Shown here one piece after another: positions 1 to 64,000 of a DNA stretch of 64,000 bases (position 1 is the stretch's first letter; each line of letters opens with the position of its first letter). The notes beneath the pieces are model-generated. The model saw nothing but the letters and a program-made list of their open reading frames with translations, had not been told where the DNA came from and ran no database searches. The stretch comes from Botryllus schlosseri (Eukaryota): assembly GCA_051294905.1 (NCBI GenBank), contig CM119373.1, positions 808,001 to 872,000 of the forward strand, read 5' to 3'. Position numbers and translations under genes: made by a program.

Positions 1-1415
1 CCATTTGAAGTCTATATCATGTTAGTGAGGCTTGTGAGTAGCAGCTTCTCATTTTCCTACAGCTTAAATGGAATGTGGTATATCTGAAAAGGGGAAAAAA
101 ATGTAAGGTCATTTTCATGAATTCATGGTTTTCAATGTGCATTCTACCTTGCTACAAAAAATGAACAATTAATTTCCACGTTATCTGGTGGAAATTTGAC
201 AATTTCTGATTACTGTGAATTTTTGGTATTTCCAATTATGACGTCACAAGCCAAACAAGCTTAACAAACGAAATTCACATAAATTGGTTGTATAGGCCTA
301 CTGTAAATGAATACATGTTATTCAATCCAGATTTCCCATGCCAATTGGTCTGGAATTTGCAGTTTCTCTAATCATAAACCACATAACTAAAAATGAAATT
401 GTTCTCGTAGCATACTTGTACAAAAGCATCTCAATTTTTTATGCTTATAAAAGGGATCCATGCACTTCTTGAATCTCAGAGGATACTTGGAGACAAGATC
501 CTTATAATGATGGTGGCAAATATTTGTAATTTTGTCCTTGTCAATGAATGCCCTGCGACTTATCAGTTCAAGATCATTCTTCAATAAGCTTGGCACAGTT
601 ATCAACCCGGTTTTCGCGGTAAAATGTAATTTGGGGCAAATTTCTTCCAAGTTTCTTCCAATACTGCAATTTTCAAGCTGAGACATCACCTTTCTAACTA
701 TGCATTCAAATGAGTTATTTACCTGTTGAAATTAAGACAATAATGTCACTCACTCACTGAAATTGGACTAGTTACTCAGCCACAACTGTACTGTAATTCC
801 CATGGCCAGTTTACTCCATTCAGCCACCTTTAACAATCGACGCATTGTGACATCACAGTGAACAATGCCTTGAAAGTTTTAGTTCATTGTTCATCTAATC
901 CAATTCTTAATTTGAATTTTTTTACTGGTGTAGTTGGAAATTAATGAATTGAATCAATATTAAATGGAAGATAATATATTCAAGATCATTCTTTCAGAAT
1001 TTGGGCTTCTAAAATTTTTCCCCTTTTTATTTATGGGAGTGTAAACTTTCGGTACCAAAACATGCAGTAGGAGTCTTTGGTGACATTATTTTATATGATA
1101 ACATATTCTGAAATGTTTGGGCCATCAATTTAAGAATTCTTGGATACCAGTAGTATCATGTCCCCAAATTTCAGCCACGCTGACGGCTTTTTACCTTTAA
1201 AATTATGACATTGAAAAAATAATTGACTGTGTTCAATGAACCGTGACAAGGAAAATGTGCAAACTTTGAAGCCTCATAACTTCGTACTTTTTCAGAATTT
1301 TTAAAAAAAAAATTGGATTTGGCCTGTCTAAAGCTACATCAGCCAGTGTGCCAAATCCCATATAAATTCTCCAACCTTGGTGCAACCCCCTTGCTGATTT
1401 GGCAGGAAATTACCC
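1..1415 (-). mobile_element. 5' part of a DNA transposon, probably Sola2-like; intron-containing transposase N-terminus (ORF 387..689), runs off the window start
   Basis: ORF has a C/H-rich N-terminus (NCSIG...ICHHH...KKCMDPFYKH) resembling, from memory, the Sola2 transposase N-terminus. Candidate terminus at 1415 reads GGGTAATTTCCTGCCAAATCA on the minus strand. Minus-strand acceptor-like sites near 85 and 723. Confidence 0.45.
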
Positions 1416-1659
1416 AGCATCATATTCAGAGGCCGGAGTTTCTCATCCCCAGATGATGACGACATCAATGAAACAAATTCCTCGCTAGACGGATCGTCAC
1501 TGATCTCCGTTGGAATCTGTGTCAGTATCGAATGTGACTATGGAACGGAAACTCCCGTTTTCTCATTGTTAAGTCACGCTCGACTGAATCTAGCGACTTT
1601 GGTCAATCGCAGCGCAACAATCGAACAATTTGCCTTAGGTTAAATGGCATATCACACTT

Positions 1660-3457
1660 ATAGATACTCGACTTTGATAACGAAATACTCGACTTTGATA
1701 ACGAAATTTGATAACGAAATACTCGACTTTGATAACGAAATTACTAGACTAATCAGTCAGTGGCAATCTTGAAACTTGCAACAGTGTTAGATGACATCTG
1801 AAGATAGTCGCTCATCTGGGTATGCAACACAATCAAAATCAACATAGACCGTTAGCGGCTTTTGCGACAAATCCGTTACGCGCTAGGCTACGCGCACCTA
1901 TATACTCGACTTCAATAACGAAATTACCACCGTAATCAGTTAGTGGTAATCTTGAACTTTGCTACAGTGTTAGATGACATCATCAATATATACAATAGGG
2001 TCCATCAAACCACTAGGTGTCGCTAGACTTGAGGTGAAAACCGCCTTTGTTACGTATGCGGTTGCCGTATTCAGAAACCCGTAGGTTACTTTCTCGATTG
2101 TGTAAGGGTGTTTTATATGGAAAAAATGGCTACAACATATTCTACGGGGACCGTGAGCTCGCTATAAAATGAACTAAAACTTCGGAAAGCTTCTACGGAA
2201 GGAAATAAGGCCGATTTGATAACTAGGTGAGAATGTGAAATTGTCAACTAAATGTCGGCTACCAGCTCAGCACCAGAAGTTTTCGAAGTTTTAGTTCATT
2301 TTATAGCGAGCTCATGGTCCACGTAGAATATGTTGTAGCCATTATTTCCATATAAAATACCCTTACACAATCGAGAAAGTAACCTACAGGTTTCTGATAA
2401 CGGCATCCGCGTACGTAACAACGGCGGTTACCACCTAAAGTCTGGCGACACCTAGTGGTTTGATGGACCCTATTTGAAAGCTAGTCGCTCATCTGGGTAT
2501 GCAATTAAAATCCACATGTACCGATACCGGCTTTTGCTAAAAATACGTTACGCGCTTGGCTGCGCGCACCTATATACTCGTGTAAAATCTATAGTGCGAT
2601 AGTTAACTTTGCGCAAACATATGCAATATACAAATACAGGCAACTTCAAATAAGCATTTCGGCGTCGGCCATTATTTATCACCCTATGTAGGGCCCATAA
2701 GACCAACGTTTTGGGGGGCCTGACGAAGTGCTGTTACGGTCCTGCGTCCAGCCTATAGGGCTGCCTGCGGAACAGATTTTACGCAAAAACCTGTGTTGCT
2801 CTATATATTTTGAAGGTGTTTCCATAGCGGGAGAGATGACGAGATTTCGTATCTATTGTTCGGATTATGCGTTCTAACTCTGTGCGAAATTTAAAGGCTC
2901 TTCCTACACAGTTGAATCAGTAATTTCGTTACCGAAGTAGAGTATGTACTAGCTGCGCACTGTGCGCAGTGCGCACAGCCTAGCCAATAACGGATTTTTC
3001 GCAAAAGCCGGTATCGGTGTGTGTTGAATAACGAGATGAGCGACTAGCTTTCGAATTGTATGTCTTGATGATGTCATGTAATACTGCAGCAACTTTCCAG
3101 ATTGCCACTAACTGAATAGGGTGGTAATTTAGTTATCGAAGTCGAGTATAAGTATATATAGGTGCGCGCAGCCTAGCGCGTAACGGAGTTTTCACAAAAG
3201 CCGCTATCGGTCGATGTTAATTTTGATTGTGTTGCATACCCAGATGAGCGACTAGCTTTCGAATTATATATATTGATGATGTCATCTAACACTGTAGCAA
3301 ATTTCAAGATTACCACTAACTGATTAGGGTGGTAATTTCGTTATCGCAGTCGAGTATATAGGTGCGCGCAGCCTAGCGCGTAACGGATTTTTCGCAAAAG
3401 CCGCTATCGGTCTATGTTGATTTTGATTGTGTTGCATACCCAGATGAGCGACTAGCT
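1660..3457. repeat. Two arrays of a ~180-200 bp unit in inverted orientation (about 1660-2580 versus 2930-3457)
   Basis: TATACTCGACTTC...AATCAGTTAGTGGTAATCTTG...GTCGCTCATCTGGGTATGCAAC...GCGCACC on the left recurs as its reverse complement (GGTGCGCGCAGCC...GTTGCATACCCAGATGAGCGAC...GTCGAGTATA) on the right. Confidence 0.85.
1997..2471. mobile_element. Palindromic MITE with ~190 bp TIRs and a 2-bp AT target duplication (PIF/Harbinger-ISL2EU-like)
   Basis: AGGGTCCATCAAACCACTAGGTGTCG...CGACACCTAGTGGTTTGATGGACCCT, flanked by AT on both sides. Removing it plus one AT restores the host unit (CAATTTGAAAGCTAG versus TAATTCGAAAGCTAG in an uninterrupted unit). Confidence 0.8.
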
Positions 3458-4726
3458 TGATTTATATTTTTTTAAATCAATATAACAGTAGCTTTCGATC
3501 AAGACTAGATTCAGTAATTTCTGCACTCGGGAAGATGACTTTTGGATTACCAGAAATCCTAGTGCGACTTAATCAAAACAACTTTCCAATTCAGCCTCTG
3601 GAAAGCGGAACGAAGCTGCAAAATCAGTGGTTCCTTTAATAAGACGACACATTAAAATTGTATCAATAGTAATATCATGGTACAAATCGTTCGGGCACTC
3701 TTGTGCTGCGCTGGCTGCGCCTTGGGTTTGGCGCAGGCACTGCAGGTACTGTTGGGATTAGTGCAGGTGCCTGCACCCCAACAGATTGAGTGGAATGTAG
3801 GACTACTGCACTAATCCCATTAATGTGCATTATATAGTCATTAGTCACTTTGGCTGTCGCCGGTACGTTTCTTCTCATTTTGACTTCAATTTCGGTGACA
3901 CGCCGATCTCCTTGGATTTGAAATTTCACTTTGTCAACTCCATATTGCAAAGTGACTCTTGGCACAGTTCTGAACAAAAAATTCATGTATGCATTATGGA
4001 ATAATCATTTTCATCCTATTGACATTACTTGTACTATTATAGCATGAAATTTTATATATTTTAACAAACAAGCCGGATGCTCCAGACATTCTTGCATTTC
4101 TCTGAATGGAAAATGTCACGAAAGTATTTTGTACCGGTCTACGCTAAATGATCCTATCTTTGACATCAATTTGTTGTAAACATCTGATAAGTGTAACTGG
4201 TTGATTCAGCCGATGTGTAGCAAATGTGTATGTATTGATTTCTCAATGAGGTGTAATAATAATTGGATGCAACTGTACGAGCGTTATTCTCCCATTCGTG
4301 ACGGGCACGAAGCTATCATCTTCACGGTACAATAGTACTCGCGGGCCGCATGCAGTCCGCGACGTCACGACGTACTGCTGAGCATGGCAAAAGTAGCATG
4401 ATTGCTTAATCCAGTGGTTCCCAAACGATGGGGAATACAATGGTTTCTGGTGAGAAATATACCTATTTGTTTAACACTATATACAGGACAGTCTACATAT
4501 TTACGGAGACACTTGCGCAACTACCGTTACCGGTTAACTGCTCTGGAATGTATGTATCGAACATTTTATTGCGTGTTGACAAAATCTCATTTTTAAAGTC
4601 CGGGTAACCTATCTTGGCGTCACAATCGCATCCAGCACGACCAGTCTGACGGGAAATAACGCTTTCGCAAAATTTGGAGGGTTCGCGGTATCGGATCACC
4701 AAGCACCATACGTTTTATACTGCAGT

Positions 4727-5290
4727 CATAGGCGCCGACTTTTATTTTTACAGGGGGTGGCCAGATAAAAAAAAAAGGAGGAGTTTGAATAAAAAGGGAG
4801 GATTTGAGATCGTTTCAAATTAACCAGGATAACACCAATATATTACCGTTAAGTACATGCGTATGCCCATAATATATGGATAGGACAAGCTTCAGCGTGC
4901 TGACAAATTTACGCGAATAAGTATGCGTGAACTCGCCAGCGAGTAATTAGCGATTCCTTGATCCGCTTCAATATAAATTATTCACTATTCAGCAACACGC
5001 GCGAACAATTGAATACGCAACCTCGGTGACGACCAACTATTTCACATCAAAATAACGCATAACTCACTTCCTTTTGGAGACAGTCGATCGCGGCTTGATA
5101 GAAGCCAGCTTCGCAATACTTTTTGGCTATTGCAGCTTGATAGAAGCCAGCTTCGCAATACTTTTTGACTATTGCTTTGTTCACTTCGAAAAGACGTGAT
5201 GCGAAACGCTGGGATCGCCGCTCTAACAACGTTATCTCCGTTGCTTGAAAAAGAGAATCTTCATTGACTTTGATGAACAACAATGAGAAA
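4727..5290 (-). mobile_element. 3' remnant of a hAT element (ZMYM1-like group)
   Basis: Terminus CATAGGCGCCGAC matches the terminus at 54321-54333. Minus-strand peptide ...GFYQAAIDCLQKEV resembles the hAT C-terminal region and contains a 42-bp tandem duplication. Confidence 0.5.
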
Positions 5291-6341
5291 CACTAAAAAA
5301 AACTAGAGTGCATGTGATCAAAAGCAGACTATCATTTGTTCTGGGTAATATTAGCTTTTCTTTTGCCAAGCACGACCGTGACCGAACAATATGTAGATAG
5401 ATCGCTTTATTAATTCCATCGTTTAAATTTGAAATAGTTTTCTATTTCACAAGCGCCCAGGCGAGACCGCCGAAAATTAAATTTCACTGAGTCACCTTTC
5501 TCGGGCTATGGCCTTTGTTAAAGTCACCGAGACAAGAGTTTTTCTGTGATGCCTTGGGTAAAGTTTGCGGACCTAGGGGGTTCGGGGTGTGTTATTTGAC
5601 TTGTTTTAGGGAGAGCGGGTTATCGCCATGCTATTTGGCTTTTGGGGGGAAATTATTCCCGCATTGCGCAATTTTCTTGCTATGTGCCGGAAAAAATGTA
5701 ATATTTAGCGGTTTCGCCAGACCGTGTGATAAATGACAATAAAGTAACAAATTAGAGGGCTCTGCAGAAGTAGGTTACACAATGGAACCTTTCGAGTATC
5801 TCATCCCCTAATAATTCAACAAAAATTATGAATGCAACTTTTTACTGCAACTTTTGTTTAAATTGAATGCAACTTTCCCGCGATTTTATTGCAACAAAAA
5901 CTTGCCCTAGTTATAACCTTGATTGGTTGTGTGGTAGCATACGAAACATGTAGCAAACAATGAAATTAGGTATGGTCAACGAGAATGTTGATTTCACCTG
6001 TCTTGACCCAATGGATTTTCTTTTCCATGGTATCGTTATCCTGCGACAATTCCACACATTTCTCGAACGATACCCGTGCTCTTTCACAATCTCCTGAATG
6101 CAACTGGATCTGGTGCAGGGACAAAGAATTTGATCAGCTTTTTTAAGGCAAAATTGCTTTCTTTTCACACTTTGGATTTCGTCAACTAGGGATTAGTTTT
6201 AGGATGGGATTAGTTTTAGGATAAGAGAAGCAGAGTGAAATAGCGTAAAGAGAATCACAGTAACTTATGAATATATTGTCAATACTCATTTTGCGGTGGT
6301 AGCAAAGTTGCATTTTGCAATTACAAAATTAGCTACCAGTG

Positions 6342-6791
6342 CAGAGCGCATCGACAAATGATTTGGTCCTACTCCAATCCTCTTTTTTGAAAAGCTCTGG
6401 TCCGACTCAAAGCCGTATTCTAGAAATCACTGTGATCAGGATGGCTTTAAATATTGATTGAAATAATGAAAACAGGACATTAAATACTCGAAGATCAAAC
6501 CCAACCCTTATCTGAAGTAATCATGCCAACTTGGACTTAGCATGTGGTTTATTTCCATGAGCGCTTCACTTCAACTCTCGAATCGAGGTTGGAATTCATG
6601 GTCATATTATTGATAAGCATGTGGTTTATTGCCATGAGCGCTTCACTTCAACTCTCGAATCGAGGTTGGAATTCATGGTCATATTATTGATAAAAAGTTC
6701 ATATATGGCTACGACTCTGAACAAAAACGAGAAAATCACAAAAACGAGAAAATCCGACTGGATATCTAATCCAGATCCAGTCCTCGCTCTG
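6342..6791. mobile_element. hAT-type MITE
   Basis: CAGAGCG...CGCTCTG ends, imperfect 8-bp TSD (TACCAGTG/TTCCAGTA), internal 77-bp tandem duplication. Confidence 0.5.
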
Positions 6792-8468
6792 TTCCAGTAG
6801 TCATAGCTCTGTCCCACCGACTAGACTTTGACACTCAGACATAGGCGCCTATGCAACTAAATAATTCTAGATGGCTAAGTAGACTGATTAGAACAAAATG
6901 ACCGTAATCTAATTTCAAAATGCTTCGCTACTCTAATTTTTAATCTAATTTCTGCTCTCCCAAAAATGCTACAGGAGGAGAACGGATGATGAGGATCTAG
7001 TCCGATTTGATATGCGCTGAACCTGAATTGGTGTCCAACTTTTCACAAATTCAATCATTCTAATTTTGGTCTACCGGTAATTTGAAAAAAAAACTGAAGA
7101 GCTGTAATTCCAATTTTAGACCACCATATTTTGTAATCAGGAAGTGAAGGACACTTTTTCGAAACTTTCTGACTTTGAATTGTGGAGTAAAATTCAGAAA
7201 AAATGGTAAATTTGTCCCATTCGTACTAAAAGGTCGTCACTTTCGTCCGAATCACGAATTTCCTATTTAGCGTATTTAAGGCCATTTTCACTCGAATCTG
7301 TCTACTATCGTAGCTCTATAAGCTGTAAAGGAGGACGAATTGCCAAAACGGATGACATTTTCGAAAAGCTGCAAAGGAAAACGTATGGTAACTCTACTTA
7401 GTAACGACATGCACTTTCTACCCGAGAAAGTATCTTCCGTTGTACTGCAATAAATTTTAATTATGTCTACCATAATACGTGACTACTGGAATTCATGTAA
7501 AAAATTATCAGTTATTGAGTCAAAAACGTTTTTACAGACCTTCGAGTCAAAAACGTTTTTTCAGGCCAAACTACTTCGTAAGGACAGAGATAACAAAAAT
7601 AGCAATTTTTGAACGGTCATATCTTCTGTTCGATTGACCGATTTTAATAAAAATAAAATTTAATTTTATCAAATCAGAAAATAAAGTCCTGTAAGCAAAC
7701 CAATTTTCATGAAATTTTGGTGATAGTGGTTGAAATGGCCAGGGAAAACTAACATGGATTGATTCTTATGCCACGTCTTGTAAATCACCGCATTTACTTG
7801 TAATCGAGCAGAAATTAATGATGTTACTTGGGAAGAAACGATAATTACCTGACCATCTCTGCTGACAAAGGCATGCTTCTCATCGAAAAAGCAACAAGCA
7901 ACGTTACTCATACTCACTTCATCAAGAACTTTGAATGCCTCAAGGCGATCTTTGTCGTACTGAGCCTCGTTCTGCGACGTAATGGCGTAATGGGTCGCTT
8001 CCGGGATTTTATTCCACGACCGCAAAAACACGGCCAACTGCATTGCGTAATGGGTCGCTTCCGGGATTTTATTCCACGACCGCAAAAACACGGCCAACTG
8101 CAAACGAATTCTATGAGTTTCGTCTGGCAGGCTTCGATTTCTGTCAAGCAAATAGACGTTTATTGGATACGACTGGACAGTTAATGGTAGGGTCATTAAA
8201 GTATGATTTTTCCTTCAAATTTTACTGTCTACTCGATATAATTGTTAGCTTGGCTATAAACACTGCACACCAAATTTGGGTTAATTCAAAACCGTGGAAG
8301 CGGGGCTATCTGTTCATGACATCACATTGTGCTTCATCGCATTGTACATTGTGTGTGACTGTTCAGATGAAAAATATAACCCAACGATGTTATGTTAGGA
8401 AACCACATCGCTGACAACATACGATATAATTGAAAATTGGTGATATCGTTGGTGAATTAGGGCTATAT

Positions 8469-9350
8469 CAGAGGTCTCAAACTCAAATGTGCTGGCGGGC
8501 CAATTTCCTACTTTTTGATGGCGCCGCGGGGCGCAGCACCAATAACAGTGAAATTCAAGGTATTTCCAAGTAGGCCTTATTTGATGGGACTTTGGAGACT
8601 GACATTCCACACGCATCGTAAAAATGTGATTTACTAATGTGAATTCACGCCTCGCACGAAAAAGTAACATTTTTAGATATTTGAATAAAATTGTTGCTGT
8701 ACTTGGCATAGTTTGTCAAAAATAATCAGTGGTAGCGTGGACACCATGCAAGAGTACAAATGCATCAGCAGGACATCGTAAAAGCTGTCGCATCATAATT
8801 TTGCAGCTAGCAGACATTTGACGTGCCGCAATTATAGGTGAACTTTTCGAATTTTATAAAGATTGATCTGATATCAGAGCATTGGAGCAGTTATACAGCC
8901 TAATCCGGGTTACGGGCCTACTCCCGATAACTGGAATTCAACAAGTCATCACCAAGGTCAAATTAAATCAGCGTTAGATTTACCTTGGAATATTTGAACA
9001 GATCAATAACAACTTGAATATAATGATTACTCAGCCATAGCAATAGAAATGTCCAATTGCCGGAGATTCTATTTGCGTTACAGCTGTGAAGCGTAGGCCA
9101 CGACTACTTTACACTCGTCACATTTAATTGGCGATGGATAGAGAAGCAGAAGCCCAAGATGACACAGAATGTAGCCAACTATACATCAAGGGGGCAACAT
9201 AATGCCAATGGTTGCCATACCAACTGCTTAGATATCTATATCAGTTACGAAATGCAAGCTGCGATCTTTTATTATCATGTTCCACACAAGTTTGATAGTT
9301 TGTTGTGTCCGTGGTTGTACCAAAGTCACGGCGTACGGCGTCATAAAAGT
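8469..9350. mobile_element. Diverged, truncated Buster-type hAT MITE, same family as 35044-36441
   Basis: Starts CAGAGGTCTCAAACTCAAATGTGCT after an NNNTANNN site (GGCTATAT). Collinear by eye with the reverse complement of 36441->35630. Confidence 0.7.
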
Positions 9351-11510
9351 CCTTCTCCGATTGTATCTTTTGAGGCGACTCAACTCGAGTCATTTTCATT
9401 TATCCCCCATTGAGTCTGAGTTCGAGTAATTCTACAAAAGGTCACGCCCAAGTCCAAATCCACAATTTTCAGTACAAATCATCAACGGGTCATGTTTAAC
9501 CATCATAAACAAGTAACGTCACGTAGCCTAATAGGTGATCTTCCACTGCGTCGTAACTTTTGAAAGCGTGTTTGAGACCTCTGGGCTTATGGATTGATAA
9601 TTTCACTCAAAATAATTGGAATAAAAACGATGTAACATTTCCACACATCAAAAGTAGAATATCACTTGAGAATTTGAAAAAAGTATCACATATGGCATGG
9701 GACAATGTTGCTACGGTATGGAAAATAGTCAAGTATGGTGCGGAACGATTGGGGCAGGTATGGAATATGGAAGTTTCCCGTTCCATTCTATACCATGCCC
9801 TGCATCTACAAGTAGGAATTGAGCCAACATTGTTATCACTATAACAGTCAAATTTGAAGAAAAGAAATATTTTTTATAATTTTTTCCATTAAATCTTCAA
9901 CCCAGATGCAGAGAGTTGGTTAGTAATGTCGTAATTCATTTTTTCAGGACTACTCAAGTAAATTCTACCCCAAACGCATTTACTTACAGAGAGATTTCGA
10001 GTGCTTCTTTGTATTTCGAGAGGGATGTCATCACAGAACTACCGGAAGCATCTTCCTTTCGTTGCAACGCAAGCATATGGTAGTCATAGGCCTGCATGCA
10101 GATGATCCGCGTTTCCATCTGATGAAATTCTTTTTCGGAGAGACATTTTGATTCTTTTATTGATTAGGGAAATCCAATGTTGCTTTTATTTATGTCCTTC
10201 GCACTGTAACACAAACGCACAGACAAAGTCTAATCGCCTAATGGAGCGGAGCAATGTTGCTTGGGCAGTAGTACTTTTTTGTTTCATTTCTTGTTCAGCA
10301 TAAACGCTCGTTTGTTCGAACACATGTCTGTAAATTTCTTACATCGGTAGTTCTCATTAAAGACTTCTGTCGGTGATACATATAAGCTATCCAGGCGGCA
10401 GACTGGTACACCGGTAAATGGTTTGTTTTGCTCTGTGTTATACATTATAAATTGATCATGTTTCCATTGACTCGAATACAACGGCGATGTCGTATCCTGA
10501 TAGTACTCAGGGTAACGAGCATTATACCAGTACTCAGTGTAACGAGCATTATACCAGGTGACACAACAGGGTCGGCAGACCATTGGCTGCAATGTGTCCT
10601 CGAGGTCGTAGATTGCAGGCAGTGCAGTCACACTCGCGGTATTTTGTAGTAAGAGGTGACGCAACACGAGCGAACTGCCTAGGTCTGCCTCTTCCGCCGG
10701 CTCACAAGAGCCCATGCCTCCCTCGACTTTTGTCAGGTGAGCGCAGTCCGCGACATTATCCGTCAGCTGCAACGAGGAGATCGCCCAATCAACTTCACCT
10801 GACTTTCCCGCATGCTGGAGTAGAAAAATCGCGAGTAGATCTCGTCGCTGGATTTATCAGTTAGGAAAGGTACCTACCTCTAAATACCACTACTGCATTG
10901 ATCCGCCCATTCCTCGTCCATCTTTATCACTCAAATGAGTTAACCCGAAGTTGAAAGGTGGTGGAGTGTTGGCAACCCGAAGTTGAAAGGTGGTGGAGTG
11001 TTGGCAAGTTGACATTGTTTGTTCATCCATGCAATTCGAATAAAAAACTGTTGGTTGGCCTACGATTTGTCAAGCAACCTGACATACTCCGTGTCGGTGA
11101 TTCGGCGTATAGCCGTATACATACAAAACGCCGATTAGCAAAGTCTCTCGCGTTGATTCGAGTTCTGCTTGACACCGTCTTTGGAGGGTGACGAAGACAA
11201 TCAATGGTTGATGGGTAAAATGAAACGATTAATATACCTGAATAGAAATTTTATATCCAAAACTCTACGTCACCCTATTTGATGCTAGCATGATGGTAAA
11301 AGACTATACTACACTGTAAAGTACCTTTGAAGCAAGAAAGCATTGTTCGAATGGTTTGCAACAACATAGCAACACACTCAAACAGTCAGACGGAATAATA
11401 CACAATTATGATGTACGACAAATCTCATTCATGTACTAACGGGTGGTTTGATGGGAATGACTGAATAGCTGATTTTCTCGAACACGTCGAATAACTCGTT
11501 CATAGGGTAC

Positions 11511-11923
11511 CAGAGATGAGCATGGATTAGGATTAGGTTTTGAAAAAAAACAGGATTTGTGAAATTTTGTCGGATTTGGATTAGACGTTTTTTTCAGAAC
11601 GGATTAGGATTTGGATTGGATTGATCTATTTTCTGGGAGATTGAAATGTCGCGTGGCGAATGGCGACAAACTTTATTCAGATCAGTTATTAATGTACTTA
11701 TTGTTACTAAGTTATCTTGAATCAAGTGAATCGTTGGTTGTGAAAGAAAATTTTCGAATCCCTCCATAGCATGAATTAGTATTTTTTTCTGAATTTCCAG
11801 TTGGAATCGGATTAGGATTGGACATGGACTTGAATATGTAAAAGTTATGGAATAGGATTTGGATTTAAAGGTTCGGATTTGGATTGGATTAGGACATAGA
11901 AATTTCAAATCCGCTCATCTCTG
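11511..11923. mobile_element. hAT MITE with GGATT subterminal repeats
   Basis: TIR CAGAGATGAGC/GCTCATCTCTG; perfect 8-bp TSD TAGGGTAC (11503-11510, 11924-11931). Confidence 0.9.
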
Positions 11924-12610
11924 TAGGGTACTCTCTGCAAGGCAATTTTCTGCGTCAGATGAGCTTATTGCCATGATTTGGAAAACCGTCTTTAGGCAGT
12001 CACGTGGCATGGTGGTCAATATTTCGGTCTGACGAAAGCTTTTCAATAATGCATTTTTTTGTCAGCCATCACAGAATATCCTAGTTTGAAAAGATAGAAT
12101 AAATCCGTGTTAGAGACGTAGTATCTATGTTTAGATTGTGCAGTTGTGCAGCATTCACATTTAGTTAGGACCCTTTGATGTCATGTCCGGCTGGATACAT
12201 TTCGTATAGTAGTTGGCGCGAATTTGTAGTGAGAGTAGAGCCGGGAAAGTTGTTTACCGTATTTTATTCGTAAGACATTGTGTCAACTTATTAAAGATTC
12301 AAATAGCTGGTTCGTGGTACAGAACTTGAATATAGCTTTCAATACAACATCCATTGTAGCAGTATATTTATTAAACTCGAAGACTTTTCGGGTGCCTCTT
12401 TTCAAGAGTTATCGGCACACTAAAGGGATTTAAACAGATTTAAAAGCAAAACCAAAAAGGCAAAGTATGACGCAACAATCAAAATCACAGACCATGAAAT
12501 TCGCATCGTATCAATGGCAACAATAACAAACTACGAAGTATACGGACATACGGTACTATAGTAGCAGCACAATTTGTAAATAAACAATTACACGCACGGA
12601 ACAACACGCA

Positions 12611-13060
12611 CTAATGAGAAATTTGTAGGTTATAGAGGAAATCTTTCTGTCTGCATAAAATAGGTTTGCTCAACTGAATAATGGTAGACTCCAACACTTT
12701 TAAATGAAACACAGACCTACCACGCGCAATGACAGTGAACATATTGTCATCATAGTGCTGTGCACAGGCAAGGTTTTCGCTCAGATGCTGACCGATTGAC
12801 GAAGCATATGCTTGGTAATCATCATAGCAATCTGTTTTTGCAGCCAATTTGCACTGACGTGCGAGCTCCGTGCGATCATTTGCGCATGTTTTTGACCGAA
12901 TCAATTTTGGGATATGCTGCTTAATACGCTCAAACAATCTTTGAGATGTACGTCCTACATACCTACTATCACAGTGGCACTTGTATTGGTAAACAACATT
13001 ACTTGCATCAAAGGCAGGAAGTACATCTTTTCGAGAGTTGGGTAACAAGGGTTTCGTCAT
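12611..13060 (-). pseudogene. Penelope GIY-YIG endonuclease, C-terminal fragment of the PLE ORF
   Basis: SNVVYQYKCHCDSRYVGRTSQRLFERIKQH...SSIGQHL...LKVLES...KPILCRQ; N-terminus lost at the inversion junction. Confidence 0.92.
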
Positions 13061-13116
13061 ACTTTGCCTTTTTGGTTTTGCTTTTAAATCTGTTTAAATC
13101 CCTTTAGTGTGCCGAT

Positions 13117-13153
13117 AACTCTTGAAAAGAGGCACCCGAAAAGTCTTCGAGTT
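13117..13153 (+). ncRNA. Putative minimal hammerhead ribozyme motif in the Penelope pLTR (second copy 12374-12410, minus strand)
   Basis: AACTC-TTGAAAA-GAGGCACCC-GAAA-AGTCTT-C-GAGTT: stem I AACTC/GAGTT, degenerate CUGANGA box, GAAA box, near-palindromic stem III, followed by AATAAA. Confidence 0.55.
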
Positions 13154-13332
13154 TAATAAATATACTGCTACAATGGATGTTGTATTGAAAGCTATATTAA
13201 AGATTCAAGAGACGCAGAGAAGGTTGTGCTTTGTCTTGCATTGAGTACGCGTTGAACGCTACCGGAAAGAAACCCTGTGAGACCTTGCATAAAGTAAATT
13301 GCCTGGGATCGCAATAGTAAACAACTTCAGAC

Positions 13333-13672
13333 ACTTGGCGGTAAAGAGTGGGCCAAGTGAAAACTGCTCTTACGGTACTTGGCGGTAAATAGTGGGCCAA
13401 GTAAACAACTAAGGCTGCTTGGCGGTAAACACTGGGCCAAGTAAACAACTCCAGACACTTGGCGGTAAAGACTGGGCCAAGTGAAACTACTCTTACGGGA
13501 CTTGGTGGTAAATACTAGGCCAAGTTACGGACTAAAGCCCCTGATAATAAACAACTACAGACACTTGGCGGTAAAGACTGGGCCAAGTGAACTGCTCTTA
13601 CGGTACTTGGCGGTAAATACTGGGCCAAGTTATTGTTAAAGGCGGTAAATACTGGGCCAAGTTATTGTTAAA
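13333..13672 (+). repeat. Array of eight ~26-bp hairpin repeats in the BEL 5' leader
   Basis: ACTTGGCGGTAAA(G/T/C)ACTGGGCCAAGT at about 13333, 13377, 13417, 13457, 13500, 13563, 13605 and (partial) 13641. Confidence 0.9.
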
Positions 13673-13692
13673 GAAGTATAGAAGACTGCATC

Positions 13693-15852
13693 ATGAATGA
13701 TACAGAAGAGTTATCTCATGTCGAACAACATGAAGAAGCCGGTACCCAAGCTGTACCGCTAGTGGATACAGAAACAAGACAGAGGATTCCCACAGAAAAG
13801 GGAAAGGATTTTAAAATACAGCAGTTACGTCAGAAACGTAAGTCAGCATTTTCTGTATGTAATAGATCTATCTGCAAACTGCAAGTCTCTATGGCGCATT
13901 CCGATTTGCATATTTGGAAAACCAATAAGGCTGACGTTGAAACTGACTTTGCGACTTGTACAGCAATCCACACTCAATTAGTTGACAGTCTGGAAGATGC
14001 GCAGGAAATTCATACTGCTATGATGTCATTTAATTCACTGCTCGAATGTTATAACAAAACAATGGCTCGCATTGAAGATGCCATACAACGTCTTGAAATG
14101 AAGGAAGACGATGCTATATCACTTGGAGAAAGTGCTAATAGCCGTGCACACTCTACTTCCTCCAGGAGGTCAGTAAGATCCAATAAGTCCCGTTCTTCAA
14201 TGGTGTTGAAGATTTCTGAAGCGGCTGCAGACAAAGCTGCCTGTGAAGCGGAACTATTGTATGTCGAAAAGGAGAATATGCTGCAAGCCAAGATATCAAG
14301 TAAGCAAACGGAAATGGAGGCCGAAATTGCCAAACAAAGAGAAATGGAGGCTGAAATTGCCAGACAAAGAGATAAATTAAAGGCAGATATGGAAGACACC
14401 AGAGCAAAAATGCAATTAGAACTGGACAAATTGAAGATTCAGAAAGAAAGAGCGAAGGCAGAAGCTAGAGAGAATGTTCTCGCTGAAGACCAGGAAAACA
14501 GATCCTTGAGTGGTCGAAGTAACTCAAGTAAGTTGCGTTATCATAATTCTAGTTTGATTCCGCACTCGATTGAACTGCAGCAGCCTACCACTGTTATATC
14601 GCCACAAACTGCTGCTCCTGTGTGTAACGTGTCAGTTGGCTCATTGCCTCAAAATCAACATAGTAACGCAAATCTATGTGTCAAGCCAAGAGTTGTATTA
14701 CCAGCAGAAGAGTTGAGTGTCTTTGATGGAACGATTCCTTTGAAATATCCAATTTGGAGAAGTCGATTTAGAGACTTGATTGAAAGTAATGTTTTCGAAG
14801 CTAGTCGAAGAATTAATTATCTCATGAATTATACTGCTGGAGAAGCAAGAGAATCCATTGAAGGATATATTATTGATGCCACTGATGAAAGCTACCTCGA
14901 AGCAATGGCAACTTTGGACAGATGGTATGGTGATAAATTGGCGATTTATCAAGAGTATATAAGACTAAAATTCAGAATTGGCCAGTTATTTCGACGAATG
15001 ACGGAGGCAAAAGCATTCGAAAATTTTCCAATTTCTTGAACAGTTGCAAGCGTCTCATACCGAAGGAAGGTACCCGACCTATGCTGGATGATGAGGAGTT
15101 GAATCAGAAATTGTCAATCAAACTTCCGAGAACTGTTAGAGAAGCCTGGTCTAGAAAGGTATTCGCTTACAAAGAGAGACGGAAGTTGACAATTGAGGAA
15201 GCTGCAGGAAAGGGCATGTCAGTACCTGACATACCTAGCTTTCCTCCATTCAAGATGTTCACCGAACACGTAGAAGAAGAAGCTTTCATTGCATCTCAAC
15301 CTGTTGTTGGGACCGCAGTTGGGATCAGATTGTTGCCGAGCAAAGGAAGAGTAACCCTCAGCAGAGCCGCAACAAATATGTTAAAGCAACACGAGCATTT
15401 ACCACAAATGTGAGTAATTCTGATAAAAATGAGCTGATAAAGGGTGACCGTGGTCATACAAAGCCATGCCTATTGTGCCAAAATCTACATTCAGTGGATG
15501 CATGCATTGAATTAAAAAACAAAGCTTATGAAGTAAAGATTGAATTCATTAAGAAAGAAGGATTTTATGCTTTCGATGCTTGAGACATGGACACATATCA
15601 CGGTTCTGTCGAAATCCTCTTCATTGTTCGATATGTGAGAAAAATCATCCGACGTCACTACACTCAAATAATTCAAGGTCGCAAAATGCTGCACGCAATG
15701 GGACGCAATCCTTGCAAACTGAAAGGGATAAACCAGATGGTATGAGAGCCACATGTTTGATGGCGTCTGCCACAAAAAGAGTTCGAACTACTAGAATAGT
15801 TCCAGTGTACGTTTTTCAAAGAGACAATCCTAGCGTGAAATTGAAGACTTAA
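13693..15852 (+). pseudogene. BEL/Pao Gag with frameshifts
   Basis: Coiled-coil region; LSVFDG...YPIWRSRF...NYLMNYTAGEARE; zinc knuckles (HGHISRFC, CSICEKNHPTSLH) across ORFs 13693..15039, 15036..15413 and 15580..15852. Confidence 0.9.
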
Positions 15853-18800
15853 TGTGCATTGGATGAGCACAGTGATGCCTGTTTCATTTCGGAAAACTTG
15901 TGTAAAGCGATGGATGTGAAAGGTATCGAAACCACGACCCGAGTTGATTGTCTGGGTACTGGAAGTACCTCAAAGGCATTGAAGGTTAAGTCGTTATTCA
16001 TCGAAAGTTTGGACTGTAACTCATTGGCCTTGCCAGCCTGCTATTCTCGTGAAGAGATTCCAGTCAATACAAAACAAATTGTGACACGAGAAATTGCATC
16101 GAGTGATCCAAGTTATGCTGAGATTTTGAAAGAATTACCAGAGTTCGATGGTAATATTGAAGTCGGACTTCTGTTGGGAACCGATTGTCCTAAGGCACTC
16201 AAGCCTACTGAAGTGATATCAAGTATGAAGTCTGATAGCTATGCTGTAAAAACTTTAATGGGCTGGAGCATAGTTGGATTGACATCAGGAGCAAGACAAC
16301 CTGATGAGCGATACTGTAATAGAATCCAGAGTCAAGAGATGACTGAAAGTAATTTGGTGCCATTGTACAGTACCAAAGAGATGATATCGCCTAAAGCAAT
16401 TGCTCAAAGTTTTGAACTTGATTTTTCTGAGTACAGGAAGAACTCGAATTCGTTCATGGGAGGTACATTTCCTGCGAATGAAATGATATCGGACAGAAAA
16501 TTCATGGAGAAATGTGAAAATAGTATCAAGTTCACTGAGCAAGGGCGTTACGAGTTGTCACTACCGTTTAAGAGTGACAACCCAATTATTACAGATAACA
16601 AGCCACTGGCATTGCAACGTTTGAAGAGTATCAAGAAGCGTATGAAGCAAGACGCTCAGTTCAAGATGCATTATTTTGAGTTTGTCAACAAACTGATAAA
16701 GAAAGGTCATGCTGTTCGAGTAGACAAGAATGACCATGGAATTGTTGGCAAGAAATGGTACTTGATACATCACGGAGTTTATCATCCGATGAAACCTGGA
16801 AAAATCAGAGTGGTGTATGATGGCAGCGCCAAGTTCCAAGGCGTTTCTCTGAATGATCTACTGCTTACTGGACCTTGCCTTACCAATAAGCTGATTGATG
16901 TATTGATGAGATTGCCTTACCAATAAGCTGATTGATGTATTGATGAGATTCCGTAAGGGAAGTTATTGTTGGACCGCAGATTTGGAGCAGATGTTTTATT
17001 CAGTGAATCTGTCTCCCAACCATCAAGACTTCTTCAGATTCCTGTTCTGGGAAAATGATATTGAAGGTGAACCCATCGCGTATAAAATGAACGTTCACAG
17101 CTTCGGAATATCCAGCAGTCCAGGCTGTAGCATCTTCGCGTTGATCAAGACTGCGCAAGAAAATACGAAGGAATTCGGAGACTCAATTGCTAAGGTAATA
17201 TTGAGCCATTCCTATGTTGACGATATTTTATGTAGTGGAGATGATATTGAAATGATGGCATCCTATGCCAAATTGACGAAGGACATGTGCAAACGTGGCG
17301 GCTTCAAACTAACAAAGTATGCTGCTAATCATCCGATGATTTTGAAACAAATTCCTACTGAGGAATGTTGTATTGAAGCGACAAACTTGGAAGGATAGCA
17401 TGCACCTCCTCCCATTTTGAGAACTCTTGGAGTTGAATGGTCAATAGAACATGACAGTTTCATGTTTCGCATAACTTTGAAGGACCGTCCATTCACAAGA
17501 CGAGGTATTTTGGCAACGGTTTCCAGTGTTTGGGATCCGCTGGGATTTCTCAGTCTTGTTTTGCTTGAAGGAAAACAGATATTGCAAGCACTTACAATCA
17601 TGATTGGGACGATGAAGTTCCAGAACAACTACGTCCAAGATGGGAAAAGTGGCGCATGGGATTACCAGAGTTGGCAGATCTTAAAATCAAAAGATGCTTT
17701 AAGCCTCAAGATTTTGGAGAGTTGAAGAAGGTGGAGCTTCACCACGTCAGTGATGCATCAAGTTATGCATATGGTCAGTGTTCTTATTTGAGATTGATTG
17801 ATGAGTATGACCGCATTCATTGCTCACTTGTAATGGCGAAAGCAAGAGTTGCACCATTGAAATCTGTGTCGATACCGAGACTAGAATTGACTGCAGCTTT
17901 GGTGTCTGCAAGAATCAGTACTATTCTCAAAGAAGAGCTTGAATATGAAAATGTGACTCAAGTATAGTGACAGTAAGTTCTTGGATACATATCAAATGAA
18001 TCAGAGAGATTTCACATTTATGTTGCTAATCGCGTGCAAGAGATTCGTGACAAGAGTGATCCGGGGAATTGGTATCACATTCAGTCAAAGTGCAATGTTG
18101 CAGATGAAGTATCTCGTGGCATGAATCCGTCTGAACTGACAGCAACTTGTCGATTTGTGAATGGACCGGAATTTTTGTGGAACGAGATTGAACTTGCCAA
18201 GAAGTTAAGAGCAAGTCAACAGTGAATTGGAACACAATGATCCCGAAGTGAGAAAAACGGTATTAAAGACAAAATGTCAGGAACAGCGCAACTTGTCAGA
18301 GTTGATGCTGAAGTTTTCAAGAATGGAAAAGGCCGTAAGATTTGTCATGGTTATGAAAAAAATTCGTGCAATATTTGAGAAGGAAGTCACCAGCTGTGAT
18401 TAAGCAACAGTTCGAAAGTAATTTCACTGTTAAAGATGCGCATGGTGCGAAAATTGAATTGATCAAGATGGCTCAAAGAGAAGCCTATCCTGAAGAAATT
18501 GAAGTTCTGGAAAGAAAACGCAATGTAAAGAGGAGCTCTCCTCTTTCTAAGCTGAAGCCATGTTTGGATGCTGATGGAGTGTTACGAGTTGGTGGTAGAT
18601 TAGATGCTGCCAATTTGTCTGAAGAATTGAAGCATCCTGTGATTTTGCCAAAATCACACCATGTTACGACTTTGATGATCAGAGATATTCATGAAAGAAC
18701 ACATCATCAAGGAAGAGGCATAACGCAGAATGCCATCAGAGAAAATGGTTATTGGATAGTTGGTGGAAGATCTTTTGTTTCCACAGTAATTGCAAATTGT

Positions 18801-19834
18801 GTGACATGCAAGAGACGGAGGGGAAAGTTCGTGGAGCAGCTTATGGCTGATCTTCCGTCCGATAGATCTGAAGTGGGACCTGCATTTTCGTTTTGTGCAT
18901 GCGATATATTTGGACCTTTCATCATCAAACAAGGAAGAAAGGAGCTAAAGAGGTATGGAGTTCTGTTTACTTGTCTTACTAGCAGAGCAGTAAGAATTGA
19001 AGTAGCTCCAAGTCTGGAGACTGACAGTTTCATAAATGTGTTGAGACGCTTTATATGTCGAAATGGACCAATCCGACAACTGAGATGTGATAGAGGATCT
19101 AATTTTATTGGAGCTTCAAGAGAGTTGAAGCAATCATTCGAATTGATGAACGAAAATAAAGTTTGTGAGTTTGTGATTATTTTCCATTCAAGTTTAATGT
19201 ACCCTTGGCTAGTTCACAAGGGGGAGTTTGGGAACGTCAAATCAGATCGATTCGTGCTGTACTAAACACGCTTCTTGTCAAGCATGGACAGCAATTGGAC
19301 GAAGATTCTTTGTCCACATTCATGGCTGAAGCTGAGGCTATCGTCAACTGCAGACCTTTGACTGTGGAGAATTTATCAAGCATTGATGGTCCGCTACCGT
19401 TGACACCTAATCATATACTTACTGGGAAGTCAAAGTTGGTTTTGTCTCCACCTGGATACTTCGGAAGACCTGATCTTTACGCGAGAAAGCGTTGAAGAAG
19501 AGTGCAACATTTGGCAAATGAATTTTGGCAACGATTTCGAAAGGAATTTTTGCAGAATTTGCAACTACGCAGCAAATGGAATGACACCAAGCGAAATCTT
19601 GAAATTGATTATATTGTGATCGTAGCTGACGACAGCGTGGCAAGAAATTTCTGGAAGTTGGGAAGAATCGTGAAGGTGTACCCTGATGAAGATAGTCATG
19701 TTCGCAAAGTTCAATGCAGAATGGCTAATCATGCATTGGATAACAGAGGGAGGCCTGTGACTGAGACTGTTTTGCTGGATCGACCGATCCAAAAATTGAT
19801 TTTGTACCTCAAGTCTGAGAACTATAGGGATTGA
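15853..19834 (+). pseudogene. BEL/Pao Pol (protease, RT, RNase H, integrase) with several stops and frameshifts
   Basis: LDEHSD...LLLGTD; WYLIHHGV...KIRVVYDGS; ADLEQMF; YVDD; HVSDAS...AKARVAP...IPRLEL; H-H-C-C; CDIFGP; RCDRGSNF; GGVWER. Confidence 0.95.
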
Positions 19835-22189
19835 TTCCCGACAAGGAGCCACTTTGTATATTGTGTTAGTTTCGTTTGAGTGTTTAGAAATGCAACATTT
19901 CTAGGGAAGCCATGTTAGAGACGTAGTATCTATGTTTAGATTGTGCAGTTGTGCATCATTCACATTTAGTTAGGACCCTTTGATGTCATGTCCGGCTGGA
20001 TACATTTCGTATAGTAGTTGGCGCGAATTTGTAGTGAGAGTAGAGCCAGGAAAGTTGTTTACCGTATTCTATTCGTAAGACATTGTGTCAACTTATTAAA
20101 GATTCAAGAGACGCAGAGAAGGTTGTGCTTTGTCTTGCATTGAGCACGCGTTGAACACTACCGGAAAGAAACCCTGTGAGACCTTGCATATAGTAATTTG
20201 CCTGGGATCGCAATAATCCGCATTTCTTTCCTTTTCTTCGGATAACATTTCCAAGACGCCAATATCTTCTTCGAAATGAGTGTGATCTGATAATATCTCT
20301 TTTTCACTAGCGGCTTAACACAGAAGTCTATTTACAAGAGAGCTGAAATATGGCCTTGAAGAAGTACTTGTGTTGTATTGCCAAAATCGAATTTGTATGT
20401 TCGCTCCGCGTGAAAACCTCAGATAAACATGCTGTACGTTATATATGAAGTCTTCTTCTGAAGGATAGGTTTCGTTGTGATATTGCTATGAGGGATCATT
20501 GCACAACTATTGTTATGGGGGATCATTGCACAACTAACTTCACTGCCACCAATGGAAATCGCACATGAGCCTTTTTTAATGCAAAGCCAGCATAGTGGAG
20601 TGTTGCACTTTCAAATCGTCCAACTTCATCCCCAACCAATTTTTTCTCTTTGCATACCACCAATTAAATCAATTCATCCAAGTGCTTGAGCAATTAGTCT
20701 TGTCGACCTCTGATCTGCTGCTTGGAGCATCGGTGTTGCTGAATCAGTTTGAAGGAATGTAACCTGACCTGCCTCATTTTGTTGGATGCCATATGAGGTT
20801 AAAGTGATCCGCTCATCAATATCTTTGACTATATCCTCCGTAGAAGCTTGACAAATATTGTCATTCACCTTATTCACAACACACTTAAGAATGGGTCCGT
20901 CTACTTTGTGCCTTTCAGCTACTAATCTATATGTCGCAGCTATTTCAACTATGTCGGATGTCGTTTATGTGCGCATGTACTACCAGCAATCAGCAGATGT
21001 GGTCAAACTCAAGTACTTTGATAGTGCCTTTCAGTAGTGCCAATTCAAGTAGTTACCCTCAACAGTTTCTCAAGTAGAAGTAATATGTACTTCAAACAGG
21101 AGAGGAGTGACGTGGAATTCGACTTGAAGGTGGTGTTTTTCGGTACAGCTCCTAAGTCTAGTAGAATCTACTTCCTCCTAAAAATACTATGCTAGTACTT
21201 CGGAAACTCAACAAATATACGCTCTCATTGACTGTCAAAATCTGGAAAATTCTGTTTACGGACGTAGTTGGTGGGTACGCACTGCAAAATCACACCAGGA
21301 ATAATCTAAAACCCTTCGGGACCTTTCCGATTAATTCGATCAAGCAAGCAATTCATTCATGGTTAAGGCTAGATCTGAACTATATATAATGCTTGGGAAC
21401 CTTTTTTGGTAAGTACTGATGGTTTTGAAGATCAAAGTTCAGCTCTGTTATTAGTAGCCTTACAATTAAACACCCACGGAATACACGATCTCCTTCTCTC
21501 GCGCCACATATCGACCATTTGCGAAAATATGCAATTCCATATCAACTAACGAAACTGATTTTAATTCATACATCAAAGTTTGTTCAGCAGAACCCTTAAT
21601 CACAGGCATTTGATGTGTTTGATGACAATTCGCGTATTACCTAGCTTACAAAAACCCCATCAAAGCAAAAAATGTGAGTAAATACTTTATTTATAATCGG
21701 TTGATACAGAAGTCATTTTATTATTTGGTAAAGTTACTCGAGGAATAAAGTTCAAGAAATCCTGCTAAACCTGTTCCTCACGCTCTCTGGTCATGCCGGT
21801 CCAATCCCAGTGCTGGATGACAAATTTGTCGCTGCAACTGATCTCTTGATACGGTCCAGTTAGATAGTTTAACTTCAAAAGTAACTGCTGTGTCCGAGGT
21901 ATTGATCAGTTTAGGAAATTTCTGAATTTTCATTTCAATTTATCGCTTTATTACATGCATTTGTACTCTTATTGGTACAAAATTGGTTTGTTAATTGTTG
22001 GTATTGGTCCGCAGAAGACATATTTTGCCATTTTCAAACTTTGTTTTTAACAAGTTGACAAAATGCCTTGCGACTCGAATGTTCAACGGCGGGCATTCTT
22101 CATTGCAACATGCAATAATTCCATTTCGAAGTTGCCCGAACTCGGCTTCCATGGCACTGTCGAGAAGACGGCAAGAACACGTGTTTCAG

Positions 22190-22440
22190 TAAACTGTATA
22201 TATCCTCTGCACTGAAATTCATGTGTTTGAATATTAGGATGGATCGTTCACCAACCAGTTCATTCAGTTCAGTTCCTTCTGATATATTTGGGAACACTGG
22301 CTTCTGGGGTAACATTGGCTGTTCGGAAAACAAATTATAAGCTTCATAAATTTTGTGCGCAATGATTTGTTTTTCTGCACTCTGGATCGTGTCGTCGCCC
22401 GTCGTAAAGTTATACTGCTGATAATCATGTAATTTGTCTC
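22190..22440 (-). mobile_element. hATm-like transposase C-terminal fragment
   Basis: ...AEKQIIAHKI...KPVFPNI...ELNELVGERSILIF resembles, from memory, the hATm C-terminal region. Confidence 0.4.
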
Positions 22441-22454
22441 TTGATTTTGAGCGA

Positions 22455-22687
22455 CAATGGTCTTATTTTCAAGCGATTTCAGTCTTAATTTTGAGACGAA
22501 GAGTTCTTAAAATGATTTTTTGTAAAAAAAAGTCTTATTTTCAAGCATTTTCGGTCTTAATTTTGAGACTAAAAATTCTTGTTAAGACCGATTTTAGTCT
22601 TTAAGACCGATTGTTCTTCAAGACATTTTTTCATAAAAAGTCACTTTAAGACAATAAGACCAAAATTGTCTTATTATTTTTGTAGTG
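22455..22687. mobile_element. One end of a CACTA/EnSpm-like non-autonomous element
   Basis: Ends TTTTGTAGTG (CACTACAAAA on the minus strand), with many AAGAC/GTCTT subterminal repeats. Confidence 0.55.
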
Positions 22688-22999
22688 TGAGTATATCCAT
22701 GAGGCCCTGAAAACCAAGATTATTGATAACAATGCTTTTCGAAGACAAAGCCACCAATGAAGAAATTGCAAAGGTTTTGACAAAATATTCTGAAGAAGAG
22801 ATCAAGACCAAGCCAATATGGAACTGCGTCTGTCGTGAAATTTACTCGAAAAAATGCTCGAAAATTCAGATGAGAAATCAATTTAGGAAAGTTCAAGAGA
22901 GAATACTAAGCAACATGCCGACAATTCTGAATATAAGAGCAAGTTTGTTGGAACGAGAGGTAAGTGATATTTCTCACTTTTCAAATTTGAACACTTTTT

Positions 23000-23280
23000 A
23001 AAATTTCAAATTTGCCAAATTCAAATCTGGCAAAAAACGAAAATTTTCAACTCAAGATCTAAATTGAAGTCTGCTAGCAATTCTATACTTATTCCGGACA
23101 TTTCAAAAGTATTCATTGTGGATTGCCTGACAGAAATGCATCGCAATATATTTTTCAAGGTCAGAAATCTGAAGCGTGAACTAGACTGACTACCTATGGA
23201 CAAAGAATGGCAAAGTTCTTCTAAGACTCAGTGCCCCAGTTCCAATTAAGAATGAAGAAGATCTTGAAAAGATGAAGTAA
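23000..23280 (+). pseudogene. CR1/L2-type LINE ORF1 C-terminal (FP25K-like) remnant
   Basis: KIFNSRSKLK...KVFIVDCLTEMHRNIFFKVRNLKRE / YLWTKNGKVLLR...IKNEEDLEKMK*, read across frameshifts. Confidence 0.75.
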
Positions 23281-23379
23281 TTTACAACGTCAGCCACCAC
23301 TGGTTCTGAACATGTAAGCCTACATTTAAATATGGCTTCTGACCACCCACAACAGGTCAACGCGATCAACTTGATATCT

Positions 23380-23900
23380 CAGACTTTGAATACGACAACG
23401 TATAAGATATCAGATTCAAGCTCTTGAACAATCGCTCGCGTACACTTATACATCCCCAGTATAATTGGTACCTCTGAAACCAGACTGCCAGAGTGACCCC
23501 CCCCCCCACCAATATACACCTAAATGGGTGTACATTTAATTTACTCCCCATCTCCCACCAGGGCAGGGGGTGTAAGCCTTGTATATAAAAACCTTTACGA
23601 TCCGATATAGTGGATTCTTATAGGCTAGATATTTCTGGCATTGACCAAGTATGGGTCCAAATTGACTCTACTATAACAAGCTTGGCTAACTAACTAGACC
23701 AACGGATATCATACATCTTATCTGACAAAGTACGCCTCTTTTGTACTATACTTCGTACTTTCCTCATTAACAAATTTTTCTACCTATATGCTTTGCATGC
23801 AATCCAGTTAACAACTTGTCTACAATAATATCACTATCTTCAACCTAAAACCCCTACCAGAAAGTTCTTTCCGACAATACATGATTACTCATATATTGAC
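23380..23900 (+). pseudogene. AP endonuclease (LINE-type) remnant
   Basis: PSIIGTSETRL, NIHLNGCTF, SPTRAGGVSL/YIK, LDISGIDQVWVQI and QPKTPTR occur in the expected order. Confidence 0.75.
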
Positions 23901-24009
23901 ACGAGGTATATGAGTAATCGATTGAATGAAACAACGCTGAAACCTTATTCATACCACAGATGATTCACAGCAACGGACAGGAACTTCACCTGGAACAAGA
24001 CACGTTCCT

Positions 24010-24540
24010 AACCCACTTCGTGCCAAGAGACGGGACATGCTTTTTCACGCTGTTGTTGATCAACTACAATTCGGACAAATTGCTAATTTATAGGATTCAA
24101 AGTCAATTAGGAAATATGCAAGCAAAGAAATTTATAACAACTGGGACCAACTGAAAGAATTTATAGAATACAACCAACAGGACGAATACTTGAAAAAGAT
24201 TGAAGAAGATGATTTTTACGCGGGCCACTTCCTGATACAGGCAACTGCATATTTTCTAAAAACAAACATTAAAATTTTTCAATTTACGGGTACCAGCACA
24301 CAGAATGATATATATTTGGCAGATATACCGATTCACCCACCCTCTCCCTTGCCCTACAAAACCTCCACTTCTGGAGCCTCCGCCCTTCCGCCTTAGCCAA
24401 CCAGACATCCTCACGCACCCTTGCGAAACCGACACCACTCCCCTTCTCACTGGTAAACCTAGCCGATCGGTTCCTGACCCTCCCGCATCCACCCTCACAT
24501 AACATTTGAGTGATGGCAACCCATAGCTATTTCGTCTTCT
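24010..24540 (+). pseudogene. OTU-like cysteine protease domain remnant
   Basis: VPRDGTCF/FHAVVDQL...SIRKYASKEI...EFIE...EYLKKIEEDDFYAGHFLIQATAYFLKTNIKIF; the DGxC catalytic box is visible, the His box is degraded. Confidence 0.75.
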
Positions 24541-24730
24541 ACCCTCTTGCTATCATAATTTTAAAAAGAAAACTATCAAAAAACTACTCGGAACTATCCA
24601 TACCCACTTCATTTCATTTCACTACTACTTACCTATTCCCGATACCGACATTACCATACCCTACCAACACAACTCCTTCGATATCTCCAACCCATCCCGT
24701 TTACTCTATATTACAAACCTAACCCAAAAT

Positions 24731-25870
24731 TTGAATTCGGCTCGTGAAAAACTCGACACTATACTAAATTATAAATATAAGAACCCAAAATTGTCCAGCA
24801 CATCAACTAAATTATTTACCCTCTACTACCAAGACATACATGACCTCCTCACTACCACACACCATAATCTAATTAATAAAAGTACCACGGAAGAATTCGA
24901 CAAACCTCGCACTGCTTTCCACAATTTCACAACATACACTCCGGACTCCGCTCTGTCTGATATCTTAGGTGTAGGCCCCTTCTTTATACCCACCCAACAA
25001 TTTCGATCCCACAATAAATTCAAAAATGAAGTCACCCGTGCAGTACTTAACTTACTTTTAAAAACCAACCCCCACATAGAGATTAGAGACCCCATTAGAA
25101 AACCCAAACCTTTCCTGAAACCCATTTCGCTCCCAATCTCCAAAATATTCAATTCGACCATATCCAAAGCTCATTCGCAATATACCCCAAGTCATGTTAG
25201 GGATGTCATATACTTTGGATAACTTAAATACCAATCATATAAAGCCAACATTTTCTAAAATCAGGAAGAACAAATTGAACGAATCGCAAGTAGAAGAGAC
25301 TTAGTTATTAATATTTCGGATAAAAATTTCGGTTTCTGCATCAATTCGACCAACTGGTACATTAATGAATCCGTTAGACAATTAGAACAGAACATTTACA
25401 CCCCTATTCAATTTTGCTTAGAAACAATGTTAGATAAGGCCCTCAGTGATAGGAAAACTATTACTGAGAAACGTGCAGAAACCTAAGGATCATTGAACGT
25501 TGCATTTTTAGAACTAAGGACCACATCCCTCTTTTCAACCTTTTACCCAAACCCCATAAATTGGGACTAGGACCATTCAATCATAAAGACGAACCAAAAC
25601 TTGAAGGCAGACCCATCATTTCGGTTCACTCTTGGATAACTGTAGAACCCGGCATAATAACCCACACCTACACCGGCATAATAACCACTGAACTCACCCG
25701 CTATCATCGAACATATTCGAAACCCCACTACCTCCAAAACACCATCCATCGATTTCGAAGACGACAAAAACATATTCGGCGCATTACCCAATAGAAAGAA
25801 ATTGAAACAATATTCAACAACCAATGAGGAACAAGAAAGTCAAGAAGAAATTTATCACTCCGTGGAAATA
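24731..25870 (+). pseudogene. Penelope-like reverse transcriptase remnant with the central core deleted
   Basis: HNFT...LSDILGVGPFFIPT; DLVINISDKNFG...WYINESVRQL; THK...GRPIISVHSWIT; then directly the thumb-like HNNP/HTYTGIITTELTRYHRTYS. No YxDD and no GIY-YIG seen. Confidence 0.75.
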
Positions 25871-26245
25871 AAATTGAACTATATATACCATATTGAACAT
25901 TTTTTTCAAATAAGTTTCACATCATATACGATTTAACCACTAGTGCAACATACCGTATTACTTGATATTTCTAGATACCGTATCCATTTCATAATGCTTT
26001 TTTCAAATATATAATATTATTTTCTGTATACCATGCCTAGAATAATAACCAACTTTGTATAGCAGGGAATTTAGAACCTCAGGCTATATAGACGTTACTT
26101 ATAGACGTTACTATTACCATACATCTGTTTTTCTTCACATTTAGACATTAGTTATTGCTATTTACGTTTTTATTGTTACTCTTTCTTGTTAATATATGTT
26201 CCTATACACAGAGTCGACTCTTTCTTGTGAATATACACCGTTTCC

Positions 26246-26370
26246 GTTTACCTAGGCTCCTCGCCACCTCATCCGCGTCAGCGGTGTCTTACAAAAGCCT
26301 AGAGATGGGCCGTGCTAAAAGTCGGCAGTTACGGAAAATAAGAAGAGTAATTGGCCTGGTGTAAATGACC
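26246..26370. repeat. ~125-bp dispersed repeat; inverted second copy at 35440-35566
   Basis: GTTTACCTAGGCTCC...GCCTGGTGTAAATGACC aligns end to end with the reverse complement of 35440-35566. Confidence 0.9.
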
Positions 26371-26656
26371 ATACTCAGGTAGCACGCCTACTTGGGTACC
26401 ACAAGGTATCAAGATGACATGAATTGTGATAACCAGGTGGGGAAACCAATCGGTACCCGTACCTTTTTTGGCCCCATATTACAGAGGTATTTTATGGGGA
26501 ACCATGTGGGTAACCCACTAAGCTGGTAGCGAAGACAATATTACGACCCTGGTCCTTGTAGCAGTGCCAGTAGCAGTGACAGTGTAAGTGGGCCGAGAAT
26601 TCGACGTAGACGATTATCGATAAACCCTACACGTTAGCTAACTTTAACATTGTATA

Positions 26657-28015
26657 CAGGGTTGCCATACCGTCCTTATTTCTAAGATTTGTCCTTATTT
26701 TGGAGGGCCACGTCTTAGAAAACTCGACTGTCCTTATTTCTAAGAAATGTCCTTATTTTCGACTTGCGTCCTTATTTTGTCTTATTTTAAACCTCTACAG
26801 AACTTCGATAGTTTTCCTCTGGTATCTGTGTTGCATAATATTCTCAAATTAAGCTTTTGCGTCGAGATTTTATGACATCATAAATGAAAGGAACTCTCCT
26901 GACGTTCACACCACAAGATTTGTTTTCTAAGTGGTGAGATGGGTAGGGCATGCAGTTAGTGATAGCAGTTTTGTCTGTACCAAACTACCGCAGCGGACGT
27001 CAATTTAGCAGTAAACAGCAGTACCAGGTTCCTGCTGCTTGGTCTACAGCAGAATAAGCTCAAGCTGTGGGGAAGGCAGCATTTATTGCGTAGTGAAAAA
27101 TGCGCAGTGCTGTCGACACATTGTTTAAAAAGTAGTAAAGCTATAATTCATTGATAAATTTATCTAAATTCTATTGCACCTGCGCATATATTTTTAGCTA
27201 CTAATAAAGCTAAATCTGATGAGTTAAAATGAGCAGGCGAACATTTTTCGTGACGATTATTAGAGAGAATTCAAAGGCATATAACTAACCTTGAAGGGCG
27301 AGTGTTTCGCACATTGCAATATCTGCAAAGCTGCAATTGTGACATTAACGTGGAGGCCATATGAAAGGCCGCTATTCCAACTCACATTGATACCCCAAAA
27401 CATAAAAAGTATGTCATAATGATTATTTTAAGCCAGTCGGTGAATAATTACTACAAGGCAGCTGCTGCTGAGAGTACCATGGGCATTCCATACTGTCAAA
27501 CACCAGCAATCATTCCTCGCCAACGATTGCACATCGCAATTGTTCAAAGCAATATTCCCCGATCCCAATACCGCAAATAAGTTTTCATCGGCCAGGACCA
27601 CGACTACCAGCATTGTTACGGGAGTTCTCGCTCCATATGCTCAAGAAATGATTTTGTCTCAACTTGGTGTACGGCCTTTTCCCATCTTGGTTGACGCCTC
27701 TAATCACAACGAGTCGAAGAAGTTTGGTTATCACCCTATGGGGAGGCCCAAAAACCAGCGTTTTTTTGGGGTGGGGGGCTGACGAAGTGCTGTTACGGCC
27801 CTTAGTAAAGGTAAACTTAGACCTGGGCTGTTGCGAGATCCATGAAGCACTTTCTAATAACAAGGAGTTGCTGGAGCAGATTGTTTCTGGCGAAAAGTAT
27901 GGAATATAATATGCCACGGCTCGTATAAATACAAAGTATGTACAAAAACGCTCTTTCATGCTAATCAAATTTCTCGACTGTCCTTACTTTTGGGTCCTTG
28001 TCGATGGCAACCCTG
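26657..28015 (+). mobile_element. Internally deleted hAT (hAT5-like) element
   Basis: TIR CAGGGTTGCCAT/ATGGCAACCCTG; GTCCTTATTT subterminal repeats; transposase pieces WAFHTVKHQQSF...NDC...LFKAIFPD...ILVDASNH and a C-terminal piece. No clear TSD. Confidence 0.8.
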
Positions 28016-28117
28016 ACTATACAGTACATACCTGCTACCACAACTCACTCAAACCAATATATACGGCAATCTGAGTACATATTAACCTTTACGGTGGGTG
28101 AGTGAGGCCGTCATCAC

Positions 28118-29251
28118 CAGTGGTGCCACTCCTAGTGTTTTAACACTAGATCTAGTGTTTTTTCGGTCGTCCTAGTGTTCTAGTGTTTTTTTTCGCACAA
28201 TTTTGCTAATCTAGTGTTTTTCTGCAATTGTGCGAACAATGAATATTCTAACGTTAGACTACTAAATTATACGCTAAATTTATCGCTAATAACGCGATTT
28301 GGTCTCTCTGGCTGTGTTTGTTTTCAACAATTCTGTCTGTGGTGCAGTAACAAGCAATTATTATATAGCAGGGTGCGCTGTAAATCCGTACTTGTGAGCG
28401 AAAGTCTCTGAAAAAATGAAGAGCGATTTCGCTCTGATGCTCTGTCGTTTCTTGGTGAACTGATTCTGGGATTCGGGCAAGATTTTCCTTTGCCGAGGAC
28501 AGCATAATTGAGTGTATTGAATCCATTAACAGCCATATCAACACAAAGAATAGTAAAATCAATCATTCCTCTAGCTGTGCAATTTCCTCTGTGATATTAT
28601 TTGATGAACTTGATGATTTGTCGGAAGAATGGGCTGCTTTGGCAAGGTCGCAAAATGAGCTGCAGGTTATCAGTCAATGCCCTCCAACAGAATTTTTGCA
28701 AAAATTGAAATCTGTACAATCGATTCGGTGAATCAAAATTCCCTTTAATGGGGAAGCTCATGAAGAATCTCTTGGCATTGCCACATTCCACTGCATTCGT
28801 GGAAATGAAGTATGCTGCACATGATATCTCCCCATCGTTTGGTTGAAGATGTACGGTAGTGATCAAGATGCCACACAAAAGATACTTATGTTTGATGGAT
28901 GGTGTACAATCGAAAGATAATTTTTATGATGCCGTACAATTCGAAAGCGACAATATTTGATTTTTCTTTGCGCTATTGAATTCGTTTCAATAATTTTCGT
29001 TGACCAATCATGTAGCCTATATCAATTCGTATCATTAATTTTCGTTGAATAATCAAGCAGTATATCATGCATATGTATCGAATTCATGTGTGGAACACTT
29101 CTCATCTATGGATTTGTACCTTGGTCATCATGATTACTTGGCAACGGCAAATTTTTCCTGCAATTTACTAATCTAGTGTTTTTTTCGCCAATCTAGTGTT
29201 TTTTCACGACATAATCTTGTGTTTTTCCGCGAACCTAGAGTGGCAACACTG
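28118..29251 (+). mobile_element. Non-autonomous hAT deletion derivative
   Basis: TIR CAGTG(G/T)TGCCACTC; perfect 8-bp TSD GTCATCAC; CTAGTGTT subterminal repeats; dimerisation-domain remnant KFPLMGKLMKNLLALPHSTAFVE. Confidence 0.88.
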
Positions 29252-29707
29252 GTCATCACTGTTTAAGTGTAATTGTTGAGTTATATTTTCAACTGAACAA
29301 GACACACACAATGTACAATGCGATAAGACACAAAGCGATGTAATGAACAGATAGTAGGATGCCGACCGACGCGCAGTTGCCGTCTTTTAGACTGACATCT
29401 ACCTCGGCTTAGAGTGCCAGCCGTCACAGTTACTTTCGATGTTGATCATTTTCGAGGCCACGGCCCTTGCTAGCGATTTCCATAACTTGCGAGTGCATTC
29501 TTTCGTCGAGTCATTCTCGGGTCTCATGTCGGAAGAAGAGGAGCCCGGACAAACCTCCGACGGGAGTGGAACCGAGGCCGCCCGATTCTCACCAGTACTC
29601 GAATTCAATTCATATGGAGATGGAATTCAATTTGGAAATGTCCCAGCGACCATCATCGCAAATGAATAAATGGGAAACCGATTATAATATGACTTTACTA
29701 TATAGAT

Positions 29708-32304
29708 CAGTGGTTCCCAACCTTTTATTTCCCGTGGCCCCCTTGCACAGGCTTCTACCGCTGGTGGCTCCCTGCTTACCACGAAAAAAGATTTGTTTGA
29801 ACGTGCTTGCGTTTATTATTTTAATGCCATCTTTGATGGTGTTCAAAAGCAAACAAAACAAAACGAAATAAGTCAACGAAAGTTAATTGACCATCAATGC
29901 GAGATTTGCTTTTGGGATCGTCTGACGAGGGTCTTTATATTTGGCTCAGTCTTTGACACAGCAAGACGAATGTCACTGCCAACATCGAGACGGTTTCTAG
30001 ATTTTGTTTTGATGGTAGCCAGATCAGAAAACCCAGATTCACAAAGATAGGTTGTGGCAAATTGAACGAGCAGTACAGAAGCTTTCTTGCTGAGTAGCGG
30101 ATATGAATCGAAAAGAGACATCTAGAAACTGGCAAAATCTTCTTTGTTTTCAAAAACCAATTTTAGCGCATTTGAAACCTGTAGTTCTGCCAGTTCCTCT
30201 GCCTCTTCTTCAATAGGGTCAATTTCGGTGTTGAACGGGTCTTTGTACCACGGAATATGCACACGTATTTTGGGAAAATAATATTCATACTCAGCAGAGA
30301 CGATTCTCAGGTGCTCAGAGATGCAAGTTTGGATGTCCACGGGTGACTCAACATTTTAATTTCCAGGTATTGGCTTAACAGAGGGAACGAGGAAGTTAAG
30401 CGTACCTTGATTCGTGCTCCCCAAACTCCAATTCGAGCGCATATTCCAGCTAGTTTATCTTGAACGTCACCGACTGTTACATCACGGCCTTGTAGGGAAA
30501 GGCTCATTTCATTTAAGCACCCAAATGCATCTGCCAAATACGCCAGTATCATGACAAACTCTTCATTTTGAAAGTGGGCGTGGAGATTGTTTTTGTTTTC
30601 TTGCAGAAAGATTTCCACCTCAACACGGAGTTCATATAGCCGTGAGAGACATTTCCCTCTGGATAGCCATCGAACATTTGTATAAAATAGGAGCCGAACA
30701 TGTTCAGCTCCCATTTCTTTGGTAAGAATTTGAAAGAGTCTGTGGTTTTTGGCCCTCGCACGTATGAAGTTAATCACTTTTACCGCGTCGTCCATAACTT
30801 TCATCAAACTGGGAGGTAGAGTTTTTGATGCAAGAGCGTACCGACGTAATGAGCAGTGCGAGGACGTCACGTGGGGCCATTCTTTCTTCACAAGCGTGAC
30901 GAACCCCCCTTTGACACCAACCATCGCTGGAGCACCATCCGTAGATATATGTTTGAAATTTTGCCAGCCGAGTCCATTCGCTTCGAAAAACGAGTTCACT
31001 ATAGTCTTCACATCTACTGCGGTGGTGGTGCCTGGCATGGCCATTGCAAAACAAGAATTCTTCTTTTATCTTTCCCTCTTTTTATAGCGAGCAAAGGCAA
31101 TCAAGTGATTTTCCAGAGCGCAATTAGTAGATTCGTCCAGCTGAAGGCTAGCCTGAATCTTGCTTTGTTTGATTTCAGAGCAAACTTGCTGACATACATT
31201 AACAGCCATATCATCAATGCGTCGGCGAATCGTATTATTTGAAAGAGAAATCTGCTGAATCTTTTTCTTTTCTGCAGGTCCTATCAGTAGTTCTACCATT
31301 TTCTCCGCACATGGCTTGATAAGGTCCTCGGCTATAGTGTGCGGCTTCTTGCACCTTGCAATCCGATATGCCACTTCATAGCTACATTGAAGAGCTGGCT
31401 TTTCCTCCGGCAGGAATCCGAAATGGTTTAGTGTTGCTTCACGGTCGAATCGTACTCGCTTAGCAGCCAAAGCATCGTTGCCAATGTCATTTCTCCGCGG
31501 ATGATTCTTGTCGTGGTGGTTTCTGAGTTTGGATGGACGTAATAACGCATTGGACATAACATACGAGCAATGCATACATTGCGCGCATTCTAGGCGATCT
31601 CGGAGAACTTTTGTAAAGCCGAAAGTAACATAACTTTCTTTCCATTTTCGAACTTGAGGCATTTTGAATTTAAAATTTACGGTAATATCTATTTGAGTCT
31701 AAAATAGGCTAGGTTTGACCGTTGGCTCTCTATACTTGATATGAAAAGATTCAATTCCGTTATTTTGAGCTCCTGAGAACGAGACTAGTAGCTGCATTTT
31801 CTTGACGTAGCCTAATACAACTATACCGGGATACCGGCATTACTGATTTATCACGTACGGCATACCACATGATTTTCATACCGGCATACCGCCCACCCCA
31901 CACATGCAGAACAACACACAGGTATCGTACCAACCCCTTACTCCCGACAGAGAGTGATAGAGAAACTACAACTAGCTAGCCTGCTGGGGAGGTACAACCG
32001 TCTCTCCCGACCTCGTCTTCGTTATCTGCATGCCAGATTCAGCCATCTCTGATCCTCGACTGTACCACAATTGTGATGTCATATTTGAAACTTCACGCGT
32101 TAGCGTAACAGCGGCGTACGAAGCACCCACTGTGATGCAGTGGTTCCGATCATACGCAGCAGACTGCACGACACCGAAGAAATAGCACGAATTCAAAACC
32201 GTCAAACGGAAAAGTTGGTGAAAAATCTTTCCTTATCGTGGCCCCCCCTGCAACTGTCTCGTGGCTCCCCAAGGGGGCCACCGGCCCCCGGTTGGGAACC
32301 ACTG
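29708..32304 (-). mobile_element. Near-complete Buster/Charlie-type hAT transposon
   Basis: 15-bp TIR CAGTGGTTCCCAACC; perfect TSD ATATAGAT with central TA (29700-29707, 32305-32312). Confidence 0.97.
29894..31662 (-). pseudogene. Buster-type transposase (ZBED5/SCAND3-like), frameshifted
   Basis: BED finger CMHC...LRNHHDKNH; KPHTIAEDLI; SLQLDEST; STDGAPAMVG; VRWLSRG; FATTYLCESGFS, across ORFs 31066..31662, 30307..31044, 30122..30340 and 29894..30121. Confidence 0.95.
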
Positions 32305-34983
32305 ATATAGATGAACAAACCTTGCTGTAGGAAAATATAAAACAAGCATCTATTTCGGAAAACTACTCGGTCACATGTGGGAGCCGTATGAAAAATCGAC
32401 CCGTCTTTATTGACGAACATAACAAGTTCCAATTATTTTACGAGTAAAATTAATCCCGAGTTAAAAATAGTAGATACAGATAAGGGATAAAGGTAATGGG
32501 ATCTACGCAAGAAAAAATAACGCACGCTGTGAGGAATTGAGTAGGTTACTCTAGCATCGGAACTTTAAGTTCACTTCAGTATGACAAACGGTCAATTTTA
32601 AATAGTTCAAATAACATTGACGAAGTAAAGCATAGTAGGGGTTTTAATGTTCGATGTTCGAGCAACCAACAGGGATCGCATAATAGCTAGAAAACTTTAC
32701 TACATACGGAATCACCTTTATTATTCGATGAAATAAACCAAATAACATTGATGGAAAATAAGGTTGGTTCCTGTGTGGGTGATATATGGGAAATCTGAGC
32801 TCCTCTATAAGTGGATTTCTCATGTTTCAAGATGACTTGATAACAAAAACCAGGGATATATAGAACTCCGGGATGGCTGACTGCGTCAATTGCGTCATCG
32901 CGGTATTACCTAAGTAGGTCCAGATTCGCGCATTCGGTTTTGATGCACGTTCTGGTCAGCCGCTTCATCTGTGTGTAATTTTAAGTCTTTGAGAGCGGTA
33001 GAGGCATATAATATCCATCTTTATGTTCTTTTATAAAGCTAGAGGTTAACCAGGTTATGAGATGTTCAGGTAGTGTGAAACTTTGCGGTATTGGCCCAAT
33101 CATTTCAGCAGCAATTTACCGGTATACCAATACCGGTACGGTCATTTGCTCGCCTACGGAATATCTCTGCTTCTGTAGTATCTTATGTTTAGCTGCGTTG
33201 ATAATCGTGAGAAGATAACAGAATGTAGAAAAATTCCCAACGTTAACATTGATATCAGCTGTAGGATTTTGATTACCGGTACGCCTTGCGGTATGTTTTT
33301 ATGGGATATAATGTATGTCACCATCCAAGGCTGTACGTACAAGTACAAGTGCACATTTACACTGTGCCGTGTCGACTATGAAGGCGACCGTTAGGAGGGA
33401 CTTCGTCTGTTAAGATCTTGTACTATAGATTAATATGTGAATATGCAGGTTGTGCTGGGATTGCAGCCTTATCCGAGATCATTGCTGGATTATTCCTAGT
33501 AAGAATTGGAGCCACCGAGTAGACTACCGGTATGCAAGATTCAAGAGGCATTTCAATTAAGAATAACCAAACATTTGAATCTAATACAAACACAGCACGT
33601 CAAGGTCGTTGCAGTTGTAAGTGTCCATAACAACTGTTATAACAACTTTCGAATCCAATCTCTTGTTACAGATGCTTTTCATCAGTTACATGTCTGATAA
33701 AACAAGGCATCATATGTTTGTTAATGAACGGCACCTTAATGCTACAATACTGGAATTATACTTCAACAGAAGTCCACTGTTGTGAACTGCCAATGGCTGA
33801 CTCCCAGAATAAGGCCACAACATTTGTTGACCATTTGCTCAACTTACTGAAGCCTTGAAGATGCCCACTCCCTTGAATGAATAAACCAACACAATCGTCA
33901 GGACAGGACACGACCCTGAGATATGGCCTGTCTTTACCATATAAACACTTATAGCCTATATAGGCTATAGGCCTATACGATGAAGGAAGAGAAAACTCTG
34001 AAGATTGCTTTCAATTTGCAAGGTTTCGTCAAATCGTCGCAATAAAGCATGGACCTCTCCTCAGTCGGCCTAAGGTAAGTTTGGCTGATTCTTGTGATAC
34101 AGTATTAAATGAGGGATTTACATTAATCCTGATGTGGTTAAAGTATTCAGCATTGCTACTCAAGTAACAGTTGTATGCCCAGGGCGTACTGATATTTAAA
34201 CTTCCTCAAGTAGCAGTAGAAAGTGATATGTCTGCAAGGTCCTTAAGTTTGGAGATGGCTACTTCAAAATTACAAGATGTATCTTCGAAAATAGGCAACA
34301 CCTACTTGAGTACTGCAATGAAGTAGAAGTTCTTCACTACTGACCAACTCTGCATACATCTATATATATTCTTAAGGTTAATTTGTTTCTCTAAATACAT
34401 CATTTGTTCATTTTTGTTGCAGATTCCAGAAAAACAAACGCGATGTTCCAGCATTTGCATCACGTCCACAGTGGATAGGCCTACCTGATATATCGTACTG
34501 GGCACATCCCATTGAAATCTTGGCAAAGATGGCCACAATGTGAATATTTGGATCTCGTGCCTCCTCACCGAGATGGTTTTTTTTAACATAGAATCATCTA
34601 TCGCTCTATCGGAAAATCCGCAAGACAATGAAACTGAATATTTCATAACTGATGAATGGCATGAAATGCTTCAGAAACCCCATTCGTGATGTACCGTTAA
34701 GCCAATGGTGGTAATTCTTCACTATGGTCGTGAAACTATTTCTAATTGAACAAAATATCAGCTGAATTCAGCAACTGGGTCTACCGAATACTTCTCAAAT
34801 TGATAATAATATGTACCAAACTTCTACCTCCGAGGCTACATTTGAACCTGAAGAGAAGTATCAATGGTGTGTTGATTTCTTGATCAACTTTCATTGAGTG
34901 ACGTAGAAGATGACAATGCTGCTATCACAATTTCGAGTCCTGACAGGCCGTGCTATCTTTTCGTTATTGGAAATGCTCCATGG

Positions 34984-36785
34984 TAGGGTTGCATTTAAAA
35001 CAAACGGTGTTTTAAAACACTTTGTTCAAAACATGCTTTAAACCAGAGGTCTCAAACACGCGGGCCGCATGCGGCCCGCCAGAGCATTCTGTGCGGCCCG
35101 CCACCACATTTTCGATTTTTATTAATTTGACAAGATATAAGTGTCACACATATATTTTCAGGTTATAAAGTGAAAATTCCCTTTAAAATTGCTCCGAAAG
35201 CCTTAAACTATTCATCAAACTTCACTATCACATCAATTGCAAATGCTACCATGCAGTGGAACATTCACTATTTCGTCCGGACCCTTGAACGATTCTAGAC
35301 TGAAATTTGTGAGTTGGACTTGGACGCGACCTTTCTTAGAATTACTCAGACTCGGGCTAACTCGATGGCAAAATGAAAATGACTTGAGTGGACTTTGTTT
35401 GTTTGTTTTTGGGTATTGATGGTGTTTGTCGACTGCTAAGGTCATTTACACCAGGCCGATATTCTTCTTATTTTCCGTAACTGCCGACTTATAGCACGGT
35501 CCGCCTCTAGGCTTTTGTAAGACACCGCTGACGCGGATGAGGTGGCGAGAAGGAGCCTAGGTAAACCTCCAACACTTAGGTATCGGAGTGGACTGGTAAA
35601 CCTCCAACACTTAGGTATCGGAGTGGACTTGAAGTGACTCGGAATGCCGTACATTTGTTAGAACCATGGACGCAACAAAGTAATCGCGTATCAGGGGAAT
35701 AGTAATAGATCAGAAGGTCGCAGCTTGGTATTTCGCTATAAGCAAGTATAGTTATGGCAACCATTGGCAATTTTTGGTCGCTAAATCATGTTATTAAGGC
35801 CGCTTAGAAGTACCGAGTACCGTAGTGGTACGCTCCAACGATGTAACAGCAATGGGCCGATCGGCGTTCCGACATTTCAATCACTAGGACACATTCATTA
35901 ATATATTTATATCATATTTATATTTTTTTCTGCTCCTATATTTGAAGATATTTGTCCATGAGATTAATAGCCTACTTATCAGAAGTATACACGAATCCTG
36001 GATTGGAATTATAATGCTCAACTTAAAAATGTTTTGATATATGATCAGTCTCTATTATCAGTCTGTTGGATTCAAAATATTTATAGTAGCTGAAAATTAT
36101 AACCTGATAGCTTTTATGATGGCATCATACATTTGTCCGCCCATATGTGTCTATATCTTATAGTTAATATGTATCAAGTACAACAACAATTCTATTCAAA
36201 TAGTTATAAATGTGATGATTCTTTTCATGCCAGGCCTAAATTGATACAAACGTAAATCACATTTTGCCGATGTGTGTTTACTGTCAGTCTGCTGGATCGG
36301 CTCACTTTCAATAGGAAAATTCATTCCCGCCAAATAAGGCCTACTTGGAAAGACATAGAATACCCATATAAATGCTGCGGCCCGCGGCGTCGTCAAAACT
36401 GGAAAAATGGCCCGCGAGCACATTTGAGTTTGAGACCTCTGCTTTAAACAGTGTTTTAAACAAAGGCCTTTTGAAAAAAAAATTTCAAGTTGTAAAATTA
36501 TGCCATAATTGTGTAAATACTTTCCAAAAACATGTTGTATGAGCCTACGGACGATCACCACCCTATATAGCCGACTAATATCGATATGGGATGGCTGGAA
36601 CCCTCAAAATAGTCGGTTTAACAGCAACAGTACAGATATTTCGACAAAGGAGCTATATTTACACTATATTTTCAACTGTCAATGTCAATCCAATATGACG
36701 TCACAATTGAATATTCTTGACGTCATGGCTTGAATAAAACATTAAGGGCCTTGTTTTAAACATGTTTGTTTTAAATGCAACCCTA
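34984..36785. mobile_element. hAT MITE (outer element of a nest)
   Basis: TIR TAGGGTTGCATTTAAAACAAAC; perfect 8-bp TSD CTCCATGG (34976-34983, 36786-36793). Confidence 0.92.
35044..36441. mobile_element. Buster-type MITE nested in 34984-36785
   Basis: TIR CAGAGGTCTCAAAC; perfect TSD CTTTAAAC; GCGGCCCG subterminal motifs. Confidence 0.92.
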
Positions 36786-39146
36786 CTCCATGGTAATTGC
36801 AGATTAACGCAAATTGAAACGGTTGATTTAATCAATCCTATTATCCCCCCCCCCCTTCCCAGCTGCACGGTTTCCGACAGTGGCTTCTAAATAGGTAGAT
36901 GACGCTGATTTTATTCGTTATTCACTCTGTTAGTTATGGCCTCGTGCAGATTATATGATGTGTAGAAATTAAACACATTCATGATTTACTGAAGTTCAGA
37001 GTTGTCATACTTTACTTGGTTGGCTATACAGTGGTTGGCTATACAGCAGTAAGGTTGAGATATGGGAAGAATGTCTAGCTTACTCAATACTCACTAACTA
37101 TTCTGCAAAAAGGTTGAGGATCATTATTCTACATACTGCTGCATCGCAAGCTTGCAGAAAAGTGGATATTTAGAGGTAGAATGCAGGTAACTTTTTGGAC
37201 CTACTTAGGTAAAGGCCAAAAAGAAGTCAGCCATCCCGGAGTTCTATATATCCCTGACAAAAACTTAATGATAGGTACAATGAGAAGAGACTTACCTGGG
37301 ATTGGTATGGTATAACCACGCATCTTTATGGATGGAAATCCCGCTTGGTTTCGATGTGGGTTACAAGTTACTAACCCATTCCTATTATCCATCCCACCTA
37401 ACCACTTAAATTCCACCTGGATACCAAGTGGGCGTGCTAGCTGGGTAGTAGTCGGCAAACACCATGAATACCCCCCAAAAAACAGTACATAGAGTACACA
37501 ATAAATGCAGTTATATATAAGGTTTTTGACTTTCTCCATCACTTCGAACTTATACACATAACCAATTCAACTTCTACTACAGGACAAGAAAAGACTCCAC
37601 AAAATCTTCCTATACTTTCCCCCACACAGATATCTGTCTTACTTTTTCCACAGATCCCTTTGCCAGCATCCCATGTTTTCTTCTTTTTAAATATCTCCTG
37701 TAATCCAAATAACGATTGAACTCACACTGATACACTACACACCTACACTAACATGTAACCGCATGTCATATCCAGCCTTCATTGTACAACCCTAACCCAC
37801 CACAGAATAATATATCCTTAACCCTAACCCACCACAGAATAAGTATATCCCTAACATAACTCTGACCGACTACCTCTTTATATCAACCACAAACCATAGT
37901 CCGCGACCCGCGGACCCGTATTTTGCGGCCCACGACATCTTTCGTTATGAAAGCAGTTTCTACTGGCATTGTATTCATTTCGATTTATTGCTACTAATTT
38001 CGTCATTTCAATGCACCACATACTGCGATACAATGAAAGATAGGAAGGTGTCGAAACGACTTGGAGTAGTCTTCGATATCACACATCCACCTGGCGTAGG
38101 CGAAAGAGGCATGCACAGTGCACACTCAATGAAAAGTAAAGATAGATAACATAGAAGGACAGGTGATAAAAAAGGTAGCGTGTGTCGGAACTAGGAAGGC
38201 GAGATCGATGTGTCAGGTCTTGGTCCGGTAAATAGAGGGCTATTGTTACACAATAATTTAGCTACTTAGCTCTCTTATCGCACCGTCTCTATTGTCTCGT
38301 TTGATTACTTGTTCTTTGATTTGCTCTGGTTTCTTGATATATGCTCGACTTTGGATTGTTATTGTTTTGAATCGATAGTCGGCTGGACTCAGGTTCAAGA
38401 GAATCCCACTGCGTAGCAGGCCTACACTTTTAAAGAGTGTTTCACTCACCGCGAATGGTTTGAACAGAAACAAGAATAGAGTAGGGGGTGGTAGGAAACG
38501 GATACCAGGGGTAATATGGACACTTGTCAGGTAAATTAGTATATTCGATCACTTACCAAGTAGGGTTGAGTATGTTTGGCGCCAAATATACGAAATAAGG
38601 CCGCCAAATATACGAAATAAAGCCATATCAACTCGTTACAGCGAAATCAGCAACAAGGTATCGATTTAGCTCTGTGTTGGTCGCCTTAGCGACTGTTGAC
38701 GCTTTCGTTGAGGAGGAAGAGTGACATATCTGTAGAATAGGCATGTAATCCGGACCTGTATGCCGGATGATGTCTGTGATTGCGACTATATTCGTGTTAT
38801 CGGTGTACTGCAAGGCGGTGCAGTGTAGATTATAAATTCGACTTGGGCGTTTGATTATGTTTACCGCCTGTTCATCAATTTTAAATATGTGATGTATCTG
38901 TTGCAGCTAGATGTGGCTGGCAGAGGGGGTAAACTTCATTTGGGGCCCACATCTTCCAAATGTCGTCGAATTATTTGGCGGATTGCTGTATCAAATTTAG
39001 ACTTGTTACCTGAATAGTAACATACATAAAGGATGTTATTGGTGTTATTTGGTAGCTGTATTCAATTGTAATTTGAAACCATTTTACATGTGTCCATATT
39101 ACCCCATGTTACAGATACCTTTAATTCTTTATACTTTTATGCTAAA

Positions 39147-42100
39147 ATGCCGCGAAATTTTCAATGAAAGAGTAATAGAGCGAGTTGGGATGAAAATGAT
39201 ATGAAAAAAGCAATAGATGAGGTTTCCAGATGATCAAAAATTAAGGCAGCAGCTAGAAGTTTTAACATACCAAGGGCAACTCTAATCCGTCACTTGTCAG
39301 GAGATTTGACAAAAAAGTCAAGTTCGAAGAAGCTAGGTAGGTCTTGTTTGTTGGGGTAGGCTAATGAGTCAAAACTGTTGACTCATATTCTAGAATTTGA
39401 GAGACGAGGTTTCCCACTTACTGTTGAAGACATAAGAAAATTGGCTTTTGAATTTGTTGAAGAAAATCATATTCTACATAATTTCTCCACTGGCAAAAAG
39501 ATGGGCTGGATTGGATTGGTGGAGGGGATTTCGTGGGCGTCACAAGGACACTCTGACAATCAGAAAGCCACAAGTATTATCTATTCAAAGGGCCATCCAC
39601 TTGAACAAGCCGATTGTTGATAAGTATTTCAAATTAATTCAAGAATTAATGACGAAATATGCGATTCTAGGGAACCCCGAACGGATATATAATGCTGACG
39701 AAACAGGACTGAGTTTGGTTCCTGGCGTGAAAATGTTGGCTGCAAAGGTTCCCGGTACTGTAGCCAAATAACAAGTGGAGAGCGGGGCCAACTGCGAACT
39801 GTTCTAATGGCAGTAAATGCAGCTGGTCTGTTTTTTTTGTCCGTTTTTACGGCGGCACAACTGATATCAGACGAGTGTAAAAAAGCAGTGATGACAAATA
39901 GCAACGTCGGCATAATTCGTCAGATGCGATTCGCAAATTTCTCCATCTTCAAGTCATATAAAATAAGCCGAGTCAATGACTTGGGTCGAGTCATGCGTAA
40001 TGACTCGAGTACAAGTTGAGTCAATCCAAATATTGACTCGAGTCGAGTCACAAAAAAATCGTGACTCGAGTCTGACTCGAGTCGAGTCATGACTCGAGTC
40101 ATTACAACCCTGCCGTCTACAATGGTATAGGGCTGTTTTAAGTAGGCTACAAGGTGAAAAATATCAAATGATAAGTTCACCGACAGTACAAAATCTACGA
40201 TACAATCGAAATGCAGAGGTTAAAATTTTTTGACTTTGTTACCAATTTTGACAAATTTTGACCTAACGCTACAATTTCGACAAAATTTTAACAAATTTTG
40301 ACATGTCAAAAAAAAATAGCCCTACTCATCCAGAGCATCTGGGCACTATCCTTTTGTACGTCAGCAAACGCATCGAATTAAGGAATTGGTAATATTGTTA
40401 TTTACTACAATGCAAGGTCAATGGACGGACAGTTCCATTCGTCCATCACGCAATACAGATAAGTGTCGGTTTTGAAACTTGAAATAATTTATAGTTATTT
40501 ATCTAACAGCAGCAAGTCCAGGTAACCATATAACCACGTCGATATGAAACTGTCCGTTCGAATCCACCCTTGTTCCAGCTAACTGACAATCTCTGATGCA
40601 TGAGGGCTTGGGATTATGACATAACAAGTTCAGAATTACTGCACAAGTGGCCAATTTCGAACCAGTTCAAGACGTGGGTCACAAAGCATTTTCAAACCTA
40701 AAAATTGGCAATGACATGACCCATAAAAGGTTGAAAACCGCTCCATTAGATTGAGTCGAATATGCCTGACGATCTATTTGAGATCAACGAAAGCGAAACC
40801 ATAGTGATTTACCGTAGGGTTGATCGATTTTACAGCCTTTACCAAGGTGCTTGGTTTTACTCCGAAACGCTTCTTCTCTCGATATTGTCAAAGACAAGAA
40901 TATTATTCGTGTTGGCGTGGTTGGTTAAACCCACGGCCTTCGGCGCGAATGACTAGATCGATTTTTCAGCCTGGCTACGAATACATTGCACGTTAGCCTA
41001 CACACCTTGACGCTAAATGATTGTTGAAATTTGCGTTCCTGGTATTTTTAGGAGTCTCAGAACTGAATTAGTTATCTCATCATTCCGATTGCCTCCGATT
41101 GCCTCTAATCATCACACCGCAATCAATGTAGATGCGCAGTAGTCGCTATCGAAAGACTCTTCATTAGCGTTGCAACGTCTATGCGGGAGCAACAATTTCC
41201 AAGTTACACCTGCGTCACGAAAGACAGTATTTTTGTAAGCAAGAAAAATGGTAAAGTGCAGCAGTAACAAGTCACAAAGCCGTACGGACGGAAAATGACA
41301 TGTGAAACTGCGCAAGAGGATTTTTAAATCTCGAATGTCGTCATCGTCAATCGGTGCGAAGAAGATTAAGATCAAAGCTGTGCCGCAGTTTGCAGAACAC
41401 TGCGTCGCCGGGGAAACTATTGATTATCAGTGCCACGCCTTGTCAAGCCTACCCACGAGGAACTGCTGAGAGCATGGCGTCGCGTTCAAAATAAGCGCAT
41501 CAACGTCGAACGAGAACGGGTTCTTTTGACGGCAAAAGCCGCGAGAATTGGATATCTGTTGAAAAGTACCGACGAACACACCACCGTGTCAATTTTACTG
41601 ATTTTATTGAATCATATTATTCCTGGAAGTAAATACACCAACCGCATTATGTAACATCTTGTGTGTCCCGTGTCTGCCTTGTGTGTCCCGTGTCTGCACC
41701 CAATGAGGTAGACTCCACCAATGGTAATATTCAAGGGGAAGAGACCCAATGCTGGCTTGGAACGTGTCATGCCTCCTACAATTGTAAAATACAGTGAAAC
41801 TGGCTACATAAATCGTGATTTGTTTCATGAGTGGATGGATAAGCAAAATGTGTCTGGCAAAACATTGCTGATGGCCATGGGTCGCATACAAGATGTGGAA
41901 AAGCTCTTGCGTATGCTGCGGAGAACAATGTGGAAATTGTGAGTCTTCCTCCGCATACCAGTCATTATCTTCAGCCGCTTGATAAAATCCATTTTAAACC
42001 GCTCAAGGACTACTACAAGGAGGCTGCTCGAATGCGCCTACGAAATAATCCCGGAATGGGTATATCAAGGCTGGATTTTCCCGAGTTGTTCTGCAAATCG

Positions 42101-43980
42101 TAAATGAAAGTGACCACTATGAGCAGGCCGTGTTATTTTTGGCATTTCAGGAGCCAGATGCCAAAACTGCCAAAAATAATGTGAAAATGCCAAAAATAAG
42201 CAATTTTTGGCATATGCCAAAAATAACACGGCCTACCAAATAGTGTATTTCGTTCATGGTGTTGTGAGGACCGCGTTACAAGCGAGAAGAGCGTTTGTGA
42301 AAGTCAGGTTTCTTAATCTGGGTCTAGCCGACCACAGGGGTGAAAGCATGGTGTCCTAAATGGTGTGGGCACAGCGAGATTGAACGGCTGACTGCATTTG
42401 GTTTACGTCATACTTTCCATTTGTCCAAAGGCAATTTTACGACCATTTTTGACGGGCTTGTCGAGCGCTACATTTGATAAAACGGGTATCAATGAGAAGC
42501 TGCCGCAGTACTGATTCTTAAAATATAAATTATATTCTTCTCATGGAACTGGAACCCCCAAAATCAACCAGTCTTGTTGCGTCAATGTTCTTAAACAAGC
42601 TAACCTTCCTAGGACTCTTCCATGCGAGTAGGTAATATTAAAGCCACCTGAAGTGACAAAAGTCCTCCAAAAATATATCGGTAGACTGAAGGAGAAATGA
42701 TAGTCGGGCTACTAAATAAAATGTATTGAGAGACAACACAGGAAACTCCTGGAAAAGGATCGGGAAGAAAATTCCTTCCGCGATGAGATAGATGGCACTG
42801 GCGAAGTGATCTCTTTTCATGATGCATGGAAGCTGGTTCGGCCGTCCAAAGATTTTGAAGCTCTGAAATCCTTTTGTGGATGACTGGCAACATTCTTTCC
42901 CTCAACGGCTACTGTTGAAGCCGATATTTCCCAGATTCGCTGGGCGAGAAATAAATTTAGGAGAAACTTGGCTGACTTGCGTTTGTAAGCACTGTTACAG
43001 TGCAAACGATTTAAGTCTATTCAACAGATGTAACAATAAGCTGTTGAGCGTGTTTATTGTTAGGTTTTCTCTTTTTTTGCTTATTGGCACCGATTCCGAT
43101 GGATACTGCACATTTTGTGGTTTCGTTTGATATTATTAATCTATGAAATCGTTAGGTTTTTCTTATCATTGTTTGTTGGCACTGATTATACGTGGATGCT
43201 GCACATTTTGTGGTGTCTTTTGACAAACTAGCCCAAATAAAGCTTTTTTGTGACTAATTTGAGGCTGAAACTATCTATTTAGAGGACGATGCCAAAACTG
43301 CCAAAAATAAAAATCGAAAAATGCCAAAAATAAGTTATTTTTTGCAGTTTTGGCATATGCCAAAAATAACACGGCCTGACTATGAGGAATGCTGTACAGT
43401 CTATTAAATCAACTGGTCTCTTTCCTCTTGAAAAATCGGTAATTCCCGACGTCGCATATGAGCCATCAAAAACAACTGATGTACAGATCCGAAGCTCTGA
43501 TCCTATGCCGACTGAAGACGCATGCTGTAGTTCTACCATTTCAACGAGCTTCTGTAGAGATGTCAACACCATCTCATCTCGTTCATTGGAAGATGAAAAT
43601 GCAGCAGCGAGTTCGTTTCAGAATATATTACCATTTCCAGTGTTCACTCAGAAAAGAAAAACAAGAAATCAATCGAGACATGAATTCGAGTATTGACAGG
43701 TCAGACATACAGAAATGAGCTTAGTGCCTTGGAGAAGGTTCAATCAACAAAACCAGTTCAGCCAGTCAAGCAAGTTGAGAAAAATCGTTGCGCTAGTATC
43801 AATGCGGTTACCTCAAGTGTAAGTTCAGAAAACAATTGTGGTATATGTGGTGGTAATTTTTATGAGGATGAGAATGAGGGTTGGATTCAATGTCAAATTT
43901 GTGATGCATGGTACCATGATATATGTGCTGTTGTCTATGGTAGAGGTGTGGTAACATTTATGTGTGACAATTGTGCATAA
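39147..43980 (+). pseudogene. pogo-like DDE transposase: psq HTH, CENP-B HTH, DDE_1 and a C-terminal PHD finger
   Basis: AARSFNIPRATL; RGFPLTVEDIRKLA; RIYNADETG; PPMVIFKG; DGHGSH; LPPHTSHYLQPLD; STGLFPL; CGIC...WIQCQICDAWYHDIC...FMCDNC*. Confidence 0.9.
42124..43378 (+). mobile_element. hAT derivative inserted in the pogo transposase
   Basis: TIR CAGGCCGTGTTATTTTTGGCA; perfect TSD ACTATGAG; hAT C-terminal remnant ...ATFFPSTATVEADISQIRW... Confidence 0.9.
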
Positions 43981-44751
43981 GCAACAAGCCTACTTGCTTC
44001 TATAATTAAAATGTTTGTTCTCTCTTTATTACAGGTCAAAACTTGGTAGGCCTATATGGTTTCTATAAATGTTTCAGATTATTATATTATTTATATTAGC
44101 ATTTTATACAGTTCTTTATACTCATAATTGGTCTTTAAAACTTGCAGATATTCGACTTGATTGTTTACTACTTTAGTTCTATGCTTTAGTGCTCAGCGGC
44201 ATTACAATGTTCATTTTTAGTAGTTCTATTTATGTATCTATATATTCAGAGATATTTTTATGTTATTTTTGTTATCGCAGTTTTACTGAAGTTATCGCAG
44301 TTTTACTGAAGTTATCTTAAGTTCTGACATTCAAATACATTCCGACTTGCTTAGAGCATGCAATTTCCATCTATTGACTGATTCTTCAATAGGTAGGCAG
44401 GAGATGGGGAAATATGGACACACAAGATTATTTTCCTCTCAATGGGTGGCTGATAGTTATGAAGGTCGTGACAGTTGTCAAGTGTAAAAAGTATTCACCA
44501 GATTATTACATATTGTACTTTTTATGATGTGTCCGTTTCACCCCACCTAGTGTCCGATTTACCCCATTTTGGAACATATTTTAAAATAATAAAATGACAG
44601 AGATGAAACGGCGAATGATTTTGCACTTTTAGAACTGAATATAAATCCGAGAAATACCGAGTCCGATATGGTTGCAATTACTCCTACTTTTCAGGGCGTA
44701 TGTAAAGCATATTAGTCATCGCAAACTGGTGCAGCACACCATATTTGAGAT

Positions 44752-45513
44752 CAGGGTTGCCAGACATCTTTTAAGAAAAAGGGCCAAACAGCGCCGGAAA
44801 AGGGGCCAAAAAGGGCTAAATTGTTCAATAACGTTAATAACGTTGCAACATTACCCACAGACCTTTTGTCAATCACCTGGAATTCCAGTCTTACATTGTT
44901 GATACTGTTGTAGGACTCCAAATCAACTACCTACAACTACAATAACTGCTATTATTTCAAGCCTTTTCCAACTGAATATAAAATCGTAAAATTAAAGTTT
45001 CTGTGCAATAATATGAGAGTGATTTAATTTTATGAATTTTAATTAAAAATTGAGAGAATAGTTTCTTTACATTGGAAACTTATCCAACTCAAGTTTTATG
45101 TCTTTCACCAATAACTCTCCGGTTATATTGAAGTTTTTTCTTTGAAATGTCTATCAATCATTAGGTACTATAAGGGTACTTTTCTTCAGACTTTTCTGCT
45201 ACTTAGCTTCCAACCATGTTCGATGCTTTTTCGTCCATGGACCTGTTCACAAATCTACAATTCCAACACAGTCTACCTCTACATTCTACAAAAACAAATT
45301 CAAATCTTCATCTTCTACAGTGTTTCCACTGAATCTTTGACATTGGCATACACATCGCCAGCTCAATTTGCGAGATACATTTATTTGAATAGCTAGTTGG
45401 ATGCTATTTCTCAGCTACTTCCAAAAAGAGCCAATTACTATAAAGGGCCAAGGGGCCAAATTGATTTTTTGGGGGCCAACTGCCTCTAAAAAGGGCCAAA
45501 TTTGGCAACCCTG
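44752..45513. mobile_element. hAT-type MITE
   Basis: TIR CAGGGTTGCCA; TSD TTTGAGAT/TGTGAGAT (7/8); AAAGGGCCA subterminal repeats. Confidence 0.85.
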
Positions 45514-46826
45514 TGTGAGATGGATGCCGCACAAATCTTTTTTGCTCAGAAGCTGTTATAGGGGCCGACCGGACCAGACTTGGACAACTAGAAAATTCTA
45601 GTTGTCTAATCACACTAAATTAGAGCGAAATGCCAGTAATCTAATTCTAATTTAATTTGTGAAATGTTCCTATGCTCTAATTCTAATTCTTATCTAGTTC
45701 GTGAAATCTTTATATGCTCTTGTGAAATCTTTATATGCTCTAATTTTAATTCTAATCTAATTTATTGTTGTCCTGACTCCTGAAAAGGCCTCGTTGTCTG
45801 CGACATTTCGTAGAAGTTAACAAGAATATACCTCTTGTGCAATGAAAACCTGAGCCAATCCGCCTATTGTGACAAATAATAGCCATACAGTCTCAGTAGC
45901 ATAGTCCGACACGACACAATGCAGGCTGGCAACGCGACAATCAAGGTAGTAGGCCAACCGGCACATACACAGCGTGTCTCGCAGTCGCAGTTAGTGTTCG
46001 AGTTGCGTGCAATGGCAAAGTGTTACAGAATTCGTACTATTGTGGAGCTGAATATTAACATGAACGAATCTCCACAAGATATGAACTGATGAGTTGATTC
46101 AAGTCATTCTGCTAGAGAGAAGCTGGGCAGTGACAACGAACTCTCAGAATCACTTCCCCTGTACTATGAGCTTGTCGACAAAGATGCAAGACGTCGTATT
46201 GCACGGTGTCTTCTATGTGTGAAGAAGGCAAAAAATTCCGAATTCAAGGGGTTCAAAAACTAATTGTCCAACTGGGAGGCTCATCTCTCTTGCAAGCACC
46301 CAAAGGATTATAGAAAGTACGTGGAAACCAAAGCCGAAGCTATGAAAAGGTCAAACGACTGCGATCGTTTCCGTGCATCAACTTCGAAAACTCACGCAAT
46401 AACAGGAAAGTCTCAGCCGATGATAACTGAACATTTTGAGAGTGACATTAAAATGAAGTATTCCAAGCATCACCCGAAGCAGAGGCAAATAACTAGGCTT
46501 CTACTTAAAACCGTGGGCTGTGCAAAGTGCATCACTACTAGAGCCCGACCGATTATCGGCTCGCCGATAATATCGAGTCGATATCACACTTGGAGAGAAA
46601 TATCGGTATCGGCCGTTGAAGGTAAAAAAATATCGGCCATTTTCGTGACGTCACAACATGGTGGCAGGGAGTCAGAGAAGTCGTGAGGACGGTAAATTAT
46701 GAAAAATAAATGGCCATGCTGCACATAGTGCATACTATATACAGGCAGTAGGCGTGCCTATCTGAATAATATTATGGATTACTAACCACCGTTATGCCCC
46801 ACTGACTTTGTGGGAATCCCCTACAG

Positions 46827-48383
46827 CAGTGGTTCCCAACCTTTTTCATCTCGTGCCTCCCTTGGTCGAAATTTGAGCCAAAATTCCCCCCTTAGGAGAA
46901 ATCTGCCCGATGATTAAAAAAGGTCATTTTTACCGCGCAAACACATGTTGAACGAAGAATATGACGAGCGGTACAGAGTGTTTGTTTATAGCAGGGCTGT
47001 AACAACACTTTGTAGACCTCCAAAAACAATGGTCTTGGTCCCAATCATACAAATTCTAGAAGGCTTTAATCAACAGACCCCCACACTTCTATTTGTGTTT
47101 TTTACCATGCACCAATCGCTAATATAACTGCTGTGAAAAATCAATATGCGTAAATCTACTGGTCACGTGATTTTTTTCTCAAGTTTGCGTATGTATTGGC
47201 CAATAATATTGGTACTTTCATATATAGCAGGATTGACCGGACTCGAGTCGGACTCGTAGTCACCATTTTCTGATGAGTCGACTTGATTCGAGTCATTTTC
47301 TCAAAATAGGGAAACGACTCGACTCGATTAGAGACAATCTGTGTATTGACTCGACTTGGACTCGAGTCATTGTGCATGACTCGAACCAAGCCATATGACT
47401 CGAGACTATAAGACGACCAAGACCGACATTCCAACGTAATTTCGAAGAACAGTAAAGTGGCCTTCCTATTGGAATTTCGGATATTGGTCCTGGTACTTGA
47501 AAATGCGACAAGAAACTGCTAAATGTGAGGAAAATTAGTATATTATAAATCAAAATCATTGAATATCACCAAACAGAATTATAAAAAGTGGGTTGGTTTA
47601 ACAAGACTTCAACTGGAAACTGAGCAGTCAACACAATGACTTGGTCTCGGATACGAGTCATAATACCATGACTCGGACTCGACCCTCTGCTCGGTGACTT
47701 GGACTCGGACTTGACTCAATGGGAAATTGAATTGACTCGACTTGACTCGAGTCAAAACTATAAAAGTGAGATTGACTTGGGACTCGGAGCCTCGTGACTT
47801 GGTTACAGCCCTGATGTATAACATACACGTGATCAGATTTCCTGCTGGGGCTCATTGAAATTTAGGACGCCCATTCCGTTTCGGCAACATTGCACCAAGT
47901 TTAACATGTCTTTTTTCGATCGGGTAGCTGTTCACCAAAAATAAAGCAAGGCTAGCGATCTCTTTGACTTGAATCGATGACGTTGTCACTGTCTGAAAAT
48001 GTTGATTTGAATATATAAAAATAAATACTTTCATTAGAGGCCTTGTTGTGATAAATTCGGCACGACATTTGCTCGCTTATATTATATTTGATTGAGAGGC
48101 CGTCGCTGGCCTATACAAAATTGTTTTGTGAACTGCAGCACATTTGAACTAGTTAAACAAGAAGGAATTTGTATGTGAAAAAGAGATTTCAAATAGCATT
48201 TGAACATACTTGCAGCAAAAAAACAGCTATAAGGAGCATACGTTTGGATATAACTGGTTGACTACATGTCAGTTCGAACATGAACAATTTGGGAAATCCG
48301 TTACAATTCTAAAGTGGAATTCCTCCCTAAAAATTGCGAGATTCCCCCCAAGGGGGGAATTCCTCCCCGGTTGGGAACCACTG
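46827..48383. mobile_element. Buster-type MITE (third level of the nest)
   Basis: TIR CAGTGGTTCCCAACC; perfect TSD CCCTACAG. Confidence 0.92.
46992..47813. mobile_element. hAT MITE with GACTC/GAGTC repeats (fourth level of the nest)
   Basis: TIR CAGGGCTGTAAC; TSD only partly conserved (GTTTATAG/ATGTATAA). Confidence 0.65.
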
Positions 48384-49809
48384 CCCTACAGTAATCGATC
48401 ACCAAAGACAGAGAGCAGCTGGGTGGATAGGATAGTTGTCTGCAGAAGATTTCAATCAGTAAGAGAAATGAGAACATCTATCATGCTGGACTGACCCTCG
48501 TGATGATAGAGAAAAGCGTCTCGTCGAAACATTTCTCGGAAGATGGTGCTATTGGTTCGGTACCAACAGAGATACCAGTAATGTATGAAGTCGTCTGACT
48601 GAGGCCTTCGGGGCCACCATGATAGGAAATATGCGAGCATAGAGGGCAAGAAAATCAAGCAAACGTGGAGTAAAGCCAATAATTGATACGAAAATTTTTA
48701 ATTCCATGATGACATAGGCCAATTCTGACAAAAGAGCGTGAAATATTGATCAATTGATTGTTTGAATGCTTGTCATGGACTCATGGTCAAGGCCCAAGGG
48801 GGATGGGTGGAGCAGTTGCAGACGTGGACAATTTCAGTTGTTTTGCACATTCTCTTCATCTATTTGTTAACGATGTGCTGAAGGCTCCAGGTGCACTGCC
48901 AGAAGAATATCAATAATAATATCAATATTTGGTGAAACCATTTAAGGAAAGATCTCCTGCAAGGGAGCGGTGGAACCGAAATGAAGAAAGATTTCCAATT
49001 CTTGCTGTGCCACTAACTATGGTACCAAGTGAAAGACTGCTCACTATGTTTAGTACTTTATACGTCATTCATGGAAGACCACATAAGTTCATTCCTTGGA
49101 GAAAGAGCCGAGAAATTGTGCTTCGTGAACTGTAATCTGCAACTGCTGGATTGGTGCTATTGATATATTTTTATAGCCCCTGGATCATTTATTTCATGTT
49201 CAAGCATATCAATGGCTGTAAAGTTGTTGAAATAAATGCTATGAGTTGTTAAAATTGGGCATTGAGCTAGATTCCATATCTTCTGAATATCGGCTGAATA
49301 TATCGGGTTTATCGGTGGAGGTACTGGATATCGGTCTTATCGGTATCGGCTCAGAAATCCAATATTGGTCGGGCTCTAATCACTACCACTCTCAATTGTT
49401 GAAAAACCAAGCTTTCGCGAGCTTATCGAGGAACTCAATGATAATTATGCAATTCCTCATCGGCAAACGATCAAAGAGACCCACCTTCCCTCTAGTGAAA
49501 AGCTCCAACAGCATCACAGTTGAAATGAAAGATTTAACTAGTGTGTACGTCACCGTTGATATGTGGACCAACCGCCAAATGCGTACTTTCATCGGATTTA
49601 CGGCACACTTCGTTGACAACGACTTTGAGCTAAAGTCTCGTCTTTTGTGCTGCGAATATTTTGCCGAAAGACACACTGCCGTCAACTTTCAGTTGCGAGG
49701 AGCGTAAAATTTCAGTACTCGAAAAAATAGTTTTTCACTACTCGACTCGAATCATTAAAATTAATACTCGATTCAGATTCGAGTACTCGAATCATTGTGC
49801 CCAGCCCTA

Positions 49810-50615
49810 GTCGTAAGATGAGGTGGTGGGGTTGCAGTTGCATGTGTGGGATGAGGTGGTGGGGTTGCAGTTGCATGTGCGGGGTTAGAATTGGGGTGGC
49901 AGGGTTGCGGTTGCATGTGTGGGGTTAGAATTGGGGTGTAGGCACGCGTGGGGAGAGGATTAGGGTGTCGTAAGATGAGGTTGCATATGTGGGGTTAGGA
50001 TTGGGGTGTAGGTACGCGTGGGGTTAGGATTAGGATGTCGTAAGATGAGGTGGTGGGGTTGCAGTTGCATGTGTGGGGTTAGAATTGGGGTGTAGGCACG
50101 CGTGGGGTGAGGATTAGGGTGTCGTAAGATGAGGTTGCATGTGTGGGGTTAGGATTGGGGTGTAGGCACGCGTGGGGTGAGGATTAGGGTGTCGTAAGAT
50201 GAGGTTGCATGTGTGGGGTTAGGATTAGGGTGTCGTAAGATGAGGTGGTGGGGTTGCAGTTGCATGTGCGGGGTTAGGATAGGGGTTGCATGTGTGGGGT
50301 TAGAATTGGGGTGTCGGCACGCGTGGGGTGAGGATTAGGGTGTCGTAAGATGATGTTGCATGTGTGGGGTTAGGATTGGGGTGTCGGAACGCGTTGGGTT
50401 AGGATTAGGGTGTCGTAAGATGAGGTAGTGGGGTTGCAGTTGCATGTGTGGGGTGAGGTGGTGGGTTGCAGTTGCATGTACGGGGTTAGGATAGGGGTGG
50501 CAGGGTTGCGGTTGCATGTGTGGGGTTAGGATTGGGGTGTCGGCACGCGTGGGGTTAGGATTAGGGTGTCGTAAGATGAGGTGGTGGGGGTGTCATAGGA
50601 ATGGGTTGGGGTTTA
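49810..50615. repeat. G-rich, telomere-like minisatellite (~70-bp mosaic unit)
   Basis: Repeats of GGGGTTAGGATTAGGGTGTCGTAAGATGAGGT and TGCATGTGTGGGGTTAG(G/A)ATTGGGGTGTAGGCACGCGT. Confidence 0.92.
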
Positions 50616-50749
50616 GGCTGAGGCTCATCCAACCCTAATTTCACGATATCAAGAATACAAAATGGTCATGGGGAACATTGCTTTTTGATGTTCATGTGGT
50701 TGTACGTGGACCCGGTGGAAATTCCGTATCATAGGTAAAGCTTACTTAC

Positions 50750-51000
50750 CGTTGGTTAGGTCGAAGACCCTTAGATAAGCTCTGAAATCTGCGGCCGCCG
50801 TGGATGCAGTAAAAAGATATCTGGCCAATTAGCCATACTTGAGCGCATCATTGAAATTTCGCCGAGTGATTCGCTTTCTTACTGCATCGAGCGTACGTTA
50901 ATCTCTCTTGTAGAGCTGGACGTAATTTTCTTTCTGGTAGGCTATTTCTCCAAAGCACTGTTTAAGTCTTCGTAAGAGGCGAACTTACTCTCGGAATCCA
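50750..51000 (-). mobile_element. MULE/MuDR transposase N-terminal exon remnant (ZSWIM3-like)
   Basis: KFASYEDLNSALEK, QKENYVQLYKRD, YCIHGGR and GLRPNQ, followed by a GTAAGT donor on the minus strand. Confidence 0.55.
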
Positions 51001-51849
51001 TGCCGCAGTTACGGCCCACAGTTCCGGAAATCGCGGTACCCATTCTGCAGTTGCGGCTTGCTTACGCCGGACGAATAGCCTGAGGATTCACTTAATTCGT
51101 CCGGTACCGGACGAGTAGACACTTCCATAACAAAAAGAAACCGATAAATTATGGCATGCAGTCGTTTTTATCTATAAGCTGATCTTATCATCCCACTTTT
51201 GCTATAACATTGACACATATTGTGATAAACAGAGCCCTGCGGGAGACTATATTTGGATTGTTGACTGAGAAATGTTATCACCTATTGCACTCCCTGTATA
51301 TGTACAACTTTTACAACAGCGAGAGAATGTCGGAAGCGTCACTTGAAAAAGGAATTCACACTGTTGGTAAACACGAAAATTTCGTGGGGAATGGAAAGAG
51401 TTGCGGGAATGTAAGTCTGAACCGGGAGAATGGGTTGCACAAGATTACGGTGAAGTGGTTGTTCTTAACTTGAAATAACTTGAAACCATACGAAACAACA
51501 ACGACACTGAATGGTGTGAACCGTGAAGTGTATAGGCGAAAAAACTCCAGAGAAAAGGGAAAGTATTGAAACCGGCATGCGTTTGTGATTACAATAGCAC
51601 ATGTCTGGATGTGATCACTTATATCGGAGATGATTGCGTGCGACCCGTTTACCCGCAAGACAACTAACTGGACTAAAACACGTATCAGACGCAACGGTTC
51701 GCTCTGTTCTCTCAAGGCTGGAAACTGGCAATGAGAGAAGCAGTCATCCAACATTGCGGATCTTCAATATCTAACTCGAACTACGTATCGAGGCTCCCAT
51801 TCTAGTCGCATTTTGTGATATGATTATTAGGGGCCGCGAAAATCCGATT

Positions 51850-52501
51850 ACCGATGGGCTTTCAAGTCGGGTACAGTTCTACTGCATAAGTTCGTCCGCG
51901 ATAAGAGTGACCCATTATGCGATAAAGTGTATTTGCTCGATGCTAATCCAAAATATGCTTTGTTTCGCTATCCAGATGGAAGAGAGTCTCCACTACAGAT
52001 ATGGCTGCTTATCCGCGTATGACCGAGGCCACCGAATCCTCGCCATACAGAAAGAAATGGCTATCTTCATTCTCAACCGGTCTTGCATATGTCTTCCAGC
52101 GAAATCGGAGAAAAGGTTACTCAGGCCGACGAATCCTGTAGCGAGGACGCCACCTCCCCTGCTCAAATGGCTGAAAATAACGATGATCAAAGCAATTCGA
52201 CTCAGCTGAGACGCTCTTCACGAATATGAGGAGCTTCTGATAGATACGGGGATTTCGTTTCCCATTAGTTACTTCGGTTTGAGTAGGTTATTTTCGGTAC
52301 CAATGTTTGTGTTATTGGTCGGGGAGATTGTGGTGATCGCTATCGTCTTGTTTGGGTTTTGTTATTATTGCTTGATTGGTTAATTGTCTGAACGTTATCT
52401 GCTGTAGGCCTAGGTATAAATAAAACCATTGTGCTCCTATTCATTGTTTGTCTTCGTTAATAAAAGCCTTTGATGTAAATAGCTGTATTCGATTCACAAC
52501 A
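51850..52501 (+). mobile_element. Gypsy-type LTR retrotransposon 3' remnant: integrase tail, PPT and a 173-bp LTR (52329-52501)
   Basis: GTVLLHKFVRDKSDPLCDKVYLLDANPKYALFRYPDGRES and LRRSSRI; PPT GGGGAGAT; TGTGGTG...CACAACA containing TATAAA and AATAAA. Confidence 0.8.
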
Positions 52502-52589
52502 AAACCCAATCGATAGTTGCAGACATTAATAAAAGCTTTGGATGTACATAGGTGCATTCGATTCACAACATAAAACCCAATCGATAGTT

Positions 52590-54333
52590 GAAGACACTTT
52601 TTTGAGCTTGCACGTTTTCAATTTCACACCGAAATGTGATTCCGAAACACTAAGTAACGCGATTCAGAATTGTTTGGCTTCTTTGGGATTGAGCTTAGAA
52701 AGATGTTGTGGCCAGGCTTATGGCGGGGCAGCAAATATGAAAGGACGGATTAATGGAGTACAGGCTAGAATTTAGCGACTTGCTCCAAAAGCTACGTACG
52801 TTTATTGTATGAGGCATCAAATCAATCTTGTTGTTCAAAATAGTATCTCAAGTTGCACAGAAGGTGGGAATGCGTTACGCATATTAAACGAGGTATCGAA
52901 ATTCGTTAGAAACTCGCCAAAACGACTTCGCCAAAACGACTGGAATGCTTCAAGTCTTTTCATATCAATGATAGCGATGGAATGAGAGAAGCGTTGCCGT
53001 CGCTCCGGCCGCTATGCCCGACTCGCTGGGTGATGCGAAAGCCGTCAATTGACAATTTCATTGCCAATTATGAAAAAATGTTGAACTGGTTGGAAGAATG
53101 CTGCGATAGTCATCAACAAGACGTCCACCAAGGCACTTTGTCAATCTTACTTGCTGCAATTGTAAAAGTTTTCTACCTACTTCAACGGCTGGTAAACACT
53201 TTCCACTCTGTTCACAAAGCCATACAAAGTTCCACGATTTCACTATTTTCGGCCGGGCAATTGATTTCCAATCGTCTCGCGTCCTTATTGGTGACGGGGC
53301 ATCAACGGAGAATGCCAGTGCATTTTTTACAAGGTATCTGGCGAAGCACGAAAATTGAAATTACAATTACCTTCCGTTCCGCGCGCACTGAGCCGAATAC
53401 ACTCACAAAACTCTGACCAACAACATTCTGTGGATGATTTCTTCCGTCATACTTACCATGATGTCTTTCCAAAGGGTAATGAAATTCTTTTGAGTAGATA
53501 TGACTCTGAAGACATCGGAATAGCGATACAGCTCGAGTCAATTTTGAGTTTTCGCGCTGATAAAACTGACATTAGCACTGTTTGCGAATTTTATGAAGGA
53601 AATATTTGCCTGAAAGATTAGGAACGGGAACTTGATCAGTTCATTGTCACTCATGTGTACGCAAAGTGTCCAGTGTATTGCTTTAAAGTATTTGCGAACA
53701 ATCGTACACTGGTTGATGTATTCCCGAATCTAGCTAGGCTTGCGCGCATTTATTTGTCACATCCCTGTGCGACGTGTGAAGCTGAGCGTACATTTAGTGC
53801 ATTGCGTCGATTAAAGACGTACCTGCGATCGACAATGTCACAGCGCCGTCTCAACTCATGCTCAATCTTGAATGTCCCTTCTGAGATGGTAGACAAGATT
53901 AATATGGAAACCAAGATCGCCGAATGGATTGGCAGAAACACAGAGCGCATCAATGCTTTTAGATATTAGGCATTGGTTATGCTATTTCCTGTCCGTATTC
54001 TTTTGTTTAGTCACGTCACAATTTCGTTCCGGTCACAAATACAATTTCATTTCGAGAGCGTGTATTTGTTCGTCAAACCGAGAGACACGATAGTGTTACA
54101 GCGCTTGTAGAAACCGACGTCTTCATTATAGAATCGCGTACGTATCATTCTGCGTCGCTCACATTAGCGGCAGCACGTAATGTCGTAAACGGAAATACAT
54201 TGCGATTTGTTCTAAATAGCAAAGTTGACGTTTATGCCAATACATGCCAAACAGAATTCTAGGCATGCCGCATACCTAAATAAAAATCTAGGCATGCGTG
54301 GCATGCCTTGCATGCCTAGGTTCGGCGCCTATG
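52590..54333 (+). mobile_element. 3' part of a ZMYM1-like hAT transposon with a decayed transposase (to 53969)
   Basis: GQAYGGAANMKG; YCMRHQINL; LCPTRW; CEAERTFSALRRLKTYLRSTMSQRRLN; terminus ...TTCGGCGCCTATG with GGCAT/ATGCC repeats. Confidence 0.9.
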
Positions 54334-54959
54334 TTCACTGTTGTCGCACACGAACAAGCACTGTATGCCATCATCATCAGCAAGTCTGCGGGACATCTCG
54401 AAGAAATATTCCCACTAAACAAATGATTAACATCTTTGCCATTTTGTGACTATATTATGTTCAAAATAGTAACACGTGAAAAACAGATGTAGTTTGTGTG
54501 TAAAAGTATCTTGTACTGCTGTACTGATAAGTGATGTCAAAGTTGTAGCGTTAGGTCTAGAAATTGTAATTGTCAAAATTGTTGTTCGCAAACTCAATAT
54601 TTTCTAGCAACCTACATTTCGTTTGTATCGTAGATGCTCACTGTTCACACACACTATCGGCGAACCTATGTTGATTCTTGAAGTACCACTATTTCTACCA
54701 TGCGTGATATAGCTTATTGGAATTTTTCCTAGGTCCAGATTTTATAAAAATATTGTTTTTGAAATGCGTCAGTAATTGAGTCAAAAAATTTTTTCAGGCG
54801 AAACTACTTGAACCAGAATCAAGGTTAAGTAGTACAATTTTATCATCATGTGCGAAAACACCTAATTTGCATGCAATGAGGTAAAAATATAGTTATCTGG
54901 GGTAAAAAAAATCACCCTAGTGATAACACATGACACGCAATCAAAAGTTTTCAACAGAA

Positions 54960-57900
54960 TACAAATTTTGGAGATCAAAGGGATTTTTTTACGCTTTTCT
55001 GCTCGGCTATATTTTTGTTATTGGACATGAATGCAGAAACCGAAGGATTTCGGGTGCGAGCTGCATTTTCTCGCTGTTTACCAAAATATGCCTCAAGAGG
55101 ATTTTGAATGATCCGGCGAGGAAAGACATATTCCGCCCCACTCTAGAGTACCAATTTGATCACGGCTACAATGGAGAGGGTTGCGATCTGCAGTCCATTT
55201 CTTGTGGCATTGGACAGAAGCATCATCTGCAAGTGGCCGAATATATTGACTTTGCCTGCAAGTGGCCGAGAAGCTGCAGAATGTTTCCAGCTTTCCATAT
55301 AATTCAGAAAGTCAGTTAAGAGCCAGGACAGGCGTTCATCTTCAATGCTTCTGTAAGGCGTCCTAGACTCTTTGAAAAGTTTCCTTAGAAGCCGGCGTTC
55401 ACATAATCGAATCACTGATTCATTGTTAGTAGAAGCCGACCAAGGGCAGAGTGAAGCCCGATTTCTGTATTGCAGAACCTAGTGATTAAATATAATAATG
55501 TGCAATAAGTTCGTTCCCCCTGAGCAGCCAATCTTCATTCATTTTTTGCCACGGGTTAGGGTCTACATGCGCCTCAGAAAGCTTTGGGCAGATGCGCAAT
55601 TCACCTCGTGCTAAATCATCCTGTTTGAATAAGAAGCATGCGATTTCATGATAGTTACAGAAATTTAAAGCCAAACTTTGAGTATTTAAATCGAATTTAA
55701 TCACAGATTATTGATTCCTTGCACCATAGTATAGTGGCATGAAACTATAAAATTGATACCTACTCTGACCATCTACTTAATCGGATCCATATATATATGC
55801 CCATTATTCCAAAGACATTTCATCTTATTGAGCAGATTGTTTCTGGTAGTTTTTAGCAAATGAGGGGGATCAGGAATGAAGTATATAAATCTGCATCAGA
55901 AAAGGACTACGGGTGAATTGGTTTTTTCATCCTATAAGGCACGTAAGGTTGATTACCGCCCTGTTAAGACATGATATCTGGACAAAAATGAAATGACAGG
56001 GACCCAGCTCAATACTAACAAACAATTCCAACTATAATGACAGAAGTTCTGTATTGAATTTCGACGAGTAGGTCAGACAGTATAAAAAAGAGATCTGATG
56101 AGTCAACGTTGGCAGTAGGGTAGAAGGCCACTACACCGTCCAATCCATTGTTAGCTATTCCTGAAAGCATACAAGTTATGACTGCTATGAGCATGTCAAA
56201 AAGGAGCACTGGTGCTCACCTCTCGCATAAACAGCTAGGATACGATTGGCCACTTTACTTGCATATTTTGAAATGTCATTATAGACCTCATTATTGAAGT
56301 CCACATAACCGATTATATCGTCGGTGAAAGATCGATAGACAAGCTCCTCTGAAAAATTTGATAAACTTGTAAACCAATGTGAATATTTTAAGAAAGAAAA
56401 TGCATAACATCATTAAATCAAAAATATACCTTTGACTGATAATTCATCAATTGCAATAATCATGAATTTGTCACACATTCTTTTGTAGATTTGCTTACTG
56501 ATTCGGCTATTTCATCAGCGAATTTCTTCTGAAAGCCAATGTTACACGGCCCAAAATATTAATTCCTTCTCAAACGGAGTCTTTTTTGATGGCAAGACAA
56601 TTATTTTTTTCAGATAACTGTAAGCAGCTGGCGATTTGGCATATAGATTCAAGCAATATCTGAAATATCAAATCAGGATATGCTATAATAGTAGATGTAC
56701 CTGATATATTCCAAAAGAAAATATTACCGAATAACAGAAGGGGATATCTACGGCAATTTTTATTTCCTGCTTGCTGTAAAGTCCTTTGAATGTGACGCCA
56801 TTCGTCAAGAAAACTGACGCCATTCCTTAAGAAAACTATCGGTACCGGCTAATTCATCAACAGCTGAAGCAAGGTCATCTGAGACTTCAACTCCATTATT
56901 TTTCAATTGATCTTCAAGAACGCTGATGCTATGAATAAATTCAATGCAAGCACAACATTTGGCAGAAAAGTCAACAGCCTACCGTTGCTGACTAAAATCC
57001 AATGATGCTTCCAGCCTCTCTCTACAGACATTCGATAGCGAGGATCGCTCGCTTACTTATGGGAACCGTTACCATCTTACTGAGCTTCTGGAATCTCTTT
57101 TTCTCATTATCATCCTCTGCTTAACATGAAGACGAGAGCATGCTTGGCACGACACACCCAAAACTGATAAATCGGCAAAAATGCAGTCATTACTGAAATA
57201 TAAACAGTAAAGAAACACCTTGTCATTGCCATGTAAATATTTTCTAGAGAACCTTGTTTTTAAGCATACGATGGCATTCAACTTCTTTCTGGATTGCTGT
57301 ACTTCCTTACCTTGTTTCAGTTTCCACTTTCTCATGTTCTGCCTGTATGTTATATATCTTCCTCGATAGCCTCTGTATGTTTTATATCTTCCACGATAGT
57401 TAACTTTTGTTTTTGTCGCTAACACTTGGATTTCCTCTACATATCTTGTAATTTTGGAGTTGACGCAAAATATCTTGAAGGCTACAATCATCTAATCTCA
57501 TAGTTAGAATGTCCTTAATGATTCCGTTGAAACTGAATGACATTGAAAATTCACCTCCTCTTTTCCATACAAGAAAGCTGATCGAGCTGTATGGATGTAA
57601 TAACGGATTCTCATAATAGTTGAAGTGAAGCATATTCTCGTCTACTCGGTAGCATCGCAAATTCCTGACTACATTGCAACTGAATGTTGACATAATATCA
57701 TCAATGCTGTCATAATGAATAGCTTTCTTTCGTTTTTCCGGCGAAGGATGCTTTATAATCACTCGGCGAGGCTGTGGAATGAATGACTGTGGGATGGTGT
57801 TTTTGTGGCGAGCGTACTTTTGGTATAGCTCCTAGCTTTATCCAGCTTCTTTGGCTTGAGACATGAATATCTGTTTTTCACAAATGTCAGGTTATTTTCA

Positions 57901-60692
57901 AAGTCCGCTTCAACACTGCAATGAGTATATTATTGTAGTTTTTAAAGTCAGTGTTGAAACGGACTTTGAAAATAACCTGAAATGAGTATGTTATTGTAGA
58001 GGATATTATTGTTATTTTAATAATAGTATCATATGGTAAAAAACTGTAGGGGTTGATCATCACTTTCTTCCTTCCGGCATGTTTTAAACTTTTGAGACTA
58101 TTTGATTACAAATAATGAAAAAATGGTAGTAGGCCTATACAAAATCACTGCAAAAATACTATATTGTAAATGAATTTATCCGTGTGATGTTGTAATATTT
58201 CACACTGCTGATCTTAATTTGCAACATGCGGTATCCCTTCATGCTGGATGACCAACTTTGCCCGTTCGAATATAAGACAAGATGATTGAATATGCAATGA
58301 ACATCGAATAAAACATGAAAACACCGAGTATAATAACTCGATCCGCACACTCACCTGCTTAAATTTATTGGCCCATTCTTTATTACTAACTCCAAACCGA
58401 GGTTTATCACAAGTTGGAACAACGTATAGACGAATTCCGCTTATATATATATATCGACTTTTCAATTAGATAAAATAAAAAAGGGCAAAAGAAAACAGGA
58501 GACAAAAAGAACATAAGATAATCAATTTTGGGCTCGTGTTGAGCGTCTCCAACGTGGGCGTCTTCAAGCGAAGGCCCGCGTTGCGCTAGATCAGTCTCCA
58601 TTGTCGAGCGCCATGTTCTCCGATTCCAGCCACCTCTGCGCCATGGCTCCGTGGGAATGTGATTAATGATGGCGGCGGCTGGTTGCTCGTCTTGGTGCCG
58701 CACTAGATGGCCGATTAGACGGAAGCGTCGTTCAGCTGCCAGTAGACGGCATGGGACCGTTCCTGTGAGTTCTCGCAATGCGTTCGTGGATATATGCTCC
58801 GGATGGTGAATGCCGAGTGCATAGCGGAGGAGTGCGTCATAGTTAGCGTTGAGCGTCTTAGCCAGCTTCTCTGTCAGCGTGAGTGCCTCTATTCCGTAGA
58901 GAAGAACCTGCTCGACAGTGCCACGGAAGATGCGGGTCTTGAGCTGGGTTGAGGCACTTGAATGGAAGAGGCTATGTAGCCGTCTTGCCGCGCCCCAGGC
59001 ATTTGCTAGCCTCGCCTTGAGCGCTTTTCCAGAGTCAGCGACGTCAATACCGAGGTATACAAAACTCGTTACATACTTGAGATCGATATCTCCGAGTCGA
59101 ATTGGTGTCGCGTTCTCCGGTAGAGCTGGTATGGCCAGAACCTGTCTTCTTAGCGTTGATCTGGAGGCCAGCAAGAGCGGCGGCGTCCTCCAGCTGGTTA
59201 ATGGGGCGCTGTGCCGATGCGGTGTTCGGGGCAAGCAGGGCTAGGTCGTCTGCGTAGGCAAGAATACCTACGTGGATTGCCTCGCGAGTCGTACGCGTGC
59301 GCGTTCCTTGCCGTGGCCGCCATTCAAAGAAACTGCACCTAGTGTGTGCGTATGGACCAACATCTCCGAACACCACTGCCTTCCCAGCTGATACGCTCGC
59401 CTTCTACGACCAACTAGAAGGCATTCTATCAACCTACCCGCAGCGCGACATAACCATACTGCTTGGGGACATGAATGCCACGTTGGCCGAGCGCTCGCAG
59501 CGAGTTCGCTTCCCAGTTGGCCATGAGAACAGCAACTCGGAGCATTTTACCAATCTACTCGACCGCTGCGACCTCATTCCTCTCAATGCCAACTTCTATA
59601 TGAAGCCGAAGCGTAGGACGACATTTGACGGTATGCGCCAACGCAACACACGGCTGGATTATATCTGCTGCAATGCTCCCGCACGGCACCATTTCACGAA
59701 CTGCCGAACGGTGCGCATGCTAACGATCAGGAGTGACCATCGCATGGTGCAGCCTGGAAAGCCATCGGTGAATTAGTTGGCTTCAAGAGGACCCGCGTGA
59801 AGGCTTGTACGGAAGACCTCGCAGCACACTTCGAGACCCTGTTATCAACACCTGCACCGGACATCGATGTGCTCGTTGCACCGCCTTCACTAGCAGCAAA
59901 TCCTCTAGCGATAAATACAACCCGGATCACGCTAGGTGAGCTCAAGACAGCCATGCGTGGAGTACCACAATTCAAGGCCACCGGCACGGACGGCATCCCA
60001 ACGGCTGCTTACACCTCGGGCGTTGCACCTGTGCTCCTCGACGTCATGAATGGCGTCCTCGAAGGCGGCCCGGTGCCCCCCGAGTGGCTCGAGAGCGAAA
60101 TCGTCCCTATCTACAAGAAAGGCGCTGCGGGTGACCCAGCGAACTACAGAGGCATCTCCCTGATGCAGACCGCTGCCAAGCTGTTCGACCGAGTACTGCT
60201 CCTCCGCATACGTGAGCAACTCTCTACCAAGCTCCTGAATGCTCAGAATGGATTTCGACCATCTCGCGGTACAACAGAGCACATCCTGGCACTGCGCACA
60301 ATCATTGACACCTGCCGCTCACACAGAAAGAATGTTGTGGCCGTCTTCGTTGATTTCGCGAAAGCCTTCGACTCGGTCTCGCGCCCAGCCATGGCGGAGA
60401 TCCTCAGATTCTATGGAATTCCTGAGGTGATAACGTACGCCATTATGGCCCTCTACACTGACACACGAGCGCGAGTCCGAACAGATGACGGCCCAAGCGG
60501 AGATTTCAACACTTCGGCTGGTGTGCTTCAAGGTGACACCCTGGCACCATTCTTGTTCGTGGTCATCCTTGACTTCGTGCTACTAACGGCGTTCCTGGAT
60601 ACTACGAATTCCGCTTGCAGCAGCACTAGAACATTGCGGAATACAGCAATACTTCCACTCGTTAGCTTACTACTTCCCGATTTCGCAGCCAT
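54960..60692 (-). pseudogene. Intron-containing P-element (THAP9-like) transposase, decayed and split by a LINE
   Basis: THAP start KYCCIPQCSS...GIRLYVVP...KEW reconstructed across the LINE; IAIDELSVK; YFIPDPPHLLKTTRNNL; CPKLSEAHV...WQKMN; QNPLEAYFGKQR. One candidate CATAG terminus at 60862. Confidence 0.88.
58443..60603 (-). mobile_element. RTE-like non-LTR retrotransposon with an inverted 5' segment
   Basis: 13-bp TSD ACGAATTCCGCTT (58430-58442, 60604-60616); (AT)n tail. Minus part: LAYADD, FVYLG, LLYGIE. Plus part: AYGPT, LLGDMNA, RLDYI, SDH, NYRGISL, FVDFAKAFDSV, GVLQGDTLAPFLF. Confidence 0.93.
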
Positions 60693-60909
60693 TTGTTTTT
60701 TCGTGGCTTGAAATAACTAGGAACGGCGTCCTATGCAACAGATCTAGGGGATAATCCTGCACTCAAAATAAAGATTTACACCTCCATCGCTAGGTGTCTC
60801 GCTCCCGCCTATAGTTGCCACGGAAAACGATGGGGTGTAACGACTATCTTATAAAGGCTATGGTTATACCGTCCGCAGCTCCGGTCGCAAAACGTGGATC
60901 GTACCAGAG

Positions 60910-63121
60910 CAGTGCTTTTCAACCTGTGTGACGGTTCGCACTGGTGCGAATGAAAAAAATTGCAGTGCGAATGACGAAGGTGGTGCGAATAGTGCGAATG
61001 AAAATCTGGGTCAAGTGCGAATGACGAAGGTGGTGCGAATGAAACTCCGGATCAAGTGCGAACGAAAATCGTGATTAATTGTTAACTTTTCTGACGAGGA
61101 ATAATTCCAATAAAGTTAATAGGAAATTTTGAATCAGTGTAACTTTTGTAGTTGCGACGCAATTGTAAAAACTTGATACGACGCACCACTAATCGTAGCT
61201 CTTACAAGCCGTAGTGAATTAATATTCCAACTTTTCTGACGAGGAATAATTCCAATAAAGTTAATAGGAAATTTTGAATCAGTGTAACTTTTGTAGTTGC
61301 GACGCAATTGTAAAAACTTGATACGACGCACCACTAATCGTAGCTCTTACAAGCCGTAGTGAATTAATATTCCCACACTATAATTATTACGTCACAAAAA
61401 GTATGGTTTGGAAGCTGGTGTAGTGGCAGTATAGAGATCTCTACAATATCTATAGTGGCAGACATACAGTATATCAGCCCGTCTGATCCTGCGACAGGCT
61501 CGAAAAATGATGTCAAATTTACTGTCTGCATTCTTTCGCTAAACAATCATCATATTTGCATTCTTTCGCTAAACAATCATCATATTTTCGTAATAACTGT
61601 TCGATTAGCGCGAGGTACGAGGATAGTAGTAAATACCATCATTACAGCGACTCACATTCGCAAGTTTACTGTAACGTAAATTTTTACCCCTTCATGGTTA
61701 TTAAAGTATAGGGACTGCAAAGGGTATAATTTTGGGTCGACACGGTGCCAGAGCTATCTGTTAATTTGTATGTAATATTTATGAATTTATTGCAATATTT
61801 ATGAATTTATTGCAAAAAATCCTGCGATCGTTTCTACATATCCAAGGTCACTGTGTTGGGTACTGTAGCCAATAAGTGGGACGCGCAGCAAATATGGCAT
61901 ATGGCATGGAATTCTTGATCAGATTTTTCCAACTGTTTTATTTTGGAAATCATGGTCGAAGACCGCTGGGATGAACTAGTGTGGGGGAGTGCAACGAGCG
62001 AGATCAGGCCTATGACACTCATTCATTTCGAGGCCAACCCCTTCTGCGTCGGGGCACATGAAGACGTAAAGTTTTGGCGAATAAACCGCTGATAGAATGA
62101 GGTGCCAAAAACATGAGTGGCGACAAAACCTCGGTCGCAAAATGACCGATGCTGGATGGCCAAACCTTTCGAGATGGATTGGATATGCTCCATTGTCGGC
62201 ACGGAATAGTCGCGTTCTAGCAATCTAAGTAGACAGTATAGTACGACTGTGATACGCAGAGGAATTTAATTAGCCCTAATTTGAATTTGCGTACGTCAGA
62301 CATTTGTTGTAGAGATGTGTTGGTTAGAATTGCAATGTGCGCGTTCTGTATCTCATACATGCCCGTAACATCGAAGCATACAACTGTAATATCAAATATA
62401 AATTCCTCTTCATGGGTGAGGCTCAGGTCGCGAGATGCCACAAATACTCAGATTTTGGTGGTAGTCTAAAAGCTGGTTTACCGTTATCAAACTGCTATGA
62501 ATTCTCAAGTTAGATTGAGGTGAAGAGTAGAACACGCAGTACCATGAGTTATTTGCTCTTCTCATAAACTTGCGAGACAGAAGTTGGATCAACGTATCAT
62601 CAGGTATCGAGCTCTAATGTGCCAACACTCCTTGATCGTTTTGCACCTTATGTTCCAAAGACATAAGGCAAAAGCCTCAACACAAACATGTGGTTTTTTT
62701 AACCTTTCGAAAAACTGGAGCTTCGCGGGAACTTTGTGTCAGCTCTCAAAAACGATTTCTGCCAGCAAGCACTTTTGACTCGCGAAAAATACTCTGTATT
62801 TTGAATAGGAGTGCAGAACAGATTTTAAGACCTGGCCATCCAAGCACTAGTAGAAGTTCTTGTACAAATTCCGAACAACATTGTTTGGTCGAGAAGGGTT
62901 GTATTGAAATAATTGAAGTAAAACAAGCGAAAAAAGTTGCCTCTTAATGAGACATTTGATAGCTTAATCTACATAGTTATCCAATTTGTTGCACATCTGA
63001 ACAAAATGTTGAGTAGGCCTATCTTCATCTTTTTGTATAACAATTTTCGATTAGTTTGTGCGAATAAAATTTATTTCACGAAAAAAGTGCGAATGGAGCT
63101 CAAAAAGGTTGAAAAGCACTG
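60910..63121 (+). mobile_element. Buster-type hAT derivative with a highly decayed transposase
   Basis: TIR CAGTGCTTTTCAACCT; perfect TSD TACCAGAG; GTGCGAA subterminal repeats; remnant ...HCLVEKG...; 145-bp internal tandem duplication. Confidence 0.88.
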
Positions 63122-63755
63122 TACCAGAGTAAACCCAGATAACATCTTCTTGTGTAGTCAAGCATGTCATGGCTCAAAAGCTAGATCTTGTTACTATCTA
63201 CAATACGGACTTGGATTATAGATAACTAACCTATGGATAGATACTGCAGTTAAATCGCCCTGAAGTAGCTAAGTAGGGTAACCTGTGTATTGTAGGTAAT
63301 TGCTGCGCTCTACTTAACTTGACGTCAACTCTGTAGTAAGTTCTTGAACCAAGAGATTGCTCAATACAAGATTTATTCGTCGTCGATGTTTGTTGTAGGT
63401 AGCGTAAAATGAGTCTGATTTAATACGAGACAGACTCGACAGTTTTGCAGTCTCTCGAACGAGAGAGTGAATACGTGCAATATTACGTCATTATTATTTA
63501 CTATAGCATGCACATTGCACAGTTTGTAATACGTGATATATTAACAATAAGCTCCATGCTAATTATTGGTTGTGTTTCAACTTGAAACCGTAAGTTGCCA
63601 AGCAACTGCAATACGAAACACCTGTCGTCACGCTTTCTTGCCTAGAGGAAATCGCTGCTCAGCAATCTGAACGCAACATACTTTCTAATCCCTTAGCTCA
63701 CGACCCGAGCGCTCAAATTTAGCAAAGTTGATCTTATTTGAAAGCTACTGTGGAT

Positions 63756-64000
63756 CTGATTCTAAAAATATACATTGAAATCTAATCAGGGCAATGGAAC
63801 CCTGTTGAAATACACCTCAAAGTCCGGAAATCGGCATTGTTCTAAACAATCGCAGCGACGCAATACAATGACCATAACAATGGCCCTTGCGTGGTTGCGA
63901 TTCTTCAAAAAAATGCCGATTTCCGGACTTTGAGGTGTATTTCAAGGGGATTCCATTGCCCTGATTAGACTTTATTGTATATTTTCGGAATCAGACAATC
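63756..64000. repeat. Long palindrome centred near 63875, probably a MITE running off the window end
   Basis: TCTAATCAGGGCAATGGAA...TTGAAATACACCTCAAAGTCCGGAAATCGGCATT pairs with AATGCCGATTTCCGGACTTTGAGGTGTATTTCAA...TTCCATTGCCCTGATTAGA. Confidence 0.85.

What the first reader, a model, noticed from the sequence alone, without database searches (positions are those of the whole stretch)
23000..25870. Possible chimeric retroelement: LINE-type ORF1 + AP endonuclease + OTU protease + Penelope-type RT
Seen: four decayed modules on the same strand in order: ORF1 C-terminus (WTKNGK), APE (IIGTSETRL, AGGV, PTR), OTU (DGTCF/FHAV) and PLE RT (SDKNFG...WY...RQL, GRPII, ELTRY). They share an A/C-rich composition, and I saw no TSD or terminus between them. 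Known: Penelope-like RTs pair with GIY-YIG or lack an endonuclease; APE pairs with LINE RTs; LINEs usually lose the 5' end, yet here the 5' half survives with no LINE RT. Inference: this may be a dead copy of a family in which a PLE RT was joined to LINE ORF1-APE and a deubiquitinase-like domain. I do not know of a described family with this architecture. Chance adjacency of two elements remains possible.
Basis: partly seen in the sequence, partly recalled or inferred. Interest (0 to 1): 0.8.

Follow-up and report, generated by a model that had tools for sequence, protein, structure and literature searches.

The report
OTU-Penelope retroelement with LINE front half
This is a dead copy of a repeated Penelope-like jumping gene whose telomerase-like reverse transcriptase is fused to a ubiquitin-removing (OTU-type) protease domain, and which likely also carries the front half of a LINE that would supply the DNA-nicking enzyme its closest relatives lack, a pairing we did not find described.

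Summary
Largely confirmed. The OTU domain (Pfam E 2e-8) and the Penelope-like RT are one gene. An intact 960-aa relative (P0004) is colinear with the window from the Met at 23960, 66% identical, has no GIY-YIG, and its model matches telomerases best. The window copy lacks the RT catalytic core. Its six closest relatives lack OTU and any recognised endonuclease. Upstream lie a LINE-type ORF1 end (Pfam above cut-off) and an AP-endonuclease-like stretch: the front half beats 98-100 of 100 shuffles, the catalytic back half is weak. High-depth contigs cross from the back half into OTU in all three DNA runs laid, so that join is repeated. The ORF1/front-half link is unsettled: its depth matches OTU in two runs, but is nearly absent in the third. 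A single APE-OTU-RT protein is unlikely, since four stops precede the OTU Met, which overlaps a stop (ATGA). Best reading (0.45): one family with LINE ORF1 and APE as separate upstream frames. Rivals: passenger relic (0.25), chance neighbour (0.25). OTU-RT fusion about 0.97.

The parts
23014..23280 (+). 3' end of a LINE-type ORF1, frameshifted and cut off at its 5' side; FP-type C-terminal domain at 23191-23277, stop at 23278
   Evidence: PF25298 E 1.8e-5, above cut-off. X6 record 17 matches from 23014 and runs on for 473 nt unlike the window (placing that loose part upstream is my reading of the record coordinates).
23440..23705 (+). Front half of an AP-endonuclease-like domain in three frames: E of ETRL at 23476, AGGV at 23563, W of QVWV at 23652, YRP-like motif at 23684-23701
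   Evidence: Profile of 22 LINE APEs: reached by 0-2 of 100 shuffles. A G-x-L-x-R-P motif sits at the canonical distance behind the W motif, chance 0.00055 (post hoc).
23706..23963 (+). Probable back half of the APE, degenerate (no GDFN; PTR 23853, SYID 23889, SYH 23949), or a non-coding leader derived from it; its frame ends in TGA 23961-23963 overlapping the OTU ATG
   Evidence: Order and spacing by eye. Profile score at chance; reached by 3 of 100 shuffles in a narrower post hoc test. Held by high-depth contigs that run into OTU.
23960..24380 (+). OTU-like cysteine protease domain at the start of the main ORF; Cys codon at 24038, His codon at 24366, Trp in the usual third triad position
   Evidence: PF02338 E 2e-8; 64% identical to P0004 1-140, whose OTU scores E 9e-11. 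The residue roles are recalled from OTU motifs.
24381..25654 (+). N-terminal extension and front part of the Penelope-like RT (SDKNFG at 25316, GRPII), colinear with P0004 141-582
   Evidence: 62% and 70% identity to P0004 in a frameshift-aware alignment; tblastn E 1e-147.
25655..25872 (+). C-terminal remnant behind a deletion of about 235 codons (RT motifs A to E and more), with a second deletion near 25755; ends like P0004, with no GIY-YIG
   Evidence: X5 record 16 and X6 record 23 leave the window exactly at 25654.
25873..26245 (+). 3' untranslated region of the family; its true end is hidden by a very high-copy repeat that starts at 26246
   Evidence: X6 depth 552 and 315 in these bins against 41.5 at 22905-23045. 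No Rfam hammerhead and no telomeric run.

Best explanation
This is a dead, 5'-truncated and internally deleted copy of a repeated Penelope-like retroelement whose main gene is an OTU protease domain fused to a telomerase-like RT without GIY-YIG, and which likely captured the 5' half of a CR1/L2-group LINE as separate upstream frames, so that the LINE AP endonuclease would make the nick that primes the Penelope-type RT. SHOWN: OTU and RT form one ORF (P0004); the RT is closest in fold to TERT; the stretch from 23818 through OTU into RT sits in high-depth contigs of three samples; the OTU frame has four stops in the 90 nt before its ATG. INFERRED: one RNA carries ORF1, APE and OTU-RT; ORF1 packages the RNA; OTU-RT is made by stop-restart at the ATGA overlap; the APE nicks DNA and the RT copies the RNA from the 3' end, often stopping early (hence more RT than OTU copies); OTU strips ubiquitin from the element's proteins or from chromatin at the insertion site. 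The OTU-RT fusion alone is about 0.97 likely. A family that includes ORF1 and the APE front half, working or not, is about 0.7.
For: P0004: OTU 23-114 plus full RT, starts at the Met equal to window 23960 and ends like the window. Model of P0004: the top 11 structural matches are telomerases, Z 15.6-18.1 (best: rmsd 4.3 over 325 residues), against Z 13.0-13.3 for LINE-1 ORF2p. It groups with six RTs (SH-aLRT 100, quick tree of 24 rows) with no Pfam OTU or GIY-YIG (P0033 judged by its cluster representative P0019). Their four loci show no APE or OTU. So the lineage has no recognised nuclease, and such elements are generally restricted to chromosome ends (PMC8557442, abstract and introduction). 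Junction contigs: X5 record 11, 23818-24339, depth 12.1 against 2-3 for window-like records; an X6 contig about 23867-24209, depth 144.7 against 36-50 for low-depth records; X3 record 3, 23923-24180; an X3 contig joining 23715 to 23929. X6 record 18 (depth 248.5) crosses from the ORF1 end to 23453. Mean depth of APE front: APE back: OTU is 277:253:279 in X6 and 43:53:55 in X3. The YRP-like motif lies just 3' of the suspected seam at 23679, at the canonical spacing from the W motif 5' of it, so the APE reads across the seam. No rest of a LINE ORF2 lies downstream: 18 reference ORF2s hit only the RTE at 59-60.5 kb. The APE-like stretch shares the RT's C skew (0.27; 1 of 22 LINE APEs reach it). 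AUGA overlaps are a known stop-restart form, and the LINE SART1 uses UAAUG coupling (PMC5972666, passages).
Against: In X5 the 12-14x path begins at about 23679, and 23046-23609 has only 2.7-6x: OTU-RT copies without the ORF1/APE front half, unless the tool's filter removed a contig. Depth steps up in the bin 23610-23750 in all three DNA runs. No multi-copy contig among the rows shown crosses 23453-23818. The front part differs more from its nearest high-depth contig (31 of 375) than the rest does (106 of 1956; Fisher p 0.04; different runs, and the first alignment has 48 gap letters). The catalytic back half is at or near chance and GDFN is missing, although the window is only 5-8% from the family. 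X6 depth falls from 244 at 23802 to 145 at 23873, so some copies may continue into other sequence. No APE-bearing protein was among the 52 fetched or the 19 hits. Summed contig depth is not a copy number.
Confidence: 0.45

Rival explanations
1. The chimera is real and repeated, but the LINE part is a passenger. A template jump or recombination once joined a LINE 5' piece to an endonuclease-less OTU-PLE; the APE decayed into a leader (perhaps still giving a promoter or ORF1), and copies insert at existing breaks or use a nuclease in trans.
For: The back half of the APE is degenerate, with no GDFN. X6 has no depth at 23860 and X5 record 11 is 12 nt shorter than the window with 14 gap letters, which points to an indel of about 11 nt near the PTR motif in the family (inferred). 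The relatives live without any recognised endonuclease.
Against: Motif order and spacing survive from ETRL to SYH. The inferred 11-nt difference need not break the family's frame (removing 10-12 nt there scores slightly higher, 9.7-10.2 against 8.1). A dead 700-nt passenger would not be kept at the same depth as OTU in two samples unless the copies are young.
Confidence: 0.25
2. Chance neighbours: an OTU-PLE whose 5' end is near 23679 lies directly behind an older LINE fragment (23014-23678), and only this locus has the join.
For: X5's family path starts at 23679 with no multi-copy front half; depth steps up there in all three runs; the front part is more diverged (p 0.04); the ORF1 piece lacks the C skew; profile support for the APE ends at 23672.
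Against: A YRP-like motif lies 3' of the seam at the right spacing (chance 0.00055, post hoc). No LINE remainder lies downstream. Depth parity in X6 and X3. A small indel at 23678 would also clip alignments there.
Confidence: 0.25
3. One long ORF2 polyprotein APE-OTU-RT (about 1,250 aa) behind ORF1, as in a LINE whose RT was swapped for a PLE RT.
For: X5 record 11 is a net 12 nt shorter than the window, a multiple of three, across the junction; the SYH motif abuts the OTU Met as an APE-ending SDH motif would.
Against: Four stops in the OTU frame between 23871 and 23960; P0004 starts at this Met; X3 record 3 has one gap only over 23923-24180, which the OTU frameshift at 24042 accounts for; no longer form among proteins of 528-1680 aa.
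Confidence: 0.05

Closest known systems
Endonuclease-deficient Penelope-like elements (Athena, Coprina; Terminons), as described in PMC8557442 (abstract, sections 3 and 12) and PMC6431247 (passages)
   Same: TERT-like RT, no GIY-YIG, extra ORFs possible; it groups with six marine-type RTs lacking a recognised nuclease.
   Different: N-terminal OTU fused to the RT; LINE-type ORF1 and an APE-like stretch upstream; no hammerhead or telomeric run found in this copy. The clade could not be named, because no labelled Athena or Coprina sequence was in the tree.
Endonuclease-bearing PLEs (Penelope/Poseidon, Neptune, Nematis, Hydra, Naiad, Chlamys; PMC8557442)
   Same: Same RT class; interspersed, 3'-biased copies; Chlamys elements carry accessory domains such as PHD and SAP.
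   Different: No GIY-YIG at either end of P0004; the GIY-YIG-bearing hits P0038 and P0040 fall outside its clade. The word OTU does not occur in that paper's main text.
CR1/L2-group LINEs (ORF1 plus APE-RT ORF2)
   Same: ORF1 end followed by an APE-like front half that aligns to APEs of such LINEs.
   Different: No LINE RT follows; the RT is PLE-type and in a separate frame; no poly(A) tail or TSD seen.
Helentrons and Ginger1 transposons (PMC4067079, PMC6431247, PMC2836005; passages)
   Same: Mobile elements that carry OTU proteases; Helentrons also carry an AP endonuclease.
   Different: They are DNA transposons: the APE is fused behind Rep/Helicase, or OTU behind a DDE transposase; neither has an RT.

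Membership tests
Penelope-like elements (PLE) | RT closest to telomerase RT rather than to LINE RT | tested here: met
   Top 11 structural matches of the P0004 model are TERTs (Z 15.6-18.1), LINE-1 ORF2p Z 13.0-13.3; sequence hits include GIY-YIG-bearing PLE RTs.
Penelope-like elements (PLE) | Pseudo-LTRs, tandem or inverted terminal structure | tested here: inconclusive
   No terminal repeat in 22200-27500, but this copy is truncated and its 3' end is masked by another repeat.
EN-plus PLEs | GIY-YIG endonuclease at the N- or C-terminus of the RT ORF | tested here: not met
   No GIY-YIG in P0004 at E up to 0.1, while P0038, P0040 and P0043 score; the window ends with the same C-terminus as P0004.
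EN-minus PLEs (Athena, Coprina) | RT ORF without GIY-YIG | tested here: met
EN-minus PLEs (Athena, Coprina) | Hammerhead ribozyme and reverse-complement telomeric repeats at the 3' end; telomeric location | tested here: inconclusive
   No Rfam hammerhead in 22000-27500 or in L001-L003; one isolated TTAGGG, inside the ORF; the true 3' end is not visible. An earlier unchecked note places another finding 4.2 Mb beyond the window's end on the same piece.
EN-minus PLEs (Athena, Coprina) | Placement inside a named clade in an RT tree | not testable with these tools
   No labelled reference RTs were at hand; the tree has unnamed rows only.
CR1/L2-group LINE | ORF1 upstream of the endonuclease | tested here: met
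   PF25298 above cut-off at 23191-23277; its link to LINE ORF1 is recalled, and not seen in the 14 reference stretches scanned.
CR1/L2-group LINE | AP endonuclease with full catalytic motif set | tested here: inconclusive
   Front half supported, back half at or near chance, GDFN missing in this dead copy; intact copies not seen.
CR1/L2-group LINE | LINE-type RT in the same ORF as the APE | tested here: not met
   18 LINE ORF2 references find nothing at this locus; the RT here is PLE-type and its frame has four stops before the Met.
Helentron | Rep/Helicase with the APE fused at its C-terminus | tested here: not met
   The APE-like stretch follows an ORF1 end and precedes OTU-RT; Pfam scans of the pieces gave no Rep or helicase. 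No dedicated RepHel profile was run.

The most novel reading that the evidence does not exclude
A new superfamily of retroelements: a telomerase-related RT from an endonuclease-less lineage recruited the ORF1 and AP endonuclease of a LINE and an OTU deubiquitinase, and so gained genome-wide target-primed insertion. It would be the first pairing of a PLE RT with an AP endonuclease, and would show that the two halves of the LINE machinery are exchangeable between retroelement classes.
Probability: 0.3. Interest if true: 0.88.

Novelty: new variant of a known kind. Interest (0 to 1): 0.66.

Why it matters
Retroelement classes are defined by which endonuclease goes with which RT: AP or restriction-like enzymes with LINEs, GIY-YIG or none with PLEs (PMC8557442, introduction; PMC5718144, passages). 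A PLE RT that works with a LINE AP endonuclease would break that rule, and would show how a chromosome-end-type RT can become an interspersed one. It is testable with the host assembly and a nicking assay. Even in the cautious reading, the intact OTU-RT gene adds a retroelement to the DNA transposons known to carry OTU proteases, and it marks an unnamed branch of endonuclease-less PLE RTs in marine data.

Tried and rejected
No RNA holder listed. One bulk RNA run, about 6 in 100 of it read, gave depth 0-1.8 over the element and 0 over 24456-26147; not used as evidence. Protein searches that found nothing: window RT piece against longer proteins; P0004 OTU against shorter proteins; RT alignment against viral and prokaryotic contigs; PDB by sequence. 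A WTKNGK pattern in viral contigs gave 46 loci, none LINE-like by a motif check; two APE patterns there gave none. The RTE APE of this window as a single reference scored at chance; local alignment and hmmsearch with the 22-APE profile also did, with low power (the window's own RTE APE reached only E 0.0014). Of 41 loci, 23 passed the frame and length filter and one more was dropped, leaving 22. Atlas look-alikes of P0004 scored under 0.9 (rotifer-rich RT clusters), and its OTU part matched OTU clusters at 0.91-0.94 without naming a donor; leads only. The model of P0004 has pLDDT under 50 for residues 1-194, so the OTU fold was not tested. The careful tree did not finish; the quick tree is quoted. 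Nested insertion into a LINE whose 3' part lies downstream: rejected within the window. Helentron origin: rejected on domain order. Not-in-print claims rest on ten searches of an open-access library; Repbase, Dfam and subscription journals were not searched, and no supplements were read (the consensus files of PMC8557442 may hold this clade).

Full report
1. What is there. OTU scores E 2e-8. The WTKNGK piece scores just above the cut-off of PF25298. The RT piece finds 23 proteins at E up to 0.001, with one close one, P0004 (E 7.6e-70).

2. OTU and RT are one gene. P0004 is an uninterrupted 960-aa protein from a 3,669-nt contig, alone in its cluster. It has OTU at 23-114 and a full RT with catalytic motifs, and no GIY-YIG. 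A frameshift-aware alignment lays it on the window from its first Met (23960) to its last residues (25872): 630 codons, 66% identical, 11 frameshifts, 6 stops, and a deletion of about residues 583-817 at 25654/25655 that removes the catalytic core. The window copy is therefore dead. The model of P0004 (pLDDT 67.8; residues 1-194 unreliable) matches telomerases best: the top 11 rows, Z 15.6-18.1, against 13.0-13.3 for LINE-1 ORF2p. In a quick tree of 24 RTs it forms a group (SH-aLRT 100) with six RTs of 658-756 aa that have neither OTU nor GIY-YIG by Pfam (one judged by its cluster representative). Four loci of such relatives show no APE or OTU, although only two have more than 1 kb upstream. 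So the OTU is a lineage-specific gain on an endonuclease-less PLE branch.

3. Is the upstream stretch an AP endonuclease? Pfam, PDB, single-reference and local-profile tests gave nothing. I built a profile from 22 LINE APEs found as animal-type contigs in prokaryotic assemblies (five of five checked carry Exo_endo_phos, four also RVT_1). The whole profile gave z 4.2, 3.4 and 2.3 against shuffles under three settings, with 1, 4 and 10 of 362 tiles as high. Split afterwards, the front half was reached by 0, 0 and 2 of 100 shuffles, the middle by 13, 4 and 1, the C-end by 25, 37 and 16. A YRP-like motif lies at the canonical distance behind the W motif (chance 0.00055, post hoc). GDFN is absent. 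An APE origin is thus well supported for 23440-23705 and weakly for 23706-23960; catalytic competence in intact copies is unseen.

4. Are the joins repeated? With no genome held, I laid one RNA run and three DNA runs of three samples at 80% likeness. High-depth contigs cross from the back half into OTU: X5 record 11 (23818-24339; depth 12.1 against 2-3 for window-like records), an X6 contig (about 23867-24209; 144.7 against 36-50) and X3 record 3 (23923-24180). In X5 five contigs of depth 11-13 chain with 30-nt overlaps from 23818 to 25654, where the last leaves the window at the deletion point, as X6 record 23 does. X6 record 18 (depth 248.5) crosses from the ORF1 end to 23453. RT depth is 2.8 times (X6) and 4.5 times (X3) OTU depth and flat in X5, which fits 5' truncation. 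The open point is 23453-23818. Front half, back half and OTU have like depth in X6 (277, 253, 279) and X3 (43, 53, 55), but not in X5 (3.5, 18, 20), where the family path starts at about 23679. The tool warns that a hole proves nothing and that summed depth is no copy number. The front part is also more diverged from its nearest high-depth contig (31 of 375 against 106 of 1956; p 0.04). Against a mere neighbour stand the APE motif spacing across 23679, the lack of any LINE remainder downstream and the C skew that the APE-like stretch shares with the RT.

5. Frames. The OTU frame has four stops between 23871 and its ATG, and P0004 starts at that ATG. The frame with SYID and SYH ends in a TGA that overlaps it (ATGA, 23960-23963). 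AUGA overlaps are a known stop-restart arrangement, and the LINE SART1 couples its ORFs through UAAUG (PMC5972666, passages). That this overlap is used here is inference from one dead copy.

6. Mechanism. Most likely (0.45) one RNA encodes ORF1, an APE and OTU-RT; the APE nicks, the PLE RT primes on the nick and copies from the 3' end, ORF1 packages the RNA and OTU removes ubiquitin. Every functional step is inferred. The reason to prefer a working APE is that endonuclease-less PLEs are generally restricted to chromosome ends (PMC8557442), whereas this family appears repeated, 3'-biased and without telomeric repeats in this copy. Rivals: passenger relic (0.25), chance neighbour at 23679 (0.25), single polyprotein (0.05).

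7. Comparison and novelty. PMC8557442 (abstract, passages, sections 3 and 12) pairs PLE RTs with GIY-YIG or nothing and AP endonucleases with LINEs; PMC5718144 (passages) names AP endonuclease as the lasting partner of non-LTR elements. OTU is known in Ginger1 and Helitron/Helentron DNA transposons (PMC2836005, PMC4067079, PMC6431247; passages). Ten searches gave no paper with a PLE carrying OTU or APE; Repbase and supplements were not seen. Earlier unchecked scan notes describe OTU in a Chlamys-like PLE and a LINE-type ORF1 in a Naiad-like PLE, so each capture may recur; none combined them with an APE. It works like a PLE, meets the RT criterion, fails the GIY-YIG criterion of EN-plus clades and fails the RT criterion of LINEs. 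Verdict: new variant of a known kind, interest 0.66; 0.3 chance of a new RT-endonuclease pairing worth 0.88.

Noticed in passing
window 58407-60711: RTE-like LINE whose APE and RT front (59258-60711) lie on + while the RT's C-terminal part (58407-59240) lies on -, like an insertion with an inverted 5' part (the clade name is by eye).
   Followed up: partly
window 13195-20215: BEL/Pao-like LTR element by eye from its ORFs, with 122-nt direct repeats 97% alike at 13195 and 20094, and a 201-nt repeat at 12102 and 19907.
   Followed up: no
window 12325-13202: A 160-aa frame on - that looks by eye like the GIY-YIG end of a separate Penelope element, between 152-nt inverted arms 99% alike; no Pfam hit.
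   Followed up: partly
window 25649-25686: At the RT-core deletion a 14-nt direct repeat (25649-25662 and 25673-25686) suggests repair by microhomology or templated insertion.
   Followed up: no
window 26246-26373: Very high-copy short repeat (second copy at 35437-35566; contig depth above 80,000 in X3; covered by RNA reads on both strands) that hides the element's 3' end.
   Followed up: partly
window 22700-22965: A 96-codon open stretch ending at a splice-donor-like site, just upstream of the element; no Pfam hit; a separate repeat by depth.
   Followed up: partly
window 49810-50621: G-rich tandem array of 29-154-nt units with TTAGGA-like words.
   Followed up: no
window 30307-31698: Broken hAT-like transposase on - (DDE_Tnp_1_4 E 0.0014, below cut-off).
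   Followed up: no
L001 1-127 and 6733-6859; L002 2338-2745; L003 4707-4784: Relatives' loci: L001 has identical 127-nt ends (circular assembly or tandem unit); L002 has three units of about 150 nt behind the RT with no Rfam match; L003 ends in CCCTAA-like repeats.
   Followed up: partly
L051-L091: Many prokaryotic assemblies hold contigs with animal-type LINE APE-RT genes, probably host contamination (23 of 41 pattern matches had an open APE frame).
   Followed up: partly
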